Shown here: positions 1 through 64,000 of the stretch, one piece after another
How positions within the stretch are numbered: the stretch's first letter is position 1
How the letters are laid out: each line of letters starts with the position of its first letter
The notes under the pieces: generated by a model
The model's input: only the letters and a program-made list of their open reading frames with translations
What the model was told of the DNA's origin: nothing
Database searches by the model: none
Assembly: GCA_000002445.1 (NCBI GenBank)
Contig: CP000066.1
Span: 1,376,001 to 1,440,000 of the forward strand
Origin: Trypanosoma brucei
Taxonomy: Eukaryota
Length of the DNA: 64,000 nucleotides
Reading direction: 5' to 3'
Made by a program: the position numbers and the translations under genes

Positions 1-59
1 CTCTCGACACTTGCAAGCAGCAACAGCAGCAAAGAGTGATGTGAAGTGACCAGGAAGCT

Positions 60-1436
60 ATGAGGTCTATTTACTTTGTCATAGGCGCGACCGGCAGTGG
101 TAAGTCACTAGCAGCAGTTCGAGTTGCTAAGACCCTTCAGCTCAGGTGTGGCTGTAACAATGTGGTAATATTGAACTGTGACGTTATGCAGTTTTACGCC
201 GGTCTTCCCATTGTGACGAACAAGATATCATCGGAGGAAATGGATGGGATTCCTCACTGCTTTATGAGTTTCCTTTCTCCCGAGGGCAATAAAATTCGCG
301 ACCCAACGTTGGCATTCGGAGGTTGTGACCGTGAAGCATTTTCTGAACAGGGTTGTAAGTCTGCAAATGATGCGTATAATATTCATTCATTCGTTCGCGA
401 TGCTGTAAGTTATATCGAAAGCTTTTTGTCAACTCATTCTCCTGCAGCGGTGGTCGTTTGCGGTGGAACGTGCTATTACGTCCAGTCACTGCTTTTCGAC
501 AATCTTTTAACTGTAGAAGATACTCATGTGTCGGGGTGTCTGGACACAACTGGCGGGTGCGCAGAACACACCGAATTGAATGATGGGAATTCTCTTTGGG
601 ACCAACTGAAGGATATTGACCCGGACATTGCTGCTCGATACCATCCCAACGACATCAGACGGATTCGGCGCCTCGTCGACATATACAAAAGGACCAATAG
701 GATACCATCCGATGTTTATAACTCCAGGGAGAAGCCGCGACTTCGATTTTGTCCCAGTACGTGCTTCATATTGTGGACACACATTGAACTTGAAAAGCTT
801 AGGCCAAAACTCAACGCACGTATAGATGTGATGGTCGAAAAAGGGATCATTGAGGAATGCCGCAAATTTGCTCAGCGGCATAAAGAGGACGTTTTTACGC
901 TACCCCTAGGGAAAGCCATAGGTTTTAAAGAAATTGTTTCGTCCTTTGACATGTCGGGAAGTGAAGTTCAACTAAAGGGCGAACGCGAAGTTTCAGAGTC
1001 GCTGGATCTTCTGAAAGTGAACACCAACCGATACGCACGGCAGCAGTGCCAGTGGATAAAAAACCGCTTTCTTGGTCGTCTTCGCGAGCTGTTTGCTACT
1101 GTAAATCTGGAGGAAAACTTTGTTGCAGTTGACGCCTCTGCGAGTCCTTCCGATTTTCTTCGGCAAGTTGAAGTTGCCGTTTTGTTTTTCACCAAACGGA
1201 CGTGCGACAATGTCGCTGGGTTGTTTTTTCCATTGAAAAAAGATGTGTCAATACCATCCCCGGTTCGGCACGAGTGGTGTGGCGTCTGCAACGTCTTTTA
1301 TACCGATGGGAGGGGGAGAATCTCACATCTGCATTCGAAACGACACAGGGGTGCCCTAAGGCACGAGGCGTTGGTGAAGGAGCAAGCTGAGAAGTTTGGT
1401 CGGATAATTCCTTCTAAGAGAGTTAAGCGGTCGTAA
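60..1436 (+). CDS. tRNA dimethylallyl (isopentenyl) transferase, eukaryotic Mod5/MiaA type, with a C-terminal U1/matrin-like zinc finger
   Basis: N-terminal P-loop GATGSGKS. Conserved IPT segment DIDPDIAARYHPNDIRRIRRLVDIY, matching the family HPND.RRI motif. C-terminal CGVC-x12-H-x5-H zinc finger (CGVCNVFYTDGRGRISHLHSKRH), typical of eukaryotic Mod5. Confidence 0.85.
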   Translation: MRSIYFVIGATGSGKSLAAVRVAKTLQLRCGCNNVVILNCDVMQFYAGLPIVTNKISSEEMDGIPHCFMSFLSPEGNKIRDPTLAFGGCDREAFSEQGCKSANDAYNIHSFVRDAVSYIESFLSTHSPAAVVVCGGTCYYVQSLLFDNLLTVEDTHVSGCLDTTGGCAEHTELNDGNSLWDQLKDIDPDIAARYHPNDIRRIRRLVDIYKRTNRIPSDVYNSREKPRLRFCPSTCFILWTHIELEKLRPKLNARIDVMVEKGIIEECRKFAQRHKEDVFTLPLGKAIGFKEIVSSFDMSGSEVQLKGEREVSESLDLLKVNTNRYARQQCQWIKNRFLGRLRELFATVNLEENFVAVDASASPSDFLRQVEVAVLFFTKRTCDNVAGLFFPLKKDVSIPSPVRHEWCGVCNVFYTDGRGRISHLHSKRHRGALRHEALVKEQAEKFGRIIPSKRVKRS

Positions 1437-1544
1437 GGTCTCATTTTGAACATTGATTAATAGTTTCCTGCGTCACCGGAATTTTGTTTTAAACATATTT
1501 TGATTTTTGTATTGGCCCCTTTAAGCTGAGGAGAACTTGTATCA

Positions 1545-1572
1545 GTGTTTGTCCCTTTTTTTTTTTACCACT
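1545..1572 (+). promoter_or_regulatory. Polypyrimidine tract upstream of the SPP gene; candidate SL trans-splicing acceptor region
   Basis: T13-containing pyrimidine run (cccttttttttttttacc) about 100 nt upstream of the ATG at 1662. Function is inferred from kinetoplastid mRNA processing rules. Confidence 0.4.
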
Positions 1573-1661
1573 CTAATTAGCTAAACGTGAGTAAGGAAAC
1601 CGAGTCGAATCTACACTAGCCATTTATTAAAGATAAAAAAGGAAACTTTAATAACGGAAAG

Positions 1662-2720
1662 ATGCCGAGTCCATCTGAAACAATACAGTTAAGTATAGCT
1701 CTTGCCTATCTTATGGCTAGTGCTGTGACGATTGTCTACATGGGCAGCCAGAGACTTCTTAGAGAGACAATCAAAATGAAGAAACGAAGTGGCAACCAAA
1801 GTGAAGTAATGAAAACAGGGGATGCTATGATGATGCCTTTAATGGGGTCAGTCGTGTTGTTCAGCGTGTATGTTATACTGAGATTTGTTCCTAGGGAGTA
1901 TTTCAACTCCATAGTTTCATTCTACCTGAGTATCTTTGGTGTATTCTCTCTTGGCTCATTTGTTAAGACGTACACTCGTCCCAATGTTTTAACTGGCTGC
2001 TTTTGCTGCGTGGCAGGAGGGTTATATTACATAACCGGGAATTGGCTGGTGAATAACATATTAGCCACAGGTATAGCTGTTTCGGCGATCAGTTCGATAC
2101 ATTTGGGTTCTTTTAAGAGCTCTTTTGTTCTTCTCCTGGGCTTATTTTTCTATGATATATTTTGGGTGTTCGGATCTGATGTTATGCTCATGGTCGCAAG
2201 CGGTGTAGATGGACCAATCAAACTGGTTTTCCCAAGGGATATCTTCGGTGGTTGTAAGTCGATGAGCCTTTTGGGTCTTGGTGACCTTATCATTCCGGGG
2301 TTCTTTATCGGCCAGACACTGGTATTTTCCTCTCAGTATGTAAAGAAGGGCAGTCTTTACTTCAATGTTGCCCTCACTGCATATGGTTTGAGTTTAGTGA
2401 ACACGATGGCGGTAATGGTGATATTTGATCACGGTCAGCCAGCGCTTCTTTTTATTGTTCCTTGGCTTCTAGTTTCCTTTTCCATTACTGCCGTTATTCA
2501 AGGCGATTACAAGGCTGCATGGGAATATACATCCGATGCCGTGACGGAGCCGGACAACTCATCGACTGATAAGGTGAAGTCTGAAGAGGGGGATCAACGG
2601 GACGCAGGGGACGAGATGGGGCTGGGCGACTTTTTAGTGAAGCAAATGAAGGGACTTTTTGTCTGGGACGGCGAAGAAGAAGAGGAGGAGGTATGTGAGG
2701 GAACAAAAAAGAATGACTAG
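1662..2720 (+). CDS. Signal peptide peptidase (presenilin-type intramembrane aspartyl protease, A22B family)
   Basis: Multi-pass hydrophobic protein carrying the catalytic YD motif (FFYDIFWVFGS), the GLGD motif (LLGLGDLIIPG) and the PAL motif (QPALLFIVP). Acidic tail followed by C-terminal KKND, a KKXX-type ER retrieval signal. Confidence 0.85.
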   Translation: MPSPSETIQLSIALAYLMASAVTIVYMGSQRLLRETIKMKKRSGNQSEVMKTGDAMMMPLMGSVVLFSVYVILRFVPREYFNSIVSFYLSIFGVFSLGSFVKTYTRPNVLTGCFCCVAGGLYYITGNWLVNNILATGIAVSAISSIHLGSFKSSFVLLLGLFFYDIFWVFGSDVMLMVASGVDGPIKLVFPRDIFGGCKSMSLLGLGDLIIPGFFIGQTLVFSSQYVKKGSLYFNVALTAYGLSLVNTMAVMVIFDHGQPALLFIVPWLLVSFSITAVIQGDYKAAWEYTSDAVTEPDNSSTDKVKSEEGDQRDAGDEMGLGDFLVKQMKGLFVWDGEEEEEEVCEGTKKND

Positions 2721-3130
2721 AAGATATGTATTGTTCCCTTTTCACTTCTCTTGCATCAGGAAAGTCGTTCTAGAATCAATGAGACCACTTCGGTTTCATT
2801 CACTTAGCAGCCACAGAGGCGCGGTTGGAAACCTCTTTGATAGTTTGCAATCATTAAGTTGCTTATACACCACACCCCGACTTCTGTATGTTTGTGGGTG
2901 TGTACACGGAACCACTGCAGCCCTCATTTTCTTGAACCAGTTGAAATACTCTATTTGAAAGCATTCATTTTTCCTGTTTTTGTTTTACTGCTTAGCAGAG
3001 AAAAAAGGGGGAATTCTATAAGAAGGGGTCACGATCGGAAAGTTTTTAAAAGGTGTCTTAACAAAAGTAGCAGATTATCGGGGTGTTGCGGCGGTTAGTC
3101 ATTGAAGAACGGACGCATTTTTCCCCCCCG

Positions 3131-3438
3131 ATGTTGGCAGCAACGGGGTTCCGTCTCCATACCTCAAGCTCATCAAAAATAACGAAACAGTCCAAGGCAG
3201 GGTATACCTCACGCAGCCCGGGAAGGACTTCGTCACGTGTATCACGGATTTAATCTTTTCTTCTTGAATACGCGTCTGGCTTGGAAATACCTCCCGGCAG
3301 CTCAATGCAGGAGTTGCCTTAACTCGGCGGGAGCGGTTACTTCTGGAAAGCGCAACTAAAGATCTTCTTCGACTCGTCCCCTTTAGTTTCTTCATCCTCG
3401 TTCCGTTTGCCGAGCTCCTGCTACCTGTTGCACTGAAG
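3131..3438 (+). pseudogene. LETM1: Disrupted 5' portion of the LETM1 homologue; the reading frame is split across three frames
   Basis: The only upstream ATG (3131, frame 2) sits just after a C7 run and encodes a presequence-like MLAATGFRLHTSSSSKITKQSK. Frame 3 (3183-3290) encodes REGLRHVYHGFNLFFLNTRLAWKYL, which aligns with the LETM1 [10 protein letters not shown] segment. Frame 1 then carries RQLNAGVALTRRERLLLESATKDLLRLVPFSFFILVPFAELLLPVALKMFPDLIPSTFE, which runs into the ORF at 3439. Removing one C from the CCC at 3293-3295 fuses frames 3 and 1 into KYLRQLNAGVALTRRER. Confidence 0.6.
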
Positions 3439-4575
3439 ATGTTTCCGGACCTGATTCCCTCAACATTTGAGAGTGAAAATCAGGGACGCAACAAGGCCTT
3501 TACGACTCTTATGGGAACGGTGCGTGCCCGACGCCGGTTGGCGGAATACCTGTCGTCCACTGCTTTTGTAAGCTTTACGAAAGAACAACAAGAAGTGGTG
3601 CGTTTCTCGGCAATGGGGGAGGCGGTGACCGCGAACCAGATACGTTTAATTGCACCTCATTTTGGTCGGGAAGGGCCGTTTAATGTCTACCAGATCCCCA
3701 ATGGTATTGCAGTAGCTCTGGCAAGGACTGTGGGAGTATACAAAGCATACCATGGTCTTGTTCCTAACAAAATTATGGCTCCTTACATGCGTCGTAAGAT
3801 CTTGCGGCAGTATCATAAAACCCGCGAGGATGACCGTATGCTACGTTTGGAGGGGCTTGACGATTTAACGGATGAGGAGCTGATAAAGGCGAACCTTGTT
3901 CGGGGTATGCGCTGGACAGAGGATGCGGAGACACTACGTATCCAACTTGAATGGTGGATATCTCTAGGACGTGACCCGGATGTCCCTTACAACACCCTTT
4001 TCTGGGTCAAGCCTACCCGATACAGCTTGAAAGAGTCAATGAAACGCTTGCCTGTGGAACAGCGCCGGCAGCTATTGGGCATTCAACATCTTCCCGAGAG
4101 CATTCGTGGAAATCTCGAGACACTCTGCGAAACGGTCGACACAGCTCCATCCATGAGTGAGGGTAAACCTGAGGACGCTGATCAGCTAGTGGAGAAACTT
4201 GCAGAGTTAAATGCTAAAACGAAAATCAGTGATAAGGATATTGCAATTCAGAATATTCAAATATCGCTGGGCGCTTATCTAACGGAACCAAATGTGAAAC
4301 GTATGTTTGAAGACATTCGCAAAAGTAAAACAGTGAACGAATATATAACAGTTACGGATGTCATAGATTTCATTGGAAGTGAAACCCATAATTCTTCCCA
4401 TGTAGTTTCTACTGTGTTTGATGCGTTCGATCAGAGTAGCGGAGTGAAGGCAATTACCGAATCTACACTCATATCTATCGGGGCCCGCTGCAGGGAGGCG
4501 TCAAAGGCACATGTCGACGTATCGTCTCAGTCTTCCCCAGGCAAACAGCCTTCAGAGGTGATTGCAAAAAATTAG
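3439..4575 (+). CDS. LETM1: LETM1-family mitochondrial inner-membrane protein; intact ORF portion covering the LETM1 domain onward
   Basis: MFPDLIPSTFE matches the LETM1 signature LFPNMLPSTFE. GMRWTEDAETLRIQLEWWISL aligns with human [22 protein letters not shown]. The upstream in-frame sequence continues the LETM1 TM/LRLVPF motif. Confidence 0.8.
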   Translation: MFPDLIPSTFESENQGRNKAFTTLMGTVRARRRLAEYLSSTAFVSFTKEQQEVVRFSAMGEAVTANQIRLIAPHFGREGPFNVYQIPNGIAVALARTVGVYKAYHGLVPNKIMAPYMRRKILRQYHKTREDDRMLRLEGLDDLTDEELIKANLVRGMRWTEDAETLRIQLEWWISLGRDPDVPYNTLFWVKPTRYSLKESMKRLPVEQRRQLLGIQHLPESIRGNLETLCETVDTAPSMSEGKPEDADQLVEKLAELNAKTKISDKDIAIQNIQISLGAYLTEPNVKRMFEDIRKSKTVNEYITVTDVIDFIGSETHNSSHVVSTVFDAFDQSSGVKAITESTLISIGARCREASKAHVDVSSQSSPGKQPSEVIAKN

Positions 4576-5716
4576 GTTGTACCGGTGTTTTTTCCCCGTA
4601 TCATCACCAACGTTTACCGACTGTTCGCCATGGAGGAAGCACCATGACTGTAGGTTCATCGAGGGGGGGGGGTAGCAACCCCGAAGAACATATACATTAC
4701 TTCCGCCTTGTGCTCAGGGACATTGAACTACCATTTGCTCCAGTGAACGATGTTTCATGACAAAGACTGGTGCGAAATTGGTATGTATTACGTTTATGTA
4801 TGTGCGGATTAATGTTTTGGCTCCCGTTTTCTCTGTTCAGGGCTGCGGCGTTACTAGCGCGATTAAAGAACGTTGGGTGGGGAGGGGGTATAAGGCATGT
4901 TTACCCTTGTACCCGGGTGTAGCACAAATTTATGCGGCAGCAGGGAAGTATATGAACATAACTGTAGGGGTCCTGCGCGAAGAGCGGGTGACGTGCAATT
5001 ATATCATAGATCTGAAACTTGAATGAAAGCATTCTACTTCGTTTTTAAATTCCCCCTTTCTACAACTTTGAGGAAAGATATACATCAAGTGATCCATGTA
5101 GCCGCACATGAAACCCAGTTCGACTGGCTGTTGTTACCGTGCATTCGATATTGGGAAGAGGACGGCACCCCTTCCCGCTATTTCACCCACGGGTGCGCTG
5201 CGAACGTTAAACGCTTCAACGACGTCGGGTTTCTTTCGACAGTTTGGTGTCGCTGGTAATGGAGTGCAGAGTTTTCCGAAGCAAGCTCAAGAAAGGGCAT
5301 GTTCCCACCCGACTGCTAAATTTCTTTCAGGCAAATATAAGCGGTGGATACACCCGGTGGATTTCGAGTCTTTGAACGAACCCACCCTGTCAATTTGATT
5401 GTGATGAGTTATGTGATATTTTTCTATCATGTTTTGGCGCGTCATAATGACATAGTCACTTCTTTGTGTTTTACCCGAGTCGGAGGCGCCACTTAATACT
5501 ATGTAGGTGAGTTTTTGGTGGGATTCGGCTCAGCAGTTGCACTATTGTGACTCCGTTGATACACAGCGTGTCGAAGGCATGCACCTTATTTCGATAACCA
5601 CATCAATGAAAAGCGTTGTGTTTCATGCGAACTTTGGTGTTTCACACATTCTACTTTACCTCTTTTCATACTGGAGCGGTAGTTGGGATCATGTTTACGA
5701 CGGTATCTTTTTAAAA

Positions 5717-5739
5717 ATATATATATATATATATATATA
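5717..5739. repeat. (AT)n microsatellite
   Basis: About 11 AT dinucleotide units in the intergenic spacer. Confidence 0.9.
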
Positions 5740-6458
5740 CCATCTGTTAACCCAGTTATCTGTTTTTCGTTGTTTGTGGCGTCGGTTTTGTTGTTAAAGG
5801 CACATTTTAGCGCCATCATTACCTATTAGTGCCCCGATTTGTTGTCGTTGTTATCACTGGAAGTTTCTTTGTACTGTAGCCACTCGTTACCGTGAGTGGT
5901 TGAATCGTTTTTCGACTGGTCAACTATTTTGACTTGAAGGACCCGTCGTATCCTCTGGCATGTGGTGTTCGTGGTTGATACAAACGTGTTTGTGCGTGGT
6001 TTGCTGGGGTTTCGACTGCAGCGCTTGTGTTATTTGGCAGTGACCACAAGTACAAACTGTCTGTCGCACAAACCACCTAGCTAGCAAAAAATTTTGCCAC
6101 ATGCACGTCTTGAATAAACGGACGTGGCGACGTTCATGCTAATTTCATCGGTTACGTTGCTTGGGGGAAGTGCTGTAGCATTATTCGCGATAGGGGAGGG
6201 ATTTTTTTTTTTGGAGTGTTTATTTGTTTCTTCCCTTTAATGGTGCAGAGGAATGGGCTTGATACAGCTCGGGGATGTCGCTGTACTTTGATCGGGGGAA
6301 ACGACTAAAGGGTATCTGTGAAGATGTTTTTGTTGGTGGGGAGATGCTTAGAGGTGAGTTATCTACATGGAAGTGGGTCTGCATTGCCGCTGCCTGCATT
6401 CCCTTATTTTGAACGGTAGTCGCTCAACGATGCTTCTTCCCACATATTTTGAGAGCGA

Positions 6459-7085
6459 ATGAGAGAAACTGCTATTATGAACAACAGATTAGTACTACCT
6501 GCTTCAGCTTCCACAGATGCAGAGAACGGCAGTGTACACGTTCGTGGCGGCACCCGGTGCTGCGGGCCCTGTTGTCACTCAGACCAAAAGCGAGGACGGT
6601 CAGTGTGGACGAAGCCCACGTTAGAAGCAGACGACACTGCTGACAGCGACGCGTGTGAAGATGTCGTGAAGCGCAGTGAGCGGCTCTTGGAACTCTTGCG
6701 CGTGCGCAAGATTCAGTGTGATTCAGCTGTTGATACTTCTAGCATGATTTATGATGTGGAAGCAGAGATGTCACCATTGGCTGCTTCTGGCACGCGGATG
6801 TGTAGGGCCGTTTTTTCCCAATCCTCTGCTCTTGTGCCTTTGTCCTCCATCGCTGGGGATAAGGATCTCGTGGAGTTTGATGTATCTGGGGAAGAGAAAA
6901 CTAACCCGGTGCCGGTGAGCTCTCGTTCGCTACTGAAAGTTGCTATTACTTGTACGGACGCAGAGACACAAACACTTCCCGCTCCGGTGGGCTATCGGGT
7001 GGAAAACCCAATAATGACAAAACCTGATTGGTTCGTTCTTCGGTTATGTGAATTGGACGCTTTACTTCACATATTTTTTTCCTGA
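6459..7085 (+). CDS. Hypothetical protein (208 aa); no recognisable domain
   Basis: Open frame on the + strand only, lying between two supported genes in the directional cluster. No motif recognised. A weak call. Confidence 0.3.
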   Translation: MRETAIMNNRLVLPASASTDAENGSVHVRGGTRCCGPCCHSDQKRGRSVWTKPTLEADDTADSDACEDVVKRSERLLELLRVRKIQCDSAVDTSSMIYDVEAEMSPLAASGTRMCRAVFSQSSALVPLSSIAGDKDLVEFDVSGEEKTNPVPVSSRSLLKVAITCTDAETQTLPAPVGYRVENPIMTKPDWFVLRLCELDALLHIFFS

Positions 7086-7242
7086 GATTGTTTATTCGTT
7101 TATTTGATTCTTTTTTTTTTCCCGCACCACGTCTATTTTTATACTTTTTGCAGATGGGACTGCATGTTTTCCCCTCCTGACTGCTCGGCTCAGTGTTGCC
7201 CATCTTCCTCCGCCGTGGTTGCCGGTTTCCCAGTAGTTGCGT

Positions 7243-7290
7243 TCGTGAGGTGATCCTATTTCTCTGACCCCTCCGGCTGCTTTATAGAAT
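7243..7290 (+). promoter_or_regulatory. Polypyrimidine tract upstream of OvoA; candidate trans-splice acceptor region
   Basis: Pyrimidine-rich gatcctatttctctgacccctccggctgctttatag ending in AG, 25-70 nt upstream of the ATG at 7312. A longer T-rich tract lies at 7091-7150. Confidence 0.4.
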
Positions 7291-7311
7291 AAGAAGCTAA
7301 GTAATCAAAAA

Positions 7312-9561
7312 ATGACCTCACTCGTCCTAAATCACTATTCGCAGGAGGAAGTCAGCCGACTTTTCAATCTTTCGTCTCCACGAGACCTATTTCACCAGCG
7401 CACGCCGGCGCTGGCCGACGGAGACGTGAAACAGAAGGTGGAGGAGATACGCTCTTACGTGCATAGCACTATGGAACTGTATGAGAGGGTTTTTGAATGC
7501 CTCTCGTCGGAGGAAGCGTTTTTCGTTCAACCGATCCACAAGCTTCGCCACCCCTTAATTTTTTACTACGGCCACACTGCCTGCTTCTACATAAATAAGT
7601 TGTGCGCCGCTGGACTCTCCATGCGAATTCGCCCACACCTTGAGGAGGCGTTTGCAGTTGGTGTGGATGAGATGAGCTGGGATGATCTTAACGAAGAGCA
7701 CTATAACTGGCCAACAGTGGAGGAAGTTGTAGAGTACCGCCGTGCTGTCCGTAAGCACGTGGATGGCATGATGACAAGTGGCAAATTTGAACTGACCCTT
7801 CCCTTGACATTTGCTGGAAGCACAGAGAACGCTGACAGTTCATTTTGGTGGTTAATGTTGATGTGTGCTGAGCACGAGCGCATCCACGTCGAAACCGCCT
7901 CCGTTCACGTGCGAGAACTTCCCATGCGTTATGTGAGGCCGTCTATGGATCAGTTCTGGAAGCCGTGTGGGGAGGCAGGTTGCGAAGCCCCGGCAAACGA
8001 GCTGGTGGATGTAGCCGGGGGACGGGTAGCCGTCGGACGTGCGCCTAACTCTGAGCTATACGGTTGGGATTGCGACTACTCTGACGGAAATTATGTGCTT
8101 AATGTTGCACCGTTCAAGGCGAGTAAGTACTTAGTGTCTAACGCGGAGTTCTTTACCTTTGTTGTTGCAGGTGGTTACGCTACGCAACGCTACTGGGATG
8201 AGGAAGGGTGGAACTGGGTCCAGTGGAGGAAACCTGAGTGTCCCTGGTTCTGGGTTCGCGATGAGAACCGACCCAAGGGTTATGCGCTTCGACTTCAAAC
8301 GACGCTTATTGACTTGCCGTGGAGCTGGCCATGTGAGATTAACAATCTTGAGGCTCGGGCGTTTTGTAACTTTAAAAGTGAGCAAACTGGGAAGAAAATT
8401 CGTATGCCTACAGAAGCTGAATGGCTGATTCTTTGGGACCGGTACGTCGGCAAAGATCAAATGTTGTGGGATGTAGCGCCGGGGAATGTTAACATGGAAC
8501 ACTTCCAAAGTAGTTGCCCTGTCGATAAGTTTGCTCACGGTCCATTTTTCGATATAGTTGGAAACGTGTGGCAGCACTGTGAAACACCAGTATACCCGTA
8601 TCCTGGTTACCAGGTGCATCCATTCTACGATGATTTTTCTATGCCTACCTTTGATGGTCGCCATGCGTGTATGAAAGGCGGGGCATGGGTTAGTACGGGG
8701 AACGAGGCTACACGCGATGCTCGCTTCGCCTTTCGCCGCCATTTCTTCCAATACATCGGACTTCGATACGTGGAAGGTGAACCGGTGCAAGAGGGGTTTC
8801 TCAACTTGAATTCGTTGGGGCTTGATCCCATGGTGGATGCCATTACGGATGCCAACTACCGTCCTTCGTTTAATGACATCCCTAATGGTTTCGTACAGAT
8901 AGCAGAATTTGTTATGAACCAGTTCAGGTGTTGTGCTAGGACAGGGCCGAAGCGTGCCCTTGATTTTGCGTGTGGGGCTGGACGGATAGCATTTGAGCTG
9001 ACGTCAATGTTTGATCAAGTGGTTGGGTCGGATTTTTCTGCCCGATTGCTCATTCCCGCCTACGCTATCAGTGAGCGCGGAAGCTACACATATAGTATTG
9101 TGAACTCTTCTACGTCGAGACGTGTAGAACAAACCTTCAAGTCGCTGGGGTACCCGTGGGATGCAACCCGAGGGCGCGCTGTTTTTTTTCAAGCAGATCC
9201 TACGAACCTACACTCCCACATGAAAGATTTCTCGTTGATCTTGTGCTGGAACACGCTGGATAGGAGCTACAACCCCACCGCTGTTCCGTCGCATATGGTT
9301 GACAGGCTTGTGGTGGGTGGTTTGATTGTCTTCGGGCTTGATGGAGTGACTGATGAAGTCAACGAAGGAAAGAGGGAGCAGGGGGGTGAGGAAACACCCA
9401 AGCAGGTCGTCTTCTCAGAAAACGAGATCTATCATCTGTTGGGCGGAGAAAACGTGGTGGACCGCGTCGGAGACCCAACACAACTGACGGTTGCGTTTCC
9501 TGCGTCAGACTCTACAGCAACTTTCAGAAAAGTTCGGCTGTCCGTCTACCGAAAGAAATAA
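7312..9561 (+). CDS. OvoA: 5-histidylcysteine sulfoxide synthase OvoA (ovothiol biosynthesis): a DinB-like plus FGE-sulfatase domain fused to a C-terminal SAM methyltransferase
   Basis: Iron-binding H-x3-H-x-E motif (EHERIHVE). EgtB/OvoA-type FGE-sulfatase-like region (FKASKYLVSNAEFFTFVVAGGYATQRYWDEEGWNW, GPFFDIVGNVWQHCETP). C-terminal methyltransferase motif I (LDFACGAGRIAFEL). This three-part architecture is the one described for OvoA of Erwinia and Trypanosoma. Confidence 0.85.
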   Translation: MTSLVLNHYSQEEVSRLFNLSSPRDLFHQRTPALADGDVKQKVEEIRSYVHSTMELYERVFECLSSEEAFFVQPIHKLRHPLIFYYGHTACFYINKLCAAGLSMRIRPHLEEAFAVGVDEMSWDDLNEEHYNWPTVEEVVEYRRAVRKHVDGMMTSGKFELTLPLTFAGSTENADSSFWWLMLMCAEHERIHVETASVHVRELPMRYVRPSMDQFWKPCGEAGCEAPANELVDVAGGRVAVGRAPNSELYGWDCDYSDGNYVLNVAPFKASKYLVSNAEFFTFVVAGGYATQRYWDEEGWNWVQWRKPECPWFWVRDENRPKGYALRLQTTLIDLPWSWPCEINNLEARAFCNFKSEQTGKKIRMPTEAEWLILWDRYVGKDQMLWDVAPGNVNMEHFQSSCPVDKFAHGPFFDIVGNVWQHCETPVYPYPGYQVHPFYDDFSMPTFDGRHACMKGGAWVSTGNEATRDARFAFRRHFFQYIGLRYVEGEPVQEGFLNLNSLGLDPMVDAITDANYRPSFNDIPNGFVQIAEFVMNQFRCCARTGPKRALDFACGAGRIAFELTSMFDQVVGSDFSARLLIPAYAISERGSYTYSIVNSSTSRRVEQTFKSLGYPWDATRGRAVFFQADPTNLHSHMKDFSLILCWNTLDRSYNPTAVPSHMVDRLVVGGLIVFGLDGVTDEVNEGKREQGGEETPKQVVFSENEIYHLLGGENVVDRVGDPTQLTVAFPASDSTATFRKVRLSVYRKK

Positions 9562-11002
9562 GTGATGGACAAAGCTCTACCTCCTCTCCAGTTTGTATGA
9601 AGTCACAGTCGCGCCTCGAGTCTTCTTCCAATGAGGCTTTAACATGATGGTAGGGCGTTTAGTTTTTCGGTTATTTTCCATAATTTTCTTTCTTATTTGG
9701 TTTTTCGGCTTAACAAAAGGCCGGTTTCCGGCCCTCCCCACCGCGGGCGCTTTGCTACGGGCCACCGTCTATGCACTGGCCCGCCTCATAGCATTTGAAT
9801 ACGTACATATACTTGTATTCGAATAGTTTGTGCAGCTCTAATGAAAAAAGTATGTTTTCAGGGTTTATGAGATATACCATTTGTGTTTAATTTTTTGTAC
9901 CCTCGTATTCACATTGTTTACTCATTTATCAAAAGAGGAAGTGGTAGCGTGGAGGCAGGTAAACGCCGCCGGCTACGAGCGAACGGGTGTCGGGAAACGA
10001 CGATGTGTTAGCGATTTCGTTTGGGATACCATAATTGAGGAGAGAGATCGTTGGCATTCGGTGATGGAAGAGGGATGCATTCTGCTAGTTTTGTCAGTGA
10101 AGTAAAATGGACTGTGCCCACTTTTTTTTTCTTCGTATTGCTAAGCGGCGAGAAATGTGCATGATATCCCCGCCTCAGTGCCCTGACTACCCCTCCCACT
10201 CATGGCGGTTGTTGAGTTGTTTTGATGGTCCCTATGGGTCGTTTCTTTGTGTTCTCAGGTGCTTCCGCTTGAGCGTGTGTCCGTTATTCAGAACATATTG
10301 AGGGCCAACTTATGTAAGGCACTTGTGTAACTATGGGATTGGAGGTGTGGCTTTGTTGTGGTAGGGTCGAAGTTCAGCGTATTGTGGCAGATCAACCCCA
10401 TTTCCTGTTTGCTCGCGTCAGGAGGACACTGTTTCTTTTTTTTTTTTAAAGGCACAAGGGAATACGCCTGGGTTAGTGCGCTGCATTTGACCTTATATCC
10501 GGTTCCTATTGATGAGGCTGGCTTCGTTTTGGCGGCGGTATATTCAACCAAGCGCGATCCTTGAATCGACTATGCCCTCCACTACGCTATGTCGGCTTAC
10601 TGACTTTAGGATCCACCTCGTTGACCTCTGTCCTTTTACTTGGGGTGTTTAAACTGGGTTCGGGCTCTGTGGGTGCTCGTCAGCGACCGTCGTTTACATC
10701 GGACATCTTTAATTATTTTTATTCCATAATCCGTTTGTGTTTTTGTACCCCTCACTCCAATATACGAGGGTGTAAGGGCCTGAGAGTTATGTGCATGTGG
10801 GAGGAACTCTTCGTATTAATGCAGTTTCTTGTTTTTTGTTTGCATACGCCAGCCGAGTACCACGCACCTTCTCGTTTCCCATATGTGTGTGTATCTCCTT
10901 CCGTAGGTCTGCGCGCTGTTTGTCTTCTTTTACGGTCATTTGTCATTATTTCGTTAATTTCTTTTGCCCCTTGTAGATACGCGGTGCGGCCAGTAAGTTG
11001 GG

Positions 11003-12502
11003 ATGCGGCGTGCATTGTACCGTGGGGTGACCGAGTCAGGAGCTGAAATAAGAAATTTTGCTGTTCACGCTGGATGCATGCGACGCTGGTGCAGCGCTGC
11101 GAGTGGTTCTTCGCGTGGTGATAGGCCCACTGATTATGATGTACCTCCACCGCGCCCCGCCTTTTATGTGCCCCCGGAGGAACGAGCATCAGACGATGCC
11201 TCGCTACAGTTTCTTCGGAAAGACAGTGGAGTGCGCTCAGGTCTGATGAAGGGATGTGGGGATGCGACTGGTGAGGTTAAACTAGAGCCTGGCCAACTCT
11301 TCGCCCCCGAGCCTCCCGTCCGCCCGGCGGAATCACCCAGTTACATCAATGAAAAAGCAGCGCGATTGTCATCTACAAGTGTCCGCGCAGGGGCCTCCTT
11401 GTTAACGGGGGACATCGGAGCAGAGGTCAGTCGTCTAGCGGTGGTGAAAAATTCCACATCTACGCGGAACCGAAGCGAGAAAACAGATGCATCTCCACCC
11501 CTCACGTATGGGGGGAGTAAAGGATCGATATTTGAGTCGAGGGACGTAGCCGATGGAGTGCCGGAAGGGAAAAAGATCAGACAACATGAAGGAACTGTTG
11601 GCAGAGGTGAGGAAGGCGGAGAAACCACTGGAGGAAATCCCACTGGCGATGAATTGCCGCTCTTACAACAAATGCAGGTTGATCTTCGCCGTCTGGAATA
11701 CTACCAGGGGACCCCCCAATATCCAGAGATGCTGAAGGAGTTCCGCGCAAAATACTTATCTGACGGCGGTAGCGAGGGTGAAGGGGACGGACGTCTGGAG
11801 GACCTTCGGTCTTACACCCAGGAAGAGCTGGCGCGCGGACTGGAGTCACAGCCAATTGATTATCTTCGGGCTAGCAGTAAGTTGAAGGTGGAGCTTACCA
11901 GCGGCCCCAGAGCGTACGACCCGGTACTTGTCATGCAGCAGATGGGTGTGATGCGGTTTCAAGGGTATGCTTTCCCTCCCACGACGGAATTAGGTAGGCT
12001 ATGCGACAGTGATGGAAAACTGCCGGACTCGAGCGAAGGTGCCCATAGATTTGCCAAGTATGTAGCTCAGACGGCTCCAACAGCCATCAAAGATCAATTG
12101 AAAGGCAATGAGGACAGGCACATTCTCTATCGAACAATGGGCCTAGACGTCGTACAACGCCGACAAGTGAAGGCTATGTTGAGTGACTTTGACCACGGTG
12201 ATCGCCATACGTCATACCATGTGATGATGTCGTATCCCTACGCTGACTGGTTACATGTGTTCTACATGGTTTTGGTGGGGGTGGCGATATATGAGATGCA
12301 GGTTCGATTTTGTGCGTATGACTTTTATGATGAGTATTTGGGATTGGACCTGCGCCAAGTTCCCAAATTGAAGAAGCCCTTCCTTGTCACTGTTACTGTT
12401 GTGGTGATGGTAGTCGCACTGTTTCACCCACTGCTTCTAGTTAGCATTGCAACCACGCGTCTTTATCGCATCGCGATGAAGCGCCCTGTTGGACCTCCAT
12501 AA
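11003..12502 (+). CDS. Hypothetical protein (499 aa) with an Arg-rich N-terminus and two C-terminal hydrophobic helices
   Basis: N-terminus MRRALYRGV...RNFAVHAGCMRRW resembles a mitochondrial presequence. C-terminal hydrophobic segments WLHVFYMVLVGVAIY and PFLVTVTVVVMVVALFHPLLLVSIATT. No catalytic motif recognised. Confidence 0.5.
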   Translation: MRRALYRGVTESGAEIRNFAVHAGCMRRWCSAASGSSRGDRPTDYDVPPPRPAFYVPPEERASDDASLQFLRKDSGVRSGLMKGCGDATGEVKLEPGQLFAPEPPVRPAESPSYINEKAARLSSTSVRAGASLLTGDIGAEVSRLAVVKNSTSTRNRSEKTDASPPLTYGGSKGSIFESRDVADGVPEGKKIRQHEGTVGRGEEGGETTGGNPTGDELPLLQQMQVDLRRLEYYQGTPQYPEMLKEFRAKYLSDGGSEGEGDGRLEDLRSYTQEELARGLESQPIDYLRASSKLKVELTSGPRAYDPVLVMQQMGVMRFQGYAFPPTTELGRLCDSDGKLPDSSEGAHRFAKYVAQTAPTAIKDQLKGNEDRHILYRTMGLDVVQRRQVKAMLSDFDHGDRHTSYHVMMSYPYADWLHVFYMVLVGVAIYEMQVRFCAYDFYDEYLGLDLRQVPKLKKPFLVTVTVVVMVVALFHPLLLVSIATTRLYRIAMKRPVGPP

Positions 12503-13071
12503 CGTCTTTCACATCTCAGGTCTATCGACGAAGGCTCAAGGCTTGCATTCTATGCAACAGGGGCTGATGGCGGTGGTGCCTGCTTTTGCGAGTACCTTTC
12601 ACTGTTTTGATTTTATTTTGCACTACAGCACTCCGAATGTTCTTTCTTTTTGTGATGCTGCCCACTTCTAATAGCTAAGCAACTACCTTCTTTTTTTCAC
12701 TGCTTCCAATTTGGCAAGAAGACTACTGAGGAAGAGGGGGTGATAGGCAGCGCATTGAGAAAGGTGCGTTTAAACCCTAGGAATATCCGCAGAGTAGGTG
12801 TATCCACCACACCACCAATACCGCAAAACGAACCAAAAGTAGAGGAATAACGTACAAAGTATCGAAGGAGAGCATCAAGCGGCCTTTCGCACGGGTAAGT
12901 TATCAGTTTCTGTGAGTGGGAGTGCGACCAAGTTTAGATTATTTTTCATTTTATATATTGTTAGAAGGAGAGAGTATCTTTTTAGCATACGTCGAAAGGT
13001 GATATTCATAGAGTTGTTTACTAGATAGAGTGCATATACACGTGTATCGTAAGCTGTAGTATCGCTTATTC

Positions 13072-16000
13072 ATGTCTATGCACCGTGACTTACTTCGAAT
13101 AAGGCGGCAGACGTCGAACCTTGTCTCGTCACCCTCGCCTCCTTCCTCACGTGCCAGCCCTCGTGCAAGGGTGAGTTCGGCTAGAGGGGAACAACGACAA
13201 GGTGCTAGTGAAGCCGTGCATGTAGCAGTTCGTGTGCGGCCTTTGTCTGTCAATGAGGCGGGACAAGATGTCATCGTTTCGATGGATCCGTCAGCGAAGA
13301 AGATATTCGTGAGGAACCGAGGCGAGGAGCAACAAGAGTTTCCTTTTGAGTTGCCCGTATGGTCTTGCGGTGGAAATGCGCTAAACGGCTCGCCGCCGGT
13401 AAGTCAGGCAGCACTGTACAAAATGGTTGGGCAACCCCTTTTGGACCACGCATTTGAGGGCTTTAACAGCACACTTATGGTATACGGTAGCACAGGCAGC
13501 GGAAAAACTTACACAATGATGGGTGACATGGATGGCGGCTTTCTGGGTGAGGACGAGGATGTGCTCAACGATGGTGAGGAGGGCATTGTCCCACGCCTAT
13601 GCCGTGAGATGTTTCAGAAGATCAGAGATCGCTCGGTCAGCTTGTCTGACGGGGGAACGCTGACGTGGGATGTGCATGCCTCCTATGTGGAGGTTTATTG
13701 TGAGAAGATTAGCGATTTACTGAATAACGGTGCCCCTGTCACTATTCGTGAGGTGATCACGGATAACGAAGCGCACTTTGCGCTCAATGGTGCGCAGCGG
13801 GTTAACGTCCGTAATTCAGCGGAAATACTGCATCTCCTAAAAATTGGTAACAGACACAGGAAAACAGCCTCTACGGCCATGAATGAGCGCAGTAGTCGTA
13901 GTCATGCTATATTTGTTGTGGAGCTCACCGAGATGCTTGTAGTGAGGGGACCCGATGGTGAGTGTGTCGGTGCCCCAGGCAAGTTCCTTACCGTTCGCCT
14001 CGTTGATTTGGCGGGTAGTGAACGCGTTGGGGAAGCGGGCATGTCGGGACAGCTATTCAAGGAGGGTGTTGATATTAACTGCAGCCTCTTCACCCTGGGT
14101 ATGGTAATTGAGGCTCTTTCGGATCCTAGTCGACGCCATATGAGGCCACCATACCGTGACAGTACGTTGACGAAGATTCTAAAGGACGCATTTGGTGGAA
14201 ACAGCAAAACCACGATGATTTGTACCATTGCCCCCACGGAGGCCCAACGTGTGCACACGGTTCAAACACTTCAGTACGGGCTTAAGGCGCGACGAATTGT
14301 GAACAAGCCATGTGCGAAGAGAGGACCGTCAGCTAAAGAGCTTCGTAAGGCCAGTGAGGAGATGCTTAGTTTACGCCAGAAGCGCAGGGAAAGGCAACCA
14401 CAAGGCACTGGCTTGGAGGAATCGTATGCTGATCTAAGGCGTGCTGGCGACGGAGGCTTACATAATGGGGGTGCTTTACGTCATTCTGAGAGCTCGTCGG
14501 AAGGCAAGGAGACTTCTCTTGGCGGCTCCAATTTCGCTACAGATGAGGAGAGGGACCGTTACAGGAGGAAGATGGAAGAGCTGGAAGAAGAAATTGAGCG
14601 TGCGAGGGCGAGATACAGAGAGCAGGGGCGGGAGCTGCAAAACATAAGGAGAGAGAGTGCGGCTGAGGCTGAGGTGCGTTTAAGGGCGTTAGAAGCCCAA
14701 TTCAATGAGAAGGAAAATCATTTGAAGCGGAAAGGTCACGAAATTCAAAGGAAGCACCGTGATGCGGAGAGCCGATTGAAAGAGTTTAAAAATTTTTCGG
14801 AGGAGCGCATTTCTGACCTCCTTCGTGCACAGGGGGAGCTGAAAGATAAGTTACACGAGAAGGAACTTGCAGTCGGGCAGCGTGAGCGGGAGCTGCAGGA
14901 GGCCCAGAGTCGTGCCGAGGAGGAGGTTTCCCGTTTGCATCAGCGCATGATGCAGCAGGAACGAAAATGGCTTGAGCGCCATAAGGCTTTGGAAGCTGAA
15001 ATTTGCGCACAGGAAGACAAAATGAGGGACCGATTGCGTGATGCTATGGAGAGAATGCGTAATGTGGAAGAAGTTGCAGCACGTCGCGAGAGTGAGCTTC
15101 ACCGCAAGTGGTTAGATGCCCAGCAAGCGACCCGAGAGCTTCACCACAAGTTAGCTGAGAGCGAGGCAGAAAAGGCGCGACAAATATCTCAGGATCGCCG
15201 GGAAACAACCAAACGCGAGTCTGAACTTGCCCATAAATTGGAAGAAACTGAGCGCGGCCGAAAGGCCCTCGAACGTGAGGCGGTATCGCTAAAGACTGAA
15301 TTGGATGTGTTGAAGGAAGACTACGAGATGCTCGCTAAAAACAGCAGGGAGGGTTGTGATGCGGAGGCGCGGCTTCTCCCCCTTGAGGAGGAACTAAAGA
15401 GGCGAGAGGAGCGGCTGCAGCAACGCGAGGAACAGGCCCAGGCATCACTCGATGAAGTTCTAAAGAAGCAAGAGGAACTGGACCGCTTACACCTCGCAGT
15501 CATTGCCAAAGCAGATGCTATTGAGAAGGATGCGGTTGCCGCACTTCGGGAAAGGGAGAGTCGCCTTCAGAAGCGTGAAGATGAGCTTAAGAGCTTGGAG
15601 CATGAGTTGGAGGCACGCTCCGCGGTTTTGGATGTGGAGGCCAAGTATAAATCAATGGAGTACGATACGAAGGAGAGTGGGGCAGAGGCTTTAGCTTCCC
15701 GCGAACGCCGCGCCACAGAACTGCTTCAAGATGAACTTCAGGAAGCATTGCAACGTGTTCATCTCGACATGAAACAGAGGGAAGAGAAGTTTGATCGAAT
15801 GGAAGATGATATCAAGCGATGTCGTGAGCAGTTGGAGAATCTCTACAACGAGCGGGATGAGATGCTTAGGCGTGCATCCACATCCTCCGCTGGACGCAGC
15901 TGCGTGTTTGACTCGCCGCTTCCCGTTCCTCCACGGGGTTGCCGAAGATGCAGGTCGGGTACATCGTGGCCGTCCAACTGTAGCACGATGGGGACCGGGG

Positions 16001-17856
16001 AGGAAAATGATGCGTCTCTCAGTGGGCGGCAGTTCTCTCCTAACCAAAGCAGCGCGTCGCAGCAAGAACCGCGCTGCTCAGAGAACGGGGTTGAGGGGGG
16101 GAGGTCGTCTGAACTGCGTCCGATAAGTGCTCTTGCGGGGGAGTCGGTTTGCTTATGGCTCAAGAATATGCTGATCACTATGGAGGAAAGGAGCCGCGGC
16201 TTACTTGAGGATTTGTGCTATCATGAATACAGTGTCCTCGAGCGGATGACGTCCATCGGCTCTCTTTTTTCGTTTGGCGAAAATGCTCCCAACACGAGGA
16301 GCCCTGAGGTGGCCGCCAGGGTGGTTGACCGTACTTCGGTGTCTGCATGTAGTGACCATTTGCGCGGTGGTTTTCGACTTGGATCAATATGTGGTGTCGT
16401 GCCCCATGATGCTCCTTGCGTGCCTAGCCTCATGCATACTGAAGCGGACTGCGGTTTAAGAGATGCAGCATCGGAACATGAACAACTTGCCCAGCGTATA
16501 GTCGCGTTTGAACGGCTGCAGCATCAACGTGAGGTCGAGTTTCAGCAGAAGGATGAGCAAATCAGGGAATACCTAGTTGAAGTGGAGGCGATGGATCGTG
16601 AAAGGATGGCGATGTATCGCTTAAAGGAGGAGGAACACGAGGCTGCGGCTGCACAGTTGCAGATGGCAAAACGTGAGTTTGACCACCGTGTTAATTGCAT
16701 GCAGCAAACCCTTTTTTGCCGCGGCGCGCAGCAACACGCTGAGTCCATAGTCTTGCAGGAGGCCGCTGAACGTGAGAACATTTTTCGGCTATTCAACATT
16801 CAACTTCACAAGATTTTCGCCCATGAGAGAAACATGGCGCACCATACGAACTGTGTGGACTTGTTGCGCCAGAGAGAGGAGGTGATCACGCTTGAGGAGG
16901 CACAACTCCAGAAACGTATAAGTCAGCTAAAGGACGAGGAGGATGAGTGGAAAAGACGTCGTTCCACCGAGGAGACGCAGATACTCACGTACCTATTGGA
17001 GCTACAAAACGAAGATATGCTGCGCAAGCAAGCCATTGGGGAGAAGGGAAGCAGAGAGGACACCGCGAAATACTGCGAAGACGCCGAACTCGGGGTTGCG
17101 GGTTTGTGTAATGTGATGCATCGAGTAAGGGATCACACGCAGAAGTGTGAACTTGCGGTACAAAAGATGGAGAGTGAACTGGAACAGCAGGCAGATGCGG
17201 AGAAGGTCTTGGAGGAACGTGAAGCTGCTGTTGAACGGCGCCGTCGTGAACTTTCCACCAGCATGGAGTCTCGGGAGCGTTCCCTTTTGGACAGGGAAAT
17301 GGAACTGGAGGAGTTGACTCGTCGGCTTAAAGGTGACATACAAAAACGTGAACTTGCGATACAAAAGATGGAGAGTGAACTGGAACAGCAGGCAGATGCG
17401 GAGAAGGTCTTGGAGGAACGTGAAGCTGCTGTTGAACGGCGCCGTCGTGAACTTTCCACCAGCATGGAGTCTCGGGAGCGTTCCCTCTTGGAACAGGAAG
17501 TGGACCTACGGAAACTGTCCACTAAAGCAGGGGATAATTGTCGTAAACGTCCGGGTTCTCGTGTGGCACATAATCAGGAAGGTTCCTACTACGTTGACAT
17601 CAAGAAACTTCTGGAGGTCTGTGGATTTCAACTGCCGGGTGGAAAAGTTGAATTCCCGGACGGCGCTGACACACCGATTGAACTGACCGATAACCTTATC
17701 GACGTTATCGAATCACTACGACGCCAGCTAAAGGTATGGATTCAAAAGTATCGTGTGCTGAAGTCAGATGAGAAACTGGAGTGTGAACGCTGTTTGTGGC
17801 AGAATAACCGTGGTGCCACTGTGTGCCGATGCTGCGGCAATGCTCAACTTGTGTAA
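13072..17856 (+). CDS. Kinesin-like protein (1594 aa): N-terminal motor domain, very long coiled-coil stalk, C-terminal RanBP2-type zinc finger
   Basis: The motor begins VAVRVRPLS. P-loop GSTGSGKTYTM, switch I NERSSRSHAIF and switch II LVDLAGSERV are all present. Charged heptad-like sequence runs from about residue 430 to 1500. C-terminus CERCLWQNNRGATVCRCCG fits C-x2-C-x3-N-x6-C-x2-C (RanBP2 ZnF). Confidence 0.9.
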   Translation: MSMHRDLLRIRRQTSNLVSSPSPPSSRASPRARVSSARGEQRQGASEAVHVAVRVRPLSVNEAGQDVIVSMDPSAKKIFVRNRGEEQQEFPFELPVWSCGGNALNGSPPVSQAALYKMVGQPLLDHAFEGFNSTLMVYGSTGSGKTYTMMGDMDGGFLGEDEDVLNDGEEGIVPRLCREMFQKIRDRSVSLSDGGTLTWDVHASYVEVYCEKISDLLNNGAPVTIREVITDNEAHFALNGAQRVNVRNSAEILHLLKIGNRHRKTASTAMNERSSRSHAIFVVELTEMLVVRGPDGECVGAPGKFLTVRLVDLAGSERVGEAGMSGQLFKEGVDINCSLFTLGMVIEALSDPSRRHMRPPYRDSTLTKILKDAFGGNSKTTMICTIAPTEAQRVHTVQTLQYGLKARRIVNKPCAKRGPSAKELRKASEEMLSLRQKRRERQPQGTGLEESYADLRRAGDGGLHNGGALRHSESSSEGKETSLGGSNFATDEERDRYRRKMEELEEEIERARARYREQGRELQNIRRESAAEAEVRLRALEAQFNEKENHLKRKGHEIQRKHRDAESRLKEFKNFSEERISDLLRAQGELKDKLHEKELAVGQRERELQEAQSRAEEEVSRLHQRMMQQERKWLERHKALEAEICAQEDKMRDRLRDAMERMRNVEEVAARRESELHRKWLDAQQATRELHHKLAESEAEKARQISQDRRETTKRESELAHKLEETERGRKALEREAVSLKTELDVLKEDYEMLAKNSREGCDAEARLLPLEEELKRREERLQQREEQAQASLDEVLKKQEELDRLHLAVIAKADAIEKDAVAALRERESRLQKREDELKSLEHELEARSAVLDVEAKYKSMEYDTKESGAEALASRERRATELLQDELQEALQRVHLDMKQREEKFDRMEDDIKRCREQLENLYNERDEMLRRASTSSAGRSCVFDSPLPVPPRGCRRCRSGTSWPSNCSTMGTGEENDASLSGRQFSPNQSSASQQEPRCSENGVEGGRSSELRPISALAGESVCLWLKNMLITMEERSRGLLEDLCYHEYSVLERMTSIGSLFSFGENAPNTRSPEVAARVVDRTSVSACSDHLRGGFRLGSICGVVPHDAPCVPSLMHTEADCGLRDAASEHEQLAQRIVAFERLQHQREVEFQQKDEQIREYLVEVEAMDRERMAMYRLKEEEHEAAAAQLQMAKREFDHRVNCMQQTLFCRGAQQHAESIVLQEAAERENIFRLFNIQLHKIFAHERNMAHHTNCVDLLRQREEVITLEEAQLQKRISQLKDEEDEWKRRRSTEETQILTYLLELQNEDMLRKQAIGEKGSREDTAKYCEDAELGVAGLCNVMHRVRDHTQKCELAVQKMESELEQQADAEKVLEEREAAVERRRRELSTSMESRERSLLDREMELEELTRRLKGDIQKRELAIQKMESELEQQADAEKVLEEREAAVERRRRELSTSMESRERSLLEQEVDLRKLSTKAGDNCRKRPGSRVAHNQEGSYYVDIKKLLEVCGFQLPGGKVEFPDGADTPIELTDNLIDVIESLRRQLKVWIQKYRVLKSDEKLECERCLWQNNRGATVCRCCGNAQLV
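17147..17488 (+). repeat. Near-identical tandem duplication inside the kinesin stalk: two copies of about 141 nt with a 201-nt period
   Basis: 17147-17286 and 17348-17487 are almost base-for-base identical, with one visible difference (gcggta versus gcgata). They encode CELAVQKMESELEQQADAEKVLEEREAAVERRRRELSTSMESRERSLL twice, 67 aa apart. Confidence 0.9.
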
Positions 17857-18211
17857 TTTATCTACTGCGAAGGGAGCAGGAAGAGCACAATACTAGCGTA
17901 CATTAACGTCTGCGGAACTCCCCCTTTTCAAGGACGTGACACATAGCGTGCAGAAAATAATGGCGGGAGTTCTGTAAACTCGTGTCACTTATGGTGCGCG
18001 TAGGCGTTGCGTGCGCTTTATTTTAACCTTAGACACTTTTTTTTTTCCCGCTATATGTTTGGCACGTGGGTGTAGGCCGTAACTTCCCTCAGGTAGCACT
18101 GCTGCCGTCCAGTGTTGGAGTACCGTTTGGCAGGTGTCGATCAATAGTTCTCTTTTCGAGCGCTGTAGGCCGTATGGTAAGTGGAGGAATCGATGGTGAG
18201 TGAAAAGACTA

Positions 18212-18234
18212 ATATATATATATATATATATATA
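18212..18234. repeat. (AT)n microsatellite
   Basis: Dinucleotide run in the spacer after the kinesin gene. Confidence 0.9.
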
Positions 18235-19236
18235 CATTTTTTTGAGCACCTCAGCACGTGTGAGGAACAAAAGTGAATGTAACGGTGATGATGATAAATG
18301 CAAGATGTGAGCTCAAATGACACTAACGCGATTTTTTTTGTTGGAGCGATGCGTCGTTGCCCTCGTTTCGTTTCAGTGTTCGTTTGCTCGCGATTGGTTT
18401 ACCCTTTTAACGTGGATGCGCGTCAGTTTTTAGATTCATGAATGACCGATGTCTTGTGGTGACTTGTGCACTCATCTTACAAACGGTTGCAGTGCGTAGA
18501 TTTCGCCGCGCGTTCTTCTTCCTTTGGGGGCAGAAGAAAAAAAATTAACGTCAACTTGCACGCACGAACTTAGCTAACACCGCAGGTATAATAAAGAGTT
18601 ATGGGAAGTGAAGTGGTGAGAGTGGGTTGATGGCGCCACTTTGGGATGATTGTCCTCCCTTTCCCTCCTTTTCTTTCCTTCTTTATCGTTTTCTCTATTC
18701 CTATCACCGTTTTTAGTACCTCTATTTGTCGTATTTGTCAACTCCTTAGTGCCATTTGTTTACTTCACTTTCCCAATCCATTCTTCTACCTTACCTTGCC
18801 TTTCTTCTATTATTACAGCGAGGACGTTTATTAGGTGGTAAATGATATGTGACGGCAGGGAACCGCTGTATTTTGGGGTTGGAAGATTATTGTTCATGAT
18901 GTGTTTGTTTGTGTACACAACAAACGTAGAGAGTGACAGCCAGAGATGGAGACCGCTGTTTTAATGACCCACCAGCGAACCCTCTTATATTGGGAGTAGA
19001 CATTTTAACATTCCCCCAGCTCCAAGCGTTCTGTTGTTTTCCTTGAGTATCTTTTTTTTACTCTTTTCTGACCTGGCGAAAGGGGGGGGGGGTAGTGTTC
19101 CTCTGCCTTATGAACTTTTGCGTGCGAAAAGGGGGAACAAATGAGCTATGTAGATGTGTCGGAACATTTCTTTTTGTTCAGATGTGTGTATACTACCCCT
19201 GTCCATGACTGATCTCGCTTGCACTTCCGTTTCAAT

Positions 19237-19292
19237 CAACTCTCGTTATTCTTCTAAGTTTTATCTGCGTGCCTTCTTCTAAGATTCAGTAT
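19237..19292 (+). promoter_or_regulatory. Pyrimidine-rich tract upstream of the 19382 gene; candidate splice-acceptor region
   Basis: ctctcgttattcttctaagttttatctgcgtgccttcttctaag about 100 nt upstream of the ATG. Further long CT-rich tracts lie at 18651-18830 and 19021-19072. Confidence 0.35.
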
Positions 19293-19381
19293 TTGTTCGC
19301 TAGGGTAAACGCTTCCCAGTTAAGGTGCAGCGAAAGAGTGTAGAGACTGTGGAGCGTCATTTGCGGCGCTACACGTAAGGA

Positions 19382-22300
19382 ATGGGAACAATAGAAGGCA
19401 CAACTGTGGATTTTGATCCTAACCCACTTCAATGCCCCACTAAAACCATTCTTGTAGGGAATGAGGACGCTACTGCCGGTGTATTACCGCGCACAAGCCG
19501 GCACATTGACTTTACTGACGACGGTAAACTATTCGAGGGTCATTTTACACTCCAAGCTAGCAGTCTCAAATCAATCATTCAAGTTCTTGCAGACCAGCAA
19601 GCGGAGCAGCGGGTAATCATCAACGACCTACAGGATCAGGTGAATAATCTTCGGCAACAAACATCGAAAATGCGTAAGTCGGTACCCACACTGCAGCTTC
19701 CTGCCTCAGTAGGGGGGAGCGCTAAGTCATTTTCCAAGGAATATGAATCCCTTGAACAACGGGTAAAGTCGTTGGAAGGGTTCAGATCACTATGGGGGGC
19801 CCGCACTGAGGATGTGGATGGACTGATAAGTATATACGGGGATCCCGTTGTTACTCCTGACGAGTACACCACTTACATTATGAACCTCCAACCCTTTCGT
19901 GTGGTACGAAGTGAAGCGCGTCACTTTGTTACTTCTCAGGCGGAGCAGCAGAAACAGGCCGTTCGTACTGTGGGCGGTGAAAGAAATGAGAGAACACGCG
20001 GTGCGCGAAGTGCTCGCCTTGCTGATCCTGGGGATGCGGCTGATGATGGTTCGCGGACTCCGCGTGAAGGCGGGTCTCGCGCTCCTCGTGATGGGAGTCA
20101 GTCTGGTCGTGATGACTCACGTGGGTCTCGCCGGTTCCGCAAACGCCAGTCCGCTGATGATGACTCCAAGCCCGCTCGTGAAGATGATTCCGGTGCTCCT
20201 CGCGATGATAGCCAGTCTGGTCGTGATGGCTCGCGTGGACCTCGATCGGCTCGTAATCGGCAGGCTCATGATGCTGAGAGGAAGTCTTCCCGCGATGACG
20301 ACTCTCGTACAGTTCGTGATGACAATAATTTTGCTAACGATGACAATCGTTCTGGCCGTGATGAAACCCGAGGGCGTCGGCGGGTTCGCGAACCCCAGTC
20401 TAATGACGATGGCACCCGGTCTCCAATCGAAGAGTCCCATGCCAACCGCGACGACACCCGGCCTGGCCGTGACGATTCGCGCGGGTCCCGGCGGCAGCGC
20501 AACCGTCAGTCGCACGAGGACGACCTCAAGTCCTTCCATGAGGAGGATGCTCGAACCCACCGTGGCGGGCCCCGTGGGGCTCGCGACCGCGTCACTTATG
20601 GTGAGCATCTGGATTCTCGTGACGGGCTGCGGCAGGACAATATTGGGGATGGGGACACGATATCCGACTTGTCTAAGCGCCTCCAGTTGCTAGAGCAGAG
20701 GGTTCGGTCCGTACACGGCGGCCACAAAAATAATGCTCAGGGATCAGCATCTGAGCAACTGTCGCCAACTTCTGATGCCACCGGCGCAAAGGATTTACAG
20801 GCACGAGAGGACATTGAGGAGTTGAGTCGGTTCGTAGCAAAGCGCTTCAAGGAACTCGAGCGTTCTATTGCGAAGGTTCAAGGTGGAGACTTAAATGTCA
20901 CAGCACCCAAAGCCGGTATGGGTGCAAGGAAATCTGAAACCCCTCCCAAACGGAGGGAGAGATCCCCAACAGTAATGTCCAAAGGTCAGACCGGTGCTGG
21001 GGGCAGCGGGCCCGGTCCGAGTGGCGCCGTTGAAAGTGATCTTCTTCAGAAGGCCGGTAAACCGAGGGAGATTGCCCCTAGTTATACTCCGGTTGTGGAT
21101 GAGGTTGCCCGTGATGACGCTGCCGCTGCATTGGAGCAGGTGGAGCTACTCGAGAAGTATGTGGTGAGGAAGCTAAAGGAACTCACGCCGAGCCTAAGCA
21201 AAGGAGTATCAGACACACACATCTCATCACCCCCAATAGGTTCCACTTCCACTCAGCCTCCTGAACGGCCTTCCGGGGAGAGCCACGTCCCCCGCGGTGC
21301 TGACCGTTCCGCTTCCGAGAAGGTTGCAGTGGACCAGGCTGCTCGAGAAGATACCTCTCGCTTATTTGAACTTGTACATGACCTAGAGGATGATTGGGGG
21401 AAGCGGTGGGCTTCGTTGGAAGAGCGCCTTCGTATCATTGGGCGCGCAGCCGTGAACAAAGGCTCAGTTAACGCGGCCGCACCCGGTACGATCGACAGAA
21501 GAGCGCGGGAGGACGCTTCCATATCACTCATGAGAGTTCAGCAGTTGGAACGAGAAATTTCTAGCTTCCGAAGACTTCTCATGAAACGAAACGGGGCACC
21601 CATGGAAGTTGGATTGTTTGAAGGCCGTATGCAAAGCGGTGGCGCATCCAAGTTAGTAGTCGATGCGCGGGACCAGAAGGAACCAAATGACAATGGTTGC
21701 GCTGGTCTGGGGGCTGTCTTAGAGGGTGCAGATTCCCAGTCACGCGTCCTTGCCCTAGAAAAGGAGGTAGAATCACGGATGGAGGAAGTTAACCGAGCGC
21801 TTGCCACCCTACGTACAGCGCAAGTTGGTCAAGACTTTCCCGATCTTAGCTTTCTGGGAGATGACACAGGAACAAGAAAGTCTACAGCGCCGAGCCAAAT
21901 AGTAATCAGCACCCGGGAGATGGATCTTGCTGCGGCCGGAAATTTTCGGCGCCCGACCCCTGATACGAAGACGTACGCGGCAATGCTTGTCATGTCGTCT
22001 TACGACCCTGCACAACCGTTTCATGGCAGTTACTCAAACTACGATCAGGGGAACCCTATCGTGCTTCGCCCGCCTCAGATGGAGACGTTTGCAACACCAC
22101 TAGTCAGGCGTGAGCCGCAGGATAATCTTACACCCCGGACACGCGGCGAAGCCGGGGTAGCAGTTGGTACACCTCAACATGAAAAATCACCCGTGAACAA
22201 GGCAGCGACTCAGAGCGGTGAGGCGGGCCTATCACCTTCAGGAACGGGTAGCTGTCCCATTAGGATGTCTGGACCAGCGCCGCACCCACCCGACGGGTCT

Positions 22301-22573
22301 GCAATCTGCCCCGTTGCTCCGCACAAACAGAGTGTGATGCAGCACTTGGGTGATATGAGGTCTGTATCTTCTAGAGTGCGCGGGAGGGAGTCCACTAGGA
22401 TGGGGTCGCAGAACATCTTAGGACGAGAAACTGTGCTAGGGACGAAGGGTAGGGCAGGATTAGGTCTTGTTGCAGAATCAAGTGCTTTGGGGCACCGGAC
22501 GCCGTGTGTTGTTCCTAATTGCGCGTGGTGCGCAGTTCAAAATGTAAAGGCAACAGTAAAAACGGCACGCTGA
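19382..22573 (+). CDS. Hypothetical protein (1063 aa) with an R/D/S-rich degenerate repeat region and coiled-coil segments
   Basis: Long + strand ORF. Residues about 200-400 consist of four degenerate units of roughly 40 aa (SRAPRDGSQSGRDDSRGSRRFRKRQSADDDSK, then GAPRDDSQSGRDGSRGPRSARNRQAHDAERKS, and so on). No enzymatic motif recognised. Confidence 0.6.
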   Translation: MGTIEGTTVDFDPNPLQCPTKTILVGNEDATAGVLPRTSRHIDFTDDGKLFEGHFTLQASSLKSIIQVLADQQAEQRVIINDLQDQVNNLRQQTSKMRKSVPTLQLPASVGGSAKSFSKEYESLEQRVKSLEGFRSLWGARTEDVDGLISIYGDPVVTPDEYTTYIMNLQPFRVVRSEARHFVTSQAEQQKQAVRTVGGERNERTRGARSARLADPGDAADDGSRTPREGGSRAPRDGSQSGRDDSRGSRRFRKRQSADDDSKPAREDDSGAPRDDSQSGRDGSRGPRSARNRQAHDAERKSSRDDDSRTVRDDNNFANDDNRSGRDETRGRRRVREPQSNDDGTRSPIEESHANRDDTRPGRDDSRGSRRQRNRQSHEDDLKSFHEEDARTHRGGPRGARDRVTYGEHLDSRDGLRQDNIGDGDTISDLSKRLQLLEQRVRSVHGGHKNNAQGSASEQLSPTSDATGAKDLQAREDIEELSRFVAKRFKELERSIAKVQGGDLNVTAPKAGMGARKSETPPKRRERSPTVMSKGQTGAGGSGPGPSGAVESDLLQKAGKPREIAPSYTPVVDEVARDDAAAALEQVELLEKYVVRKLKELTPSLSKGVSDTHISSPPIGSTSTQPPERPSGESHVPRGADRSASEKVAVDQAAREDTSRLFELVHDLEDDWGKRWASLEERLRIIGRAAVNKGSVNAAAPGTIDRRAREDASISLMRVQQLEREISSFRRLLMKRNGAPMEVGLFEGRMQSGGASKLVVDARDQKEPNDNGCAGLGAVLEGADSQSRVLALEKEVESRMEEVNRALATLRTAQVGQDFPDLSFLGDDTGTRKSTAPSQIVISTREMDLAAAGNFRRPTPDTKTYAAMLVMSSYDPAQPFHGSYSNYDQGNPIVLRPPQMETFATPLVRREPQDNLTPRTRGEAGVAVGTPQHEKSPVNKAATQSGEAGLSPSGTGSCPIRMSGPAPHPPDGSAICPVAPHKQSVMQHLGDMRSVSSRVRGRESTRMGSQNILGRETVLGTKGRAGLGLVAESSALGHRTPCVVPNCAWCAVQNVKATVKTAR
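19980..20590 (+). repeat. Degenerate 120-nt tandem repeats encoding Arg/Asp/Ser-rich units
   Basis: Recurring gctcctcg(t/c)gatgg/at-agccagtctggtcgtgatg(a/g)ctc(a/g)cgtgg blocks, for example at about 20084-20130 and 20204-20250. This region explains the spurious alternative-frame and antisense ORFs at 19899-20693 and 20117-20608. Confidence 0.7.
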
Positions 22574-23309
22574 CCAAACAGCGCGTGACCAGTTTCAGTT
22601 ATTCCATTTATATGCGATCTATGTGCTTAGGAAGTGTGTATGCGTATGAAGTAACGGTTTGTTCGCTGCTCCCCTCTTCCGAAAATAAGGGACATGTTTC
22701 TTTTTACGTGTGCTCCTTTATGTATCTTTTACGCTGTAACGAATGTTAAGAGCCTTTTTTTTAAATATCCCGCGTAGTTTTTTTTTTTTTTTGGGGGGGG
22801 CAATGTGGGGCTAAACCCAAAGAAAAAGGAGGGAAGGGATTCAGACGGCCAATGCTATCCAATTGTTGAATTCTTTTTACGCCTCAGATGCTTGCGGAGA
22901 ATCGGGAGAGGGAAAATGGAGAAGGGATGTAAACAGATTGAGCGGAGGAAGAACATGACTTCGACAGGATCTCACTCTTGATGTTGCATTCCTCATATTT
23001 TTTTTGCTCTGCATGTTGAAATTACCGTCCGTTTTTTTTTTTCGATGCCCATTGTTTGGGGCCCGTTAATTCTTACTGTGCGCCGAGCGTATTTTCTTCA
23101 CCCAAACGTCTTCTTTTGTCTCTTCCCTTTTCTCTTTTTGTTTTATCGTCCATTCGTACTTACCACATCCACAGCCATCGTGTTAGAACGGTACAGTTTT
23201 TCGATAACCATACGTACAGTGAGAGACGCTTAGAGCAACTATCAATACAGTAGGGGAATAAAACTCCAGTAAAACAAGACCGCCCACTCACCCACCCACT
23301 AAGGAGATA

Positions 23310-24134
23310 ATGACAGTAATGGACGTGGATGCCACCGCCATCCCGGATATGATCGAGGCGCAGCTGACTCTTAGCTACAGCCGCCTCACACAACTAATTC
23401 GTCTGATTGTTGACCAGGGCAACGGCCATGATATGGACATTGGGAAGATTATGAATCGTCTAGATGCGCTTGCAAAGGAAAACGCAGAGCTTCGGAAGCG
23501 TGTGGACGAGCTCACAGAGACGACGATGCGCTGTGGAGGCGTCAACGAGGAGGTAGCAGTGTTGAAACGGGAAGTCGCCATTGTGCAGGAGCTCTGTACC
23601 GAGAATACGAAGAGGCTCACCAGCAGTGAAGGCATAAATGAGAGACGATTCGTTAAGTTGGAGGAAGCGGTAAGTACAGTATCGGACACAGGGACAACTG
23701 AAACCCAACGCTTGGACGGATGTATCACCGAGCTTCGATCGGAGAACTTGGAGATGAAGAAGGATGTTGGGTGCTTGAACGACTTCGTAGCCCTTTGGGA
23801 CGGTCATGTAGAGAAGATTCGAGCGCTGACCACACGTGACTCAGAGGGTAATTTGCAGCACGCAGCACATGAGAGGGCGAGATACCTTCACTCCCTTCCC
23901 CCATTCACTAAACTGTTTGAGGAGTTGGAGGTGATGCGGCAGCTGAATCGACATCAGACTACGGACTCACTCGCCGCAAAGGGTGTCGTAGGTGTGTTGA
24001 GGCGCTCAAGCGTCGGCGATATTGCGGGGAATACGGATCCCGCACCCAAATCACCATGCGTGGCGACCCCCGCTGCCGAAACAGAGTCGTGGAGAGAATC
24101 AATGCCACCATCGCTCAGTTGGACAAACGGCTAA
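23310..24134 (+). CDS. Coiled-coil hypothetical protein, 5' part; frame ends shortly after a C5 run
   Basis: Heptad-like sequence (LDALAKENAELRKRVDELTET, VAVLKREVAIVQELCTENTKRL). The frame terminates 60 nt after the C5 run at 24067-24071. Confidence 0.6.
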   Translation: MTVMDVDATAIPDMIEAQLTLSYSRLTQLIRLIVDQGNGHDMDIGKIMNRLDALAKENAELRKRVDELTETTMRCGGVNEEVAVLKREVAIVQELCTENTKRLTSSEGINERRFVKLEEAVSTVSDTGTTETQRLDGCITELRSENLEMKKDVGCLNDFVALWDGHVEKIRALTTRDSEGNLQHAAHERARYLHSLPPFTKLFEELEVMRQLNRHQTTDSLAAKGVVGVLRRSSVGDIAGNTDPAPKSPCVATPAAETESWRESMPPSLSWTNG

Positions 24135-24961
24135 AGGCCCTGGAGACTGAGCGAGCGGAACGAGGTAATGAGGCGCATGGCGCGGCTGCATACAGTTCAC
24201 AGTTCTTCATGGAAAAGGACTCACGCAACGCTGTGCCTCCATTGGTGGAGGGTTTCATTCCCTCGAGGGCTGTTCTAACCGACATCGAAGATCGACTGTG
24301 TTACCTTGAAGCTGCACTCAAAACCGGTAATACCTTGCCATCCTCCCGACGTGTACCACGGTTGCCTGAGAGGGATCTTCCACCAATCGTGGGAGCACCA
24401 CACCCCCCCGGTGCAGCACCATTGCAGGGTGAAGCTGGGGGAGAACCTTCAACTTCCACAAGCAAAGAACGTCAGGCATCCGAGCGGGCTGCAAGCAACG
24501 GCACATCGAATGGGATACCTCCACCTATTCAAGGACATCGAGGGTGCGACGTCAGCAATCCCTCTGCAGGAAACTCATCAAGTGCTGGCGTAAGTCAAGG
24601 ACGGCACGCGGTGGATGACGGCAGTGTGTTGCGACAACGCGTCGACAAACTTGAAGAGAGGGCGTCTGTGCTGGAGAAAAAGAAAGCTGATCGGCGGGAG
24701 GTGCAGCAACTGGAGGAATTTGTAGAGGAATTAGCCAGGCGTTCGTTGGGGCCACTCCAAACTGGTCCAGTGCCTTCCAACATGCAAGAAAATGCGCAAT
24801 TGGGTTACTCAGATGACGTTCTCGGGATGGGGAGAGGCTCGCGAAAAGTGGGCACTGCTCCACTCATGCGCTCCGTATTTGTTGTTGGCATGGGTACACA
24901 GTTGAACGATTCGACGGGCAGCAAAACTTCCGCCACAGTCGCCAACCCCAGGCAACTTTAG
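24056..24961 (+). CDS. Coiled-coil hypothetical protein, 3' part; probably the continuation of the 23310 gene after a single-base frame change
   Basis: This frame is open from 23999. It starts immediately with coiled-coil sequence RVVERINATIAQLDKRLKALETERAER and carries further coiled coil (LRQRVDKLEERASVLEKKKADRREVQQLEEFVEEL). It overlaps the upstream ORF by 79 nt in frame +2. Confidence 0.6.
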   Translation: MRGDPRCRNRVVERINATIAQLDKRLKALETERAERGNEAHGAAAYSSQFFMEKDSRNAVPPLVEGFIPSRAVLTDIEDRLCYLEAALKTGNTLPSSRRVPRLPERDLPPIVGAPHPPGAAPLQGEAGGEPSTSTSKERQASERAASNGTSNGIPPPIQGHRGCDVSNPSAGNSSSAGVSQGRHAVDDGSVLRQRVDKLEERASVLEKKKADRREVQQLEEFVEELARRSLGPLQTGPVPSNMQENAQLGYSDDVLGMGRGSRKVGTAPLMRSVFVVGMGTQLNDSTGSKTSATVANPRQL

Positions 24962-26255
24962 CTCTATGGGGAGCCGCACAATAGTATGTACGATGTTTTT
25001 TTTTTTTTCTCTCTTCTTCTGCACCCGTTTGTCTGGTACGGAGGAAGTAGGTATGTATTTTTCGTTTCATTCTCTTCTGTGGGTTTGCCGCCTTGTCATG
25101 TCTTTCGCATAACAATAAACCAAGAAAGAAAAGTTAACAAATACACGAGACTAGAAGAGTAAACAAACCAAAAAAAATAAATAATAGTTGACGCTTCCCC
25201 CATGGTATTGTTACTAAAAGACGTAGGGATGAGAGAAGAGTGAGTGGGTATTGGGAAAGGGGGAACACTTGGAGGAAGAAAAAAATAAAAACATGAGAAA
25301 TAAAAACGGGTTCGATCTAGTGTTAAATGAGTGAGGTTGTTTACTTGTTGTTTGTAAGCGTAGTGATAGCACTTTAGGACAAAGATTGCGCGTGCGTATC
25401 TGTATGTGAAGGGTTAGTGGGGTACAGTGAAGTGTTAATGGTTGTGGAAAAAAATGTATCACATCCATGTATATATGTGTAAGCGAATGCATTTGCCTCT
25501 ATTTGTCAGGTGTGGAAAGTGCCGCGTTCCGAAACAAGGCATTATATTTGTTCTTCCTCACACACCTTTATGTTGTTTTTTTTTCTATTGTTGTCAATCG
25601 TTGAAGCGACCGACCACATAAGTATGGGGAGGAACCGCGACTGCTTTGTTGAGAAGCCTAAGTTCTTGTGTTTCAGTGGGAAGAGGAAAATATATAGAGG
25701 AGATGCGACAGCATCAGGGTCGTCTCGTATGAACGGCAAAAGAGGATGGGGACAGCCCTTTGCTCTTTAAATTTTAATCCATATCTTGAACTAGGGCGGC
25801 AGTGGAACGAGATAAGCCGGAGGCCTCGACCTAAATAGTTTCGTTCTGCTGGTCGTCTGCATTTCACCGTTTCCCCCCTTTCGGAAGCAGCTTATTTGCC
25901 CTTACGTCAACAACCTTACTTTTGCTTGGTGCAATTGACAGCCGTGTTTACCGCCACACCGCTGCTTTGTGATGTACTTTTACTTACCCCACTTTGACAC
26001 TGTTATTGCCTTGTGCGGGGGCACTTTGTTGAGGTCGTGTGGGTCGGCGTAACTTTTCTTACCCTGTTTTAATTCGTTACAACATATAGTGCCATTCACT
26101 GGTTAAATCGTTTCCTCTTGCCGCTTGTATGGGGATAAGAAATAAAATTTATAAACTATTCCATTTTTTATTGCATTCCTTCAGATTGCTTATCGGGATA
26201 AGGGAACACAAACAACTTGCACACAATAGGGGGGGGGTGCTTTAACGAGGACATC

Positions 26256-27275
26256 ATGAAAACTATGCGTGCGGTTACGCTGAAGGCGTATGGCGCAGTC
26301 AACATGCTGGGAATTGGGCAGGTTCCCGAGCCAGCTTTCTCACGTCCAAACGATGTGCTGATCAAAGTCGTAGCTGCTGGTGTTAACCGTGCGGACATTT
26401 CGCAGCGTCGGGGCCATTACCCACCACCTCCAGGCGTTAGTGAGCTTTTGGGACTCGAAGTGTCTGGCGTGGTGCTGAGGGTTGGTAGCAACGTCAAGCG
26501 CTTCGGTGAAGGCGACCGTGTGATGGCGCTGCTGGCTGGCGGAGGGTATGCCGATCTCGTCGTTGCCCACGAGGGCTCAGTTATGAAAATACCGGATGAG
26601 TACTCGTTTGTCGAGGCTGCTGCAATTCCTGAAGGATTCCTTACTGCTTGGCAGCTGTTGAGACGTCACGGATCGCTAAAAAAGGGACAGTGTGTGCTTG
26701 TCCATGCTGGTGCCAGTGGCGTTGGTACCTCTCTCATGCAGTTGGCGGGTAAGTACTTCGGCGCGAAGGTCGTCGCTACCTGTTCCGAGGGTAAGGTGGA
26801 CTTTTGCAAGAAATTTGCGGATATCGTGGTTGACAGGTCTCCCGATGAAATGGGGAGGTGTTTTTGCCACAAAGTAAAAAGTGCTGTAGGAGACGACGCG
26901 GTGAATCTTGTCGTGGACCCGGTGGTGGGAGGTTCATACCTCAACGAGGATGGCATAGTGTTGGCCCAGGATGGCAAAATTGTAGTCATTGCCCTTATGG
27001 GTGGCTCCAAGGTTGAGTTGAACATCTCTACTCTGCTCCGAAAGCGGGGAACGATTGTTTTTTCAAAGCTTCGTGATCAGACAGATGAGTACAAAGCATC
27101 CCTGGTGGAGGAGTTTGAGAGGGAAGTGATTCCATACTTGAAGGACCGCATCATCACACCTATTGTGCAGCGGACCTTTGCGATGGAGGATGTAGCAGAA
27201 GCTCATGTTTTCATGGAGGGTAATATGACGAATGGAAAAGTTATATTGACAATGTGCGACTCTACAGGTGAGTGA
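26256..27275 (+). CDS. Quinone oxidoreductase-like NAD(P)H-dependent MDR-superfamily enzyme (zeta-crystallin type)
   Basis: MKTMRAVTLKAYG start typical of QOR. Nucleotide-binding HAGASGVGTSLMQLAGKYFGAKVVATCS. Overall GroES-like plus Rossmann layout. The first ATG at 26217 would include a G9 run and is probably not the start. Confidence 0.8.
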   Translation: MKTMRAVTLKAYGAVNMLGIGQVPEPAFSRPNDVLIKVVAAGVNRADISQRRGHYPPPPGVSELLGLEVSGVVLRVGSNVKRFGEGDRVMALLAGGGYADLVVAHEGSVMKIPDEYSFVEAAAIPEGFLTAWQLLRRHGSLKKGQCVLVHAGASGVGTSLMQLAGKYFGAKVVATCSEGKVDFCKKFADIVVDRSPDEMGRCFCHKVKSAVGDDAVNLVVDPVVGGSYLNEDGIVLAQDGKIVVIALMGGSKVELNISTLLRKRGTIVFSKLRDQTDEYKASLVEEFEREVIPYLKDRIITPIVQRTFAMEDVAEAHVFMEGNMTNGKVILTMCDSTGE

Positions 27276-28021
27276 GCCCAGGAGCGGAGTGAAAATCTTA
27301 TTACCATGGTCGTGAACGAAGTGGGCTGTGGCTTCACCTGACATCGCTTCTGGGTGGTGCATCCCATTTTGGTTGAATGCAACTCTTTCTCTTTCTCTCT
27401 CTTTCTTGTGCATTTCCCCCCCCCCTCTGTGGTGTGTGTGTACTGAGCATTAGTGGGTTGACCACTCACATACCACCGACGGCTGTTGGGCGTTAACGCA
27501 CTTTTGTTAGTCATTTTAACCGGCTTCACTTTCATCTCAGTATGTCAGTGCGTGCCATAGGAGGCCAGAGTATGCTTTTTTTTGTTTCGGATTTCACAAC
27601 AAGAAGCTGGTGTGTATTTGAAAATGTAACGGTGACCACATACTGGATCATGCGCTATAAACACACGTACATTTTTTTATGTGTATTGGTGCTATTTTTT
27701 TCCGATTGTTTCAAGCTTATCGACATTTAAATTAGTGTTTGACATCGTCTTTCAACCCCCTACGATTTCGCGCGAACCCCCTCTCCCTCTGGTTGCAGTC
27801 GGAATGCTTCGTTTGGGCCAACGCGGATGCCGGCCAATGGTCTGCGCCCCGCAAGAGGGGGAAAAAAAATGATACTGTGCATCCCCTGTTTTTTGATATC
27901 GTCATGTCTCTATCTTTATCTTTCCCTGTTGTTTATTTCTTTATTGTTACTTACTATGTGATAACCATCGTTATGGGGAAGGAAGTGTAATGGTGGAGCC
28001 GTAGGAACTGTTTGCAGAGAA

Positions 28022-29722
28022 ATGTTCATTTATGTCCGCTGCTTACTCCGCATGGCCACATCAGGTGAACTAAAGTCACACTTATCGCGTCTTCGGGCTG
28101 CAGGTCGAGCTGGGGAGAGCCAAATTCGCCAGCGACGCGCTTTGCTTCGGGGGACGAGGCAGCGGCGACATCAGCAGGTCAGAGATGCCGGTTTGTCTTC
28201 TCGTCGTTCCACCTCCTCCACTGGGGCGGATTGTTCCAGTAAACTCCGTGACATGCTTCCGCGGAATGACTTGCTGGAGAGCGCCATTGCCTTGACCATA
28301 AGTGAAAACCGTGATGCGCGTACCGAGCTTGAATTCATGCGTCATTTTATGGTTGGTTCGCTCTTGTCGCTTGCGTCACCCGTTGGTATTTGGGATCCGT
28401 ACGACGTACAACCACAGGTGTTTGCGTTAGATAAGTACATTGCACTTCCTGTGTTTACATCGGTCGACTACCTGCGCCTGTTCTGCAGGCGCTTTCGATT
28501 TACTGTACGCGACCCCAGCGGAGTGCTGTGGGCTGATGGTCCCGCCGAAGCGGCAGAGGAGGAGCAGAACGGTGGGGCCGCCTGCACTTTGCCTCTTCCC
28601 GATGTCATGGCGAGCGAATGGTGGGCTCGGCACGTTCGGCGCCAGTCGTCAAATACGCTGTCTGGTGCAACCGAGATGTGTGCGACTCGGAGAGGGCCGT
28701 TATTGGCAGCGGCAGCTGTTCCTGTTGCCGAGGAGATTACGGCTGTTAACGAGCACAACCATCGTACTTGTTGTATGGGAGCTGATGAACTTTTTAACTA
28801 TTTGGAGTCCCAACCGGTGGAGACGGACGGGAAGGCACAAAATATGGGAAAGCGGCGCAAGAAAGGGAAAAAAGTATGTAGGGTGGGTATGCGCGGAAGA
28901 AAGGGAACGTTGGAGAGAAGGGATGTTCCAGGGGGCGAAGAAGCCACAGGAAACCGTTGCCGTGAGAACGAGGAGGCGATTGCAGCGTTTTGGGCGAAGG
29001 TGCGCAGCACGGCCCCCTTTCAGATCAAGCAGGCAACACCACTTCCTACATTTGGTCCTTTGCTCCACTCCTTCTTTGTTGGCTACTTTGCTGACACGGA
29101 AACTCTATTGCATAATGCCTCTATTGTTCCTGAGAAGGTGGACATTGTCCTTAACCCAGCGTCTCCCATTGAGTTTGTACTTGCGCGGGAGGCAACGGAC
29201 CGTGTACTGCAGAAGGATCAGCTTCTGCTGCTGGCTTATCGCCGGGTGGAACGGGAACTCTGCGGAGAGTTCCACCGTTTTTTCTGCCTTTTCGCACCAG
29301 AAGTGTTGTGGGCCCGGAGTGCCTGCGTCCCGTCCCCCGTTCCCGGGACTGATAAGGAAGTGGGGTATGAGGTGGTCATTTTAGTTCAAAGCGAGGACCC
29401 TGAATTTACGCTTTCATCGCTCCGCGCTGCGAAGGCGCGTTGTCTACTTATGGGCCATGCCGACTTGCATATATTGCCCTGGGCTGCCGCTGCCCCACAC
29501 GTTCAGGAGGCCTCCGTGGTATTTTACGAGCGCGCCGCATGCTCGAAGGGCGCCGGCTCCAGTAACCGCGGAGAGCTTGGAGTCTTTGAGCAACGGGGCC
29601 CTGTACAAACAATCAACGTGGCTCGACCAGCCGACAACTTCTTCCATGACCCAAGTGCCGCTTACACGGAAAGTCATGCCGTATTCACAGAGGAGTTGAA
29701 GGTGAGACGACGTATGCTCTAG
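28022..29722 (+). CDS. Hypothetical protein (about 555-566 aa); start uncertain between 28022 and 28052 (MATSGEL)
   Basis: Long GC-rich + strand ORF with no recognised motif. The overlapping alternative-frame ORF at 28440-29384 has arginine/proline-rich junk composition and is rejected. Confidence 0.5.
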   Translation: MFIYVRCLLRMATSGELKSHLSRLRAAGRAGESQIRQRRALLRGTRQRRHQQVRDAGLSSRRSTSSTGADCSSKLRDMLPRNDLLESAIALTISENRDARTELEFMRHFMVGSLLSLASPVGIWDPYDVQPQVFALDKYIALPVFTSVDYLRLFCRRFRFTVRDPSGVLWADGPAEAAEEEQNGGAACTLPLPDVMASEWWARHVRRQSSNTLSGATEMCATRRGPLLAAAAVPVAEEITAVNEHNHRTCCMGADELFNYLESQPVETDGKAQNMGKRRKKGKKVCRVGMRGRKGTLERRDVPGGEEATGNRCRENEEAIAAFWAKVRSTAPFQIKQATPLPTFGPLLHSFFVGYFADTETLLHNASIVPEKVDIVLNPASPIEFVLAREATDRVLQKDQLLLLAYRRVERELCGEFHRFFCLFAPEVLWARSACVPSPVPGTDKEVGYEVVILVQSEDPEFTLSSLRAAKARCLLMGHADLHILPWAAAAPHVQEASVVFYERAACSKGAGSSNRGELGVFEQRGPVQTINVARPADNFFHDPSAAYTESHAVFTEELKVRRRML

Positions 29723-30222
29723 CAAGAGGGTAATGTTTTGTTCCAAAGCATTGGCTGACGGTCGTTTACTGTCGGTCTTATATGAGAGATGCGACATCTG
29801 GAAATGCGTTTGGATGTTTCTGCACTTTCCTCTTCAATCACATAATTAATTTTTACGTGTTCTATCTAAGAGGTGGAAGGGGGGTTTGGTGAGTTGCTAT
29901 TTATTGTGTTATTGCAACTGCCTGTTCATGGAATGCTTCTTTTTCCTTTTTTGATGTATTCGCTTTCTGCCTGCGTTCATAAGTGTTTTTGGGTAGTTGG
30001 TGCCGTTATTGTTTATTTAGAGGAAGGCGCGTGAACTTACACATAATTGTACCCGTTAGTGAAGCCTTTTTTTTTCTTTTGCACAATTGGAGAAACCAAG
30101 AGGGAACGTTGGTAGTGATAGAAGGGAGTCGAAAAGAAGGGGACGAATAACTGTGAAATAGGAGAGTGCAGGCTCGTGTTGTGTCAACTACTCGCCGTTA
30201 ATTAAGCTATAGGGGTCTTGCT

Positions 30223-30873
30223 GTGGTTACAAGCAATTATATATTGCGTTGCATTGGTCTACTTTCACTACAGATCGCAGAGGCGAGACAAATGGCGGAT
30301 AATGAAGAAGTGCCCCCTTCCGGTCCCCGGATGACTCGTGAGGAGACGGATGAACTCGTGCGGCGTCTGTACGACCAACAGATGGAACGCGCCGCCAGGC
30401 GTGAGGAGGAACGGCAGCGCCAACTCGCCAGGCCATTCTGCTCCAGTCGCCGGATAAAGAAGGATGAGGAGGAAAACCTTGTGCGCCGCATTTATGACGT
30501 GCAACGGGAGCGCTTTCAGCAGAGCAAGGAGGAGCGCGAACGACGATTGACACTCGAACTTCAAAGTAAGGACAAGAAGCTCCCCGAGTCGGAGATACAG
30601 GATCAGGTGGATCGCATCTACAATCAGGAGGTTGCTAAGAGTAAGGCACGCCGTGAGGAGCTACAAAAGCGGTACCTACCAGAGGTGCCTCCAAAGACAA
30701 TAGGCAAGAAGCAGCTAAAGGAGAGCGTTGAACGACTCTTTCGTGTTGACTACGTGAAACGGGATGAGGAACTCTTTAAGAAGCACGTGTACCCATACGA
30801 CCCACCAACGACGAAGATTTCCCGGACGGATGTGGAGGCGATGGCCAACCGTCTGTCGAGGAGGGGGTCATAA
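30223..30873 (+). CDS. Small charged protein built of four tandem units of about 35 aa, each with a V[RDE]R[LI][YF] core followed by a basic/acidic helix
   Basis: Units read VRRLYDQQMERAARREEERQRQL, VRRIYDVQRERFQQSKEERERRL, VDRIYNQEVAKSKARREELQKRY and VERLFRVDYVKRDEELFKKHVY. The true start is probably MADNEEV at 30292. Confidence 0.5.
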   Translation: MVTSNYILRCIGLLSLQIAEARQMADNEEVPPSGPRMTREETDELVRRLYDQQMERAARREEERQRQLARPFCSSRRIKKDEEENLVRRIYDVQRERFQQSKEERERRLTLELQSKDKKLPESEIQDQVDRIYNQEVAKSKARREELQKRYLPEVPPKTIGKKQLKESVERLFRVDYVKRDEELFKKHVYPYDPPTTKISRTDVEAMANRLSRRGS

Positions 30874-31454
30874 TGAACGGAGGAACAAAACATCCCATCC
30901 CTTTCTTCCGGTCCGAGACATTTTAACAGCGCGGTTCCAAGGAGGGGAGAATGCTAGAGCAAACAACACAGCCGTTAACCAATAACAAATGTTGTGAATG
31001 TTTTTGTACCATATGAGGTGCAATCCCCAGTTTGGATGCGACACCATTATTTAAATTCTCCTTTTTTTGTTTTGTATCTTTCCCCACTTTTCCCTTCCTT
31101 CTCTTGTTTGTCGGCTTGCCGCTCGAGTCTACGTGTGGTGACGGACGGGTATACGTTGAGAAAACATATTTTTCAGGAGAGGAGGAGGGGAGAAGGGGGC
31201 TTGCGTGTTCTTTCTTTCTGAGTGTGTGTGGAATATGCACGCGTATAAAGAAGGCTTATGAGAGAAGAATTACGTGTGAATCTAGAGAGTAGAGTTGTAA
31301 CAATGGGCAAGTGAGTGCATGGCAAAGTACATTCCGACACCTTAAGGAGTCAGAAGGTCAGTGTTGGCAAAGTTTTATTTGAGTTTTGTCCATTTTCATC
31401 TCAAACCCATCACACTCTCCCCCTTTTTACTTTTATTGTTTCACCAACATGAAA

Positions 31455-31458
<4 letters not shown>

Positions 31459-31498
<40 letters not shown>
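31459..31498. repeat. (AT)20 microsatellite
   Basis: 40-nt perfect AT dinucleotide run. Confidence 0.95.
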
Positions 31499-31501
<3 letters not shown>

Positions 31502-31543
31502 ACACGATGTATATGGCACTAGGTGGGGTCTTGGTTTTGTCCC

Positions 31544-31587
31544 TTTGTTTGTTTGTTTGTTTGTTTGTGTGTGTGTTGTTGTTGTGC
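31544..31587. repeat. Compound (TTTG)n-(GT)n-(GTT)n microsatellite
   Basis: tttgtttgtttgtttgtttgtgtgtgtgttgttgttg. Confidence 0.9.
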
Positions 31588-32123
31588 GGTTGGACTGTTT
31601 GATGTGGGACGTCGTCGCCATAGAGGTTTTCCCTCCGAAACTTTTTTGTCTTGAATGTGTTTCATGTAGTCCACCTGTCTGTTGTTCCCGATCTGCACGA
31701 GCACGGTTGTGGGTACGGATTGTGTAGGGTGTGCCAAGGGGAATTGAAAAAAGAAAAGGATAATAAAATTTTATGTGGTGTGTATTTATGCGCTTTGCGT
31801 CGCATGCACGCAGACTTAGTGCCAGCATAACCGTTCTTCTGTTTTTGTTTTCCCCCCTGTTTCTGATTTCATACACATTTTTTTTTGTGCGGTACATGCA
31901 GTGTGGGTGTCGCGAGTAGAAAACCGAAGACGTGAAGTTACTCCTGCACGGCTGTACACGAAGTGTGTGATAGAAAGATAATTAGGGATACGTGGGTGAC
32001 GCCTTTTTGTTTAGGTGCCCCAGTAGAAGCACATTAGGCGCTGCACGACGCATTTGGGGTGTTTAGGAGAGCATTTGTTACAGTGACGTCTTTGGAAGTG
32101 ACAGAACACTCGAGTGCTCATCT

Positions 32124-35100
32124 ATGGGAATACAAGGTGATTTGGCTCTTGCGGTAGAGGGAGCGCGTAATGGTACCGCTTCTTTTGACGACAGCCTTCG
32201 GGCAACTACGGATGAGCGTGGCTCATGTAGTATTGAAGCAGATAGGCTGCTATTTGTAAATACAGCGCTCCGTGCTATTCCTGGTCGGACGCTCTGCACC
32301 TTCTTCGCCCCTATCATGGGTGTCAAGCGCAATCTCCTCAATCGGAGACGACTCACGGAGCAACACATGTTATCTGACCCAGTGAAAGCGGAGAGGTTGT
32401 ACAAGGACGCTATTCGTATTCTTACTAAGACTCTTGTAGACGCATCGGCAGAGGTATTTGACTCGGCGGCGCCGATCGACGAGAAGGAGCTGGCTGCCGC
32501 CTTGAGGGGAAAATTGGTCCCGCAGTGTTACGAACCAGGAGCAGTTCTCGCGTATCCCGGGGAATTCCCCGAGGTTATGTTTGTGCATGTTGTGTTGAGT
32601 GGAAGCGTGCAGGTTGTGCACTATCAGCTGCAGAGCCGGAGAATGGGCTTCTCTGAGGGTAGTAGAAGGCAATATTTTGTGTCTAATGAAGTACTGAGGT
32701 TGAGTGGGGCCCTGGGACTTCAACCGGAACTTTTCAAATTGATCAACGCGGCACCGGAGCCGCTCAGTGACGGTGCGAGTGATATGGCTTCTCTTTCCAA
32801 CGTTTCGACCACTGCTACCCGCACAATGCGGCGCGTCTCGCGTATGATGGGACAACCCACACTCCAAGCAATTCGAACGGAGTTGAACCGGGCCCCATAT
32901 GTTCTTAGTGCACAGGAAGCACTTGGATTTGAGCCTTTTCGGCTCACCACAGTTACCGCTGAGGCAACGGGTCCATCTGGAAGGGGGGGCGAGTCGTCCC
33001 CGGATTCACGCATAATTCAGACAATGAGGATCCGTGCGAGGGACCTCCACAAAGCTCTTGTCCAGATGGCACTTTCTCATGCGGGAAAGCAGCGAACTGC
33101 CACATCACCAACGGCATCGAGTCGGCACACCTCTGCATTGATGGAATGCATTTCTGTGGCTCGAGTGAAATGTATATGCCGTCATTACCCACTTAACGAG
33201 ATTCTCATGCGTCAGAGCTGGTTGTTGCAGGACACTCCAGCCTACACAATAAGGGCTCTGGTGACGCAGCTAGCCCCTCGTTCGTACTTTCCAGGGGAGG
33301 TCATTCTTTGTCCCCACTCAACAAACAGACACCTGAGCTTCTTGCGGCGTGGCATAATGACTATTGAAGAGGTGCCGCCACCGGACCCTTCTAGGCCTAA
33401 TGCATGCCAATGCGGTTCTCTTTCTGGAGGGAATGTTCTGCAGGAGGTTCCTCAGGGTGCGTCGTTTGGCGAGTTGTCGGTGCTGTTCGGCGAACCTAGA
33501 CAGTTTGTGCTTCGTGCAAAGACACCGTGTGATGTTTGGTCCCTCTCACGACAGAGTTTTGCGGCAACTATCAGGCGTGATGATGCCCTCCGGGCAAGTC
33601 TGCTTTCGAAAGCCGCTGCCCTCCGTATGCGGTGGTTGGGAGAACAGCGGTACACTACGGTACTGGCGGACAAACTACGCGAATGTTGCGAACTCTTCCG
33701 CCACGCATCCGATAGTTTTATCCGTCTCATACAAGAGCGAGTGGAGCCTGTTGTGTATCCACCGGGGAGATTGCTAACGTCAACCTCTGCGCGCTGCATG
33801 GAGATGCTGATCATTACTCATGGTAAGGTTTCATCAATTGTTGATGGTGTGGCAGAATATGGCCCGGGGAGTGTCATTGGGGAACCAACTATAATCCTGC
33901 ACCGCTGGCCCCTTGGACTCGTCTCGAAGTCCATGGTGGAAGGATGGAAACTTACCCGACATCAGTTGCGGGATGCACTTGAGCGTGTGGAGGTGCTGCG
34001 TCAGCACTCTGGTGAGGTTGCAGGTCACGTCCAACAGCTCATGCAGAGTATATTTGCTCCCCCCGTCCCTCCATGCGGCGTGGATGCCGTTGGGCGGTCG
34101 CGGATGCCCTTGGTGGGACCACCTCCTTATGGGAACACATATTTCGAATACGCGGAATGGCTCGCAGAGGGTCAACTGAAGGCTCTTTGCTTTAAGCATC
34201 GCGAATACGTAAACTGGAAGGACATTTCTTACTCTACACTGTCTGGACAAGGTAAGAAGAAGCGGGGCAAAGTTTTTAAACTTTCAGAGACGTTTGACGT
34301 TCCTACGGTTGGTGATCACCGTAGCTCGCTTCCGGCATTAAGGCCCGTGACTAAACCACATGCACCGAAGCATAAGAGGAAGGAGCAGCCACGCAAAATT
34401 CGCTTTGCTTCCGCAGGGAGCACTTTTCCGTTTCACATTAATCCTGTTATTGGAAGGCAGCTTGTTGCACACCCGAATTCTGCAAAGCAACCTGTAGCCG
34501 TCCCCTTCGAAGCCGATCCATTCTTGGCGAAGCAGCGAGCCCTGACATCCGCCTTTGTGGAGAAAACTTTTAATGGTCCTCTGCCTCAGCTGCAGCAGAT
34601 GACAAATCTTCTAGAGAATCGTGACAAGTTGATGAAGGTGGAAGCGAAGCAGCACAAGCTAAATGACTCTAAGCAGGAGCGTATGAATGTAATTGACTTA
34701 ACTGAGTCAGGTGGACTCGCGCCCGTTCACATCTTTCTGCACGGGAGCAATCCCCGCGTGCACATTACAGTGGAAGAAGCGGTGGCCGTGGGGTACGTAC
34801 TACAGTTCCCGGACACCAAACGCATTCAATCGTGCGTCTCAAACATCGATTCGGACGTGACGCTTGGATTGCCGCAGCACCGGCAACGCCGGAGAGATAT
34901 GGCGTTTATTCCAAATGATCGACATCCTCGTTACTGTTTTCTCTTTGCCGCCTCTCAGCTCGGAGAGAGGAGTGCGGAAGAAGTTCTGCTTTACGAGGCC
35001 GCTGTACAGGAGGCGGAGAGCAAAGAACGAGCGCAGCATCTCACTGCACTTTTGGTGGCGCAGCTGCCAGAGAAGCACCGACCGTCAGCGGAGCAACATG

Positions 35101-36365
35101 CTGTAATTCCCGACGCAGAAAATACCGCAACGGGGGAGTGGAGGGGGGTTTCGATGCCTGTCACCTCTCTGAATCCTACCGTACCGGGAAATGCGGTCTC
35201 ATCGCGCCGAAGGTCTTCCTCGCCTCAAGTGAAAGATGCAACTGGTGAAACATTCCTACAGCATCTCCGCGACAGCCCCGAGCAGGCAATGAGTAAGATG
35301 CGCATGAAGTTTCAAGTTTCCGCTAATGCCGTTGAAGAAGTTGATGGAAGCAAAATTATTGCCACTCGGGCGAGCGGTGATGTCACGCCCCTGGCCGTTA
35401 GTGGCGCTGAGGGTTCCGACCAAAAGTTTGACCTGCTCGACCGTCTGCGCAGTGCGACAGCGCCAGTAGAGGGCATCAACGAGGGCGGTGCCGGCGAACT
35501 CCCTCCGCGAAGACCCAATGCGGATCCTGATGAGAAATCAGATAGTGGAACACACAGTGAAGGTGAACACACTATGGAGAAGTTCTTTAAGAAGGAAGAA
35601 ACCCCAGTCTTTGTTGACGGTTATGGGGAGCTCAGTACGGTACAAAGCAAATCCACTGTCGAGGTTGCAGCTACTCAACCCACAGTTCCTCCAACCGCGC
35701 GCGGGGAACCGAGTGAGAATTGGTTCACGGATTCACCACCAATACCTGGCGCCAGCAACACTACATGCGCATGGATGCCGCAGAACTTCACCATGCCTAC
35801 TGTTAGTGAGGCAACGGCGACTATGCGTCTGATCCAAAGTGATGTGGACGGCCTCAATGCCGTTGCGCAGGAGCAAAGGCGCGAGCGCTTGCAGCGGCGC
35901 AATATTCCCGGTGCTGGTGTCTTCGATCCTACCGCTTCTAATGTGACATCTCTTGAGTCACAGCGGTTGGTGGACGAGTGGGTTGCTGAATATCGTGGGC
36001 ACTCACGTGACCCTATGTGTCCTGCCCAGATTCCGCCACTACTGCTCGCAGAGGCTGGCACTGATTATCTTGCTGAAGAGTTCCGTCACACTCGGCGCCA
36101 ACATGTGGTTGCTGTGAAGGAAGCGCAGGGTGTTGAAATATGGCGTGGTGAGGTGGATGCACGTGCGCGTCGGGAAGGGAAGAATCGCCAGGATTCCAAT
36201 TCCCCCGGCGGCGGCAAAAGTGTTTTGGCAGTTATAGGAGGTACTAAACTTGGGTTTCCCGCGAAGCCGCTACGCAATCCAACAGCAAATATGAGCGCGG
36301 AGGAGTACGAGCGGTGGGTCAGTGAGCGCGACGCACTGTTTGCTTCAGCTGATGGTCGCCAATAA
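32124..36365 (+). CDS. Large protein (1413 aa) with multiple cyclic-nucleotide-binding-like domains and no kinase domain
   Basis: A phosphate-binding-cassette-like motif FGELSVLFGEPRQFVLRAKTPCDVWSL, matching the PKA-R consensus FGELAL...PRAATV. At least two further beta-barrel-like segments (GAVLAYPGEFPEVMFVHVVLSGSVQVV and GRLLTSTSARCMEMLIITHGKVSSI...GSVIGEP). The C-terminal half is low complexity. Confidence 0.6.
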   Translation: MGIQGDLALAVEGARNGTASFDDSLRATTDERGSCSIEADRLLFVNTALRAIPGRTLCTFFAPIMGVKRNLLNRRRLTEQHMLSDPVKAERLYKDAIRILTKTLVDASAEVFDSAAPIDEKELAAALRGKLVPQCYEPGAVLAYPGEFPEVMFVHVVLSGSVQVVHYQLQSRRMGFSEGSRRQYFVSNEVLRLSGALGLQPELFKLINAAPEPLSDGASDMASLSNVSTTATRTMRRVSRMMGQPTLQAIRTELNRAPYVLSAQEALGFEPFRLTTVTAEATGPSGRGGESSPDSRIIQTMRIRARDLHKALVQMALSHAGKQRTATSPTASSRHTSALMECISVARVKCICRHYPLNEILMRQSWLLQDTPAYTIRALVTQLAPRSYFPGEVILCPHSTNRHLSFLRRGIMTIEEVPPPDPSRPNACQCGSLSGGNVLQEVPQGASFGELSVLFGEPRQFVLRAKTPCDVWSLSRQSFAATIRRDDALRASLLSKAAALRMRWLGEQRYTTVLADKLRECCELFRHASDSFIRLIQERVEPVVYPPGRLLTSTSARCMEMLIITHGKVSSIVDGVAEYGPGSVIGEPTIILHRWPLGLVSKSMVEGWKLTRHQLRDALERVEVLRQHSGEVAGHVQQLMQSIFAPPVPPCGVDAVGRSRMPLVGPPPYGNTYFEYAEWLAEGQLKALCFKHREYVNWKDISYSTLSGQGKKKRGKVFKLSETFDVPTVGDHRSSLPALRPVTKPHAPKHKRKEQPRKIRFASAGSTFPFHINPVIGRQLVAHPNSAKQPVAVPFEADPFLAKQRALTSAFVEKTFNGPLPQLQQMTNLLENRDKLMKVEAKQHKLNDSKQERMNVIDLTESGGLAPVHIFLHGSNPRVHITVEEAVAVGYVLQFPDTKRIQSCVSNIDSDVTLGLPQHRQRRRDMAFIPNDRHPRYCFLFAASQLGERSAEEVLLYEAAVQEAESKERAQHLTALLVAQLPEKHRPSAEQHAVIPDAENTATGEWRGVSMPVTSLNPTVPGNAVSSRRRSSSPQVKDATGETFLQHLRDSPEQAMSKMRMKFQVSANAVEEVDGSKIIATRASGDVTPLAVSGAEGSDQKFDLLDRLRSATAPVEGINEGGAGELPPRRPNADPDEKSDSGTHSEGEHTMEKFFKKEETPVFVDGYGELSTVQSKSTVEVAATQPTVPPTARGEPSENWFTDSPPIPGASNTTCAWMPQNFTMPTVSEATATMRLIQSDVDGLNAVAQEQRRERLQRRNIPGAGVFDPTASNVTSLESQRLVDEWVAEYRGHSRDPMCPAQIPPLLLAEAGTDYLAEEFRHTRRQHVVAVKEAQGVEIWRGEVDARARREGKNRQDSNSPGGGKSVLAVIGGTKLGFPAKPLRNPTANMSAEEYERWVSERDALFASADGRQ

Positions 36366-36799
36366 ACGTGCGGGGAGAGGGGCTTCGAGAACGGGGAAGT
36401 GTACGGCTAAATAAATATGTATCATCGGTTGTTTTTTCCCTTTTCTCCTTTTGTTCCCGTGAGTTTGTTTTTATTTTAGTTTTATGTTAGAAGGGTTCAC
36501 GATCAGTGGGGTTTCCGTGTTTCATTTCTTCTTTTCTCCGCGAAGAGTTAGATTAGAATTATCCCTTTATTTTTTTTTCGACCGCCCCCTTTTTCTTGTT
36601 CCTCTGCTACGTGCTTTTCTATTTCATTGTAGGAACGACGTCTGGCGGTAAGCCGAGTATGTATATGTTTCTGTTGGGGAGGCGGGGTTCAACATGAAGC
36701 AAAGAGACCCGCACTTCGATGTACTGCCAATAACCGCAACAGCGCACACAACCAAAGCACGTATTCACTGCCCTATTTATTGACTAATGTTTGCTGACT

Positions 36800-36905
36800 T
36801 CCTTCCTTCTATTGTTCGCGGCATGCCTTCGTTTATCATTTTGAACAATCGAAAAGTTATTTTTACCGTTTTTCTTCCCTTCACTTTTTTGTTCGTTCAT
36901 TCATC
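36800..36905 (+). promoter_or_regulatory. Pyrimidine-rich tract upstream of Ku70; candidate splice-acceptor region
   Basis: ccttccttctattgttcgc...ccgtttttcttcccttcacttttttgttcgttcattcatcc, 40-140 nt upstream of the ATG at 36944. Confidence 0.4.
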
Positions 36906-36943
36906 CAATCATTTGTATTACTTACTAAGCTTGTGAAGGAGGG

Positions 36944-39199
36944 GTGCGCCGGGTTGGACCCATGGCGCACTATGATGAGTGGCTCATGTCAGTTGACGGG
37001 CTCGATTTCCACGACGAGGATGACAGCTATTTTAATGAAACTTATGCAACGGAGGATGAGCCTTCTCTCCGGACGGGTAGTGTCTCTTCTCTAGACCAGT
37101 TCGATGTGGTGCTGTGCCTCGTCGACTTTCAACAACGCATGTTCCAAGGTGTTGTTGCGCATGATTGCAAGAACCCATTTGCCGGTGGAGCAGAACAGGT
37201 ATACGACGATATCGCCGAGGTGAAAGTGAAAGAAACCCCCACAGTGTTCGAAAAGGCAATCTGCTGCGTTCAGCAACTGTACAAGGACAAGGGGATATCT
37301 GACAGCAACGATATGGTTGCGTTGGTGCTGTACAATACAAGGGAATGCACACATCCTGATTACCCTGGTGTATACGTCTTTCATACTTTTTGCTCAGCGG
37401 AAATACAATCTGTACTGGATTTGGAGGAACTTGTAGCTGCGGGGAGGGTACCGTCAGCGGGATATGAAAATATTGTGACGAAGATTGGCCATTCAACTGA
37501 AGCCAAGTCTCATCTCGGGGATGCGCTGCGGGCAGCCCGGCATTTGTTTTCCCAGCTGCCTTCCGAGGTCAAACATCGTCGAATTTTTCTCTTCACAAAC
37601 GACGTGAACCCACATCGCGGTGACGAGGAGCTTTTGCAGAAATGTGCTATCCAAATCGAGAGCTTGTCCTCTGGGGGAGTGGGCTTGGTGTGCTATGATA
37701 TGAGCCCCACTGCCCTTCCGTCACCGGCGGCTTCAACGCAATCGGGAGAAGCGGCTGCAATGAGTGAGCGTTGGGCAACACAGTTCGGCGGTGTGGACGA
37801 GTTTTGGAGTGCTCTTACGGGTGCGGTACCGAAGGCAACAAACAGTTCACGGGTTGGCACTATTGATATTGTTCACCTGAATAGCGACGATAGCGTTATG
37901 CTCGGAGCGCTCTCAACGGCAGTCCGCTGGCGCACACACCCACGGGGAGCCTCTCAAACGACAACACTAACTATTGGTGTAGGCGCAAAGGGCTCGGCAC
38001 TACCAAGACTGACAGTGGGTATGTATTTCCCGATGACAAATGCGCAGCGCCGATTATCGAAGTGGTTGGATGGACGCGCAGGTGAAATGGTAATGCTTCG
38101 GCAGCGTGCGGTGGGAGTGGGGGCCCCTATTTTGCTGCCTTGCCACGCGGGGAAGAGTGGTGCGCCACCTGCACATATCAGTACGGGGCAGTTGGGCAAG
38201 TCACGTCCAAGCACGGGACCGGGGACGTGCCCAAACGTTCCTCTAAGTTGTAAAAAGCATATCGCCGAGGTCGTTGGGGCGGGATTAACTCTCGGCTTTT
38301 CCATCATATGCTTCAAAAACGCTGATGACGTTCTGCACCCTCAGTACGTCCTGGGGAAGTCGTGCGTCCTCCACCCAGATCCGCAAGACGGTAGCGATGG
38401 CTCGCTTCGACTTTTCATTCGGTTGGCTCGAGCGCTGAAGGAGCAGCGGAAGGTTGCGATGGCGCAGCACATTACGCGCTACGCCACTCCTCCTCGTCTT
38501 GTCGCACTTGTGCCGCCCGGGCTCAACGGTGATCATATGGACACGGCTAGTTTCCCTGTGATGCACGGTCTTGGTTTGTACGTCGTGCCTCTCTCGTATG
38601 CTGACGACGTTCGTACCACCCCTCGATCCCCTCTCTTCGGCGATGCAACGAAACCTATGGAACGTGATATTGCTCTTGCACAGCGACTGCTGGCCACGCT
38701 GCCGTCTAAGTACAATGTGAACGTAGTTCCCAACCCTGCTTTGGAGCTACGCTATAAAGCTATTGAGAGTATTGTGCAACAGACACAGCAGCAGAGTGGG
38801 TTGTCAAAGGAAATTCCAGGGGTAGCTCCGTTCTCGCAACTGTCAAAGGCAGTTGATCGGACGTGGGGTGATCGTGGGGCTATGGCAAAATACGGCTCTG
38901 TGTTTGATGAGTTTAAGGCGGTATTGCTCCCTTCGTACAACCGAGACGAAACGTGTGGTCCTAAGACGAAAGCGGCGCGGAATGTGAAGGCGCGAGCAGA
39001 GTTGGCTGACGAGGACATCAAAGGTGTTGAAAGAATAATATCTGCCGTCGAGTCGGCGTTTCGGTTCCAGTCTATGGGGATGCTGACTGAACCGCAGTTG
39101 AAGGAGTATTTGCGCGTGATGGAGGGCGGTGCCTTTGGAGTCCGGAGAAATCCGGATATCATTCAAGCTGTGATATCTCAATTGCAAGGCGACATTTAG
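36944..39199 (+). CDS. KU70: Ku70 (ATP-dependent DNA helicase 2 subunit 1) homologue: vWA-like N-domain, Ku core, C-terminal SAP domain
   Basis: DVVLCLVDFQQRMF aligns with human Ku70 DSLIFLVDASKAMF. HRRIFLFTNDVNPHRGDE aligns with HKRIMLFTNEDNPHGND. LVALVPPG...MHGLGLYVVPLSYADDVR aligns with FVALVPQE...PPGFQLVFLPFADDKR. The C-terminal LTEPQLKEYLRVMEG is SAP-like, and the SAP domain separates Ku70 from Ku80. Confidence 0.85.
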   Translation: MRRVGPMAHYDEWLMSVDGLDFHDEDDSYFNETYATEDEPSLRTGSVSSLDQFDVVLCLVDFQQRMFQGVVAHDCKNPFAGGAEQVYDDIAEVKVKETPTVFEKAICCVQQLYKDKGISDSNDMVALVLYNTRECTHPDYPGVYVFHTFCSAEIQSVLDLEELVAAGRVPSAGYENIVTKIGHSTEAKSHLGDALRAARHLFSQLPSEVKHRRIFLFTNDVNPHRGDEELLQKCAIQIESLSSGGVGLVCYDMSPTALPSPAASTQSGEAAAMSERWATQFGGVDEFWSALTGAVPKATNSSRVGTIDIVHLNSDDSVMLGALSTAVRWRTHPRGASQTTTLTIGVGAKGSALPRLTVGMYFPMTNAQRRLSKWLDGRAGEMVMLRQRAVGVGAPILLPCHAGKSGAPPAHISTGQLGKSRPSTGPGTCPNVPLSCKKHIAEVVGAGLTLGFSIICFKNADDVLHPQYVLGKSCVLHPDPQDGSDGSLRLFIRLARALKEQRKVAMAQHITRYATPPRLVALVPPGLNGDHMDTASFPVMHGLGLYVVPLSYADDVRTTPRSPLFGDATKPMERDIALAQRLLATLPSKYNVNVVPNPALELRYKAIESIVQQTQQQSGLSKEIPGVAPFSQLSKAVDRTWGDRGAMAKYGSVFDEFKAVLLPSYNRDETCGPKTKAARNVKARAELADEDIKGVERIISAVESAFRFQSMGMLTEPQLKEYLRVMEGGAFGVRRNPDIIQAVISQLQGDI

Positions 39200-39700
39200 G
39201 TGTGGTGGGGCTTCACCTTTTTTCTCGTTTGCCTATATTTTCGCTTTGGTTTCCTCCTCGGTTGCGCTCTTCCGCCGTCGCTCGGCGGGGAAGGGGGCGT
39301 ATATAACCATTGCGAGTGCGCGTTGGCAACGGGGTTGGAGGTCTCTTTATGACACTGTGCGGGGATTCTTCGCTGAGGAAGATACCAAAGAGATAAGAAG
39401 GAAAACAAAACAAATACGAGTTAAACATTGTACTAACAATGTGCAGTTCTGATGTTGCATGTGTCCATTCCATGGACTCACTACGACATTACCCCTTCTT
39501 CCTTTCTCCCTTTTTACCAGAATATTTAAGGGATTATTATTAAGGTTTGTGCTGTTTGGCTCGGTTGAGGGTGCGGTGTCAGTGCGACGTTTGCCGCCAC
39601 CTCTTGTTTTATGTGCAGGAGCGCCAGCGAAAGGAGAGTGGTAGTTGGTGTCAAGTGACGGCACAAAGGAAATAAAGTAGAGAATCCCACTGCAAGGGGG

Positions 39701-41473
39701 TTGTTGCGGATATACATAAAAATAACTAAGGTAGCATTTATTTTCCACGGCAAGGTTTCTGTTACATTAGGTAAAGCAATGACACAACCTGCCCACCTTC
39801 CACCTCGCCCGAGTCACACGTTTAGCATGCGTACAGTTGAGAAGTTACACCAGCGTTTTCTTGGGAGAAGCGGTACAACTGCACCAGCGCAAAATATGTC
39901 GAACATTGTTGAGGCCATGCGCCAAAACCTTTTGCGCATTGAAGGTGTTCTTAGTTATCGCTTGGATCACCCCAGCACGGCACTGACCGACACGAGCGAG
40001 CACCACCCTCCAATGTCGGCATTTGAGCGCATTCGCGTTGGTCATATTCTAGCAGATATTGTGCTCGACCTTTTCACTATCTCAACTTCCAGCAGCAACG
40101 CGACGTATGACGCCTTGGTTGGGAATAAAGGTGCTTTCGCCGGCTCGATGAGTCAAAGCTGCGGGGTTGCTTCACTTCCCTGCGGTGGCCTGCCCCTGAT
40201 GCAACGGACACGGCCAGGAGTTTGGACGCCGGAGGGTTTGGATGGGGTTGAGGGACGTTTGACGCCTCCTGAGGGTGTGAACGCAAGTCTGATTCCCCTA
40301 CATACGAAGGCAGAAGTGGGTCATCAGTCGTCTTATCAACCCTTTGTGGATGGGTTGAAGAAAGGGGGAGGAGATGAGGTGCTCACAACGCTTTTGCAGA
40401 CCCAACAAAACCATCAGCAGAAACGTGGGCTACAGGATGGTGTGGAGAGCGATGGCTGTAGTACTGTCTTTTCTCATTCTGGTCAGAGGTCGACCATGAA
40501 CACCCCACAGCACCATCAACGCGCCATAAAGGACACGTCTGCTGGTCATGAGGGTCCACCGGCTGGTTATCACCGGCACAGCGCACACGTGCCCGTCTCC
40601 GGGACAGAGAACCAAATGAACCTTAATCCTTCAAGAAGGATGCGACCGCATGAGTCTCCTCTATGTGTGGCAGGGTGCCAAGGAGCTTTAACTCACAATG
40701 AATCACCGATATCACCTACTTCAATGCGCTTCAAGTCAGTACAGTCACTCCATTCCGGTGGGGACAGCACGACGGGGCAATCACAGCACGCTGCCAATCC
40801 TAAGAAATACTATGAAATTGATTTCCAGAGATTAAATGACTTCCAGCGCTGCCTCCGTGTTATTCAGCGACTATCATTAACTGATGACGCATTTGAGAAA
40901 TTCGGCTTACGGTACGCTATCCCTGGGATACGGGAACTGCACCCCGACGAGGTTCACTCAGCGAAGATTCGTATGGACCGGCATAATGATTGCTTGATTG
41001 ATTCGTTTAATCCTTCGGAGTCCCAAGAATCTGCTCAGAAAAGTGATACGCCACAGGAACAATTTCTAGCTCACAAGAGATTGCAAGCGCACGTATCCCC
41101 TTGTCTTTCCAAAGATGGTAATAACGTGATTCTACACACTGTGGCTGATGTTCCGGTTACAGAACACGATACGCCCTTTGACATTCAACAATCCCCTTCC
41201 AAGTCACCACTTGCAACACAGAGATCGGAAAAACAGCTGTGCAACAACCCTACTAGAGAACCCCCAACGCCCTCAGCCCCATGTGACAAACAATGTCTGC
41301 CATTATTTCATGGGGGGAGAGATATCATTGTACAAAAAAAGGATATGAATATTTTCATCGCAATGGTGGATGCAACATTGAGGCAGGTAGATCAAGATAT
41401 TGTTGGACGACTTCATATTGCTAGTGCGGACTTTGGATCGAGCAGTGGTGAAGATGAAGTGGCGTACATGTGA
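39701..41473 (+). CDS. Hypothetical protein (about 565-590 aa); probable start MTQPAHL at 39779
   Basis: Long + strand ORF, Ser/Pro/Gln-rich, no recognised domain. Confidence 0.45.
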   Translation: MLRIYIKITKVAFIFHGKVSVTLGKAMTQPAHLPPRPSHTFSMRTVEKLHQRFLGRSGTTAPAQNMSNIVEAMRQNLLRIEGVLSYRLDHPSTALTDTSEHHPPMSAFERIRVGHILADIVLDLFTISTSSSNATYDALVGNKGAFAGSMSQSCGVASLPCGGLPLMQRTRPGVWTPEGLDGVEGRLTPPEGVNASLIPLHTKAEVGHQSSYQPFVDGLKKGGGDEVLTTLLQTQQNHQQKRGLQDGVESDGCSTVFSHSGQRSTMNTPQHHQRAIKDTSAGHEGPPAGYHRHSAHVPVSGTENQMNLNPSRRMRPHESPLCVAGCQGALTHNESPISPTSMRFKSVQSLHSGGDSTTGQSQHAANPKKYYEIDFQRLNDFQRCLRVIQRLSLTDDAFEKFGLRYAIPGIRELHPDEVHSAKIRMDRHNDCLIDSFNPSESQESAQKSDTPQEQFLAHKRLQAHVSPCLSKDGNNVILHTVADVPVTEHDTPFDIQQSPSKSPLATQRSEKQLCNNPTREPPTPSAPCDKQCLPLFHGGRDIIVQKKDMNIFIAMVDATLRQVDQDIVGRLHIASADFGSSSGEDEVAYM

Positions 41474-41585
41474 TGGGGGTACCACTTGAGTTCCAACATG
41501 ACGGCCGGTGCATGTAACCGCATTGTCACCGACTACAATTCGTGGTGTATGGAGGCTTCATTCACCGTAGTGAGTTTTGTTATTT

Positions 41586-41715
41586 GTCTGACTTTTTAAC
41601 TCTCCTGTTTGTTTTGTTTGTTTGTTTGTTCACATCCAGTACGTGTTTACAATTTCCCTCCTATTTTTCGCTGAACAACTACTGTAGGTCTTTCCTCTCG
41701 CTTTACAAGGCATTC
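41586..41715 (+). promoter_or_regulatory. Pyrimidine-rich tract with (GTTT)n upstream of RPL4; candidate splice-acceptor region
   Basis: tgtctgactttttaactctcctgtttgttttgtttgtttgtttgttcacatccag...tttccctcctatttttcgctg immediately upstream of the ATG at 41717. Confidence 0.45.
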
Positions 41716-41716
41716 G

Positions 41717-42841
41717 ATGACTGCGCGCCCATCTGTGAGTGTGTACTCTGCGTCGGAGGATAAAGTGGTTGGCACCTGTTCGCTACCCGCTGTGTTCACT
41801 GCGCCCATCCGTCATGATGTTGTGCAGTTTGTGCACACGAACATGGCAAAGAACTCCCGCCAACCTTATGCGGTGAACCGTCTTTCCGGCATGAAGCACT
41901 CCGCGGAGTCTTGGGGTACTGGCCGCGCTGTCGCCCGTATTCCCCGTATTCACGGTGGTGGTACGAGTATGTCGGGTGCTGGTGCATTCGGTAACATGTG
42001 CCGGGGTGGTCGTATGTTCGCACCCACAAAGATCTTCCGCCGCTGGCACCGTAAGATTAATCTGCACCAGAAACGTTTCGCTGTGGTGTCCGCCCTCGCC
42101 GCCTCGTCACTGCCAGCACTTGTAATGTCACGAGGACACAAGATCGAGAATGTCGCTGAGGTGCCGCTCGTGGTGGAAGATGGTGTACGAGCCTATGAAA
42201 AGACTAAAGAGGCAATGACATTCCTTAAGACTGTTGGTGCCATCGACGACGTGAACCGTGTGAATGACTCCCGTCAGATACGTGCTGGCCGTGGTAAGAT
42301 GCGTAACCGTCGCTACGTTGCGCGACGGGGCCCGATGCTGGTGATGCCAGACAACAAGGGCACACGTGCCTTCCGCAACATCTTTGGGCTCGACCTTGCG
42401 AATGTAAACTCACTGAACCTTCTGCACCTTGCACCTGGTGGTCACGTCGGGCGCTTCATCATCTGGACGAAGAGTGCATTCGAGAAGCTGGACAAAATCT
42501 TCGGTACCTTCACAGAACCCTCCACCGTTAAGTCGGGCTTCATGTTGCCCGCACCGATGTTGACGAGTACTGATGTGACGCGCATCATGCAGTCCGAAGA
42601 GGTGCGTCGCGTTCTGAAACCCAAGAAACTGCAACCCAAGAGGCCAAGCCGCTATAGGCAGCCGACGAACGGTATTCGCAACCGTCGCCTGCGCCTGCGT
42701 TTGAACCCGTTCCAGAAGAAGGAGAAGGCAATGGCTAAGGGCATGCAGAACAAGAAGAACCGTGAGGCTCGCCACGCCGCCAAGGTCGTTCGGTTGGCGA
42801 AAGCGAGGAAAAATGTCGCGAAAGCACTCAAGAAGAAGTAA
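41717..42841 (+). CDS. RPL4: 60S ribosomal protein L4 (uL4)
   Basis: Highly conserved uL4 sequence throughout: PIRHDVVQFVHTNMAKNSRQPYAV, ESWGTGRAVARIPRIHGGGTSMSGAGAFGNMCRGGRMFAPTK, and a Lys-rich C-terminal tail. Confidence 0.95.
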   Translation: MTARPSVSVYSASEDKVVGTCSLPAVFTAPIRHDVVQFVHTNMAKNSRQPYAVNRLSGMKHSAESWGTGRAVARIPRIHGGGTSMSGAGAFGNMCRGGRMFAPTKIFRRWHRKINLHQKRFAVVSALAASSLPALVMSRGHKIENVAEVPLVVEDGVRAYEKTKEAMTFLKTVGAIDDVNRVNDSRQIRAGRGKMRNRRYVARRGPMLVMPDNKGTRAFRNIFGLDLANVNSLNLLHLAPGGHVGRFIIWTKSAFEKLDKIFGTFTEPSTVKSGFMLPAPMLTSTDVTRIMQSEEVRRVLKPKKLQPKRPSRYRQPTNGIRNRRLRLRLNPFQKKEKAMAKGMQNKKNREARHAAKVVRLAKARKNVAKALKKK

Positions 42842-43144
42842 GCGTTAAGAGAGGAGAAAACCAATAATGCCCATTATGTGGTGAAGGAATAATTTTATTT
42901 TACTTTATTTTTCTTTTCATAAATCATTGTGAACCCTGGGTAGTGACTACCCTGGGCTCACCATTGCATCCCGTTTTTTTTGTACGTATATTCGTTGCTC
43001 TTTTTCTCTCTGTCTTCATCTATTCTGTTATGATGTTACTATTCTTTTCCTTTGACTTTATTTCTTTTGTATTTTGTTTCCCGGTTCCTGTATTTTTTTT
43101 TCTAGGTTTGTTGGAAAGGTAATATCTGGTATTTGCAATAAAAA

Positions 43145-44188
43145 ATGAGCGACTTCCCCAAACTGATGCGCTTGAGAGTGGATGATGAGAACATGGAGAA
43201 GATTCATTCCGTAGCGCGTAAAGGCCAAACAGATGAAGTGAAACGGTTTGTAGAACAAGGCATTGATCCTTCCATCCAAAATAAGTTTGGTTGCACTGCC
43301 TTACATCTTGCGTGTAAGTTTGGTCAAGTTGAGACTGCGAAGTATTTATCAACCTTATGTGATTCTCATATATCATGGCACGGCCAGAAGCCACTTCACC
43401 TCGCGGTGCTTTCCAAAAAGGAGGATCTTGTGGAAGCCCTCGTTGCAGGGGCACGGGATCGCGGTCGTAATGTGGAGGCCATGTTAAACGAACATGATGA
43501 ATTTCAGGTAACGGAAATCGGGGAACATGATATCCACTCGGATGGGCAAACGGCGTTACACTGGTGTGTGGCCCTCGGAAGTGAGTATTTGCCCATGTTA
43601 AAGTTATTACTGAAGCTGGGTGCCTCACCGACCGCCAAAAGCAAGGAAAGTATGACGAGCCTAATGTATGCGATCATCACTAAGAATGAGGAGGCAATGG
43701 AATGTATGTTAGATGGGGCTAAAAGTGGACAACTCCGACTGGATTACCAAGACAAAGATGGGAGGACGCATTTGCATCACGCCATCTTGAGCAACCGTGA
43801 GGACTATGCCATGCGCTTTATTGAGTTGGGCCACGGTTTAGATCAGGAAGATGATAACCACGAGCCACCGCTGTTTCATGCACTCCGCGCTGCGATGCCT
43901 AAACTGCTGGCGTATCTGTTGGAGAACGTGGACACGTTTTCCGTTCAGCAAGCTCCCTTTCATAACGGCTCCACTGTCATGCCCGAGCGCATTCAATGGT
44001 TGCCTTTTGCAACTAATGAGCAGGAGCAGAATGAGTGCATAGCGTTGTTTCAAAAGCGTCTATCTGAAGTCTGCGCACCACAAGAAGCTGTTGTGAAGAA
44101 AAAGAAGGCCAATATCAAGAAGATGCACTTGGCGCCGTCTGCGCCTGTGCGCAAGCGCAGTGTCGGACGCCCTAAAGCCTCCAAATAG
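43145..44188 (+). CDS. Ankyrin-repeat protein (347 aa)
   Basis: Repeated ank units (GCTALHLACKFGQVETAKYL, GQKPLHLAVLSKKEDLVEALV, GQTALHWCVALGSEYLPMLKLLLKLGASP, GRTHLHHAILSNREDYAMRFIELG). Basic C-terminus. Confidence 0.8.
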   Translation: MSDFPKLMRLRVDDENMEKIHSVARKGQTDEVKRFVEQGIDPSIQNKFGCTALHLACKFGQVETAKYLSTLCDSHISWHGQKPLHLAVLSKKEDLVEALVAGARDRGRNVEAMLNEHDEFQVTEIGEHDIHSDGQTALHWCVALGSEYLPMLKLLLKLGASPTAKSKESMTSLMYAIITKNEEAMECMLDGAKSGQLRLDYQDKDGRTHLHHAILSNREDYAMRFIELGHGLDQEDDNHEPPLFHALRAAMPKLLAYLLENVDTFSVQQAPFHNGSTVMPERIQWLPFATNEQEQNECIALFQKRLSEVCAPQEAVVKKKKANIKKMHLAPSAPVRKRSVGRPKASK

Positions 44189-45045
44189 TAATATGACCTT
44201 ACGGTGAACTCCGCGAGGGGAGAGAGAATGTATCAAATTTGGTTGTCTATAAGCACCACACTGCTAGCAACTGAACTGGGGGAAAAAGTGGTGCGGACTA
44301 AGGGCATATAACGTTAGATTAATGTTCTGGCGGCTACGCGAAATCTGTTTTGCTAGAGGGCTTCGTGGATACAGGATTGTATTAGGTGTAGTCGATACCA
44401 CTCTATAATATTATTATATCCTTTTTTTCTTCTCGTACCCCATCTCTTTCCACTTCGTTGCCAGCGCTTCTCATTGGTTACGTTACTCCCAGGTCCAAAA
44501 GTTCACTGTTTTTCCTTTTCAGTGACGCTCCGTGGAGGAGGGTGAAAGGGGAATATGGCCTTATTATGTGGGACGTGTGGGGAGACGTGGGGTGTGGTAG
44601 ACAAAAGAAATACGTGCCAGAGAGGTGGATTTGGCTCCTCCGGATTTCTGTTTTTCCCTCTTTTGTTTCTCTAACAGCTTGTTGGTGGACTCGCAGGTGG
44701 ACGGGCCTATCTGAGACCGTAGCATCAGATTTTTTTTTTGTATATAGTGCTCCCTTATTATCAGCCCAATTCCGGTTCAGATCCTGTTGCCCGGTTGTGG
44801 TGCTGTTGGGATCGTTTTCGTTTGAATGACGTCAAATCCCTTTGACGGTCGAACCGATAAATTATTTTTCCATTTTTTTTTTTGCGTTTCTTTATAGCTG
44901 ACCCGCTCTTAGGGAATTAGAGCCGCTTTTTTGAGGCCAGCGATATCTCTTTCACTTAGCGGCTGCAGGGACGGGGTATTTATTGCTATCTCACTTATAA
45001 TCTTCCTGCACTGTTACAAACCGTGTATTTGGGTCTACATATCCA

Positions 45046-45056
45046 AACACACACAT

Positions 45057-45089
<33 letters not shown>
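45046..45089. repeat. Compound (CA)n-(TA)n microsatellite
   Basis: acacacatacacacacacacatatatatatatatatatata. Confidence 0.9.
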
Positions 45090-45223
45090 CGTTTACATTT
45101 AAAGATTGTTTGGTCGTTTGCACGCGGAGCTCTTCTTCGTTCGGTGGCTGTTCTTCGGCGAAGTGAGGGTGAAAGGGAGCAAAAGGTCGTAACGTTTTAA
45201 ATAGAAGGTTTAAAGTTAGCTGT

Positions 45224-47176
45224 GTGCTGAGGTTATACATGTCCTCTCTCCCTTACCGCGCAGAAGGTGGCAGGGAGGGTTCAACCAACTCGGCGCTTCA
45301 GCGGGCTACCGACGCGTGTGGTGACGGAGATGTGGAAGGTAGGGGGTCTATGACTTCAGTTCTCAGGGCCCCAACCGTCCGTTTGGAGATGTCATACGGA
45401 GAATTCATCCGAGCCTGTACGAGGGGATATTGCTTCGACTGTTCGTGGAATATTGCTCCTCCCACTGTTCCCAATGCACCGATTTTGTACAATCTACTGC
45501 CGATGGTCGAGTTCTTGAAAAGCACAGAACCCCTCGGCGTAATGGGGGCCGAGTTGGATGCCATGGCCATTGGTGTTTTGAATAGTATTCCATTGTCTTA
45601 CCATCTGCTGCGCCCGCAGGTTGTGGAGGAGGCTCGTCAGTTGTCAATGGAGAGCGAGCGACGTGTGGAGAATGCGAAACAAAGGGCCATCGCTGAGGGT
45701 TTGTCCGACCAAACGACATGGAGCCCTGGAAGTGTGAACGAAAACCTTGATCCAAAGGATGCAGAATTGTTGGACACGGATATTGACGTCAGTATGATGC
45801 TAGAGCGTGACAAGCCCTCACTTACACATCTGCAACGCCCTCTGTATACAGATATGGGCCTGGTGTCACCAGAGCAGCGGCACTTGGAGCGCATCTCCCG
45901 CATTGTGCCTGATGAATTACGGAGCATAGTTTCGTTACCTCTGTCTCTGATGTCACAGACGCAGCCGGGCGGGCCTCCCCAACATGGGGGATATTTGTTG
46001 TCGTCTGCCTCACTCGCGGGTGCAGCTCGGGGCTCGGGGGAAACGTCGGAGAATACGGCTGTGCAATGGAAAGATGGTGTTATCGCGTCATTCAAGGCCG
46101 CTCGTTCGCTAGACGTTTCTCATGAGAAGATGCTTAAGGCCATCGCGCGGACAAAGCTCGGACTTGGTGGTGAGAACTGCCGAACACTCGCATTTGTCCA
46201 GCGACTGTGGAAGCTGCTTTTCGAGGGTACAAATGAAAGACAGCAATGTGGGATGTGGAGTTGTTTGTGTCACTTCTCCGCTAACTACGGTTCTCATGAC
46301 GAATCTGAGGAGGTGCTGGAGCATGCGGTAGAAGCTCTTGAGTTACCAGACCGTGGATTGTGGTGTAGTGTGACTCGGGAGTATGTCAAGTTACTGAGGG
46401 AGTACACGGCGTCTTTGCCTGGTGGCGTGGAAGAACGAAGGGCTGCTTTGCAAATTAGTGAGAGCGAGCTGAACCCCCCAAAAGGGGGAGCTTTTGGAGC
46501 AGACATATCGGTTGATAACCGGCTGCGGAGGGAACGGGGTGAACTTGGGCCGAACCGGCAACCGGTGCCCATCTACCCTGTAGAAGTGGTGCCATTATAC
46601 CCTGCAGGGTTCCAAGAGTACGCTGAAGTGTACGGCACCTCAGGCAATGAAGCTGCCAATGAAGTGAAGTTGGGTGAAGTTGAAACAGCGCTTCATCACG
46701 TTGTACTTCCAGGCGCTGTCGTCGGCCCGGAGTCCAGAAGCGGAGGGCCACATGTATTGGTGGCCAACACCAACCTTCTGGTGGCTGATAAGCAAAGCGA
46801 TTTGCAGGCTGCTGATGGGGTTACTCTTACCTACCACGCATCACGGGAGAACACGTTTGAACGACTGGTGCTGGATGCTAACAACACAAGTAGCTACTTA
46901 TTCCAATTGTGTTCGGTACCTGAGACTAGTGGCGACGTGCCCACGGGCCTTGCCAGTGCAGCTGGGCATTATGCTGTTTACCGTCGTCTTGCACTTCGGG
47001 ATTTGTACGTAAAAGCGCCCGATGCTAAAGATCCCCCATTGGAACGTTATGTAGTGGTCTTTGGAGAAAAAGAAAATCCACGCACAGAATCACGGAAACG
47101 GAGCCGTGAAGATTTAGGAGCAGGTGAAGGCTCGGCGTTTTACGGGACGGAGGGGGGGGGGAAATATGTTGAGTGA
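45224..47176 (+). CDS. Hypothetical protein (650 aa)
   Basis: Long + strand ORF with no recognised motif. A G10 homopolymer (47152-47161) encodes GGG 5 codons before the stop. Confidence 0.5.
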   Translation: MLRLYMSSLPYRAEGGREGSTNSALQRATDACGDGDVEGRGSMTSVLRAPTVRLEMSYGEFIRACTRGYCFDCSWNIAPPTVPNAPILYNLLPMVEFLKSTEPLGVMGAELDAMAIGVLNSIPLSYHLLRPQVVEEARQLSMESERRVENAKQRAIAEGLSDQTTWSPGSVNENLDPKDAELLDTDIDVSMMLERDKPSLTHLQRPLYTDMGLVSPEQRHLERISRIVPDELRSIVSLPLSLMSQTQPGGPPQHGGYLLSSASLAGAARGSGETSENTAVQWKDGVIASFKAARSLDVSHEKMLKAIARTKLGLGGENCRTLAFVQRLWKLLFEGTNERQQCGMWSCLCHFSANYGSHDESEEVLEHAVEALELPDRGLWCSVTREYVKLLREYTASLPGGVEERRAALQISESELNPPKGGAFGADISVDNRLRRERGELGPNRQPVPIYPVEVVPLYPAGFQEYAEVYGTSGNEAANEVKLGEVETALHHVVLPGAVVGPESRSGGPHVLVANTNLLVADKQSDLQAADGVTLTYHASRENTFERLVLDANNTSSYLFQLCSVPETSGDVPTGLASAAGHYAVYRRLALRDLYVKAPDAKDPPLERYVVVFGEKENPRTESRKRSREDLGAGEGSAFYGTEGGGKYVE

Positions 47177-48348
47177 CAGTCGAGGTGGGGTGGGGGCGTC
47201 TAATGACTAAGACTCAAATGGAGAAAGTGGCGGGAAATTGGGAGTGGGAGGGAGAGATGAGGAATCGTTTGAGGTGTTTACCAGCGCTCCGAAGTCAGGA
47301 TATACGCTTGGTATTTTTTGCGCTTTTATTTTTGTAACGATGTTGTGTCTGAGGGGTTGCGATATGGAGCACTTGGAAGCGAGTGACCAAATAGCGAAGA
47401 GTGGCCAACAGAAGGGAATGTGGGCTCAGTTTGATTAGGTATTTGGGTGAAGGATGGGTTTAATCGTAAAACAAGGATGAGTAAATTCAAAGTGTTAAAC
47501 AACAGTGTATTGGCTGCGGGGACTATCCGGATGTTGTATCGAGGATTTGATTTGGTGCATAAATAACTGTAGGTGGAAATGTGTTTTTGTTCCGAATCAC
47601 GCATCTCCGCACTTTTTTCCTCCATATTTCGCCGTAATTTTCTTTCTCTTTTTTTTCGCGGTCTCTCATCGGCCTCTTCCTTCTTCTTTCCGTTTTAGTT
47701 TATTATAAAAAAATTTTCCGTACCTAATTGCCTCCCCCGTTGGGGGTCAAGTGTGGAAGTAAGACATATACTTCCGTCTTACTACGCCCTTGCCTTAAGC
47801 ACTGCATTTCTGATTTTTGCGTGCTCCCTCAGTCGTTAAATCTTTTTTTTCGCCTTCTCTCTTCTTTTTATCACAAACATTAAGTTTCATCCTTATAGAG
47901 GCCGGTCGCATTTGTGTAGCCATCGCTCTTCTTTATTTTTTTTTCTTTGGTTGCTGCTGAGGGAAGAAATTGTTCCGTCCGTTACCTTCACAATTAGTAA
48001 GTGAAGACAGTAACGTACATTAGTGTGATAAAAAAGCAACGGGAAGGAGGGGGAAAAAAAAGAAGAAGAGTTGATACAACTACTGCAGGTACTACAAGAG
48101 TTGGAACGAAGGGAGTGAGTGGCATTTACTAAAACATCAGCCCCAAACGAAGGCGAACTTGATAGAAGAAGAACAAAAAAAAAATAACGGAAACGGAGCT
48201 AAGGGAAAAACCGTTGTGAAAAAAAAACGTCTTTTTGATTTGGAATAAGGCCACATTGACTGATTGAAAGTAGTTGGGCCGAATAACAGGCGTAAGGTGG
48301 AAGAGAACATAGAAAAGCTTAGACGACGGAAGGTGACAGGACTGAAGG

Positions 48349-49965
48349 GTGAGAAACAACGATCGAATCATGCCTGTAGTGTCGACTGTCGCCGGCGCAT
48401 CACTGGAGACGGAGTGGAAGAAATGTATGAAACGTGACGAAACCAGTTATAACATTTCTTATTCCCACGACAGCAAGCAGAAGTGGGTTCATACGGATAT
48501 AGTGGCAAATATCCCATCATCAATGTGTGGCGGCGTTAACACGAACAATCATGGACCAACGAAACCTTCTTCTCGGACTTCAGTAGAGGAGAAACACGTG
48601 TCGAAGGAGGAACCCTCTTCTGCTGTACGACGTGCACCGTTTCGGTCACTAAACGGGAGGGCTTACGCTGTTCCCTTAAGCATGCTGAAGGAATTCGACG
48701 CCATCTATCAGCACGTGCAGAAGGCTCAGCATCCACCCAGGCGAGACGACCCCCTCTTTTCACCTTTAAGCTCTCCCGGTGTGCTTTGGCGCCACGACCC
48801 CTACAGCGCAAAGGTACTCAATACAACTTTTTCGTCTTCCGGGAGTCACCTTTCTTCCACTGAAGAGGATGAGGAATGTGGAACATCAAAAAGGGTTGTA
48901 GAAGGCATCGTTACACGGTCGATTGGTGTCGTAAACGCGGCGCAGATGCAGCGGCTACCGATACGCCCACCACCAATTCCCAGTTGGATGCCGCAGAACC
49001 TTCGGACATCGAACTCTGCAGTTTTGACAATGCCAGTTGAGATAACCCCCCGCACTATTCAACCCTCAACACGTCCAGTGCCACCTCCCAGCGGTTGTTG
49101 TTTTGTTGTTCACTCCATAACTCCCACACGGCAGCCTCCTGCGCGTTCTGAATGCCAAAGCGCATTAGGAGTGGCAGAAATGGAGGACTCGCTGAATGCT
49201 TGCGGCGATTTTGTTCCGCAATTATGCCGAAAGCGTCCGTTAAGGCGCCTGAGCGAGGACTGTAAGAGGGACGAGTTCCCCATGTTGCTGCCGTCTTTTC
49301 GCGCTCTGCCTCCGCTCTTTCAAGACCTCACGGTCCACATGAGTCGGCGCCCTCCTCCACTGAGCAAACGGCCAAGGAATGTTTCGGATGAGAACCAATC
49401 GCGACCTGAAGGGGTACGTTATGTATATCTTGTTGATCACCGTTGCAGGCGCAGTGTTTGCGCGGCTGGCGTCCTCTATAAATTAAGCGAGATGGTTGTC
49501 CTTGAGGGTGACATGGGAATTGACATGGGAACTGTGCACGCCGTCCTCCCTGTAGAGGAATTTGACCAGTTGCATGGTGACGAATTGATAAGTCGGGGCT
49601 TTCCTGCGGCTGAGTGGCATGTGATGGCATCTGCTCTCATTTTGCGTTCAGCCACTACAGCGGAGATACATCATTACGACGGGGCGCTTTACAGCTTCTC
49701 AAAGGATCTCCTATCATTCTTGCGTAATCGCCTTGTCCCCGCGAGATTTTCGGATTGCCGCGTGGAGAACATGGAATTCCTTGGTTGTGAATTCCAGGCG
49801 GACTGCAAAAAAGTGTATGTTTACTACAGGGCGAGGCGACGCGTATTGTTCCGCGAGTTAGCACAATACCTTCATTCTTTTTACCGGTGCCGTATTTGGC
49901 TTCATGAGGTGGGCCGCGACAGTCCCAACAGCTCAGGTGCCACAACTCCTGATTTAAGTAATTGA
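48349..49965 (+). CDS. Hypothetical protein (538 aa)
   Basis: Long + strand ORF, Pro/Ser-rich middle, no recognised motif. Confidence 0.45.
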   Translation: MRNNDRIMPVVSTVAGASLETEWKKCMKRDETSYNISYSHDSKQKWVHTDIVANIPSSMCGGVNTNNHGPTKPSSRTSVEEKHVSKEEPSSAVRRAPFRSLNGRAYAVPLSMLKEFDAIYQHVQKAQHPPRRDDPLFSPLSSPGVLWRHDPYSAKVLNTTFSSSGSHLSSTEEDEECGTSKRVVEGIVTRSIGVVNAAQMQRLPIRPPPIPSWMPQNLRTSNSAVLTMPVEITPRTIQPSTRPVPPPSGCCFVVHSITPTRQPPARSECQSALGVAEMEDSLNACGDFVPQLCRKRPLRRLSEDCKRDEFPMLLPSFRALPPLFQDLTVHMSRRPPPLSKRPRNVSDENQSRPEGVRYVYLVDHRCRRSVCAAGVLYKLSEMVVLEGDMGIDMGTVHAVLPVEEFDQLHGDELISRGFPAAEWHVMASALILRSATTAEIHHYDGALYSFSKDLLSFLRNRLVPARFSDCRVENMEFLGCEFQADCKKVYVYYRARRRVLFRELAQYLHSFYRCRIWLHEVGRDSPNSSGATTPDLSN

Positions 49966-52900
49966 GCATCTCTGACGCTCATTTCTCCCTTTTGAATTGT
50001 GGAGCGAGGGAGATGGTTGCGGCGATGTGCAAACGGTGAATGCACAAGAGAGAAAAAAGCGAAAAAATAATAATAATTCTAAAGTGTCTGTAGACATGAC
50101 TAAGGAGAGAAAACCTCTCCCTCTACATTTCACCTTATTGTATTCCATTTTATTTCTTTACTTAACAAAAAAAGAAAATAACTGTAAGTGACTTAACTAT
50201 ATTCCCTTCCCTTTAAACCTGTTTTCATCCCCTTTCATTCCCTTTCCTTATTTTTCTCGTTATTTTTAAAAAAAAAGCTGTGTGTGCTGCTGGGTGTGTT
50301 TTTATACATTAATTTATTTTCATGTTGCAATATTTCCTCCCTCTCATCTCTTTTCTGCATTCCACGGATTCACGTGCGTTGGGGTAATGAAAGAAGAAAA
50401 TCTCAATTTCTGATGGTGGAGTCAAATCCTCCACTTTTTTATGTTTTATGGTATGTTTTATGGTATGTTTTATTGTTTTTTTTAATTGTTTTATTATTTA
50501 TTATTTTTTTTCCCCCATTTCAAAATTCGTTCGACCCACATTTGTGTTGATGCTTCGTTTCATTGAACCCTTTTCTCCCTACTCTCACTCTCACTCTCAC
50601 ACGCACACGCACACGCACATGCACGATTATACGAAAATATGTGAAAGTTATATATTTATTTATGAATGTGCTTATTTTTTGGTTAATGCAACTTCTCAAC
50701 CCCCCTTTTCCCCGTTATTATTTCACATGTACCGTTTTTTAAGCGATGCGACGCACTTACACTCTCTGCATGATGAAACGGAGTTTCGCGACACCCCATT
50801 TTAAAATTTTTATTGTTTATCTTTTTTCTTTTTTTTGCTCCTATAAATGTAGTTTTTACACAATATCACATAATATAATTTAATATGACTTCACATTATT
50901 TAATACAATCTCATTATTTTTCTTTTTTTTTTTGTGTGTGTGTGTATGTGCGGTTAAACGACCCTCTATGAGGCAGTTGCTTGTTGTCAATATCGTTATT
51001 TGTATTTTAAAACGAAAACAATAAGGGAACTGCAAAGGAACAGACAAAAAGGAAAAAAATAAAATAAACAACAAGAGGACACTCACAGAATAAACCGAAT
51101 AAAATCCAGCATTCAATAATAAAACAATGACAACATCAACAGAAAACAGAACACAGAAGGAAACACGAACAGAAAATAGGAGGAAAACAGAACCCGTTGA
51201 CAAAAAATAAAAACAGAAGAAAAAAAACACAGAGAGAAAAAGAATTAGTCAATATACCTCAGTATAAAATGAAATATTAACGGAAAGAATATGTTATGAT
51301 TTTGCCCGTTTGTTCTTTCTTCGATGCCGTTGCAATAATGGTAAAAATGATAATAATAATAATTAAAAAAAACGTTTTCCCCTCCGATATTTTTATTTTA
51401 TATCCTTCCTCTTTTTTTTTTTTGCTTTGCATTTTGGTTTGCACATAACTTTGTGCAGTTCACGTTCACACGATGGCGCTGCTGCTCACAGGCACTCAAC
51501 GCATCCACTTCAAGAAGTGAGAAGATAAAAAAAGAAAATAAAAATGAAGCTATCAAATCTGCTCCACCCATACAATCCACGACTATTCTTACATACTTAC
51601 ATTTTTTTCTTTTAAATAAATAAATAAATATATATATATATATTCTTTTCTTGTTGTTGTTTTTGTTCACATAAATATCAAATAACAAATAATAAATACA
51701 TTCGTTTTACTATTTATCCAATCACTTCCGATTTTCACAAATGACTTTGTTTCGCTTCGATACCCTTCAAAACACCGCTGCGTGGGACGGATTCAAAAGA
51801 ATAACTTGCAGACGACTAGCGGCAATGGGAGGAGGAAAAAAAAAAGACAAAAAGAACTGACGCACACGAGTTAGAAGTTGATAACTGTTGTGAGAAGGAA
51901 GAAGAAGAAGCAAAGGGGCGGAAAAAAAAAAGGAGACAAACAGAGCAACAACAACAACAACAGCTAATTTTCTCATTATTATTATTATTGCTATTATCAC
52001 TATTGTTATTTTTGTTTTGCCGGTCACTAGAAGAATATACACCCGTATTGAAATAAATAAAATAAGTAAATTTTAATTTGTTTTGTAACTATTATTTCCC
52101 ATATTTTAAGCGACCAAATATTTACATCAAGGCAGAACACTTTGGATGATATGATCTCCAAAAGAAGGAAGATAATGCAATTGTATATGTATATGCATAT
52201 GTATGAGTGTGTGGGTTTTATAAAAGAAAGCACGTGACACAATTAATGGCAGAAAAGAGGGAGAAAATGCATAAAACGAAAGTCGCTCCAATGAACAATA
52301 ATGAAATATAGGACACAAAATATTAAAGATGGGGGATCAAATCGAAGGGCAGAGGGGCGGGGAGGGAGGGCGGAGGAAAGAAAAAAAAAAGATAATAGCC
52401 TGATAAAAAGAAAATACGAATATATATATATATATATAACTATTTATATTTTATATGTTTTTTTTTCTTTTTATAACGTTATCGCGTGATGACATGAATT
52501 ATTGGGAGGGTGTGGGTTTTTATCGTTTCCTTATTTTCTTTTAATTTCAGAAAAAAGAAGTTGTTTTTGTTTTTTTATTTTTTAATTTTACTTTTTAAAT
52601 TATCAGGTATGTTCTCATTACCTCTCCTGCGATGTGACTACACGCCTTTATGTTTCACTGAATCCAAATTCTTTCGTGTCTTTACTTCCATTTTTTTTTC
52701 TCTTATCCCCCCATATATTTACTTTAATTTTTATTATTTATCGGAACATGACTTAAGCGATTACCTGACTTGGATATCAGTCAACTAAGCACGCACACAC
52801 ACACACACACACATAATCAAGTGAATTAGAAAGAAGAACAAAAAAAATCAAAGAAAGCAAATTTAAGGATACGATAAGGGCAGATCAAAGTGAAGAAGAA

Positions 52901-53043
52901 AAAAAACAACAATAACAACAACAATAATAATAATAACAGCAAAAAAATAAAAATAAAAAGGAAAGAGTATAAATTATTCACTCAAATTGCCCACTGTTTT
53001 TTTTTAATTTTGCTTACTTGTTACTACTTGAACGCAATCACAT
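49966..53043. other. 3 kb AT-rich low-complexity spacer with alternating strand composition
   Basis: About 50200-50900 is T/pyrimidine-rich on the + strand, 51000-52400 is A/purine-rich (long runs such as aaaacagaacacagaaggaaacacgaacagaaaatagg), and 52400-53000 is T-rich again. It contains (CA)n at 52791-52814, (TA)n at 51633-51646 and 52424-52440, and (cactct)n/(cacg)n at 50581-50625. No ORF longer than 120 aa. Confidence 0.7.
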
Positions 53044-53640
53044 ATGCCCTCCGCTGAAACACTACTGAAGGATTTGTTCGGTTCTCATACCGTTGAGTTG
53101 CTTCGGCAGGATGGCAAAATGGTACCCGCAACAACTGCTCTTGAAGGTAAGAAATATTTGCTTGTATATTTCTCCGCCTCATGGTGCCCTCCGTGTCGTG
53201 TTTTCACACCACAACTCGCCACATTTCATGAGCTTTTCAGCGCAAAACACAATTTTGATGTGATATTTGTTTCACGAGACAAGGATGAGTCCTCCATGTC
53301 TGCTTATTTCTACAATCCAAAGTACAGCAGTTTATCCGTAAGTGGTGGCGAATGTTCTCATGGGGACTGGCTTGCATTGCCCTTCACACAAGCGCAGACT
53401 GTAGGAAAGGAAATAATGAGCCGATATGGTTTAAACACGATTCCTAATATTCTTTTGTTTGACCTCAGCACGGAGGAGTTGGTGACAAGTGAGGCACGTC
53501 AATTGATTGGATCCAACTGCCGGTCGGCTGAAGGTTTCCCGTGGCGTGGCGCCTCGGCTCCGGTAATTTCGTTTCAAGGATTGGCAACTGTATTTGTTGT
53601 GTTTTTGATGTTGTATCAATTTTGGCAGTCGTGGAGTTGA
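53044..53640 (+). CDS. Tryparedoxin-like thiol-disulfide oxidoreductase with a C-terminal hydrophobic membrane anchor
   Basis: Tryparedoxin signature YFSASWCPPCRVFTPQL (WCPPCR active site) in a thioredoxin-fold-sized protein. C-terminal hydrophobic GLATVFVVFLMLYQFW immediately before the stop, i.e. tail-anchor-like. Confidence 0.8.
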   Translation: MPSAETLLKDLFGSHTVELLRQDGKMVPATTALEGKKYLLVYFSASWCPPCRVFTPQLATFHELFSAKHNFDVIFVSRDKDESSMSAYFYNPKYSSLSVSGGECSHGDWLALPFTQAQTVGKEIMSRYGLNTIPNILLFDLSTEELVTSEARQLIGSNCRSAEGFPWRGASAPVISFQGLATVFVVFLMLYQFWQSWS

Positions 53641-54250
53641 GTGAACTGCCTAATTGGGGTAATAAACTGATTTTATTTCCTCTTGCCCATATTTGTGTGG
53701 TATCCCTTTAGTAGTTATGCGCGTGGGAAATCAGCATGAATGGTTGAAAGGGAATTGTGTGGGGATTTTTTTTTGGGGGGAGGGGGAGATGACCAGTGAT
53801 TACGCTGGAAGTATTTTTTTAAAATTTTCTTTTCTGCTATTTCGTGTGTGTGTGTGGGCGGGCACATTGTTATTTGTGTTTGATATAAGTCAAAGGAATA
53901 ATGAATGAATGAATGGGATGCGTGAGAGCTAATTGTGTATTGTGGTGTGTTCTACTCTGTTTTATTTTTGTCTTCGTATCTTCATCCATCGTATTTGCCA
54001 TTGGGTCTGTTCTCCTTCCCATCATTACTCGTACTGTCTTTGAAGACTTGCGCCCCTTATCTTGAACTTTAAATCTTTTTTCTTTGTTGCTGTCATCACC
54101 TTGCGTGCGATGTTCGTGCAGGAAGCGCCGTGAAAAGCAACAACAACAACACCAGTAAACTTCAGCGAGAGGGAGGCAGGGATATGTGCATGAGCGATGT
54201 GTGAGTGTGAAAAAGTGTAGGGCGGGTTGCAGTCACAACATTGTTGTTTA

Positions 54251-54395
54251 AATCTCCTTTCAGTATATGTCTTACTTCTTCTTTTCCAACTCTGCTGAAG
54301 CTCCTTTTGTTTGTTGCTTTTGCATTTGAATTTCATTCGTAACCCCTTCTTTTTTGCGTCATTATTGCTCATCCTTTCTTTCCTTCTTTTTACCA
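54251..54395 (+). promoter_or_regulatory. Extended CT-rich tract upstream of the XPB gene; candidate splice-acceptor region
   Basis: ctcctttcagtatatgtcttacttcttcttttccaactctgctgaagctccttttgtttgttgcttttgc...ctttctttccttctttttacc, 200-350 nt upstream of the ATG at 54606. A further tract ctttctttctttcttatttttttttttttg lies at 54508-54538. Confidence 0.4.
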
Positions 54396-54605
54396 TAACT
54401 TGGGTAAAAGAGGTTGCAGAGTTGTTCTCCCTTCCTTGCTCCTCTTTCGAACACCTGTCGAGAATAAGGGAAAGGGAAAAAAAAGAGAAAGAGTGTGTGC
54501 CTACCTCTCTTTCTTTCTTTCTTATTTTTTTTTTTTTGCGTGGGCAACTCATTTCGTTGGGTTGGAACTACTCACACGCTTTCTCAATAAACACACAGTC
54601 ATTGG

Positions 54606-57425
54606 GTGATGATTCTTGGCCCTGGTGGGCGCATTTTCATCAACCATGGTCATCCAGCGTATCCGCATCTCATGGACTTTCTTACTGCCTGCTGTGAGCC
54701 AGTCTGCCGGACTCTGTACGTGAGTGAATATACCATTTCACCTTCGTCCCTCTCGGCTGCCACTGCGGAAGGGACGTATTCCATGGAAATGGTACGGAAC
54801 GTCATTCGTTACTTTCGGCTGGATGAGCAGCAGCAAATTCCAGTGGATGTAGAGCGATATGCGGCATTGGAGCGGAGGGTGCGCGACAGCGTTCAAGATA
54901 CTTCATTGGATTTGCCGATGGAGGTGGGAGAAGCGAAAGTCAGCGCCAATGGCGACGTGAAAGCGGAAGAGGGGTGCGAAGAAGCGACGGATGAATTGAG
55001 CCCGTTGGCGGGGCAGGTGAAAAAGGAAGAGACGAAGGAAGTTGCGGCGGAGCCTCGGCGTCGGTTCCTCTCACTTAGTAAAAGAATTTCGGCAAAATCA
55101 GAGCCTTTAGTGACTCGGGCAGTGGTTAACACCGGCGCTCTCCAACCCCTTCCAGCCGATCTCGAGCAGATGTTGCGAGAAGAGGAGAACTCATCGAGGG
55201 TTCGAATTGTGTTGCAGCCTTGTCTGCGACCTGTTAAACGACGTGCTGTCGGTGGGGACAAACAGCACTCGGATGAACAGCAATGTCAGCGTGCAGAGGA
55301 AACCAAATTAGCATACTTTTTGACGAGTCCCGATCGCAATCACATGGAGCATCTGGTGAGTCGTCTTCAGGACTTTCTCGTTCCCGTACTTTTGCACGGT
55401 ACACGCCGCTGGGTTGTATCGGATGTGGATCGTGGAGTGGAGGAGAGAAGCACCGCTGAAAGTGGTCGGGCAAAGACACTTCGGAGGCTGTTCGAGGCAC
55501 CATCATCGGCATCGGGTCGGTCAGTTGCTTCTAAATCTTTAACGAATGAGGGAGCTAACGGTGACGGCCTTGGAGGTGGCGTGGGAAGGAGATGTACTCG
55601 CATTGTCTACAAGAGTCAGGTGATGGACGGAAAGATGCGTAATGTGCGCGAACGACTTTACAAGGAGCTCAGTGTTCGCGCTGACTTGTTTTATGATTAT
55701 GTTCAGGATCACTCGCTTCATGTATGTGACCTTGAGCTTTCCGAGAATGTCCGACTGCGACCATATCAGGTTGCATCGCTGGAACGCTTTAGAAGTGGTA
55801 ACAAAGCTCACCAGGGTGTCATTGTTTTGCCCTGTGGTGCTGGAAAAACCCTTACTGGCATTGGTGCAGCAGCCACTGTTAAGAAGCGGACCATAGTGAT
55901 GTGCATTAACGTTATGTCAGTTTTGCAGTGGCAGCGCGAGTTTATTCGCTGGACGAACTTATCAGAAGACCAGGTGACGGTGTGTATAGCGGATAAGAAG
56001 CAAATGCCTGGCGATGTTTTTATAACGACGTATAGTATGCTTATTGCGCGGCGTTCTAACGTTCCTGAGATGGAACAGAGTGCGGATGCCAAATTGACCG
56101 CAAAGATACTTGCCAGTGTTGGGGAGCAACCATGGGGTTTACTTCTCTTGGATGAAGTACACACGGCTCTCGCTCACAACTTTCAGGAGGTGCTTAACAA
56201 GGTGAAGTACAAATGCGTAATTGGGTTGAGTGCTACGCTGCTGCGAGAGGACGACAAAATCGGCGACTTGCGCCATCTTGTAGGGCCGAAGCTGTACGAA
56301 GCGAACTGGTTGGATCTTACAAGGGCGGGTTTCCTTGCTCGAGTGGAGTGCGCAGAGATTCAGTGCCCGCTGCCAAAGGCCTTTCTGACGGAGTACTTGG
56401 AGAGCCAGTCGGATGGGGACCCTTTTGCTCGCCGTGGTACAACGCGGATGGCGCACTCAGTGGTTTGTTTAAATCCGTATAAGTTATGGTGCACCCAGGC
56501 GTTGCTAGAGTTCCATCGTAACAGATCGCCACCTGATAAGGTCATTATTTTCTGTGACCAAATAGATGGAATTCAGTACTACGCCCAGCACCTGCACGTA
56601 CCGTTCATGGATGGCAAGACGAGTGACATGGAGCGGGAAAATCTTCTTCAGTACTTTCAGCACTCCGACAACATAAACGCCATCATCCTCTCCCGTGTGG
56701 GTGATGTTGCTCTCGATATCCCATGTGCTTCTGTTGTCATTCAAATTTCAGGTCTGGGAGCTTCGCGGCGTCAGGAGGCACAAAGGCTAGGTCGGATTCT
56801 GAGGCCAAAACCCGCTTCCTTGGATAACGTCTGTTCATACTTCTACACCCTTGTGTCGCAGGACACACACGAAATTTCACAGAGTTATGAGCGGCAGAGC
56901 TGGTTACGTGACCAGGGATTTTCTTATCGTGTACTGCAGTCGGACATGGTCCTTCAGCACTTTTTGCGGACGGGTGGAAAACTTTGTTGTGTTGGGCCGC
57001 CGCGTTGGTGGTACGAGTGTGCGGGCCCGTCGTGTGATAGTGCCGTTGCGGCAAAGGGGACTTACTGGATACCCTTTTCTCAGGAGGCTGCGCTTCGCAT
57101 GCAAAGCCGATTTGTTGCTGGTGTGAGGGGATGCGATTTGACAGCTACCGTACTTCGTGACACGCCGCGGCCGCCGGAGCTGAAAAACATGGGTGTGGAA
57201 GAGAAGTGGACCGTATGCTTCAGTGATTCTTGTGCTCCGGAAACATTCGGTACAGTTCAGTTGGTGGAGGGCAATCCGCTGCTGGTGCGCCGTATCTGTT
57301 GTGGACCGCTTGCTGTCGAGCATGATTGCCTTCACGGGGGAGAGGAGTGTCTGCAGTACGCCGTGCAGCAGATGAAGGTTATGGTGGCGAAGAATTCTAA
57401 AAACCGAATTCCGCTGACTACCTAG
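54606..57425 (+). CDS. XPB: XPB/ERCC3-family DNA helicase (TFIIH/NER type) with an acidic internal insertion and a Cys-rich C-terminal extension
   Basis: N-terminus GRIFINHGHPAYPHLMDFLTACCEPVCRTLYVSEYTISPSSLSAA aligns with human XPB [45 protein letters not shown]. Walker A VLPCGAGKT, DEVH box LLLDEVHT, and helicase C-terminal motifs (QEAQRLGRILR, LVSQDTHE). Residues about 770-939 form an extra Cys-rich tail. Confidence 0.9.
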   Translation: MMILGPGGRIFINHGHPAYPHLMDFLTACCEPVCRTLYVSEYTISPSSLSAATAEGTYSMEMVRNVIRYFRLDEQQQIPVDVERYAALERRVRDSVQDTSLDLPMEVGEAKVSANGDVKAEEGCEEATDELSPLAGQVKKEETKEVAAEPRRRFLSLSKRISAKSEPLVTRAVVNTGALQPLPADLEQMLREEENSSRVRIVLQPCLRPVKRRAVGGDKQHSDEQQCQRAEETKLAYFLTSPDRNHMEHLVSRLQDFLVPVLLHGTRRWVVSDVDRGVEERSTAESGRAKTLRRLFEAPSSASGRSVASKSLTNEGANGDGLGGGVGRRCTRIVYKSQVMDGKMRNVRERLYKELSVRADLFYDYVQDHSLHVCDLELSENVRLRPYQVASLERFRSGNKAHQGVIVLPCGAGKTLTGIGAAATVKKRTIVMCINVMSVLQWQREFIRWTNLSEDQVTVCIADKKQMPGDVFITTYSMLIARRSNVPEMEQSADAKLTAKILASVGEQPWGLLLLDEVHTALAHNFQEVLNKVKYKCVIGLSATLLREDDKIGDLRHLVGPKLYEANWLDLTRAGFLARVECAEIQCPLPKAFLTEYLESQSDGDPFARRGTTRMAHSVVCLNPYKLWCTQALLEFHRNRSPPDKVIIFCDQIDGIQYYAQHLHVPFMDGKTSDMERENLLQYFQHSDNINAIILSRVGDVALDIPCASVVIQISGLGASRRQEAQRLGRILRPKPASLDNVCSYFYTLVSQDTHEISQSYERQSWLRDQGFSYRVLQSDMVLQHFLRTGGKLCCVGPPRWWYECAGPSCDSAVAAKGTYWIPFSQEAALRMQSRFVAGVRGCDLTATVLRDTPRPPELKNMGVEEKWTVCFSDSCAPETFGTVQLVEGNPLLVRRICCGPLAVEHDCLHGGEECLQYAVQQMKVMVAKNSKNRIPLTT

Positions 57426-57834
57426 TCGCAGGTATTAGAATGTTTTGTTTTGGTGCGCTTGTGTGCGCGAAGGAATTCATGACACATGGGTGGAGTGCAT
57501 TGAATTACTTCGTTCCCGGCACAAACGCAGTGTCACCGTTCAACTACTGCAGTCTTTATTCTTTCTCAACAGTTTTCTGCGGCTCCGGTACGTTACGACG
57601 TTACGCTTCGTGGATTGCTGCTACGTGCACCACTCCTTCTCTCCCAAGCTTGTCGTTTTTCTTCTTTTTAGTTTCTTAAAGGGATACCTCTCCTTGTTTT
57701 TACTTATTTTCCCATCTTTTCAATGTCGCTTTTCCCCCTTCTTGTTTCTCTTGTTAAAGTTTCTAACACTTGTTGAGTATTCGTGCCTCTTTGTGCAACG
57801 AGGATCGGAAATCGAGGTCACAATATTTAGCAAC

Positions 57835-59292
57835 ATGTCGATACAAGGGGACCCAAAGCACAAGCAGGCAAGGCGTAGAGTGGCCGCCGAAATCGGCCGC
57901 ATCAGGCGTGAAATGGAAGATATGGCTGATGAGGCTCAAACTGGACATTCCCTCGGCCAACTGCTCCGCCGCCGTGTGGAGCTTCAGCATCGCATCCAGC
58001 AACTTCGCGACGAGGAGGAAAGGCTGCGACGTGAGTCGTTTATAAATATGCTCATGGAGCGGCGTCGGTCGGATAAAGAAAGACGGTCGCGGTCACCTCT
58101 GCATCATTCAGTGAAGCGTGAGACACCGAGTCCAACCATACCGGAGGAGGAGGAAAGCAAGGATGTTGGATCTGCGGCAGAAGTTGTGGAGGCTGTGGTT
58201 GACAAAAGATGCGAGAGCCCCCCAGTAGCTGAGGTTCACATGAAGCCTGCTCGCGTTTCGGTGTGTGCCACAGACACATCCGAGAGTGAAAGTACCCCCG
58301 AAAGGAAAAGCGAGAGCGCGAAGATAGAAAGTATAGTGGTGACCCCTCCACGACCCATAACAAAACCAACTACGGTAGCCGAATCAGAGGTAAGTAAACC
58401 AGAGGAGGCTTCTTTTATTGCAGCGGGGTTGGATAAGGCCCTACTTCAGATGATTCAGTCATCAGAGAGGCGAGTCACTGCGGTGGAGGCGCAAGCAGAG
58501 GCGGCCAGACGCGCAAAGGACGCGAAACTAAGGGAGACTAACCTTCTTCGCGAGCAGTCAAAGCGCCGGTTTGAGCTTGTTGACGATATGTATACAAAAG
58601 CAATAGAGCGTCGAATGCGCGCAATGAGGCGAATCGCCGCCGACCCACCAGCCGATCGTCTCATTGGACAGAACGCGGCGCAGCACGTTCCCCTAAGCAT
58701 GCTCACGAAGGAAACCCGGAAGTTGGGAATGTGTCTTATGCCGGGGGCACAGAAAAGCCAGAATGCCAAAGGAGGGACTGGCGTTAGCGGCCTTTTGGAG
58801 ATGCACCGCAGTAACTTCTTCTTAACTGGGGTTGATGCTAGCAGGAGCGGTGTCTTTATAAAGGGACACCCCGAGAATTCGGTAGAGGCGGAGATAAATG
58901 AGCATCTCCATGGACAATCTGAAGAAACACCGTCAGACGGCAGGGGCGGGAGGTTACTACGACCCTCTGGTGCTGAAGATTTGGAAAGGGAGGCGCATGA
59001 AGAGCTGCTTCGTCAATGGCGGGAGTTGGGTTACACCGCTGTGTACCTCCCCGCATCCCGGCGTCTGGCCTTTCCATTTAGTGAAGGCCGTGAAGGCACC
59101 AGAAGGCGTCGTGATCCCTACGCATGGATGCACTTGGATCCGCTGCCAGTTGTGCATTTAATACAGCGGCGACTCCCAGAGCAGCCATTAACTCGGCCTG
59201 TAGTGGGACTACCGGCGTCAGCACGTGCCGGTTGTCCAACTGTTAGAGGCGCCAGTAAAAATGTGGGGCAATCAAAGGCGCGTGTGAGGTAA
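57835..59292 (+). CDS. Hypothetical charged/coiled-coil protein (about 485 aa); start moved to MSIQGDPKHK
   Basis: The ORF track begins at 57445, but the first 130 codons are a translated pyrimidine tract (LFFLNSFLRLRYVTTLRF...FLFLLLKF). Protein-like sequence begins at the ATG at 57835. Contains RRRVELQHRIQQLRDEEERLRRE and other charged helices. Confidence 0.5.
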   Translation: MSIQGDPKHKQARRRVAAEIGRIRREMEDMADEAQTGHSLGQLLRRRVELQHRIQQLRDEEERLRRESFINMLMERRRSDKERRSRSPLHHSVKRETPSPTIPEEEESKDVGSAAEVVEAVVDKRCESPPVAEVHMKPARVSVCATDTSESESTPERKSESAKIESIVVTPPRPITKPTTVAESEVSKPEEASFIAAGLDKALLQMIQSSERRVTAVEAQAEAARRAKDAKLRETNLLREQSKRRFELVDDMYTKAIERRMRAMRRIAADPPADRLIGQNAAQHVPLSMLTKETRKLGMCLMPGAQKSQNAKGGTGVSGLLEMHRSNFFLTGVDASRSGVFIKGHPENSVEAEINEHLHGQSEETPSDGRGGRLLRPSGAEDLEREAHEELLRQWRELGYTAVYLPASRRLAFPFSEGREGTRRRRDPYAWMHLDPLPVVHLIQRRLPEQPLTRPVVGLPASARAGCPTVRGASKNVGQSKARVR

Positions 59293-59510
59293 AATTTTGA
59301 GTAGATAGCAGAAGGTTGGTTGTGGGGGATCAACAGTGCATTGTTTGTATATATTTCAGCATTTCTTTTCCCTGTTACTATGTCTGTATCGAAAACCATG
59401 GTTGTATATTGATCTATTTGCGGCGTTTGGAATTGTTCGAAATGTTTTTACCCGTCACATGAACTGTATTAACAGTAATTTCCATTATTCCTCTCAGTTC
59501 ACAACTTTCG

Positions 59511-59536
59511 TATATATATATATATATATATATATT
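59511..59536. repeat. (TA)13 microsatellite
   Basis: Perfect TA run in the spacer. Confidence 0.9.
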
Positions 59537-59683
59537 CTTTTTTGTAGCCCTCTCAGTGTTTTCTAACTGTTGCTATGTCCGATCTCTCTTTCGTCTTGTG
59601 TTGTTGTTGCTGTTTTTCCACTTCGTTTTCACGCTCTGTTTGTCTTCCAAAATTTCCTTGCGTACGGTCCCCTTGAAGGAATC

Positions 59684-61804
59684 ATGTGGAAAACTAAGGG
59701 GCGTGGTGTTTCCACTTCCCCCGAATTGCGTGCACTCGTGCAAGTAATACGGGCTGCAGACAAGAAGGACTTTCCCGAACTCGTCCATCCCGGGCAGCGC
59801 CACCCGCCCATCGCCGCGCTGCAGCAAATGGTGAAAGAAATTACGGGCCGAGTGCTCACCTCGGAGGAACTTCAGTTGTTCAGCGTCATGTATATGAGTG
59901 TTGAGTACCGTCTGTGTGGTGTGGATCCCATGACACTGCCAGAATCGCTCGTGGGTGACGCTTTGAGTCTTACATTCCGTCTCGAATCGGCCTGTATTAA
60001 GGCGGGTATATCGCTGCTGAACGTCTTTCCTTGTATTAGCGCCGCGCACAATTATTTTCTTGAAATTAGAGGGTTCAAATTTTCCGTGAAGCTTGTACCT
60101 GTGTTCTACCGACTCTCTGATGCTATATGCGGTTTACTGCACCGTGCGCTGGATAAGGTAAATGAGTACAAAGCTAGAGGCGATTGGAGGCCGGCTTCGC
60201 CCCTTTCAAGGGCCGCCAAATCCAGTTTAAACCAGTTTTCAGAAGGAGAACTGTGTGATGACATCGTTTTATGGGAGAAGGTGACTGGAAATGTGCCAGA
60301 AGATATTCTTGATGTACTCACAGACATTGACGGGGATGTGGACGAACTACTGGCACATTTAAAATGGTACGTAGAGGCTTGTAGAGAAACTATTTATATT
60401 GACACAGCCAACTTCACAGACGATATCTATGTAAGGAGGCTTTGGAATTCGTATGTTGGAAAAGGGATGCCGGCGTGCTTCGCTGAGAGTTGCTCCCCAG
60501 CACTAAGTTTGTTGCCCAAGTGCCTTCATGAGCCGGTTATGGACGTGTTAAATTATAGGGATTGTGGTGTTATCTCCTTGTATTCACTGAAGCGTCTGTT
60601 GGACATTTGGGGCCCGTTTCTGCTTCTTGGTCGAAACATGAAGGATGATGTCGCTATGGGTGTGTTTGACTTCGGACACTCGTTGGAATATCGGTGCAAA
60701 ACGTTTGCGCGACGGGAGGATGCGCGGGAGGGGGACTACGTGTTGATGCTTAGTAATGTCCCTTCTGAGGTACTTGCGTTAGTGCTCGTCCAGCGACGGG
60801 GTGCTATTGAGCAACAGGACCCGGGTGAGTGTAAAAGGAGGAATAGAACTCTTGCAGTTAAAAGGATTCGTTTCACGCAGAGTTCAGGTGCCTGGGTTCC
60901 GGATGGGCTGACGGTGGAGGAATTCGACAGCATCGGGGCGGCTTGCCGCGCGTTTCCCGAGGTTTTCCAGCGGCCCTGCGGTACACAATATGATGTGGAG
61001 CAGTGCAGCGATGCTCGCGCCTTGGTGGATAGCGGAATAGACAACGACATGGCACATAATGTCTCGAGTTTGCATCGTGCTTGCTTCCGAAATAATGTGC
61101 GGTACGTGAAGACGTTACTTTCACGCGGTGTTGCGGTTATTGTGAATACCAGTATAATAGATCCTGTTGTATCATCACGGTACTGCTGGACACCACTCCT
61201 TTGTGCTGTGAACAACCCCAACAGTGACCCTAGTGAAGTGGTGCAGATGTTGCTGAATGAGGGTGCCGATGCATATATATGTGATAATGCAAAATGCACG
61301 GCATTGTACTATGCCATAGCCAATGGCTACGCTGAGGCTGCCCGTATTCTGTTGAAGCACTTCCCCGATCTGCGTCCGTCTCCCTGGACGGAGTCTCTTC
61401 TCGTCGCTCTCGGTGCACATCACTTTCATGCGCACGAGGGTGATATCCGCCGTCTTGCGGATTTGATTCCTTCAGCAGCGATGATGCGTGTGCTTTTACC
61501 GAGGGAAAATAATCTTCGATTTGTTCAGCTTTGCGTGGACATCATCGCGGGAAAACTTTGCGGTGTGGACCGACTACCGCGGCCGGAGGACGACATCACC
61601 CTGTGGCATCCCGATGGTGATGTCGAGCTGCGCACCGTTGAAGAAGAGGAATATTTAACGAAGATTGTCTTTTACCATGGTGTGCATTGCCGAGAAAACG
61701 TTGATGAGGTTTCCGTCGCTGCTCAGCTCCTTTATCATCGTTGTTATTATCTTTCGTGCAGGGAACACTTTGGTCTGGCTGTGGAGACGCCGCAAAATTC
61801 ATAA
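59684..61804 (+). CDS. Hypothetical protein with C-terminal ankyrin repeats (about 705 aa); start moved to MWKTKGRG
   Basis: The ORF track start at 59570 translates a CT-rich tract. Ank-like units appear in the C-terminal third (MAHNVSSLHRACFRNNVRYVKTLLSRGVAV, WTPLLCAVNNPNSDPSEVVQMLLNEGADAY, KCTALYYAIANGYAEAARILLKHFPDL). Confidence 0.55.
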   Translation: MWKTKGRGVSTSPELRALVQVIRAADKKDFPELVHPGQRHPPIAALQQMVKEITGRVLTSEELQLFSVMYMSVEYRLCGVDPMTLPESLVGDALSLTFRLESACIKAGISLLNVFPCISAAHNYFLEIRGFKFSVKLVPVFYRLSDAICGLLHRALDKVNEYKARGDWRPASPLSRAAKSSLNQFSEGELCDDIVLWEKVTGNVPEDILDVLTDIDGDVDELLAHLKWYVEACRETIYIDTANFTDDIYVRRLWNSYVGKGMPACFAESCSPALSLLPKCLHEPVMDVLNYRDCGVISLYSLKRLLDIWGPFLLLGRNMKDDVAMGVFDFGHSLEYRCKTFARREDAREGDYVLMLSNVPSEVLALVLVQRRGAIEQQDPGECKRRNRTLAVKRIRFTQSSGAWVPDGLTVEEFDSIGAACRAFPEVFQRPCGTQYDVEQCSDARALVDSGIDNDMAHNVSSLHRACFRNNVRYVKTLLSRGVAVIVNTSIIDPVVSSRYCWTPLLCAVNNPNSDPSEVVQMLLNEGADAYICDNAKCTALYYAIANGYAEAARILLKHFPDLRPSPWTESLLVALGAHHFHAHEGDIRRLADLIPSAAMMRVLLPRENNLRFVQLCVDIIAGKLCGVDRLPRPEDDITLWHPDGDVELRTVEEEEYLTKIVFYHGVHCRENVDEVSVAAQLLYHRCYYLSCREHFGLAVETPQNS

Positions 61805-62303
61805 GGGTCAATCACTCACGTGAGTCTGAGTGCACTGAGCTGCAGAGACATTTCCCCAGAAGTGACCCTGAAACCTGTTGGACACAATTACTGCCGGTGT
61901 CTGAGTGCGGTGTGGGCATACTTGGGTTCTGTATCTGATCCTTGTTGTTTTCTCCCTTCTTATCTTTGTCTTTTTGTTTCCCTAGTTTGCTCTGCATTCG
62001 AGATGAGTACTGTATATTCTTTAATTGATTCCCTCCAAGCCCTCCTCTTTTCTTGACTATATTGCGTTGTTGAATGTAGATGTGCATGGTTGTATTTGGT
62101 TATGATACCCCGTTGCTTGCGGGCGCGTTGCACGAGATTGCATGGAGGGCGCGTGTGAGGCTTCTTTTCCTCCAGAGTTCCTTCATTTTCCTCCTGTTTC
62201 AATCCTCATCTGCATTTGTTTTCTTTTCTCTCTTTTTTTTCTTCGCAAACTACAAATACATTTGGTTATGTTCCTCTCTATGTTTTTTTTTAAATCTGTC
62301 ATC

Positions 62304-62337
62304 AATAATAATAATAATAATTATTATTATTATTATT
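62304..62337. repeat. (AAT)n immediately followed by (ATT)n; a self-complementary trinucleotide microsatellite
   Basis: aataataataataataattattattattattatt. It can form a perfect hairpin, and it translates as N5Y5 in the spurious 5' ORF extension. Confidence 0.9.
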
Positions 62338-62363
62338 GCGTTACGTATAGCGCTTACAGAAAC

Positions 62364-63500
62364 ATGTCGCCCCACAACAAGCGCTCCATGGAACAAAAGA
62401 AGAGGAATAAAGACCGTATCGCCGCCTACCACGGGCAAAGGGTCAACTCGCATGGAGGTCACCGAAATTCGCATTCGCATTCGGGCCACCGGCACCGCGG
62501 CGGGCATACTGTTAGGAGAAACCGCATTTACGACCCGGGAAATCCGTTTGATAGGCAACTCTTCGACTATTTGATTGTCGTGGACGTGGAAGCGACATGC
62601 GAGTATAAAAATGACAATTATCCCCACGAAATTATTGAATTACCCGGTGTATTAGTTGACGTGAGGCGTGGCGTTGTAGACAAGGAACGTTCGTTTCGTT
62701 CATATGTGCGACCGCAACGTAATCCTCTTCTCACCCCTTTCTGTAAAGCACTCACAGGAATAACGCAGGAGGATGTTGACAGCGCACCAACCCTCCAGGA
62801 AGTTGTGAAGTTATTTGAGCAGTGGTACACCGAAACGATTCCACGCGGTGCAAAAGTTGCCTTGGCTACGGACGGGCCTTGGGATTTGAAAAACTTTGTG
62901 CACGAGCACTCCATCTTGCGTGATCATATTAGTTTCCCCACCATCTTTTACGAATATCTGGACATCCGCACGACCTTTGCACACTTCTTCAATCGTGGTA
63001 CGCCTTTAAAACTAGTTCCCATGCTTGAACGGTTGCAGCTAACATTTGAGGGACGTGAGCACTGCGGTTTTGACGATGCGGTGAATATTGCCCGCCTCGC
63101 GGTGTCTATGATGCGTGCGGGATGTGTGTTCAACTACCTCGTGGCAATCCCATTAACTGATGAATTTCACTACGACATGCCAAATACTGCGTTGTACCGC
63201 CGAAAGGAGGGGAGCGGTTATCTTGACCCTGATGTTGTTGATGACATTGCGAAGAAATGCTTTGGAGTAGATTACTTTACATTCGGTGAGAGACATATGG
63301 CAGAGGTGATGGAACACCGGCGCCGCTACCCTCAAAACTTCAACCAACGCAACCAACTGTGGAAACAAACGAAAATGAAGAATCGCGGCCGCAGGTTGTA
63401 CGGCGTTCGCTTCAGAATGGTAGCCGTTGCCGTCTTGGCTCTGCTTGGATTAGTTTTGTTTTTGTTGCTCATTTACCGGAAAGTGATGACGCTGCTCTAA
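62364..63500 (+). CDS. DEDDh 3'-5' exonuclease (ERI-1/3'hExo/RNase T-like) with a His/Arg-rich N-terminus and a C-terminal transmembrane helix
   Basis: Exo I motif LIVVDVEATCE. Exo II region KVALATDGPWDLKNFV. Exo III motif with the H-x4-D signature (HCGFDDAVNIARL), which marks the DEDDh subfamily. N-terminal HGGHRNSHSHSGHRHRGGH tract. C-terminal MVAVAVLALLGLVLFLLLIY followed by RKVMTLL and the stop. Start taken at MSPHNKRS; the track start at 62142 lies in pyrimidine/low-complexity sequence. Confidence 0.8.
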   Translation: MSPHNKRSMEQKKRNKDRIAAYHGQRVNSHGGHRNSHSHSGHRHRGGHTVRRNRIYDPGNPFDRQLFDYLIVVDVEATCEYKNDNYPHEIIELPGVLVDVRRGVVDKERSFRSYVRPQRNPLLTPFCKALTGITQEDVDSAPTLQEVVKLFEQWYTETIPRGAKVALATDGPWDLKNFVHEHSILRDHISFPTIFYEYLDIRTTFAHFFNRGTPLKLVPMLERLQLTFEGREHCGFDDAVNIARLAVSMMRAGCVFNYLVAIPLTDEFHYDMPNTALYRRKEGSGYLDPDVVDDIAKKCFGVDYFTFGERHMAEVMEHRRRYPQNFNQRNQLWKQTKMKNRGRRLYGVRFRMVAVAVLALLGLVLFLLLIYRKVMTLL

Positions 63501-64000
63501 CTGCTATTTTTTTCTTTTTCTTTTGTTGTTCTTATACTGCTTTAGATGTGAAGCAAAGTGCTTGGGTGGTTAAGCAACACTGTTTGTGTTTGCGTATGTG
63601 TGGGGAGTTAGCTGAGAGTTTGGTTGCCAACGTTGATGTTTGTTGTGCGCGTTGTCTTCCGCGTGTCCCCTTATCGTGTTGAAGGGGTAGTGATGTAGCC
63701 GATCCTAACGAAGGGGGAGGGAGTGGAGTCATCGAACTGAAATAACTCAATTAGTGAAAAAACAAAAAAAAATTAATAATAATAATACAACAACAACAAC
63801 AACCTCCAATTGTCGTGTAATGGTGGAATAAAAGGGGGAACCACGACTATAAACACATTAAAAGGGATTAGGGTTGATGTGGACGTGAAGGATGGAAATT
63901 TGATACACGCCGCCTCTTTACTCGTCCTCATTTTAACTTCTTTACGTCTGTCCCAACTAATCTCATCGCCATGTGTTGTTGTGTTGTCCGGGTTTAGAGG

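What the first reader, a model, noticed from the sequence alone, without database searches (positions are those of the whole stretch)
3099..3440. LETM1 homologue with its 5' end split over three reading frames; one break is a single extra C in a CCC run
Identification of LETM1 downstream is unambiguous (LRLVPFSFFILVPFAELLLPVALKMFPDLIPSTFE). The conserved segment just upstream is readable only by stitching frames. Frame 3 gives REGLRHVYHGFNLFFLNTRLAWKYL, which aligns with human [21 protein letters not shown]. Frame 1 then gives RQLNAGVALTRRER, which aligns with RILNGHSLTRRER. Deleting one C from ctcccgg at 3291-3297 restores KYLRQLNAGVALTRRER exactly. Frame 3 has no ATG, and the only candidate start (3131, frame 2, just after a C7 run) reads as a presequence-like MLAATGFRLHTSSSSKITKQSK. 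That implies a second frame change between 3131 and about 3235. Either this strain carries an LETM1 pseudogene, which would be striking for a conserved mitochondrial K+/H+ exchange factor, or the assembly has homopolymer indel errors at C/G runs.
Basis: partly seen in the sequence, partly recalled or inferred. Interest (0 to 1): 0.6.

Follow-up and report, generated by a model that had tools for sequence, protein, structure and literature searches.

The report
Sequence errors break reference LETM1 gene
The mitochondrial LETM1 gene in this Trypanosoma brucei TREU927 reference sequence is broken by three single-base miscounts within 87 bases, which are almost certainly errors in the 2005 deposited sequence and not a real pseudogene.

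Summary
The window is T. brucei brucei TREU927 chromosome 3, because its ORFs match XP_844082–XP_844103 exactly. The gene at 3131–4575 is TbLetm1 (Tb927.3.4920).

The frame breaks are real in the sequence, but there are three, not two:
- a missing T next to 3205 (TATTAC→TATAC);
- a missing A next to 3211 (CTCAAC→CTCAC);
- an extra C at 3290/3291 (TACTCC→TACCTCC).

None lies in the CCC or C7 run. The correct repair reads KYSRQL, not KYLRQL.

Reverting the three edits gives a 481-aa ORF. That ORF is identical to the protein encoded in six independent Trypanozoon assemblies or transcript contigs.

Against the closely related T. equiperdum OVI, the gene has no substitutions at all. Three of five short-context indels falling within 87 bp has a chance of about 1e-4.

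A second gene (23310–24961) is broken by the same kind of miscount (TT→T). The deposited record gives a protein accession to every neighbouring gene except these two.

Verdict: local base-count errors in a Sanger-era reference (about 0.85). A real null allele on one homologue is not excluded (about 0.08).

Interest is low. The practical point is that truncated 377/378-aa models starting at M104 are annotated in other genomes whose DNA has the upstream 103 codons intact.

The parts
3019..3130 (+). 5' UTR of the LETM1 mRNA.
   Evidence: The transcript contigs L002-L004 begin at window 3019-3028. L002 and L003 also end in a poly(A) stretch that is absent from the genome. No ATG occurs between 3019 and 3131 (sequence). 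The T/C tract differs among strains.
3131..3205 (+). CDS segment A, frame 2, codons 1-25 (MLAATGFRLHTSSSSKITKQSKAGY). It looks like a presequence: 5 K/R and no D/E in the first 31 residues.
   Evidence: It is 25/25 identical to P0121.
3205..3212 (+). Two missing bases. One T is missing next to 3205 (TATTAC->TATAC) and one A next to 3211 (CTCAAC->CTCAC). Only codon 27 (3208-3210) is complete between them.
   Evidence: DNA alignment with seven other Trypanozoon sequences, all of which carry the extra T and A.
3213..3290 (+). CDS segment C, frame 0, codons 29-54 (AAREGLRHVYHGFNLFFLNTRLAWKY). This is the conserved pre-transmembrane block.
3290..3291 (+). One extra C (TACTCC->TACCTCC).
   Evidence: All seven comparison sequences have a single C here. 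Removing one C gives KYSRQL, as in all trypanosomatid orthologues.
3292..4575 (+). CDS segment D, frame 1, codons 55-481 plus the stop codon. It contains the transmembrane helix (about 3367-3438, residues 80-103) and the LETM1_RBD domain (about 3319-4008).
   Evidence: Pfam hit over residues 64-293. The hydropathy maximum falls at residues 80-105. The repaired translation is identical to P0121.
3439..4575 (+). The longest intact ORF left in the window (378 aa). It starts at M104, immediately after the transmembrane helix.
   Evidence: The same truncated model is annotated in IVM-t1 (RHW73371.1) and DAL972 (CBH10209.1), even though their upstream DNA is intact.
23310..24961 (+). A second gene in the window broken by the same class of defect. 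One T is missing next to 24089 (GTCGTTGG->GTCGTGG), which splits a 550-aa ORF into overlapping 274-aa and 301-aa ORFs.
   Evidence: The 550-aa protein is intact in OVI, IVM-t1 and DAL972.

Best explanation
The locus is the normal, functional, single-copy LETM1/Mdm38 orthologue of T. brucei (TbLetm1, Tb927.3.4920). This is an inner-mitochondrial-membrane protein needed for K+/H+ exchange and mitochondrial volume control. In this deposited TREU927 chromosome 3 sequence its first 55 codons carry three single-base count errors within 87 bases (TT read as T, AA read as A, C read as CC). These are most likely base-calling or consensus errors in a locally poor stretch of the 2005 Sanger BAC-based assembly. 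The real gene reads through as one 481-codon ORF: a presequence, a conserved block, a single transmembrane helix and the matrix-facing ribosome-binding domain.

Shown here: the positions of the indels; the exact restoration of the orthologous protein; the absence of these indels in all other sequences; the clustering; the second gene with the same defect; and the lack of a deposited protein for either gene.

Inferred: that the errors arose in sequencing or consensus building and are not present in the parasite.
For: 1. The window is TREU927 chromosome 3. Its ORFs are exact matches to XP_844082/083/084/085/087/088/089/090/092/096/103, on a record of 1,653,225 bp.
2. Inserting the T and the A and removing one C gives a 481-aa ORF identical to P0121.
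3. That 481-aa ORF is intact and identical at protein level in OVI (L001), four Logan contigs (L002-L005) and IVM-t1 (L006). L002 and L003 are polyadenylated transcripts. DAL972 (L007) has an intact 5' end.
4. Against OVI, the LETM1 CDS has 0 substitutions and 3 indels, while the window-wide rate is 29 SNPs in 45 kb. Three of five short-context indels falling within 87 bp has a simulated chance of about 1e-4.
5. All three changes are one-versus-two counts of a repeated base. The same class of change (TT->T at 24089) breaks a second gene that is conserved and intact elsewhere; one inserted T restores identity to the OVI protein.
6. Five such indels in 45 kb is about 1 per 10 kb. From general knowledge, that is the accepted error ceiling for finished sequence of that era.
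7. GenBank, RefSeq and UniProt accessions run consecutively over the neighbouring genes and skip exactly these two.
8. Literature. Depleting TbLetm1 impairs growth and swells the mitochondrion (PMC6358941). TbLetm1 is detected as a protein by mass spectrometry (bioRxiv 10.1101/2022.12.21.521360). Sanger-era kinetoplastid references carried many frameshift errors: 98 gene models in L. infantum were repaired by iCORN (PMC3245030). A wrongly split TREU927 gene has been documented (PMC8445201). The TREU927 sequence was last updated in 2005 (PMC6742220).
Against: No TREU927 reads or independent TREU927 assembly could be examined, so the indels cannot be proved absent from the strain. T. brucei is diploid and the reference was built from BAC clones of one homologue. 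Real allele-specific premature stops do exist in T. brucei Lister 427 (PMC8445201), so the gene being essential does not exclude a null allele on one homologue. The sites show no unusual single-strand structure that would explain a gel compression.
Confidence: 0.85

Rival explanations
1. A real heterozygous null allele. The sequenced chromosome 3 homologue of TREU927 genuinely carries the three indels, and the parasite lives on the intact allele of the other homologue.
For: The organism is diploid and the reference derives from BACs of one haplotype. Allele-specific frameshifts and premature stops, tolerated without nonsense-mediated decay, are documented in Lister 427 (PMC8445201). No TREU927 read data were available to exclude this.
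Against: It needs three independent indels within 87 bp (chance about 1e-4) with no substitution anywhere in the 1,445-nt gene relative to OVI. All three changes are run-count changes typical of base calling. A second, unrelated gene in the same window shows the same defect.
Confidence: 0.08
2. A clone artefact. The mutations arose in the BAC or shotgun subclone in E. coli, not in base calling. The deposited sequence would then be correct for the clone but not for the parasite.
For: This fits the same data as the main explanation: the indels are unique to this record and the gene is intact everywhere else.
Against: Replication errors in a clone are rare. They would not be expected to cluster three within 87 bp, nor to recur as the same one-versus-two miscount 21 kb away. 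Sequence alone cannot separate this from a base-calling error.
Confidence: 0.05
3. A true homozygous pseudogene, or a gene expressed by recoding (programmed ribosomal frameshifting or RNA editing).
For: Only the bare fact that the deposited frame is broken.
Against: LETM1 depletion impairs growth and swells the mitochondrion in T. brucei (PMC6358941; from my own recollection of Hashimi 2013, it is essential in both life stages). No orthologue shares the shifts. There is no stable local structure, with z about 0 on both strands. Three shifts in different directions would be needed. Trypanosome U-insertion/deletion editing acts on mitochondrial transcripts and could not add an A or remove a C (general knowledge). 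The 378-aa remnant ORF lacks the presequence and the transmembrane helix.
Confidence: 0.01

Closest known systems
TbLetm1 (Tb927.3.4920), the T. brucei LETM1/Mdm38 orthologue (Hashimi et al. 2013, cited in PMC6027440 and PMC6358941)
   Same: It is this very locus. It lies on chromosome 3 between the signal peptide peptidase gene and the 208-aa gene. The gene order and spacing are consistent with Tb927.3.4920, and KU70 and RPL4 lie downstream. The repaired product is identical to the 481-aa Trypanozoon protein.
   Different: The deposited reference DNA cannot encode that protein because of the three single-base indels.
Human LETM1/LETM2 and yeast Mdm38 (PDB 3SKQ)
   Same: It shares the Pfam LETM1_RBD domain (E=2.3e-43). 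The YHG...LTRRE...RLVPF..F..VPF.E.LLPV.LK.FP block and the single transmembrane helix align. There is a weak direct match to the Mdm38 ribosome-binding-domain structure (E=9e-4).
   Different: The N-terminal extension is much shorter: 25-30 residues precede the conserved block, against more than 100 in animals and fungi. Pfam detects no EF-hand. Identity to opisthokont proteins is about 30-35%.
Documented reference-sequence frameshift artefacts in kinetoplastid genomes
   Same: They follow the same pattern: a conserved gene is broken or split in a Sanger-era reference but is intact in related assemblies. Examples are Tb927.2.5860/5870, wrongly split in TREU927 (PMC8445201), and 98 L. infantum gene models repaired by iCORN (PMC3245030).
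   Different: I found no published mention of this particular gene being affected.

Membership tests
LETM1/Mdm38 family | LETM1-like ribosome-binding domain (Pfam PF07766) | tested here: met
   E=2.3e-43 and 148.8 bits against a cut-off of 25.3, over residues 64-293 of the stitched protein.
LETM1/Mdm38 family | A single conserved transmembrane helix (RLVPF..F..VPF.E.LLPV), preceded by the conserved YHG...LTRRE block | tested here: met
   The hydropathy maximum is at residues 80-105. The block aligns with kinetoplastid, fungal and marsupial orthologues. In the window it can be read only after the three indels are repaired.
LETM1/Mdm38 family | N-terminal mitochondrial targeting sequence | tested here: inconclusive
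   The first 31 residues have 5 K/R and no D/E, which is compatible with a presequence. No dedicated predictor was run and no import data were available.
LETM1/Mdm38 family | Role in K+/H+ exchange and mitochondrial volume | not testable with these tools
   Literature only: PMC6027440 and PMC6358941, both citing Hashimi 2013.
Genuine (unitary) pseudogene | Disabling mutations present in the organism's DNA and confirmed independently | not testable with these tools
   No TREU927 reads or second TREU927 assembly were reachable. The frameshifted ORF products are absent from the protein collection, apart from an annotation on IVM-t1, whose DNA is intact.
Genuine (unitary) pseudogene | Signs of relaxed constraint, meaning substitutions that accompany the indels | tested here: not met
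   There are 0 substitutions against OVI across the CDS. The repaired protein is 481/481 identical to the orthologue, and the only differences among strains are synonymous.
Programmed ribosomal frameshift / recoding site | The shift is conserved in orthologues and has a stimulatory structure | tested here: not met
   No other sequence has the shifts. Folding z-scores are -0.5 and 0.0.

The most novel reading that the evidence does not exclude
The genome strain TREU927 really carries a triple-indel null allele of the essential LETM1 gene on one chromosome 3 homologue and lives on a single functional copy. That would be a natural hemizygous state for a gene whose hemizygosity in humans is linked to Wolf-Hirschhorn syndrome features.
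Probability: 0.07. Interest if true: 0.35.

Novelty: not a real feature. Interest (0 to 1): 0.1.

Why it matters
There is no new biology here. The gene is the already characterised TbLetm1, and the breaks are best explained as errors in the reference sequence.

The practical value is curatorial.
- The most used T. brucei reference cannot encode the first 103 residues of an essential mitochondrial protein, which include the presequence and the transmembrane helix.
- The deposited record gives the gene no protein.
- Models starting at M104 (377/378 aa) are annotated in T. b. gambiense DAL972 and T. b. equiperdum IVM-t1, although their DNA has the upstream 103 codons intact. This looks like a truncated model being propagated.

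Anyone who designs N-terminal tags, predicts targeting signals or searches mass spectra with such a model would be misled. The same applies to the 550-aa gene at 23310-24961.

Tried and rejected
Deleting a C from the CCC run at 3293-3295 restores the frame but gives KYLRQL. Every orthologue and the DNA alignment show KYSRQL, so the extra C is at 3290/3291.
- **C7 run as a frameshift site.** It lies in the 5' UTR and is only a T/C polymorphism among strains.
- **Long-read assembly noise as the cause.** I rejected this once the window was identified as the Sanger-era TREU927 record. By contrast, IVM-t1 (which I recall, from outside these tool results, to be a PacBio assembly) does show scattered 1-base deletions in intergenic DNA.
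- **Gel compression or a frameshift-stimulating structure.** Folding 3185-3305 and 24060-24120 on both strands gave z-scores between -0.5 and 0.
- **Independent copies of the frameshifted version.** The 40-aa N-terminal fragment and the 274-aa and 301-aa fragments are not in the 15-billion-protein collection. The 378-aa product occurs once, as the IVM-t1 annotation on intact DNA. The collection seems to hold no TREU927-derived runs, so this negative result is weak.
- **Hashimi 2013.** The paper could not be read; it is not held under its PMC id or its DOI.
- **TrypTag.** Its supplements held no entry for Tb927.3.4920, and no paper links Letm1 and TrypTag.
- **Rfam.** A scan of the whole window found nothing at gathering thresholds.
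- **A paralogous LETM1 copy.** None appeared. All Trypanozoon hits fall in one cluster at this syntenic locus.

Full report
**What is in the sequence**

- The ATG at 3131 (frame 2) opens MLAATGFRLHTSSSSKITKQSKAGY and then runs into a stop after 40 codons.
- Frame 0 carries AAREGLRHVYHGFNLFFLNTRLAWKY.
- Frame 1 carries RQLNAGVALTRRER...LRLVPFSFFILVPFAELLLPVALKMFPDL and continues to the stop at 4575.

The longest intact ORF is 3439-4575 (378 aa). A stitched translation hits Pfam LETM1_RBD (PF07766) at E=2.3e-43. It is 74-84% identical to LETM1 proteins of T. congolense, T. vivax, T. theileri, T. grayi and T. cruzi (73% to T. conorhini). The identification as LETM1 is secure.

**Where the breaks really are**

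The 90%-identity cluster that holds this gene contains a full-length 481-aa protein, P0121 (T. equiperdum OVI, SCU68733.1). I fetched the DNA of the same locus from seven other sources:
- OVI (L001);
- four Logan contigs (L002-L005);
- T. b. equiperdum IVM-t1 (L006);
- T. b. gambiense DAL972 (L007).

The alignment and pairwise difference lists show that the window alone differs at three positions.
- One T is missing next to 3205 (TATTAC→TATAC).
- One A is missing next to 3211 (CTCAAC→CTCAC).
- There is one extra C at 3290/3291 (TACTCC→TACCTCC).

The reading therefore goes frame 2 (codons 1-25), one complete codon in frame 1, frame 0 (codons 29-54), then frame 1 (codon 55 onward). Reverting the three edits yields a 481-aa ORF identical to P0121.

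That repair restores the frame but gives KYLRQL. All trypanosomatid orthologues read AWKYSRQL. The C7 run at 3123-3129 lies in the 5' UTR and merely varies as a T/C tract among strains.

**What the gene is**

The transcript contigs L002-L004 start at window 3019-3028, and L002 and L003 also end in a poly(A) stretch that is absent from the genome. The mRNA therefore has a 5' UTR of about 110 nt, and 3131 is its first AUG.

The N-terminal 31 residues are basic and lack acidic residues. The hydropathy maximum is at residues 80-105, LRLVPFSFFILVPFAELLLPVALKMF. The conserved block before and through this helix aligns from Neobodo to fungi and a marsupial. This matches the LETM1 architecture described in PMC6358941: a targeting signal, an intermembrane-space segment, a single transmembrane helix and a matrix domain.

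The 378-aa remnant ORF begins at M104, right after the helix. It would lack both the targeting signal and the membrane anchor.

The literature names this gene TbLetm1, Tb927.3.4920, and describes it as a K+/H+ exchange factor (PMC6027440). Knocking it down reduces growth and swells the mitochondrion (PMC6358941). It has been detected by mass spectrometry as a partner of TbMba1.

**Which genome this is**

Exact-sequence look-ups of window ORFs return T. brucei brucei TREU927 accessions on a 1,653,225-bp record. These are XP_844082 (IPPT), 083 (signal peptide peptidase), 084, 085, 087, 088, 089, 090, 092, 096 and 103. Several are unique to TREU927.

The GenBank (AAZ10523-AAZ10531), RefSeq and UniProt (Q582P5-Q582N7) numbers run consecutively along the genes of the window. 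They skip exactly two genes: LETM1 and the gene at 23310-24961. So the deposited record gives no protein for either. The depositors evidently saw the broken frames.

**Real or artefact**

Several observations point the same way.
1. The 481-aa ORF is intact and identical at protein level in OVI, IVM-t1 and four Logan contigs (two polyadenylated). DAL972 has an intact 5' end.
2. The window is very close to OVI, with 29 SNPs in about 45 kb. The LETM1 CDS has no substitution at all but has three indels. A gene that had been dead long enough to collect three indels should also carry substitutions.
3. Across the 45 kb comparable with OVI there are five 1-base indels outside long homopolymers or microsatellites: 3205, 3211, 3290, 24089 and 44506. 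Three of the five falling within 87 bp has a simulated chance of about 1e-4. Clustering of this kind is typical of a locally poor stretch of reads.
4. All three are one-versus-two miscounts of a repeated base.
5. The same class of change (TT→T next to 24089) splits a 550-aa conserved gene into overlapping 274-aa and 301-aa ORFs. Inserting one T restores a protein identical to that of OVI. The gene is 550 aa in IVM-t1 and DAL972 and 551 aa in T. congolense.
6. Five such differences in 45 kb is about 1 per 10 kb. From general knowledge, that is the tolerated error rate of finished Sanger sequence.
7. The literature documents such errors. A TREU927 gene was wrongly split (PMC8445201). Ninety-eight frameshifted L. 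infantum models were repaired by iCORN (PMC3245030). TREU927 is listed as a sequence last updated in 2005 (PMC6742220).

**What cannot be excluded**

I could not reach TREU927 reads. T. brucei is diploid, the reference was built from BAC clones, and genuine allele-specific premature stops exist in Lister 427. A real null allele on the sequenced homologue therefore remains possible at roughly 0.08. A mutation arising in the clone is a minor variant of the artefact explanation.

Recoding is rejected. No orthologue shares the shifts. There is no local structure. Three shifts of different sign would be needed. Kinetoplastid U-editing acts on mitochondrial transcripts only (general knowledge).

**Side observations**

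DAL972 has its own TT→T deletion inside LETM1, at window-equivalent 3758/3759. This explains its RefSeq label 'LOW QUALITY PROTEIN'.

The DAL972 and IVM-t1 annotations both start LETM1 at M104 (377 and 378 aa). Yet the IVM-t1 DNA carries the whole 481-codon ORF, and the DAL972 DNA carries the intact first 103 codons. I infer, but cannot verify, that a truncated model was transferred from the broken TREU927 reference.

**Verdict**

The biological reading as a pseudogene is not supported. The most likely explanation, at about 0.85, is three local base-count errors in the 2005 reference. Interest is low, and the value is a curation note for Tb927.3.4920 and for the neighbouring 550-aa gene.

Noticed in passing
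window 23310-24961 (indel next to 24089): A conserved 550-aa hypothetical protein gene is split into overlapping 274-aa and 301-aa ORFs by one missing T (GTCGTTGG->GTCGTGG). Inserting the T restores a protein identical to the OVI one. The gene is intact in IVM-t1 and DAL972 and has no protein accession in the TREU927 record.
   Followed up: yes
L007 (DAL972), equivalent to window 3758-3759: The T. b. gambiense DAL972 reference has its own TT->T deletion inside LETM1. Its 377-aa RefSeq model is flagged 'LOW QUALITY PROTEIN' and does not translate from the DNA as given.
   Followed up: partly
L006 4692-6137 and L007 4692 onward (equivalent to window 3131-4575): IVM-t1 and DAL972 annotate LETM1 from M104 (378 and 377 aa), although their DNA encodes the upstream 103 codons in frame. 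This looks like a truncated model transferred from the TREU927 reference.
   Followed up: partly
window 3118-3129: The T/C tract just upstream of the LETM1 start codon varies among assemblies: T5C7 in the window, T4C8 in OVI, T7C5 in DAL972 and the Logan contigs, and T5C6 in IVM-t1.
   Followed up: partly
window 4663-4672: A G run in the LETM1 3' UTR differs in length among assemblies: G10 in the window, G11 in OVI and G9 in the others. It could be a polymorphism or a miscount.
   Followed up: no
L005 1-4845 joined to window 3084 onward: The Logan contig from ERR7929164 joins a dynein heavy chain gene directly to the LETM1 5' UTR. It is probably a chimeric transcript assembly. The gene caller gave it a 445-aa LETM1 although the full 481-aa ORF is present.
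   Followed up: partly
window 44506: Another one-versus-two base difference from OVI (TT->T). It lies between the genes ending at 44188 and starting at about 45224, so it has no effect on any frame.
   Followed up: no
window 13072-17856 and 62142-63500, compared with other assemblies: Other assemblies have their own truncated models of genes that are intact here. The IVM-t1 kinesin is 855 aa against 1594 aa, and the OVI exonuclease is 378 aa against 452 aa.
   Followed up: no
window 49966-53043: About 3 kb of low-complexity, T-rich sequence with microsatellites has no ORF of 200 aa or more. It lies between the 538-aa gene and a 198-aa thioredoxin-like gene. No Rfam family reached the gathering threshold anywhere in the window.
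   Followed up: partly

Follow-up and report, generated by a model that had tools for sequence, protein, structure and literature searches.

The enzyme OvoA owes its 2011 definition in part to the T. cruzi protein, and recombinant OvoA from T. cruzi and Erwinia tasmaniensis was characterised, as recounted in later literature (Braunshausen and Seebeck 2011, via bioRxiv 10.1101/2023.12.08.570742 and PMC4768315). The occurrence of OvoA across trypanosomatids has already been stated in the literature. In the solved OvoA structure, that of OvoA-Th2 (8KHQ), three histidines coordinate the metal, and the glutamate of the H-x3-H-x-E motif is not among the ligands (PMC10696552). Composite active-site motifs have been published for the related classes: RxYH--DxHxHYF(Y/F)AFx for OvoA, in which the small alanine marks histidine acceptors; ...YxNWFx for EgtB-IV, with a bulky aromatic residue for hercynine; and xNEH--HRH... 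for the selenoxide synthases SenA and OvsA (PMC11030361). Knockout of OvoA in L. mexicana abolished ovothiol A and B, the gene being dispensable under laboratory conditions, and no C-S lyase for the middle step of ovothiol synthesis has yet been found in kinetoplastids (bioRxiv 10.1101/2023.12.08.570742). In T. brucei, ovothiol A was detected by metabolomics in procyclic-derived cells (PMC7307792).

A reading frame at 7312..9561 on the + strand of the window, the whole 64-kb stretch of T. brucei DNA that was analysed, very probably codes for OvoA of T. brucei, orthologous to the bifunctional enzyme that carries out the first and last steps in making the antioxidant ovothiol A, and whose catalysis and regiochemistry in T. 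brucei are predicted from sequence. The frame begins with ATG and comprises 749 codons and a stop. An in-frame TAG read at 7285..7287 on the same strand rules out an upstream extension of the frame, so that the ATG at 7312 is the first possible start. The product is an exact match to the T. brucei brucei TREU927 protein XP_844085.1 (AAZ10526.1; UniProt Q582P2), and the coding sequence of a second T. brucei strain differs by three synonymous and no non-synonymous changes. The proposal of the sequence-only reading, that OvoA is encoded here as one 749-residue protein, was borne out by the reading frame, the exact database match, the NCBIfam models and the alignment with PDB entry 8KHQ. The TREU927 protein is labelled 'hypothetical protein, conserved' in GenBank and 'Generic methyltransferase' in UniProt, and 5-histidylcysteine sulfoxide synthase is already the name given to a near-identical protein of T. 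equiperdum, which shares its 90%-identity cluster; the T. brucei annotation in both databases could be upgraded with confidence. An antisense frame inside the gene (8131..8790, 219 aa, TTG start) had no Pfam match and was treated as a chance ORF. Two Logan contigs, L001 and L002 (3.5-3.6 kb; runs ERR7929163 and ERR7929164), are transcript-like in size. They start at window positions 7232 and 7252, L002 ending at about 10735, and the spliced-leader sequence, sought at their 5' ends, was absent. A polypyrimidine tract begins near 7090 and has AG dinucleotides after it, such as that at 7232-7233, as candidate trans-splice acceptors.

The sulfoxide synthase half spans residues 31-487 (7402..8772, + strand, as are all the features of the gene given below), as delimited by TIGR04344, Pfam and Foldseek. 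It contains a DinB_2 domain at residues 55-195 (7474-7896; Pfam 40.8 bits, cut-off 24.8) and an FGE-sulfatase-like (C-type lectin) domain at residues 228-487 (7993-8772; 63 bits, cut-off 23.3). The NCBIfam model ovoA_Nterm (TIGR04344) matched over positions 2-444 of 444 with 577 bits against a cut-off of 400 (E = 2.6e-173), and with the Pfam match this establishes the FGE-sulfatase/EgtB-like core that had been read from the letters. Active-site positions were located by HMMER alignment, with their roles taken from OvoA-Th2 (PMC10696552). R79 (7546-7548) and Y85 (7564-7566) correspond to the cysteine-substrate contacts R62 and Y68, while H88 (7573..7575) corresponds to H71, the first metal ligand. 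The segment EHERIHVE (residues 187-194, 7870..7893), identified from the sequence and the 8KHQ alignment, carries the H-x3-H-x-E signature, with H188 and H192 aligned to the metal ligands H162 and H166; the motif is invariant in a 14-sequence alignment and E194 is conserved. The H-x3-H-x-E iron site proposed earlier thus holds as a motif but not in its glutamate, since the metal of 8KHQ is bound by three histidines, and the predicted facial triad of the T. brucei enzyme consists of H88, H188 and H192. Further along, Y439-D-D-F442 (8626..8637) provides the equivalents of the catalytic tyrosine Y406 and of F409, a contact of the histidine substrate. R79, Y85, H88, H188, H192, Y439 and F442 are invariant in all 14 sequences, from kinetoplastids and bacteria. 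About 10 inserted residues, AGSTENADSS (approximately residues 168-177, 7813..7842; alignment columns 172-181), adjoin the metal-binding helix on its N-terminal side; the insertion is found in kinetoplastids and one metagenome homologue and is absent from Diplonema and bacterial OvoA in the same alignment.

The SAM-dependent methyltransferase half covers residues 504-748 (8821..9555), as indicated by TIGR04345, the PDB entries of OvsM and OvoM, and Foldseek. The methyltransferase motif pointed out earlier, LDFACGAGRIAFEL, is present as SAM-binding motif I at residues 550-563 (8959..9000; sequence read and alignment). D551 and G557 of this motif are invariant, as is D629, and D574 is kept in 13 of the 14 sequences. 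The NCBIfam model ovoA_Cterm (TIGR04345) matched over positions 3-242 of 242 with 239.7 bits against a cut-off of 170 (E = 3.2e-71), and in the PDB this half matched OvsM (E = 8e-14) and OvoM (E = 1e-11); the alignment with the OvoA-specific model, as with these solved relatives, runs the whole length of the domain. Verification by a SAM methyltransferase HMM, as had been suggested, was marginal with generic Pfam models and succeeded with the OvoA-specific one: Methyltransf_25, 23, 12 and 31 scored 23.6, 21.1, 20.1 and 16.3 bits, below gathering thresholds of 27-30, their sub-threshold matches (E 9e-5 to 8e-3) sitting at the expected place in the protein. The assignment of a fused SAM methyltransferase is settled by the OvoA-specific C-terminal model together with the fold comparison.

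The closest PDB relative of the whole protein is full-length OvoA-Th2 8KHQ, aligned over both domains with E = 1.2e-152. Foldseek with an AlphaFold model also ranked 8KHQ first (E = 1.7e-52); next came EgtB-IV, matching the N-terminal half with TM scores (normalised to target length) of 0.80-0.82, and OvsM/OvoM, matching the C-terminal half with 0.82-0.85. The model, built from a 14-sequence alignment, is of moderate confidence (pLDDT 75.8) and poor over residues 440-481, a stretch which includes Y439-F442 and F472-F474; it is adequate for the fold and too uncertain for active-site geometry.

Comparison with a species in which OvoA has been characterised, as had been advised, gave 68% identity to the T. 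cruzi protein over 737 residues without gaps; the corresponding figures are 74% for T. congolense and 60% for L. major. Gene order is common to T. brucei, T. cruzi and L. major and runs IPPT, signal-peptide peptidase, LETM1, a small ORF, OvoA and an ORF of about 500 aa, after which a kinesin gene comes next in T. brucei and T. cruzi. These data bear on whether the gene might be a relic, kept by phylogenetic inertia only, that is decaying or has lost part of its activity, such as that of the methyltransferase half. The generic methyltransferase models that stay below threshold would suit a relic, as would the dispensability of OvoA in L. mexicana. In 2001, moreover, Ariyanayagam and Fairlamb reportedly found little ovothiol in T. 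brucei and no detectable amount in its bloodstream forms. A relic is nevertheless very unlikely: the 749-codon frame is uninterrupted, the mapped catalytic and SAM-binding residues are all conserved, TIGR04345 matches at full length above its cut-off, the identities to T. congolense and T. cruzi are high and in the latter case gap-free, the two T. brucei strains differ by synonymous changes only, and ovothiol A has been detected in procyclic-derived cells (PMC7307792).

Class assignment within the sulfoxide synthases calls for more care. The EgtB model TIGR03440 fell far short of its cut-off of 360 with 125.4 bits, as did the SenA model NF041186 with 116 bits against 420; in the PDB, the E-values for EgtB-I (4X8B) and EgtB-II were just 2e-13 and about 2e-8. 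A best match to EgtB-type enzymes would have spoken against OvoA, and the top match is 8KHQ. The solved EgtB-IV, however, aligns to residues 45-487 with E = 1.5e-77 and, run as a control, itself passes ovoA_Nterm with 564 bits against the cut-off of 400. The score of that model was consequently dropped as a discriminator and, a comparison of EgtB and OvoA HMMs being insufficient alone, a test of the composite motif was used instead. The T. brucei protein reads R-Y-H-D-H-H-Y-F-F-A-F, the OvoA class, ending in the histidine-acceptor signature F472-A473-F474 (8725..8733; PMC11030361); D119 would be the aspartate of the motif. The controls behaved as expected, OvoA-Th2 8KHQ ending in Y-A-F and both EgtB-IV structures, 8VIH and 8VIG, in N-W-F. 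In an alignment of 125 sequences, 119 have (Y/F)AF with the full motif and 2 more are gapped at N-terminal positions; (Y/F)SF occurs in 2, and NWF in the 2 EgtB-IV controls. At the positions diagnostic of SenA/OvsA, the protein has R.YH..D, not NEH..HR.

An EgtB-IV-like sulfoxide synthase of the ergothioneine pathway, acting on hercynine and forming the C-S bond at C2, would account for the close kinship of the N-terminal half, and OvoA enzymes do act on hercynine in vitro, as ergothioneine sulfoxide synthases, in a side reaction (PMC10696552). Such an identity is highly improbable, given the F-A-F rather than N-W-F ending, the fused OvoA-type N-pi-methyltransferase, for which the solved EgtB-IV chains of 463 and 468 residues are too short, the position of the gene as orthologue of that of T. 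cruzi, a species with characterised OvoA, and the loss of ovothiol in the knockout of the Leishmania orthologue (bioRxiv 10.1101/2023.12.08.570742). Taken together, the motif test and the fusion to a methyltransferase settle the predicted class in favour of OvoA over EgtB-IV.

For T. brucei OvoA the following pathway is proposed. The N-terminal half, with its DinB and FGE-sulfatase-like fold, would hold one non-haem Fe(II) on H88, H188 and H192, bind L-histidine and L-cysteine, and with O2 attach the sulfur of cysteine to imidazole C5, yielding 5-histidylcysteine sulfoxide. Y439, with Y85, would steer the enzyme to sulfoxide synthesis over cysteine dioxygenation; both sulfoxide-directing tyrosines, Y406 and Y68 of OvoA-Th2, are kept as these residues throughout the 14-sequence alignment. 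Next, a second, PLP-dependent protein, a C-S lyase (OvoB in bacteria), would strip the cysteine carbon skeleton to give 5-thiohistidine, the C-terminal SAM methyltransferase half would methylate the pi-nitrogen to produce ovothiol A, and the ovothiol disulfide would be kept reduced non-enzymatically by trypanothione and glutathione. The ovothiol A of T. brucei and its loss in the L. mexicana knockout lend indirect support to the predicted activities. A search of a literature library returned no experiment on the T. brucei OvoA protein, the single paper in it that pairs the name 5-histidylcysteine sulfoxide synthase with 'brucei' being concerned with Leishmania. That cysteine dioxygenation to cysteine sulfinic acid is the chief cellular role, with ovothiol synthesis secondary, has a vanishingly small likelihood: bacterial OvoA is described in two reports as a cysteine dioxygenase when cysteine is the sole substrate, when histidine analogues are supplied or when a tyrosine is mutated (PMC10696552; PMC8943887), but Y85 and Y439, which favour sulfoxide synthesis, are both present, wild-type OvoA-Th2 with both natural substrates makes about 10% sulfinic acid (PMC10696552), and a fused methyltransferase would serve no purpose outside ovothiol synthesis.

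Elsewhere in the window, every ORF of at least 180 aa with a Pfam domain lies on the + strand, and tRNA and Rfam scans of the whole 64 kb gave no matches, which fits one directional gene cluster. The tryparedoxin-like gene noted earlier is real: it lies at 53044..53640 (+), 43 kb downstream of OvoA, is annotated 'tryparedoxin, putative', and encodes 198 aa with a thioredoxin fold (Pfam Thioredoxin_8, 67 bits) and a WCPPC motif. The caution of the sequence-only reading that this linkage implies no co-function was right, as nothing connects the gene functionally to OvoA. Among the other large ORFs of the window, neither an OvoB-like PLP lyase nor any thiol-pathway partner was seen except this distant gene; the window does not supply the kinetoplastid C-S lyase, the missing middle enzyme of the ovothiol pathway.

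As a discovery the T. brucei gene matters little, given the part of the T. cruzi enzyme in the definition of OvoA. OvoA has been proposed as an anti-infective target and does not occur in bony vertebrates (PMC4768315), in agreement with the earlier statement that it is absent from mammals. Since L. mexicana lacking OvoA is viable, the case for such a target is weakened, and since the gene is dispensable there, its physiological importance is uncertain.

Among known systems, EgtB-IV (8VIH, 8VIG) is the closest relative outside OvoA. It shares the N-terminal fold and the R, Y, H, D, H, H and Y positions, but with 463-468 residues it has no room for a methyltransferase, reads N-W-F, accepts hercynine and sulfurises C2. 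OvoM and OvsM (9BXL, 9BXH) align with residues 500-695 (E = 1e-11 to 8e-14) at about 20-23% identity; they are separate proteins in bacterial clusters, whereas the T. brucei domain is fused to the synthase. Bacterial OvoA (Erwinia tasmaniensis; Hydrogenimonas thermophila OvoA-Th2) is likewise bifunctional, with a DinB/FGE sulfoxide synthase and a SAM methyltransferase, and has the three-histidine triad, the two active-site tyrosines, the equivalents of R62 and F409, and the (Y/F)AF signature. The bacterial homologues are about 42-47% identical to the T. brucei protein, in which F472 stands in place of a tyrosine, either residue being permitted by the class motif. Kinetoplastid OvoA differs from the bacterial enzyme by an N-terminal extension of about 26 residues, by the roughly 10-residue insertion that precedes the metal-binding helix, and by more divergent last residues, about 75 in number, such that bacterial matches cover about 87% of the query. 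There is a slim chance that these features adapt the enzyme to another partner or mode of regulation: a non-homologous C-S lyase might, for instance, dock on it, it might be under control specific to the tsetse stages, or it might be targeted to an organelle. In that event the ovothiol pathway of kinetoplastids would be more than a copy of the bacterial one. OvoA of T. cruzi and Leishmania is of the same length class (752-757 aa against 749 in T. brucei), with the same three-domain order, an identical composite motif RYHDHHYFFAF and the same chromosomal neighbourhood, except that the T. cruzi and L. major loci have an ABC2-type transporter gene two genes upstream of OvoA and the T. brucei locus does not. 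In conclusion, T. brucei OvoA is already known, and it is an intact, ordinary copy of a well-known two-domain enzyme.

The OvoA reading frame was read on the forward strand at 7312..9561 as an ATG start, 749 codons and a stop, and the ORF call reproduces exactly the coordinates and the 749-aa length claimed by the sequence-only reading. Since an in-frame TAG lies at 7285-7287, 5' of the ATG, the N-terminus is not longer. Both claimed motifs were recovered, EHERIHVE spanning residues 187-194 (nt 7870-7893) and LDFACGAGRIAFEL spanning residues 550-563 (nt 8959-9000). In the databases the protein is matched exactly by T. brucei brucei TREU927 XP_844085.1/AAZ10526.1 (UniProt Q582P2), which bears out the kinetoplastid origin taken for granted in the sequence-only reading. 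The protein is called 'hypothetical protein, conserved' by GenBank in TREU927 and DAL972 and 'Generic methyltransferase' by UniProt; the T. equiperdum protein that clusters with it at 90% identity is named '5-histidylcysteine sulfoxide synthase, putative'. Database annotation of OvoA is trailing current knowledge.

Two Pfam domains lie over threshold, DinB_2 at residues 55-195 and FGE-sulfatase at 228-487. The methyltransferase half, for which a generic SAM-methyltransferase HMM had been proposed as a check, does match such families at residues 545-684, but every match is below threshold (16-24 bits against gathering scores of 27-30), and it is the OvoA-specific NCBIfam model ovoA_Cterm that passes (239.7 bits, cut-off 170, residues 504-748, full model length). 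Its partner ovoA_Nterm (TIGR04344) also passes over its full length at residues 31-487 (577 bits, cut-off 400). Among PDB sequences searched with HMMER, the closest solved structure is the full-length bifunctional OvoA-Th2 of Hydrogenimonas thermophila (8KHQ; E = 1.2e-152 over residues 46-674), followed by EgtB-IV (E = 1.5e-77), and the stand-alone methyltransferases OvsM (E = 8e-14) and OvoM (E = 1e-11) match the C-terminal half. An AlphaFold2 model was built from a 14-sequence alignment (pLDDT 75.8, pTM 0.73), and its Foldseek ranking agrees with that of the sequences: 8KHQ is at the top (E = 1.7e-52), EgtB-IV is next for the N-terminal half (TM ~0.8, normalised to target), and OvsM and OvoM fit the C-terminal half (TM 0.82-0.85).

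The nearest relative outside OvoA is a type IV ergothioneine enzyme. As a control, the solved EgtB-IV sequence (8VIH) was rebuilt from the PDB-search alignment and scanned against NCBIfam; it passes ovoA_Nterm, an 'equivalog' model, with 564 bits against the cut-off of 400, and therefore this model does not discriminate between ovothiol enzymes and ergothioneine enzymes of type IV. The proposed comparison of best hits to OvoA and to EgtB thus favours OvoA but is insufficient alone, and automated annotation with TIGR04344 would label stand-alone EgtB-IV proteins as OvoA. A residue-level classifier comes from the ovoselenol paper, in which EgtB-IV carries RxYH--DxHxHYxNWFx; a small alanine marks histidine-accepting enzymes and a bulky aromatic at the same place hercynine-accepting ones (PMC11030361). 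In an alignment of 125 sequences, made up of the window protein, 8KHQ, two chains of EgtB-IV and 121 homologues from the databases, T. brucei OvoA reads R79-Y85-H88-D119-H188-H192-Y439-F442-F472-A473-F474. OvoA-Th2 ends in Y-A-F, whereas EgtB-IV (8VIH, 8VIG) has N-W-F where the window protein has F-A-F, and aligns to its N-terminal half only. The full motif with (Y/F)AF was found in 119 of the 125; the remaining six comprise two gapped at N-terminal positions, two with (Y/F)SF and the two NWF controls. By composite motif, the window protein sits cleanly within the OvoA class. The NCBIfam models of EgtB and SenA stay below their cut-offs (125 against 360, and 116 against 420), and classical EgtB matches among PDB sequences at E = 2e-13 and weaker.

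A Diplonema papillatum homologue is named 'Hercynine oxygenase', yet it has the F-A-F motif of the OvoA class and passes ovoA_Cterm with 217 bits.

In 8KHQ, the metal is held by three histidines (H71, H162, H166), and Y406 hydrogen-bonds a water where O2 is presumed to bind; the cysteine substrate is held by R62 and Y68, and F409 is in contact with the histidine substrate (PMC10696552). By HMMER alignment these correspond to H88/H188/H192, Y439, R79, Y85 and F442, all invariant in the 14-sequence alignment, which spans Trypanosoma, Leishmania, Phytomonas, Bodo, Diplonema and bacteria. E194 is invariant too, and is absent from the ligand list of PMC10696552. H-x3-H-x-E therefore stands as a signature, but its reading as a His2-Glu iron site is outdated, since 8KHQ uses three histidines. 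D551, G557 and D629 of the methyltransferase half do not vary, and 13 of the 14 sequences keep D574.

The founding characterised OvoA enzymes were the recombinant T. cruzi and Erwinia tasmaniensis proteins, as cited in bioRxiv 10.1101/2023.12.08.570742 and PMC4768315. The window protein is 68% identical to that of T. cruzi over 737 gap-free residues, 74% to that of T. congolense and ~60% to those of Leishmania. In T. cruzi the order is IPP transferase, signal-peptide peptidase, LETM1, ABC2-type transporter, 206-aa ORF, OvoA, 517-aa ORF and kinesin, and L. major has the same core order. The window holds IPPT (60-1436), peptidase A22B (1662-2720), LETM1 (3439-4575, +), a 208-aa ORF (6459-7085, +), a 499-aa ORF (11003-12502, +) and kinesin (13072-17856); given this conserved order, OvoA is the positional orthologue. 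The ABC2-membrane (ABCG-type) transporter that T. cruzi and L. major carry between LETM1 and the small ORF left no tblastn trace in the whole 64-kb window (region 4576-6458, compared with 6389-8470 of the T. cruzi locus and 5456-7624 of the L. major locus), and the gene appears to be absent from the otherwise syntenic block in the T. brucei lineage.

The 5' end of LETM1 is broken in the window (3131-4575, +), with only a 378-aa ORF (3439-4575) open. The full-length Trypanozoon protein of T. equiperdum (SCU68733.1, 481 aa) maps with aa 1-25 to frame 2 (3131-3205), aa 28-54 to frame 3 (3210-3290) and aa 55-481, 100% identical, to frame 1 (3292-4572), which implies at least two single-base indels. 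The T. b. gambiense record is flagged 'LOW QUALITY PROTEIN', and the break may reflect either a sequencing error in the reference or a true N-terminal disruption of a mitochondrial protein. The 208-aa ORF, without Pfam domains, ends 226 nt before the OvoA start. Counterparts lie at the same position in T. cruzi (206 aa; 29% identity, E = 7e-13) and in L. major (175 aa), so it is probably a genuine gene specific to kinetoplastids rather than an ORF open by chance. The ORF at 11003-12502 encodes 499 aa in the window, T. equiperdum and T. b. gambiense and 474 aa in the TREU927 annotation (XP_844086.1), where presumably a later start codon was chosen. It has no Pfam domain, is a 'Transmembrane protein' in UniProt, and shares 52% identity with the syntenic 517-aa protein of T. 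cruzi.

Four Logan contigs, all 2-5 kb, encode the exact protein. The two examined (runs ERR7929163 and ERR7929164; 3.6 and 3.5 kb) represent a second T. brucei strain, in which three CDS differences were found in OvoA, all synonymous. They cover window 7232-10856, starting 60-80 nt 5' of the ATG and stopping ~1.2-1.3 kb past the stop codon, the size expected for an mRNA whose 3' UTR is long. A search of both for spliced-leader sequence found none.

Among the other large ORFs of the window (kinesin, zinc-ADH-like protein, cNMP-binding protein, Ku subunit, ribosomal protein L4, ankyrin-repeat proteins, PSP1-domain protein, XPB helicase and RNase T-like exonuclease), no PLP enzyme or other thiol-pathway protein was found except the gene at 53044..53640 (+), 'tryparedoxin, putative' (XP_844099.1) or, in T. 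equiperdum, 'tryparedoxin 2'. Its WCPPC active site and hydrophobic C-terminal stretch VISFQGLATVFVVFLMLYQFWQSW suggest a tail-anchored membrane tryparedoxin. The gene lies 43.5 kb downstream of OvoA, separated from it by over a dozen unrelated genes; there is thus no sign of a functional link, and the earlier caution that linkage does not imply co-function is upheld. Every domain-bearing ORF is on the + strand, and tRNA and Rfam scans of the window gave no matches; the layout fits one directional cluster, although sequence by itself cannot establish a single transcription unit. The ~3 kb between the PSP1-domain and tryparedoxin genes (49966-53043) has a GC of 0.33-0.36, against ~0.49 elsewhere, with short low-complexity repeats only, and may represent a long UTR, or else a region with a regulatory or boundary function inside the cluster.

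Bacterial OvoA is bifunctional, being sulfoxide synthase and methyltransferase, and OvoB is a PLP lyase. Ariyanayagam and Fairlamb (2001) reportedly found ovothiol in trypanosomatid insect stages, with bloodstream T. brucei containing little if any. Ovothiol A was measured in T. brucei, and its level drops in RBP6-driven differentiation of procyclic cells (PMC7307792). In L. mexicana, OvoA deletion abolishes ovothiol A and B and alters the redox ratios of glutathione and trypanothione, yet both promastigotes and macrophage infection tolerate the loss (bioRxiv 10.1101/2023.12.08.570742). The same preprint says of OvoB, the C-S lyase, that it 'remains elusive within the kinetoplastidae'.

In conclusion, the observation is confirmed, and the OvoA-specific models, the proximity to 8KHQ, the F-A-F motif and positional orthology to the T. 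cruzi gene support the OvoA identity. Only small corrections to the sequence-only interpretation are needed; in practice the chief gain is that a 'hypothetical protein' can be re-annotated with confidence as OvoA, together with the ovoA_Nterm/EgtB-IV caveat. From conservation and orthology we infer its enzyme activity, which would follow the mechanism of known OvoA enzymes. Compared with bacterial OvoA, the T. brucei protein has an N-terminal extension of ~26 residues, a ~10-residue insertion (AGSTENADSS, residues ~168-177, 7813-7842) adjoining the metal-binding helix on its N-terminal side, and a more divergent C-terminal end. The insertion is found in kinetoplastids and one metagenome homologue, and is absent in Diplonema and bacteria. 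T. brucei OvoA departs from its bacterial counterparts only in these lineage-specific trimmings.

Follow-up and report, generated by a model that had tools for sequence, protein, structure and literature searches.

The window analyzed here, a 64-kb stretch of Trypanosoma brucei chromosome 3 in which all open reading frames of at least 250 aa lie on the + strand, contains a kinesin gene with a short repeat array in the distal part of its stalk (Table 1). As revealed by an exact-sequence look-up, the 1594-aa product is identical to T. brucei brucei TREU927 XP_844087.1 (Q582P0). The initial annotation, which had rightly assumed the genus Trypanosoma, had called it a kinesin, and the Pfam Kinesin domain found at aa 54 to 409 of ORF 13072-17856 (E 4e-83) agrees with that call; its PF00225 score of 279 bits, against a cut-off of 29.3, places the protein in the kinesin superfamily with an N-terminal motor. 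The P-loop (GSTGSGKT), switch I (SSRSH), and switch II (DLAGSE) are also legible in the translation. Judging from chromosome position only, and using the chromosome-3 kinesin identifiers in PMC3008729, the gene is probably Tb927.3.4960; its upstream neighbor lacks domains, which is consistent with Tb927.3.4950, annotated as of "unknown function." A literature search with the accessions Q582P0, XP_844087, AAZ10528, and GCA_003543875 found no mention of them.

Table 1. Positions of the kinesin gene and its features in the window.
Feature	Positions	Strand	Basis
Kinesin ORF, 1594 aa: N-terminal motor, long mostly helical stalk, small C-terminal tail	13072..17856	+	ORF, translation
Kinesin motor domain, aa 54-409	13231..14298	+	Pfam PF00225, E 4.4e-83
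Single continuous predicted alpha-helix, aa 1328-1492, through both copies and the linker	17053..17547	+	AlphaFold2
Segment immediately upstream of the array, AKYCEDAELGVAGLCNVMHRVRDHTQK	17065..17145	+	MAFFT alignment of C-terminal regions
Full repeat unit, 201 nt, 67 aa: core 17147-17291 and linker 17292-17347, DREMELEELTRRLKGDIQK	17147..17347	+	
Terminal partial unit, 145-nt core; decaying similarity to 17507	17348..17492	+	
C-terminal CxxC-x10-CxxC motif, CERCLWQNNRGATVCRCC, outside the repeat	17782..17835	+	Ortholog alignment, model

Anatomy of the repeat and of the surrounding stalk

The near-perfect block with a 201-nt period described in the initial annotation was recovered with exactly that period, and the block measures 145 nt instead of 141. 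The two copies, 17147-17291 and 17348-17492, differ at 2 positions, namely, 17158 (G/A, Val/Ile) and 17286 (T/C, silent), and share an exact run of 127 nt (17159-17285). Hence, the "essentially one" difference reported earlier has to be amended to 2 over 17147-17287, or to 3 if the first codon is counted, since the codon preceding the block is TGT (Cys) at 17146-17148 and CGT (Arg) at 17347-17349, so that only copy 1 starts with Cys. Beyond the block, weaker similarity reaches 17306/17507 (15 of 20 positions matching) and, on the upstream side, covers a few more bases, and a repeat search of the window reported 193 nt at 89% identity. The earlier description also included two unrelated 60-nt linkers; there is a single linker, of 56 nt, and the stretch past copy 2 is unique downstream flank, which aligns with the ancestral sequence that other species have after the segment. 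Moreover, the picture of two blocks separated by unrelated sequence does not hold, as the 201-nt unit includes the linker, which is repeated together with the core at 100% identity in the T. equiperdum assembly described below. The window array therefore amounts to 1.7 copies, one full 201-nt unit followed by a partial one of 145 nt, and 34 nt of the unit (17307-17340) have no counterpart in either flank.

A chance origin of the repeat was rejected, since a 60-nt core probe matched exactly two sites in the 64-kb window and none of 100 shuffles. The minus-strand ORFs overlying the repeat (17133-17522 and 17002-17364) were discarded as shadows of the coding strand. A direct diagonal scan of the protein found no further high-identity internal repeat in the kinesin, and the window repeat itself falls under the detection threshold of TRF. 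Pfam searches with the repeat unit and the tail returned sub-threshold helical noise only.

In an AlphaFold2 monomer model of aa 1295 to 1594, obtained from a 21-sequence alignment, the predicted helix spans model residues 34 to 198, with block-mean pLDDT values of at least 90 over residues 51 to 180. A crude scan of heptad a/d positions gave a consistent register that shifts from 0 to 4 at the unit junction, and the stalk may form a dimeric coiled coil. Within what the initial annotation described as a coiled coil of 1100 residues, the mid-stalk (approximately aa 1010 to 1200) is rich in Cys, Ser, and Pro and appears nonhelical as read from the translation. The C-terminal motif forms a beta-hairpin in the AlphaFold2 model, and its Cys, Trp, and Asn residues are invariant in orthologues (columns C277, C280, W282, N284, C291, C293, and C294). 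Of the RanBP2/NZF pattern W-x-C-x2-4-C-x3-N-x6-C-x2-C, the motif has the spacing C-x2-C-x3-N-x6-C-x2-C, without variation among the orthologues, and the leading Trp is displaced; a Pfam search with the motif gave no match even at E ≤ 10.

Copy number and divergence in Trypanozoon assemblies

The repeat was compared among assemblies built with different technologies, so that the copy numbers given here are those of assemblies and not of reads. The DAL972 and OVI assemblies contain 1.7 copies, as in TREU927, whereas T. equiperdum IVM-t1 contains four identical full units followed by the same partial unit, that is, 4.8 copies, in frame. In the IVM-t1 locus (L001), TRF reported a period of 201, 4.8 copies, 99% matches, and a score of 1892, with cores at positions 9724, 9925, 10126, 10327, and 10528. 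The four full units are 100% identical to one another and to unit 1 of DAL972; after them come the same partial unit and the same flank. Since 201 is 67 × 3, the units share one reading frame in the window, DAL972, and IVM-t1. This is what the initial annotation had anticipated in proposing that copy number could vary without breaking the frame, as the 4.8 copies of the IVM-t1 assembly, versus 1.7, are spaced by 201 nt and all remain in phase. Its warning of an assembly hazard was also well placed: the 1.7-copy assemblies are all based on Sanger or short reads. The IVM-t1 assembly (GCA_003543875.1) is a PacBio RS II and MiSeq hybrid whose announcement gives only 7,508 PacBio reads (PMC6395869), and OVI was built from 2 × 150-bp reads with Velvet at k=33 (PMC5278650), which is why OVI cannot count copies of the repeat. 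Overall, the difference reflects either strain-to-strain copy variation or an under-count in the older assemblies.

In IVM-t1, moreover, the gene is frameshifted by two 1-nt deletions; the base-level quality of this assembly is therefore imperfect, and the deletions could alternatively mean that the kinesin gene is decaying in the tsetse-independent IVM-t1 lineage. A look-up through the upstream neighbor gene for more T. brucei assemblies returned solely OVI. An exhaustive HMMER search with the C-terminal 300 aa against 1.84 billion representatives gave 6 matches, with none from T. congolense, T. evansi, or Lister 427. A word-index homologue search with the same 300 aa gave 1 match and missed the protein's own cluster, the index being swamped by helical low-complexity words.

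Sequence divergence between the copies is 1.4% (2/145) in the window and 0.7% in DAL972, and across the entire gene the TREU927 and DAL972 alleles, which come from different subspecies, differ by 0.69% (33/4785). The copies thus differ on the allelic scale, while the segment is single in orthologues of 40 to 50% protein identity, in line with the recent duplication or gene conversion suggested in the initial annotation. Units within genomes are 98.6 to 100% identical, and other species have one copy at approximately 50% protein identity or less. Units are therefore more alike within a genome than is orthologous sequence between species, the pattern by which concerted evolution is recognized.

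The distribution of the few variable sites was also examined. At the site equivalent to 17286, every full unit in all assemblies has T, and every terminal unit except that of OVI has C, a distribution that matches the prediction of expansion by exchange within the identical core. TREU927 unit 1 has two private differences from DAL972 and IVM-t1 (17158 G and 17320 C). Over the 4785-nt gene, the sole difference between OVI and TREU927 is 17487 C>T, which makes copy 2 equal to copy 1 at one of the two distinguishing sites. By our own estimate, the chance of a single random substitution matching the paralogue in this way is approximately 3e-4; this apparent conversion could nevertheless be an assembly artifact.

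The segment in other trypanosomatids and comparison with known repeats

In the orthologues of T. cruzi, T. grayi, T. theileri, T. melophagium, T. conorhini, and Leishmania, the segment is single copy, which is the outcome of the comparison of orthologue copy number proposed earlier. The T. grayi orthologue, for instance, gave one significant match (aa 1245 to 1302, 50% identity, E 2e-10). It is the terminal T. brucei copy, with its downstream flank, that matches in the alignment the segment present once in other trypanosomatids. A stretch conserved in trypanosomatids (LQER.ADI.RRRHEAS...NERTL.DQE.DL), of which the E, R, ER, E, and L columns are invariant, overlaps the duplicated segment. We rejected the repeat unit as the best-conserved motif of the stalk, as its core is only moderately conserved (0.58 to 0.67) and is not the top stalk segment, in a conservation profile dominated by many closely related Leishmaniinae sequences. 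T. congolense, the closest outgroup, yielded no orthologue in the homologue searches, and therefore no limit within the Salivaria can be placed on how old the first duplication is.

High-identity internal repeats were found in 2 of the 10 orthologues scanned, those of T. brucei (offset, 67 aa) and T. vivax (offset, 35 aa; approximately 12 copies). The T. vivax Y486 orthologue, G0TTH8, aligns with the T. brucei kinesin in the motor and the C-terminal tail. The segment directly upstream of the T. brucei array is also found in T. vivax (ALYTTALDSNCALTCQNTHRLTIGEQR) and is missing from the orthologues of T. cruzi, T. grayi, T. theileri, and Leishmania; the T. vivax array lies, as in T. brucei, directly after this common upstream segment and before the common conserved tail. 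Between the T. vivax unit and the ERxAxxxRRxxExS part of the T. brucei unit there is weak similarity (33% over 89 aa, E 0.006), but the T. vivax unit has 35 aa, exactly 5 heptads, in approximately 12 copies, compared with 67 aa (9 heptads plus 4 residues) in T. brucei. Given that unit length and copy number differ, the two expansions are separate events or a deeply remodeled shared array.

Several databases name the orthologues kinesin-3/Unc104, and the best motor matches outside kinetoplastids are to KIF1, KIF13, KIF16, and Unc104. However, metazoan kinesin-3 matches carry PF00498, PF16183, PF12423, and PF00169, and the T. brucei kinesin has none of these: Pfam detected only Kinesin and Microtub_bd in the 1594 aa, and no FHA, PH, PX, or kinesin-associated domains. 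Its tail, a long helix with a CxxC...CxxC motif, is unlike that of kinesin-3. The protein consequently lacks the FHA domain after the neck and the PH, PX, KIF1B, or kinesin-associated tail domains by which membership in kinesin-3/Unc104 is defined.

The Leishmania K39/KDDR kinesin (LINF_140017300) shares with the T. brucei protein an N-terminal motor and a helical stalk with in-frame head-to-tail repeats. K39 has tandem 39-aa repeats, and constructs with differing repeat numbers have been used (PMC8480608). It is nevertheless a different gene, since four K39-type proteins scored approximately 230 to 265 bits, through motor domain matches only, versus 680 to 980 bits for true orthologues. The K39 unit of 39 aa is degenerate and present in dozens of copies, in contrast to the near-identical 67-aa unit in 1.7 to 4.8 copies, and the T. 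brucei kinesin has neither K39 orthology nor a 39-aa unit, the two marks of the K39 type. With coding minisatellites (in-frame VNTRs) of eukaryotic structural proteins, the array shares head-to-tail repetition of a unit in the size range of ten to a few hundred nt, a unit length that is a multiple of three, near-identical units, a truncated last unit with a diverging edge, and apparently concerted evolution of the units; its copy number differs between assemblies. It differs from them in that the reference has 1.7 copies, low enough for standard tandem-repeat scans to miss, and in that the polymorphism comes from the comparison of assemblies.

Origin of the array and its consequences

Taken together, we consider it likely, with a probability of roughly 0.8, that the array, which lies in the distal stalk of a kinesin specific to trypanosomatids, is an in-frame 201-nt coding minisatellite whose units are kept alike, and whose size is changed, by unequal recombination or gene conversion. 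The array consists throughout of n full units and a 145-nt partial unit, with n=1 in TREU927, DAL972, and OVI and n=4 in IVM-t1. Out-of-register homologous recombination (unequal sister-chromatid or allelic exchange) could act on the near-identity of 145 to 167 nt between adjacent units, as could replication slippage and gene conversion. Such exchange would gain or lose whole 201-nt units, preserving the frame, and would keep the units nearly identical (concerted evolution). Since these turnover processes homogenize the units, unit identity would be a product of DNA turnover and not of selection on the protein. Each unit would lengthen the continuous predicted helix by 67 residues, or approximately 10 nm at an assumed 0.15 nm per residue, with one heptad stutter per unit because 67 is 9 × 7 plus 4. 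By extending the helix, changes in copy number would alter the distance from motor to tail. The recombination mechanism, the formation of a dimeric coiled coil, and any effect of stalk length on function are inferred.

A simple tandem duplication predicts 2.0 copies and not the observed 1.7, and we counted this against the minisatellite explanation, together with the 34 nt of the unit that have no counterpart in the flanks.

A serious competitor, although one that we hold to be the less probable, is that all T. brucei-group strains have approximately 4.8 or more copies and that 1.7 is a collapse produced by Sanger or short-read assembly; it differs from the minisatellite reading only on the existence of real polymorphism. 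In its favor, the sole assembly with multi-kilobase reads shows 4.8 copies, the OVI assembly (Velvet k=33, 150-bp reads) cannot resolve an exact repeat of 127 to 145 nt, and the window repeat, being below the TRF threshold, would escape flagging. Chromosome 3 of TREU927, however, is a finished, clone-based Sanger sequence, and Sanger reads of approximately 700 nt starting in the unique flanks would span at least 3 units and contradict a 1.7-copy consensus. In addition, the private 17158 G and 17320 C of TREU927 unit 1 point to a distinct haplotype and not to an obvious merged consensus. The converse error, in which approximately 145 to 167 nt were copied once to a site 201 nt downstream, have been static since, and the 4.8 copies of IVM-t1 are an over-expansion by the assembler, seems quite unlikely to us. 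Three of the four assemblies do have 1.7 copies, and IVM-t1 has consensus errors in the kinesin gene and few reported PacBio reads. Yet assemblers seldom invent three extra, perfectly phased 201-nt units, short reads tend to collapse repeats instead of expanding them, and the IVM-t1 units are exact, in frame, and correctly flanked on both sides. After a one-off tandem event, similarity should also extend over 2.0 unit lengths and not over 1.7, and T. vivax shows that the same stalk site is able to hold a long array.

Selection might instead have held an ancient duplication identical, acting on the protein (two identical binding modules) or on nucleotide or mRNA structure, without recombinational homogenization. 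The overlap of the duplicated segment with the trypanosomatid-conserved stretch fits this proposal, but we find it highly improbable: protein selection does not fix synonymous sites, yet the 48 codons contain only 1 silent difference, and 127 nt in a row are identical. Furthermore, the duplication is missing from six other species, the IVM-t1 units are identical over 201 nt, poorly conserved linker included, and the T. vivax unit is a different one (35 aa). In an unlikely extension of the minisatellite reading, the amplified module would be more than a spacer, namely, a partner- or cargo-binding segment, its copies and the motor-to-tail distance being tuned by lineage-specific selection in salivarian trypanosomes. 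This idea arises because the module borders the conserved C-terminal region on its proximal side and because one and the same stalk site was amplified, perhaps separately, in T. brucei (67 aa × 1.7 to 4.8) and T. vivax (35 aa × ~12). If it were true, copy number would track life history, for example, in tsetse-independent T. equiperdum versus T. brucei.

Regarding its significance, the repeat is ordinary stalk-repeat turnover, which by itself opens no new question and is chiefly an assembly warning and a possible strain marker. By analogy, the regular 35-aa array of T. vivax resembles the kind of array that makes Leishmania K39 a strong serodiagnostic antigen (PMC8480608). The 201-nt in-frame unit has unique flanks and could be sized by PCR, making it a candidate minisatellite marker for Trypanozoon strain typing. 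Finally, the 1594-aa TREU927 gene model may be the shortest allele or a collapsed version, and the protein of another Trypanozoon strain may be at least 201 residues longer, which is relevant to tagging, knock-down, or modeling of this T. brucei kinesin and to the mapping of short reads or peptides to it.

Anatomy of the repeat and its host kinesin

The repeat is located in a single ORF whose 1594-aa product carries a kinesin motor at aa 54 to 409 (PF00225, E 4e-83) and is identical, by exact-sequence look-up, to TREU927 XP_844087.1/Q582P0 and T. equiperdum OVI SCU68248.1. Judging from where the locus lies and which kinesins are listed for chromosome 3 (PMC3008729), Tb927.3.4960 is the likely gene ID; if correct, this kinesin is a TbPLK BioID hit scored as "CYTO" (PMC4551316). 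Several orthologues bear the database name "Unc104-like kinesin," which reflects motor-domain similarity only, and no FHA, PH, or kinesin-3 tail domains were found in the protein. All ORFs of at least 250 aa in the whole window are on the + strand, the arrangement expected of a polycistronic unit in a trypanosomatid. One upstream gene, unrelated to the repeat, encodes 749 aa with DinB_2 and FGE-sulfatase domains (precomputed Pfam, OVI locus), a combination that characterizes enzymes of the ovothiol-synthase (OvoA) type.

As seen in a position-by-position comparison in register at offset 201, the two cores match over 145 nt with 2 mismatches and a longest exact run of 127 nt, confirming the duplicated block described in the initial annotation. 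Its count of essentially one difference has to be revised: the copies differ at 17158 (G/A, Val/Ile) and, silently, at 17286 (T/C). The first residue that it assigned to both copies also fails, the codon ahead of the core being TGT (Cys) in copy 1 versus CGT (Arg) in copy 2. Similarity fades over ~20 nt downstream (15/20 identical, to 17306) and a few bases upstream. A repeat search of the window returned a pair of 193 nt with 89% identity, and a 60-nt core probe matched two sites only in the 64 kb, both of them cores (0/100 shuffles matched). The 201-nt repeat was absent from the TRF output for the window because fewer than two copies are present there.

Positions of the repeat and of other features in the window
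Feature	Position	Strand	Remarks
(AT)n, perfect, intergenic	about 5722-5739		seems shifted in OVI
Upstream gene	7312-9561	+	
Kinesin ORF, single, 1594 codons	13072-17856	+	ORF scan
Mid-stalk Cys/Ser/Pro-rich stretch	about 16099-16670		aa about 1010-1200; SSAGRSCVFDSPLPVPPRGCRRCRSGTSWPSNCST...
21-nt unit x2 in kinesin stalk	16587-16628		85% match, TRF score 63; same in IVM-t1; probably a trivial coiled-coil codon repeat
Core 1	17147-17291		
Core 2	17348-17492		
C-terminal motif CERCLWQNNRGATVCRCC	17782-17835	+	aa 1571-1588; C-x2-C-x3-N-x6-C-x2-C
(AT)n, perfect, intergenic	18212-18234		4 nt shorter in IVM-t1
T-run	18331		length differs between assemblies
G-run	about 19082		length differs between assemblies
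(AT)n, perfect, intergenic	31459-31498		

Copy number in other assemblies

The locus was compared in three further assemblies. Two cores are present in T. b. gambiense DAL972, as in the window, and in T. equiperdum OVI; five, spaced exactly 201 nt apart, are present in T. equiperdum IVM-t1 (GCA_003543875.1), for which TRF gives a period of 201, 4.8 copies, and 99% matches. The IVM-t1 array consists of four full 201-nt units, identical to one another and to DAL972 unit 1 with the 56-nt linker included; after these come a 145-nt partial unit and a downstream flank, both the same as those of the window. Since the linker is repeated together with the core, the repeat unit comprises both, and the reference holds one full unit (n = 1) plus the partial unit; the second unrelated linker reported initially is the unique downstream flank. 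The expectations that copy number could change without breaking the frame and that the block is an assembly hazard are now backed by this 4.8-copy, long-read-based assembly.

We estimate a probability of about 0.6 to 0.65 that TREU927 truly carries 1.7 copies and that the locus is polymorphic. Collapse of the reference array is less likely. The OVI assembly (2x150-bp reads, Velvet k=33; PMC5278650) cannot count 201-nt units. The opposite error, over-expansion in IVM-t1, is favored by the few PacBio reads stated in the announcement of that assembly, which combined PacBio RS II with 300-bp MiSeq reads (PMC6395869), and we regard it as highly improbable. Compared with the window, the IVM-t1 kinesin also lacks one base at 13330 and another at 15890, and these deletions cut the annotated gene model to 855 aa. 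One of them falls on a TREU927/DAL972 variable site, which may point to consensus error; real decay (pseudogenisation) in this tsetse-independent lineage is conceivable as well.

Age of the repeat and its orthologues

TREU927 and DAL972 differ at 33/4785 positions of the kinesin gene (0.69%), of which 15 are synonymous and 18 non-synonymous. Divergence between the cores is 1.4% in TREU927 and 0.7% in DAL972. These values place paralogue divergence on the scale of allelic divergence inside the T. brucei group, in support of the recent turnover first proposed. Only the TREU927/OVI haplotype has Val at 17158 and an Arg codon at 17320. The site equivalent to 17286 is T in every full unit of all assemblies and C in the terminal unit, except in OVI (17487 C>T), and array expansion via out-of-register exchange within the identical core would predict exactly this pattern. 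The 17487 change is the only difference between OVI and TREU927 in the whole gene and brings OVI copy 2 into match with copy 1; by our own estimate, a random substitution would do so with a chance of (4/4785) x (1/3), ~3e-4. The change may be a footprint of gene conversion or, equally, an artefact of assembling short reads. A plain tandem duplication is expected to leave 2.0 unit lengths of similarity; ~34 nt of the unit (17307-17340) lack a counterpart in the upstream or downstream flank.

Orthologues, whose copy number the initial annotation had singled out as informative, were found in T. theileri, T. melophagium, T. grayi, T. conorhini, T. cruzi, T. c. marinkellei, T. vivax, and many Leishmaniinae, and homologue searches returned none from T. 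congolense. In a diagonal scan of 10 orthologues (30-aa windows, >=60% identity), T. brucei showed internal repeats at offset 67 and T. vivax at offset 35, and the others showed none. The T. vivax protein (G0TTH8) contains, at the equivalent stalk position (aa 1304-1747), about 12 near-identical tandem 35-aa units, EVSAAALEAEQRESEVREMERALEARVAEASRRHE. An additional segment just upstream of the arrays is common to T. brucei (GLCNVMHRVRDHTQK) and T. vivax (LTCQNTHRLTIGEQR), and the units themselves show weak similarity to each other (33% over 89 aa, E 0.006). Both salivarian lineages have thus amplified the same stalk site, T. brucei with units of 67 aa and T. vivax with units of 35 aa. In the C-terminal alignment, the T. 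brucei terminal copy and flank pair with a conserved single-copy segment of other species (ERE..L..ME...LQER.ADI.RRRHEAS...NERTL.DQE.DL), and the linker aligns with the sequence ahead of it; a comparison of the unit with the T. grayi protein gave a significant match at one place only, aa 1245 to 1302 (50% identity, E 2e-10). The closest analogues of the T. brucei repeat are the arrays in further trypanosomatid kinesins, K39 among them (PMC8480608), although gene and unit are different. The T. vivax array is K39-like in architecture and might be antigenic.

Predicted stalk and tail structure

An AlphaFold2 model of aa 1295 to 1594 (21-sequence alignment, mean pLDDT 80) predicts an unbroken helix at aa 1328 to 1492 that spans both units and the KGD-containing linker, with block-mean pLDDT of at least 90 over fragment residues 51 to 180. 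Beyond it, the model places a disordered segment at aa 1489 to 1529, then a helix of 30 residues and a small beta-hairpin bearing an invariant CxxC-x10-CxxC motif. The Cys, Trp, and Asn positions of this motif are invariant in 21/21 aligned orthologues and its spacing resembles that of RanBP2/NZF-type zinc fingers, with no Pfam match to the motif; such a zinc-ribbon tail could be the cargo- or ubiquitin-binding end of the kinesin. The mid-stalk Cys/Ser/Pro-rich stretch looks non-helical and aligns poorly across species; the 1100-residue coiled coil initially described is therefore probably interrupted.

In a crude a/d hydrophobicity scan, the heptad register was constant through unit 1 and shifted by +4 at the RLKGDIQK junction, which matches 67 mod 7 = 4, or one stutter per unit; in T. 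vivax, one unit makes up 5 heptads exactly. Mechanistically, the repeat is best read as a coding minisatellite of an ordinary kind within a helical stalk. At 0.15 nm per residue, each unit would add about 10 nm of helix, and motor and tail would lie about 30 nm farther apart in the IVM-t1 form.

Follow-up and report, generated by a model that had tools for sequence, protein, structure and literature searches.

The two overlapping reading frames at 23310-24961 of the DNA analysed here are, on the evidence of colinear protein similarity, a single conserved kinetoplastid gene predicted to encode a 550-aa, largely helical (coiled-coil-type) uncharacterised protein, and the frame of that gene is broken by one missing T at 24090. 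Among the sequences compared, the break is private to this one. From the pattern of indels around it, we lean toward regarding the missing base as an error of the reference or of a sequenced clone, more likely than a biological mutation of the strain.

Two reading frames and their intact orthologues

The stretch analysed (the window; 64,000 nucleotides of contig CP000066.1) belongs to chromosome 3 of Trypanosoma brucei brucei TREU927 and extends from Tb927.3.4900 to about Tb927.3.5150. Neighboring ORFs are exact matches to the TREU927 proteins XP_844085, 087, 088, 089, 090, 092, and 103, and the gene numbering was anchored on three loci with published identifiers:

3439-4575: Tb927.3.4920, LETM1
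13072-17856: Tb927.3.4960, kinesin-like
41717-42841: Tb927.3.5050, ribosomal protein L4

The broken gene lies between Tb927.3.4970 and Tb927.3.4990, and by gene numbering we infer that it is Tb927.3.4980. In the supplementary table of Cosentino, Brink and Siegel (2021; PMC8445201), the row for Tb927.3.4970 (1063 aa) is followed immediately by that for Tb927.3.4990 (339 aa), and likewise Tb427_030053100 by Tb427_030053300. The accessions of the flanking genes in TREU927, AAZ10529 and AAZ10530, are consecutive with nothing between them and.4980 is missing from the protein set, in contrast to T. b. gambiense, where the intact CBH10216 is placed between CBH10215 and CBH10217. Frameshifted genes and pseudogenes are customarily left without a protein in reference annotation. 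Since the TREU927 record holds no protein for the locus, the frameshift has evidently already been treated as a pseudogene; it is evidently an ordinary frameshift that the annotators recognized. No indexed paper mentions Tb927.3.4980, Tb427_030053200, TEOVI_000784000, DPX39_030049600, or the guessed Tbg972 identifier.

The frame-0 ORF is present at 23310-24134 on the plus strand (274 aa), exactly as an earlier note on this DNA had described it. The second ORF, in frame 2 (+2 relative to the first), terminates at 24961 and has its first ATG at 24056, giving 301 aa. The earlier note took frame 2 to be open from 23999, but the stop at 23998 belongs to frame 1; the last stop in frame 2 is at 23918, so that frame has been open since 23921 and the two frames overlap over 23921-24134. 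One base added at any position of the overlap joins both ORFs into 550 codons. By itself, an overlap between long ORFs says little here, because long off-frame ORFs also occur inside neighboring genes (264 aa at 19899-20693 and 314 aa at 28440-29384, within the annotated Tb927.3.4970 and Tb927.3.5000), and off-frame open runs within genes of the window reach 317 codons. What makes the split significant is homology, with E = 0 at 100% coverage to single-ORF proteins.

The fused conceptual protein is 98% identical, at 100% coverage, to a 550-aa protein of T. b. equiperdum (P0001), which shares its cluster with the proteins of T. b. gambiense DAL972 and T. equiperdum OVI and with three products of Logan assembly. 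All three of these trypanosomes have a 550-aa protein. Orthologues of 496-623 aa, likewise encoded by one ORF, are present in T. congolense, T. grayi, T. cruzi, T. theileri, T. rangeli, T. conorhini, Leishmania, Leptomonas, and Phytomonas. When 1.84 billion representatives were searched with a profile, 21 clusters came out at E <= 1e-30, and the 21 best-scoring proteins (444-812 aa) nearly all aligned from their first residues. Similarity is full-length and colinear, and both halves in the window together cover 100% of the orthologues. Comparison with orthologues, which the earlier note had proposed as a check, thus came down on the side of one gene, the fused protein matching single ORFs across trypanosomatids with none annotated as two genes. 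A protein ending in ...SLSWTNG, which that note named as evidence against fusion, was absent among ~15 billion sequences, as was a separate C-terminal protein, and no record matched the 274-aa, 271-aa (Met4 start), or 301-aa product exactly; the absence of truncated products carries little weight, as only one project of T. brucei runs (ERR79291xx) appeared in the protein collection, and its haplotype is not that of TREU927.

The three intact orthologues closest to the window are those of T. b. gambiense DAL972 (XP_011772506.1 / CBH10216.1), T. equiperdum OVI (TEOVI_000784000, XP_067079444.1), and T. b. equiperdum (DPX39_030049600, RHW73859.1). They share with it a DNA identity of >99% and the same position between a 1025/1063-aa hypothetical protein and an ADH-type oxidoreductase, and they differ in having TT and a continuous 550-codon ORF where the window shows one T and a gene divided between two ORFs. 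Synteny is conserved, with the same flanking genes in T. b. gambiense and T. b. equiperdum.

The motifs of the family are present in the window, at the N terminus IPDMIEAQLTLSYSRL...QGNGHD.DI and at the C terminus LEE...KKADR and T.AT. In the orthologue alignment, invariant columns cluster at residues 1-61, the invariant N-terminal positions being P12, D13, I15-Y23, and Q36-H40. Among the named homology matches, the protein is confined to trypanosomatids. Pfam gave no family, only a sub-threshold match to the CALCOCO1 coiled coil, and a sequence search of the PDB gave no relative. An AlphaFold model (pTM 0.25), too poor to support a fold search, consists of long helices plus disorder, with helices at 41-162, 197-237, 255-289, and 437-479 and disordered linkers between them. 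Both halves are helical in this model, in keeping with the coiled-coil character that the earlier note had read in each, and the frame break is located within the predicted helix 255-289.

Position of the frame break

We aligned the DNA of the gene in the window with that of T. b. gambiense (L001), T. b. equiperdum (L002), and four Logan contigs (L003-L006, from ERR7929159, 161, 157, and 163, respectively). Over the 1.65 kb of coding region, the sole indel relative to the six other sequences is a T missing at 24090, where the window reads TCG-TGG and all six others TCGTTGG; in longer context, GAGTCG-TGGAGAGA in the window stands against GAGTCGTTGGAGAGA in 6/6 others. The missing T is from a TT doublet, 19 nt downstream of a run of five C (the C5 run, 24067-24071) that is identical in 7/7 sequences. 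The features of the locus can be laid out as follows:

23214-26072, plus strand: span covered by single Logan contigs from four sequencing runs, with both halves inside
23310-24089, plus strand: codons 1-260 in frame 0 (MTVMD...PAAETES), equal to the intact T. b. gambiense, T. equiperdum, and Logan proteins to residue 260, known SNPs aside; contains the most conserved N-terminal motif of the family, IPDMIEAQLTLSYSRL..QGNGHD
23921-24089, plus strand: frame 2 open by chance upstream of the break, including ATG 24056 (MRGDPRCRNRVV); non-coding in frame 2, as the intact proteins use frame 0 there
24067-24071, plus strand: C5 run, not the frameshift site; C5 in the window and in L001-L006
24090-24090, plus strand: frame break, T in the window against TT in 6/6 related sequences; codon 261 is TTG (Leu)
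24090-24134, plus strand: out-of-frame tail of the frame-0 ORF, WRESMPPSLSWTNG plus stop, delimited by the DNA alignment
24092-24961, plus strand: codons 262-550 and stop in frame 2 (ERINATIAQLDKRLK...ATVANPRQL*), colinear with the intact orthologues to the C terminus; one difference only from the relatives, a synonymous G/A at 24751

Restoring the T at 24090 yields a protein of 550 aa that is 100% identical to that of T. equiperdum OVI (P0016 / XP_067079444.1). The intact proteins read ...KSPCVATPAAETES-LERINATIAQLDK... across the junction; they track frame 0 of the window past the C5 run and switch to frame 2 only beyond AAETES. In T. congolense (45% identity), EKEALEKLESS lies opposite ETESLERINAT, which gives independent support for the frame-0 reading of AAETES. 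With one T of the doublet missing, frame 0 passes into 14 junk codons and a stop, and the remainder of the gene stands in frame 2; the C5 run has no role in the break. The two frames differ in their tryptic peptides at the junction, SPCVATPAAETESLER belonging to the intact frame and SPCVATPAAETESWR to the frameshifted one.

These results uphold the core of the earlier note, a single gene of ~550 codons with a one-base frame change and single-ORF orthologues, and relocate the change. The C5 run at which that note had placed it is present, but it is C5 in the six relatives too. Frame 0 had been said to turn into non-protein sequence right after the run, yet AAETES is genuine, occurring in every intact relative and in similar form in T. 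congolense (EKEALE), and past the run only WRESMPPSLSWTNG* lies out of frame. Nor does frame 2 become real at the run, as had been thought: RCRNRVV is out of frame, and true sequence restarts at (L)ERINATIAQ. The fusion proposed from these premises, CVATP-RCRNRVV-ERINAT, therefore differs at residues 255-261 from the true protein, CVATP-AAETESL-ERINAT.

The four Logan contigs, all from one project, are transcript-sized; 3/4 start at 23214-23222, and their ends fall at 25875-26072. The span 23214-26072 would correspond to roughly one mRNA-sized unit holding both halves; no spliced leader or poly(A) was seen in the Logan contigs spanning it. The window positions of note in these contigs are 23813, 24013 (T/C), and 24059 (C/T); the SNPs at the last two occur in every one of the four possible combinations, which suggests that the runs come from different strains or that a heterozygous strain was phased at random. 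One contig begins with 30 nt (L005:1-30) that reverse-complement window 23952-23981 and continues from 24000, a fold-back assembly artifact and the source of a spurious 321-aa 'protein' (P0019) in the cluster.

Reference error or allele of TREU927

In a survey of indels, ~19 kb of the window was compared with other genomes. Each of the coding indels (4/4) is found in the window alone, lies outside repetitive sequence, and amounts to a miscount of a single or double base:

24090: TT to T, in the split gene
3204: TT to T, in LETM1
3210: AA to A, in LETM1
3290: C to CC, in LETM1

Intergenic indels in the same ~19 kb fall nearly all in long homopolymer runs or a microsatellite, with a couple in short G/A runs. 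It is on this basis, private coding indels at non-repetitive sites, three of them breaking the reportedly essential LETM1, against intergenic indels mostly at homopolymers and microsatellites, that we lean to an error. Such an error would have entered the Sanger, BAC-based reference as a doublet miscount or as a mutation of the clone; the real TREU927 gene would then be intact and its product would be the 550-aa protein. The gene is intact in six independent sequences; in the window it carries no second lesion, and its coding region differs from the relatives by 0-2 SNPs. Between 23214 and 24750, the window equals the Logan contig L006 save for the missing T. Wrongly split genes have been published for the TREU927 assembly, for instance, Tb927.2.5860 and Tb927.2.5870, which are one gene in Lister 427 (Tb427_020030800; PMC8445201). 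That case is like ours in that one gene elsewhere appears as two adjacent reading frames in TREU927, but there the halves are annotated as proteins and the assembly error was shown, whereas here neither half has a protein record and the error at 24090 is what the indel pattern points to. Against an error stand the finishing of the reference BAC by BAC and the fact that annotators evidently left the locus non-coding and made no correction.

The missing T may alternatively be a genuine TREU927 mutation, either heterozygous, with the BAC having caught a null allele while its counterpart is intact, or homozygous, in which case the locus would be a very young unitary pseudogene. We consider this quite possible, though not the reading we would choose. 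The window haplotype is divergent just downstream, with ~12 differences at 24751-25748 (3' UTR and intergenic) that are private to the window relative to all six other sequences; these make a private natural indel on this haplotype plausible. Taken with the match to L006 up to 24750, they suggest a breakpoint, of haplotype or recombination, in the interval from about 24142 to 24751. That the reference annotation gives the locus no protein also fits a real mutation, and transcribed, allele-specific frameshifting indels that escape NMD have been documented in T. brucei Lister 427 (PMC8445201). Those variants likewise involve a single-base frameshifting indel or premature termination in an otherwise intact gene of the core chromosomes, but they were phased with reads, affect one allele, and were followed by RNA-seq and Ribo-seq, whereas the change at 24090 is known from assembled sequence. 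A unitary pseudogene might be expected to carry several disabling mutations or to show relaxed constraint, and the locus carries a single 1-nt deletion. Its halves are otherwise intact, the sequence upstream of 24751 is the haplotype of another sample, and the gene has been kept as a single ORF across trypanosomatids, all of which argue against a real mutation. Natural indels between these strains are otherwise almost entirely in homopolymers and microsatellites, and the three similar private, non-repetitive indels in LETM1 are hard to accept as real.

Far less probable is a split that is functional, whether through programmed -1 ribosomal frameshifting or as two separate genes or proteins. 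The overlap does contain one in-frame heptamer resembling X_XXY_YYZ, A_AAG_GGT at 23978, but with YYY = GGG it is not of the canonical form, and the shift that homology requires is 112 nt farther downstream; shifting at the heptamer would swap out ~36 conserved residues. At 24087-24092, where a slippery sequence would be needed, there is none, and no X_XXY_YYZ heptamer. The two-frame layout is not conserved in relatives, the closest of which (>99% DNA identity) have an uninterrupted ORF, and the frame-2 ATG at 24056 sits in conserved frame-0 coding sequence. Two separate genes are excluded by homology and by the absence of such products from the record of ~15 billion sequences. U-insertion RNA editing, which acts on mitochondrial transcripts, was rejected as a rescue; the LETM1 indels involve A and C too.

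Weakest of all is a one-C change in the length of the C5 run (24067-24071), by slippage or homopolymer sequencing error, which we practically discount: the homopolymer does lie inside the overlap and one added C does give a 550-codon ORF, but the run shows no length difference from the intact copies, these read AAETES in frame 0 after it, and an extra C there is ruled out by the DNA alignment and by the seven mismatched residues of the resulting protein. The locus resembles frameshifts of the homopolymer-length type in that one base has changed near a homopolymer, and differs from them in that the indel is in the TT doublet and not in C5. Even jointly, all explanations other than an error or a genuine allele have very little chance of being right.

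Neighboring loci and consequences for the reference

For LETM1 (Tb927.3.4920; window 3131-4575), both the annotation and the open frame are limited to 378 aa, beginning at 3439. Residues 1-25, 28-54, and 55-481 of the 481-aa T. equiperdum protein correspond to window frames 2, 3, and 1, respectively. Three single-base indels private to the window within ~85 nt (a missing T at ~3204, a missing A at ~3210, and an extra C at ~3290) thus displace the start codon and residues 1-54 from the frame of the remainder, and a conserved transmembrane helix lies upstream of the first in-frame ATG. In T. b. equiperdum, the DNA is continuous at the indel region, and the annotation repeats the 378-aa model. 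To go by the title of a 2013 paper, LETM1 is reportedly essential for mitochondrial potassium homeostasis. The 378-aa model is probably a reference error combined with a mis-annotation propagated from it, and it leaves the reference without the N terminus and the transmembrane helix, both of which are part of a 481-aa ORF in other genomes.

Three further genes in the window differ in recorded length or copy number between genomes. The repeat-rich hypothetical protein Tb927.3.4970 (19382-22573) is polymorphic in length: TREU927 and T. equiperdum OVI have 1063 aa, whereas T. b. gambiense, T. b. equiperdum, and Lister 427 have 1025 aa and Logan assemblies either 1017 or 1025 aa. The kinesin Tb927.3.4960 (13072-17856) is 1594 aa long in the window, a length shared by T. 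b. gambiense and T. equiperdum OVI; the annotation of T. b. equiperdum gives it only 855 aa, and Tb427v10 gives 1795 aa (size ratio 1.126; PMC8445201 supplement); its lengths reflect either true variation or further breaks of assembly or annotation. Ribosomal protein L4 (Tb927.3.5050, 41717-42841) is present in one copy of 374 aa in the window; the T. b. gambiense L4 in the cluster has 328 aa, and the gambiense genome paper describes the locus in T. b. gambiense as a 2-copy tandem unit.

The biological weight of the missing T is small, and its interest is chiefly one of annotation hygiene. TREU927 is the reference for most functional genomics of T. brucei, including RNAi screens, TrypTag, and proteomics databases, and because the locus has no protein there, Tb927.3.4980 is invisible to the resources built on it, despite its conservation across trypanosomatids and its intact copies in T. 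b. gambiense, T. equiperdum, and T. b. equiperdum. Should reads bear out errors in the reference, the models of LETM1 and Tb927.3.4980 would both merit correction. It is unlikely that the deletion is both real and homozygous, which would make TREU927 a natural null or leave it with only the conserved N-terminal fragment of 260 residues; were this nonetheless true, a fly-transmissible strain would be able to complete its whole life cycle without the full-length protein.

Follow-up and report, generated by a model that had tools for sequence, protein, structure and literature searches.

The locus raises the question of whether a long open reading frame (ORF) on the forward strand of the window, the 64,000-nucleotide stretch of Trypanosoma brucei DNA that was analysed, encodes a component of the cAMP response, as an earlier note had proposed from the letters alone. 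The ORF (32124..36365, +, coordinates including the stop codon) is real and is listed with an ATG start and the 1413 amino acids given in that note. Judged by the ORF listing, near-identity to a T. b. gambiense protein and the gene name used in published papers, this coding sequence is that of T. brucei FLAM6 (Flagellar Member 6, Tb927.3.5020), and the kinetoplastid origin assumed in the note was right. The T. b. gambiense DAL972 protein is identical in 1408 of 1413 residues (five differences), the L. donovani orthologue (P0021) bears the name Flagellar Member 6, and the L. mexicana orthologue (P0019) has 1898 aa, the same length as the FLAM6 entry in the PMC11971395 supplement. Tb927.3.5020 is FLAM6 both in PMC9896412 and in that supplement; the T. 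cruzi orthologue is TcYC6_0109380, and the L. mexicana orthologue is given two identifiers in the PMC11971395 supplements (LmxM.08_29.1700 and LmxM.08_29.1040). The next ORF downstream, directly adjoining, is Ku70 (Tb927.3.5030; 36944..39199, +), which carries the Ku_N and Ku Pfam domains, is functionally separate from FLAM6 and serves as a synteny anchor; the pair matches the expected Tb927.3.5020/Tb927.3.5030 neighbourhood, and Tb927.3.5030 is listed together with Ku70 in PMC8311970. Full-length orthologues were found throughout Trypanosoma, where identity is 52-55% across 98% of the length, and in Leishmaniinae. The gene model is uncertain only in its exact start codon, as conservation is poor over the first ~35 residues.

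Over its whole length FLAM6 matches the Pfam cNMP_binding profile (PF00027, curated cut-off 27.5 bits) with 63.4 bits and an E value of 2e-17 in three stretches, far beyond chance; taken domain by domain, the scores are 39.6 bits for domain 2, 27.1 bits for domain 3 and 11.9 bits for domain 1. Given this match, the orthologues of full length in both groups and published work in which the protein was experimentally detected, tagged and deleted, it is hardly conceivable that the ORF arose by chance, that the gene model is wrong or that the domain match is spurious. All other Pfam families across the 1413 aa at E <= 10 were noise only, and neither Pfam nor NCBIfam found any catalytic family, kinases, cyclases and phosphodiesterases included, in agreement with the note. 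FLAM6 is a non-enzymatic axonemal protein whose N-terminal half is predicted to hold three tandem cyclic-nucleotide-binding (CNB) fold modules, each seen as a barrel-plus-helix unit in the AlphaFold (AF2) model. The top Foldseek matches of that model are to Plasmodium PKG (~560 columns, E 3e-19, identity only 12-19%), which has four tandem CNB domains. Judged by the residues at the predicted binding positions, the canonical cassette is kept by domain 2 only. The multi-CNB architecture read in the earlier note thus stands, but the large scaffold is not an undescribed one, being a named protein with published localisation and knockout phenotypes. Its CNB annotation (PF00027 and SSF51206) has already been published (PMC11971395 supplement), and published accounts give it "a" or "two" CNB domains; the third, cryptic N-terminal CNB-like module is the addition of the present analysis.

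Domain 2 (aa ~338-507; 33135..33644, +) is a canonical CNB domain that has helices on its N-terminal side and hinge/lid helices at aa 476-507; its Pfam match lies above the cut-off and covers profile positions 2-89 of 89. The phosphate-binding cassette picked out in the note, FGELSVLFGEPRQFVLRAKT, is present at aa 448-467 (33465..33524, +), as seen in the translation, the orthologue columns and the alignment to structures. Gly449, Glu450 and Arg459 are each conserved in 24/24 orthologues and lie at the canonical positions in gapless alignments with T. gondii PKA-R (5J3U, a cAMP co-crystal) and the SthK CNBD. Neither a weak sub-threshold hit nor the absence of Gly-Glu and Arg, which the note had named as grounds against its claim, was encountered for domain 2. 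The mean majority fraction of the orthologue columns is 0.89 over this cassette compared with 0.67 over the N-terminal region, and the cassette follows the PKA consensus quoted in PMC10354285 save for A to S, L to V and a final A to F. Two positions past Arg459, the orthologues have Phe, Tyr or Cys where the consensus has Ala, and judging from the cassette such residues could alter or occlude the predicted pocket. These bulky residues favour a reading in which no CNB fold of FLAM6 binds nucleotide and the protein serves the proximal outer dynein arm purely as an architectural adaptor, its loss altering the beat mechanically. That reading is considered unlikely: besides Gly449, Glu450 and Arg459, 12 more cassette positions are invariant in the 24 orthologues, against an overall mean column identity of 37%.

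The departures from the consensus past Arg459 would also suit a domain 2 pocket whose ligand is not cAMP but, say, cGMP or, as with trypanosomatid PKA-R, a purine nucleoside, a proposition that we regard as quite improbable. In the cGMP-selective domains of PKG and CNG channels, Thr or Ser stands right after the cassette Arg, whereas the residue directly after Arg459 varies in FLAM6 (H12/Q3/N3/D2/E2/S1/T1 among 24 orthologues). Kinetoplastid PKA-R has been repurposed for nucleosides, as the T. cruzi PKA-R structures with guanosine and inosine illustrate (PMC10354285); however, nucleoside-binding PKA-R has Thr318 at the cassette Arg position, and the cAMP-independent T. brucei PKA-R lacks the Arg (T318R being part of the engineered variant E311A/T318R/V319A in PDB 6H4G), whereas FLAM6 has it in all orthologues surveyed.

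The loops of domain 2 also contain a conserved set of Cys/His positions, C396-P397-H398 ... C428-x-C430 (aa 396-431; 33309..33416, +), in which C396, H398 and C430 are found in 24/24 orthologues and C428 in 23/24, with His in the exception. This pattern was absent in Bodo and the other second-tier relatives and is trypanosomatid-specific. The second-tier euglenozoan relatives (Bodo saltans B6DTH5/CUG90335, a Sulcionema specki transcript and environmental sequences) are large proteins with Pfam CNB domains that share the tandem of domains 2 and 3 with FLAM6 at 25-33% identity; one of them has a C2 domain as well. Like FLAM6, they show the signature FGE-x-S in the cassette and HRW in domain 3, but they have neither the CPH...CxC pattern nor the domain 2 loop insertion, and the Arg is lost in some. 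Because these matches span only FLAM6 aa ~330-640, relatives of domain 1 and of the C-terminal islands were not detected among them.

Domain 3 (aa ~512-627; 33657..34004, +), recognised from Pfam, the orthologue profile and AF2, is a CNB fold with a non-canonical cassette. Its Pfam match when taken alone (E 4.2e-6, aa 543-621) falls just under the cut-off, its orthologue profile matches solved CNB domains (SthK CNBD, E 3e-7, full domain) and its pLDDT is 73-91; the CNB fold is supported despite the narrow miss of the curated threshold. In the cassette-like segment VIGEPTIILHRWPLGLV (aa 584-600; 33873..33923, +), placed by the SthK alignment and the orthologue columns, the canonical Arg column is occupied by Pro596, so that the Arg is missing here. 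H593, R594, W595 and P596 are present in 24/24 orthologues and E587 in 20/24, the latter mostly not kept in the second-tier relatives. Beyond domain 3 a further conserved region (aa 636-700; 34029..34223, +) with helices at 636-643 and 673-691 was noted from identity, invariant columns (F644...Y703) and pLDDT (77-88); identity among Trypanosoma reaches 78% over aa 641-680.

Towards the N-terminus, a helical region (aa 35-126; 32226..32501, +) precedes the first CNB-like module, with AF2 helices at 35-51, 55-81, 86-111 and 120-126 (pLDDT 64-94); counts over the orthologue columns of aa 70-79 also show a basic motif of RRxT type to be conserved at aa 74-78. Domain 1 (aa ~120-325; 32481..33098, +) is a strongly diverged CNB-like beta-barrel by predicted fold and below threshold by sequence, its Pfam match covering the first half only (aa 135-173). 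The barrel is interrupted by a predicted disordered insert of ~75 aa (aa 171-245; 32634..32858, +), with pLDDT < 50 at 171-228 and 234-245 and a length that differs among orthologues; after removal of the insert, 5/7 orthologues scored 13-20 bits. No match to the PDB was found with the domain 1 profile, and hhalign related domain 1 to domain 3 with an E value of 4e-5 over beta1-3 only. The order of strands and helices agrees with that of domain 2 in the AF2 model (pLDDT 83-94), and a short helix at 263-267 lies between strands, as expected of a cassette helix. It forms part of the cassette-like segment AQEALGFEPFRLTTVTAEA (aa 263-281; 32910..32966, +), where E265, G268 and P271 are conserved in 24/24 orthologues and position 273 is K12/R8/H2/P1/G1. 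The CNB fold of domain 1 is thus suggested mainly by its predicted structure, together with the weak profile matches and the span of the Foldseek alignment. The note had claimed at least two CNB-like segments besides the cassette-bearing one, a claim borne out for domain 3 and carried mainly by the model for domain 1. That domains 1 and 3 are both clearly degenerate fits a protein in which none binds nucleotide, but such pseudo-CNB domains (domain 3 of FLAM6, CNBD-B/C of CARP1) are typically without the Arg or Glu that domain 2 retains.

The C-terminal 600 residues, described in the note as low complexity, proved to be otherwise composed, with a Shannon entropy of 3.5-4.0 bits in 50-aa windows, equal to that of the N-terminal half. 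The region is instead largely predicted to be disordered (pLDDT < 50 in 400/693 residues), with several confident helices and with three islands of strong conservation (aa ~865-945, ~1241-1320 and ~1361-1400). The most conserved of these (aa 867-943; 34722..34952, +) has 26/84 columns invariant in 15 orthologues, with low AF2 confidence and no relatives in Pfam or the PDB, and these ~80 residues are a candidate partner-docking element. Confident helices are predicted at aa 1221-1260 (35784..35903, +; pLDDT 83-93, conserved columns Q1238...E1254) and at aa 1392-1412 (36297..36359, +; pLDDT 88-94, conserved W/R columns near the C-terminus).

FLAM6 resembles PKA regulatory subunits and Plasmodium PKG, its best sequence and structure matches, in having tandem CNB folds with hinge helices. 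It differs from them in its C-terminal half, which is long, predicted to be mostly disordered and set with conserved islands specific to the lineage, and in having no dimerisation/docking, kinase or GEF domain that Pfam could detect in association with the CNB domains; FLAM6 as a PKA regulatory subunit, PKG or Epac-type effector was rejected on this ground. Trypanosome PKA-R, a well-folded CNB protein unresponsive to cAMP (PDB titles; PMC10354285), does offer a precedent for a FLAM6 without nucleotide binding.

The earlier note had also suggested looking among the described cAMP response proteins, where FLAM6 was not found: Tb927.3.5020 is missing from the 11 gene IDs (CARP1-11) in Table 1 of PMC10354285, and membership of FLAM6 in the CARP family was rejected, a result that again suits a purely architectural adaptor. 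CARP1 (Tb927.11.16210) is the best functional parallel to the way in which FLAM6 may work. Like FLAM6, it is a non-enzymatic flagellar protein confined to Euglenozoa, and of its three predicted CNB domains only one has the consensus cassette, the others being without the Arg (PMC10354285). It is a separate gene of 705 aa in which the canonical domain comes first rather than second; its binding of cAMP has been demonstrated by experiment (EC50 ~30 nM; PMC10354285). The cAMP-resistance RNAi screen picked out CARP1 but not FLAM6, which is absent also from the supplementary text examined. No published test of FLAM6 nucleotide binding was found in the literature searched.

Published work places FLAM6 on the proximal axoneme (PMC11971395). 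In L. mexicana its localisation depends on pDC1 and pDC4 of the proximal docking complex and on an outer-dynein heavy chain, and its deletion gives a higher tip-to-base beat frequency (PMC11971395). A second CNB-like protein, pDAP1 (Tb927.11.15730 / LmxM.31.2530), requires FLAM6 for localisation (PMC11971395); it likewise belongs to the proximal axoneme, is associated with the docking complex and has a CNB-like superfamily assignment, and its deletion has the same effect, a raised beat frequency, but unlike FLAM6 its 958 aa (supplement table) have the SSF51206 assignment only and no Pfam match. The authors of PMC11971395 prefer a mechanical (shear-force) role over signalling, which accords with a non-binding adaptor, and think it unlikely that sequestration of cAMP accounts for the phenotype.

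A cAMP-response role of FLAM6 is put forward here as a hypothesis from its domains, as it has been in the literature. Domain 2 would bind cAMP, with Glu450 contacting the ribose 2'-OH and Arg459 the cyclic phosphate; occupancy would shift the hinge helices (aa 476-507) between domains 2 and 3. Domains 1 and 3, both degenerate, would act as allosteric or structural partners, and the conserved islands and helices of the C-terminal half would hold the protein on the outer dynein arm, the docking complex and pDAP1. On this view FLAM6 would be a PKA-independent, dynein-arm-resident cAMP sensor/adaptor restraining outer-arm output in the proximal flagellum. As a whole, FLAM6 with a canonical domain 2 as a putative dynein-arm cAMP sensor/adaptor is probably the best explanation. 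A stronger form is tentative: domain 2 may be a true high-affinity cAMP site on the proximal outer dynein arm, giving a kinase-free cAMP-to-dynein route, with the trypanosomatid-specific Cys/His cluster next to the cassette (C396, H398, C428, C430) as metal or redox input and the degenerate CNB folds and 80-aa island as the dynein/docking-complex/pDAP1 interface. Against a cAMP-sensor reading stand the place of FLAM6 outside CARP1-11, the Phe/Tyr/Cys for Ala, domains 1 and 3 without a canonical cassette and the shear-force view of PMC11971395.

The observation made from the sequence is largely correct and already known, FLAM6 being a named flagellar protein with CNB domains and a published knockout phenotype. 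Trypanosomes use cAMP in motility-linked behaviours, and because their PKA is unresponsive to cAMP, the true cAMP effectors are a live question; as FLAM6 is an obvious, already published effector candidate, its finding in a sequence scan adds nothing new. What the re-analysis adds is the confinement of the binding residues to the middle module, the cryptic third CNB-like module and the highly conserved 80-residue C-terminal island as a candidate docking element. Since the binding residues are kept only in the middle CNB module and are invariant in trypanosomatids, R459 and E450 offer a clean mutagenesis target. If domain 2 is indeed a cAMP site on the dynein arm, FLAM6 would provide a kinase-free path from flagellar cAMP to dynein output in kinetoplastids.

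The open reading frame of 1413 codons at 32124..36365 (+), which starts at the first ATG after a stop, is Tb927.3.5020, encoding Flagellar Member 6 (FLAM6), as the locus is called in two papers, one of them in its supplement (PMC11971395). The top database match was a 'hypothetical protein, conserved' of equal length from T. brucei gambiense DAL972. Five residues differ from the DAL972 cluster representative, none of them in a cassette: T18A (32175-32177), V393I (33300-33302), R740K (34341-34343), V994A (35103-35105) and I1118T (35475-35477). The window is therefore from T. brucei, though of a strain or subspecies other than DAL972. Full-length orthologues were found in T. grayi, T. theileri, T. 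melophagium and T. cruzi (54-55% identity, 98% of length), while those of Leishmania, Leptomonas and Porcisia are longer (1.8-2.2 kaa), the L. donovani orthologue being named 'Flagellar Member 6'. The L. mexicana orthologue P0019 has 1898 aa, equal to the length in the FLAM6 row of the PMC11971395 supplement. The L. mexicana identifier is inconsistent in that paper: supplementary files 1 and 4 use LmxM.08_29.1700, whereas files 3 and 5 have LmxM.08_29.1040. Directly downstream, the ORF at 36944..39199 is a Ku70-type gene with Ku_N and Ku domains, and since Tb927.3.5030 appears with Ku70 (PMC8311970), synteny also supports the identification. FLAM6 has been named, localised and knocked out, and its cyclic-nucleotide-binding (CNB) domains are present in public annotation, so the protein is already known.

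Every ORF in the window that reaches 250 aa lies on the plus strand, and FLAM6 has unrelated housekeeping genes as neighbours, which encode RPL4, XPB, a kinesin, an ADH-like enzyme, a PSP1-domain protein and an ankyrin protein. Such a one-strand run of unrelated genes is as expected for a kinetoplastid polycistron, and the genomic context is therefore uninformative on FLAM6 function. An Rfam scan of the whole window gave no matches. A 4.6-kb AT-rich stretch (~50000-54600; GC 0.33-0.36 compared with ~0.50 elsewhere) separates the PSP1-domain gene from XPB; it holds no ORF longer than 198 aa and no Rfam match, just short imperfect tandem repeats. An (AT)20 microsatellite and a (TTTG)8 repeat occupy intergenic positions 31459-31577, ~550-660 bp upstream of the FLAM6 start codon. 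The kinesin gene (13072-17856) encodes 1594 aa with the motor domain at aa 54-409, and at 14-16 kb the purine skew of its coding region is unusually strong (AT skew +0.19, GC skew +0.21), which a biased or repetitive tail might cause.

A single Pfam-A family, cNMP_binding (PF00027), was recognized in the whole protein, in three stretches (63.4 bits, E 2e-17), and no catalytic family, whether kinase, cyclase, phosphodiesterase, GEF or another, appeared in five sub-segments scanned at E <= 10. What the earlier note described, a large protein that carries multiple CNB-like domains and lacks a catalytic one, is therefore real and far beyond chance; that observation was essentially right and its interpretation reasonable. 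Scored separately against the curated cut-off of 27.5 bits, domain 2 lies above it (39.6 bits, whole profile covered), whereas domain 3 falls marginally below (27.1 bits) and domain 1 well below (11.9 bits, first half only). Membership of NCBIfam families was rejected, as matches were far sub-threshold (family 2B encapsulin, 27.9 bits where the cut-off is 400; CRP, 11.4 bits) and come from the CNB domain contained in those bacterial families.

The AlphaFold2 model of aa 1-720, built with 24 orthologues as input (mean pLDDT 72.8), predicts helices in the N-terminal region (aa 35-126) and after them three modules, each running through four strands, a loop, a strand, a short helix, two strands and a long helix, as in a CNB domain. 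In a Foldseek search of the PDB, Plasmodium PKG ranked first (E 3e-19, ~560 aligned columns), ahead of tandem-CNB regulatory subunits (~270-300 columns). The regulatory region of Plasmodium PKG carries four tandem CNB domains. About 45 residues before domain 1 lies a basic motif, RRRLT (aa 74-78, window 32343-32357), of the R-x-R-x-T or RRxT type, which by its sequence resembles a basophilic-kinase site; R74 is retained in 22, R76 in 17 and T78 in 16 of the 24 orthologues.

The sequence of domain 2 (aa ~338-507) is that of a canonical CNB domain. Its phosphate-binding cassette, FGELSVLFGEPRQFVLRAKT, is the motif quoted in the earlier note and is indeed encoded there (aa 448-467, window 33465-33524, by translation); it aligned without gaps in phmmer to the T. 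gondii PKA-R/cAMP co-crystal chain and to the SthK CNBD. In the alignment of 24 orthologues, with a mean column identity of 37% overall, G445-F455, E457, R459, L463 and A465 are essentially invariant. The key Gly-Glu and Arg positions that the earlier note named hold fully in this domain (G449, E450 and R459 in 24/24) but not in domain 3, where the Arg column is Pro596. Compared with the PKA consensus F-G-E-[LIV]-A-L-[LIMV]-x(3)-[PV]-R-[ANQV]-A (PMC10354285), the FLAM6 cassette departs at A->S, L->V and the last A->F (F, Y or C in orthologues), the Ser being a family signature common to more distant euglenozoan relatives. The cAMP-independent PKA-R of T. brucei has Thr at the Arg position, as the name of the T318R mutant in PDB 6H4G indicates, whereas FLAM6 keeps the Arg. 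That a ligand other than cAMP, for example cGMP or a nucleoside, occupies domain 2 appears improbable, the retained Arg speaking against a nucleoside pocket of the PKA-R type.

Conserved cysteine and histidine residues occur in two loops of domain 2, as an invariant C396-P397-H398 and, in the inserted loop, a C428-x-C430 pair (aa 396-431, window 33309-33416). C396, H398 and C430 are present in 24/24 orthologues and C428 in 23/24, the exception being His; C405, C469 and C473 are likewise conserved. The pattern is absent from Bodo and other euglenozoan relatives. From generic CNB topology, both loops and the cassette would share one end of the barrel, and the set may bind a metal or act as a redox-sensitive cluster.

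Domain 3 (aa ~512-627) has the CNB fold without a canonical cassette. Its orthologue profile matched the SthK CNBD over the full domain (E 3e-7), the alignment in which Pro596 takes the place of the phosphate-binding Arg. Within the degenerate cassette, the motif H593-R594-W595-P596 (window 33900-33911), whose Arg stands two residues before that column, is identical in 24/24 orthologues. A majority of the more distant euglenozoan relatives retain HRW, even though the Glu and Arg of a canonical cassette are not kept; Glu587 is missing in four orthologues and mostly unconserved in those relatives. Domain 3 is an old CNB module of non-canonical type. Domain 1 (aa ~120-325) is degenerate and is regarded as CNB-like mainly from the predicted structure. 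Its profile found no solved CNB domain among PDB sequences, the matches being at chance level (E ~1). In hhalign, its beta1-3 region matched domain 3 in register, at E 4e-5 and 70% probability, and domain 2 weakly, at E 0.002 and 14%. With the predicted disordered insert (aa 171-245) removed, cNMP_binding was the top or only family in 5/7 orthologues (13-20 bits, all below the cut-off), the match extending to profile positions 68-72 of 89 in three. A predicted short helix (263-267), together with E265, G268 and P271, none of which varies, and a position 273 that is mostly basic, resembles a degenerate cassette.

An exhaustive HMMER scan of 1.84 billion representatives with FLAM6 aa 1-720 separated two tiers. 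The first comprises 13 orthologues (E <= 1e-107), and by sequence the full architecture was found in these alone, the named members all being trypanosomatids. The second (E 1e-38 to 1e-20) matched only aa ~330-630, the domain 2-3 tandem, in likewise large proteins with Pfam CNB domains and, in one, a C2 domain. Its members include Bodo saltans and the diplonemid Sulcionema, indicating that the tandem is euglenozoan.

The earlier note took the C-terminal 600 residues to be of low complexity, which is not supported: the C-terminal half (aa ~720-1413) has a window entropy equal to that of the N-terminal half and contains conserved islands at aa ~865-945, ~1241-1320 and ~1361-1400. AlphaFold predicts it to be mostly disordered (mean pLDDT 52.7; 400/693 residues <50), with confident helices at ~821-850, 951-980, 1041-1060, 1221-1260, 1277-1294 and 1392-1412. 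The best conserved island of this half, of ~80 residues (aa 867-943, window 34722-34952), has 26/84 columns invariant among 15 orthologues; its profile has no relatives in the PDB or Pfam, and its AlphaFold fold is not confident. This island may serve, in a partner-dependent way, to dock FLAM6 to the dynein arm, to the docking complex or to pDAP1 (Tb927.11.15730), a second CNB-like axonemal protein.

In both T. brucei and L. mexicana, FLAM6 localises to the proximal axoneme in a docking-complex-like manner; in L. mexicana this requires pDC1, pDC4 and an outer-dynein heavy chain, and pDAP1 in turn requires FLAM6 for its localisation (PMC11971395, 2025). [quoted passage not shown] The literature thus places FLAM6 on the docking complex and outer dynein arm of the proximal axoneme, where it recruits pDAP1 and restrains beat frequency. 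A place among the described cAMP response proteins was not borne out, FLAM6 being absent from CARP1-11 (Table 1) and from the supplementary text of PMC10354285. The literature search found no nucleotide-binding assay on FLAM6. The main rival reading, a pure scaffold of pseudo-CNB folds, is in keeping with this absence from the CARP screen, with the Phe, Tyr or Cys after the domain 2 Arg and with the mechanical interpretation of the PMC11971395 authors, but the perfect conservation of three ligand-contacting residues makes it rather unlikely. We consider it reasonably probable that domain 2 binds cAMP, putatively through Arg459 and Glu450 and with a possible bearing on beat control, that the hinge helices (476-507) would pass its occupancy to domain 3 and onward, and that the C-terminal islands would anchor FLAM6 to its axonemal partners.
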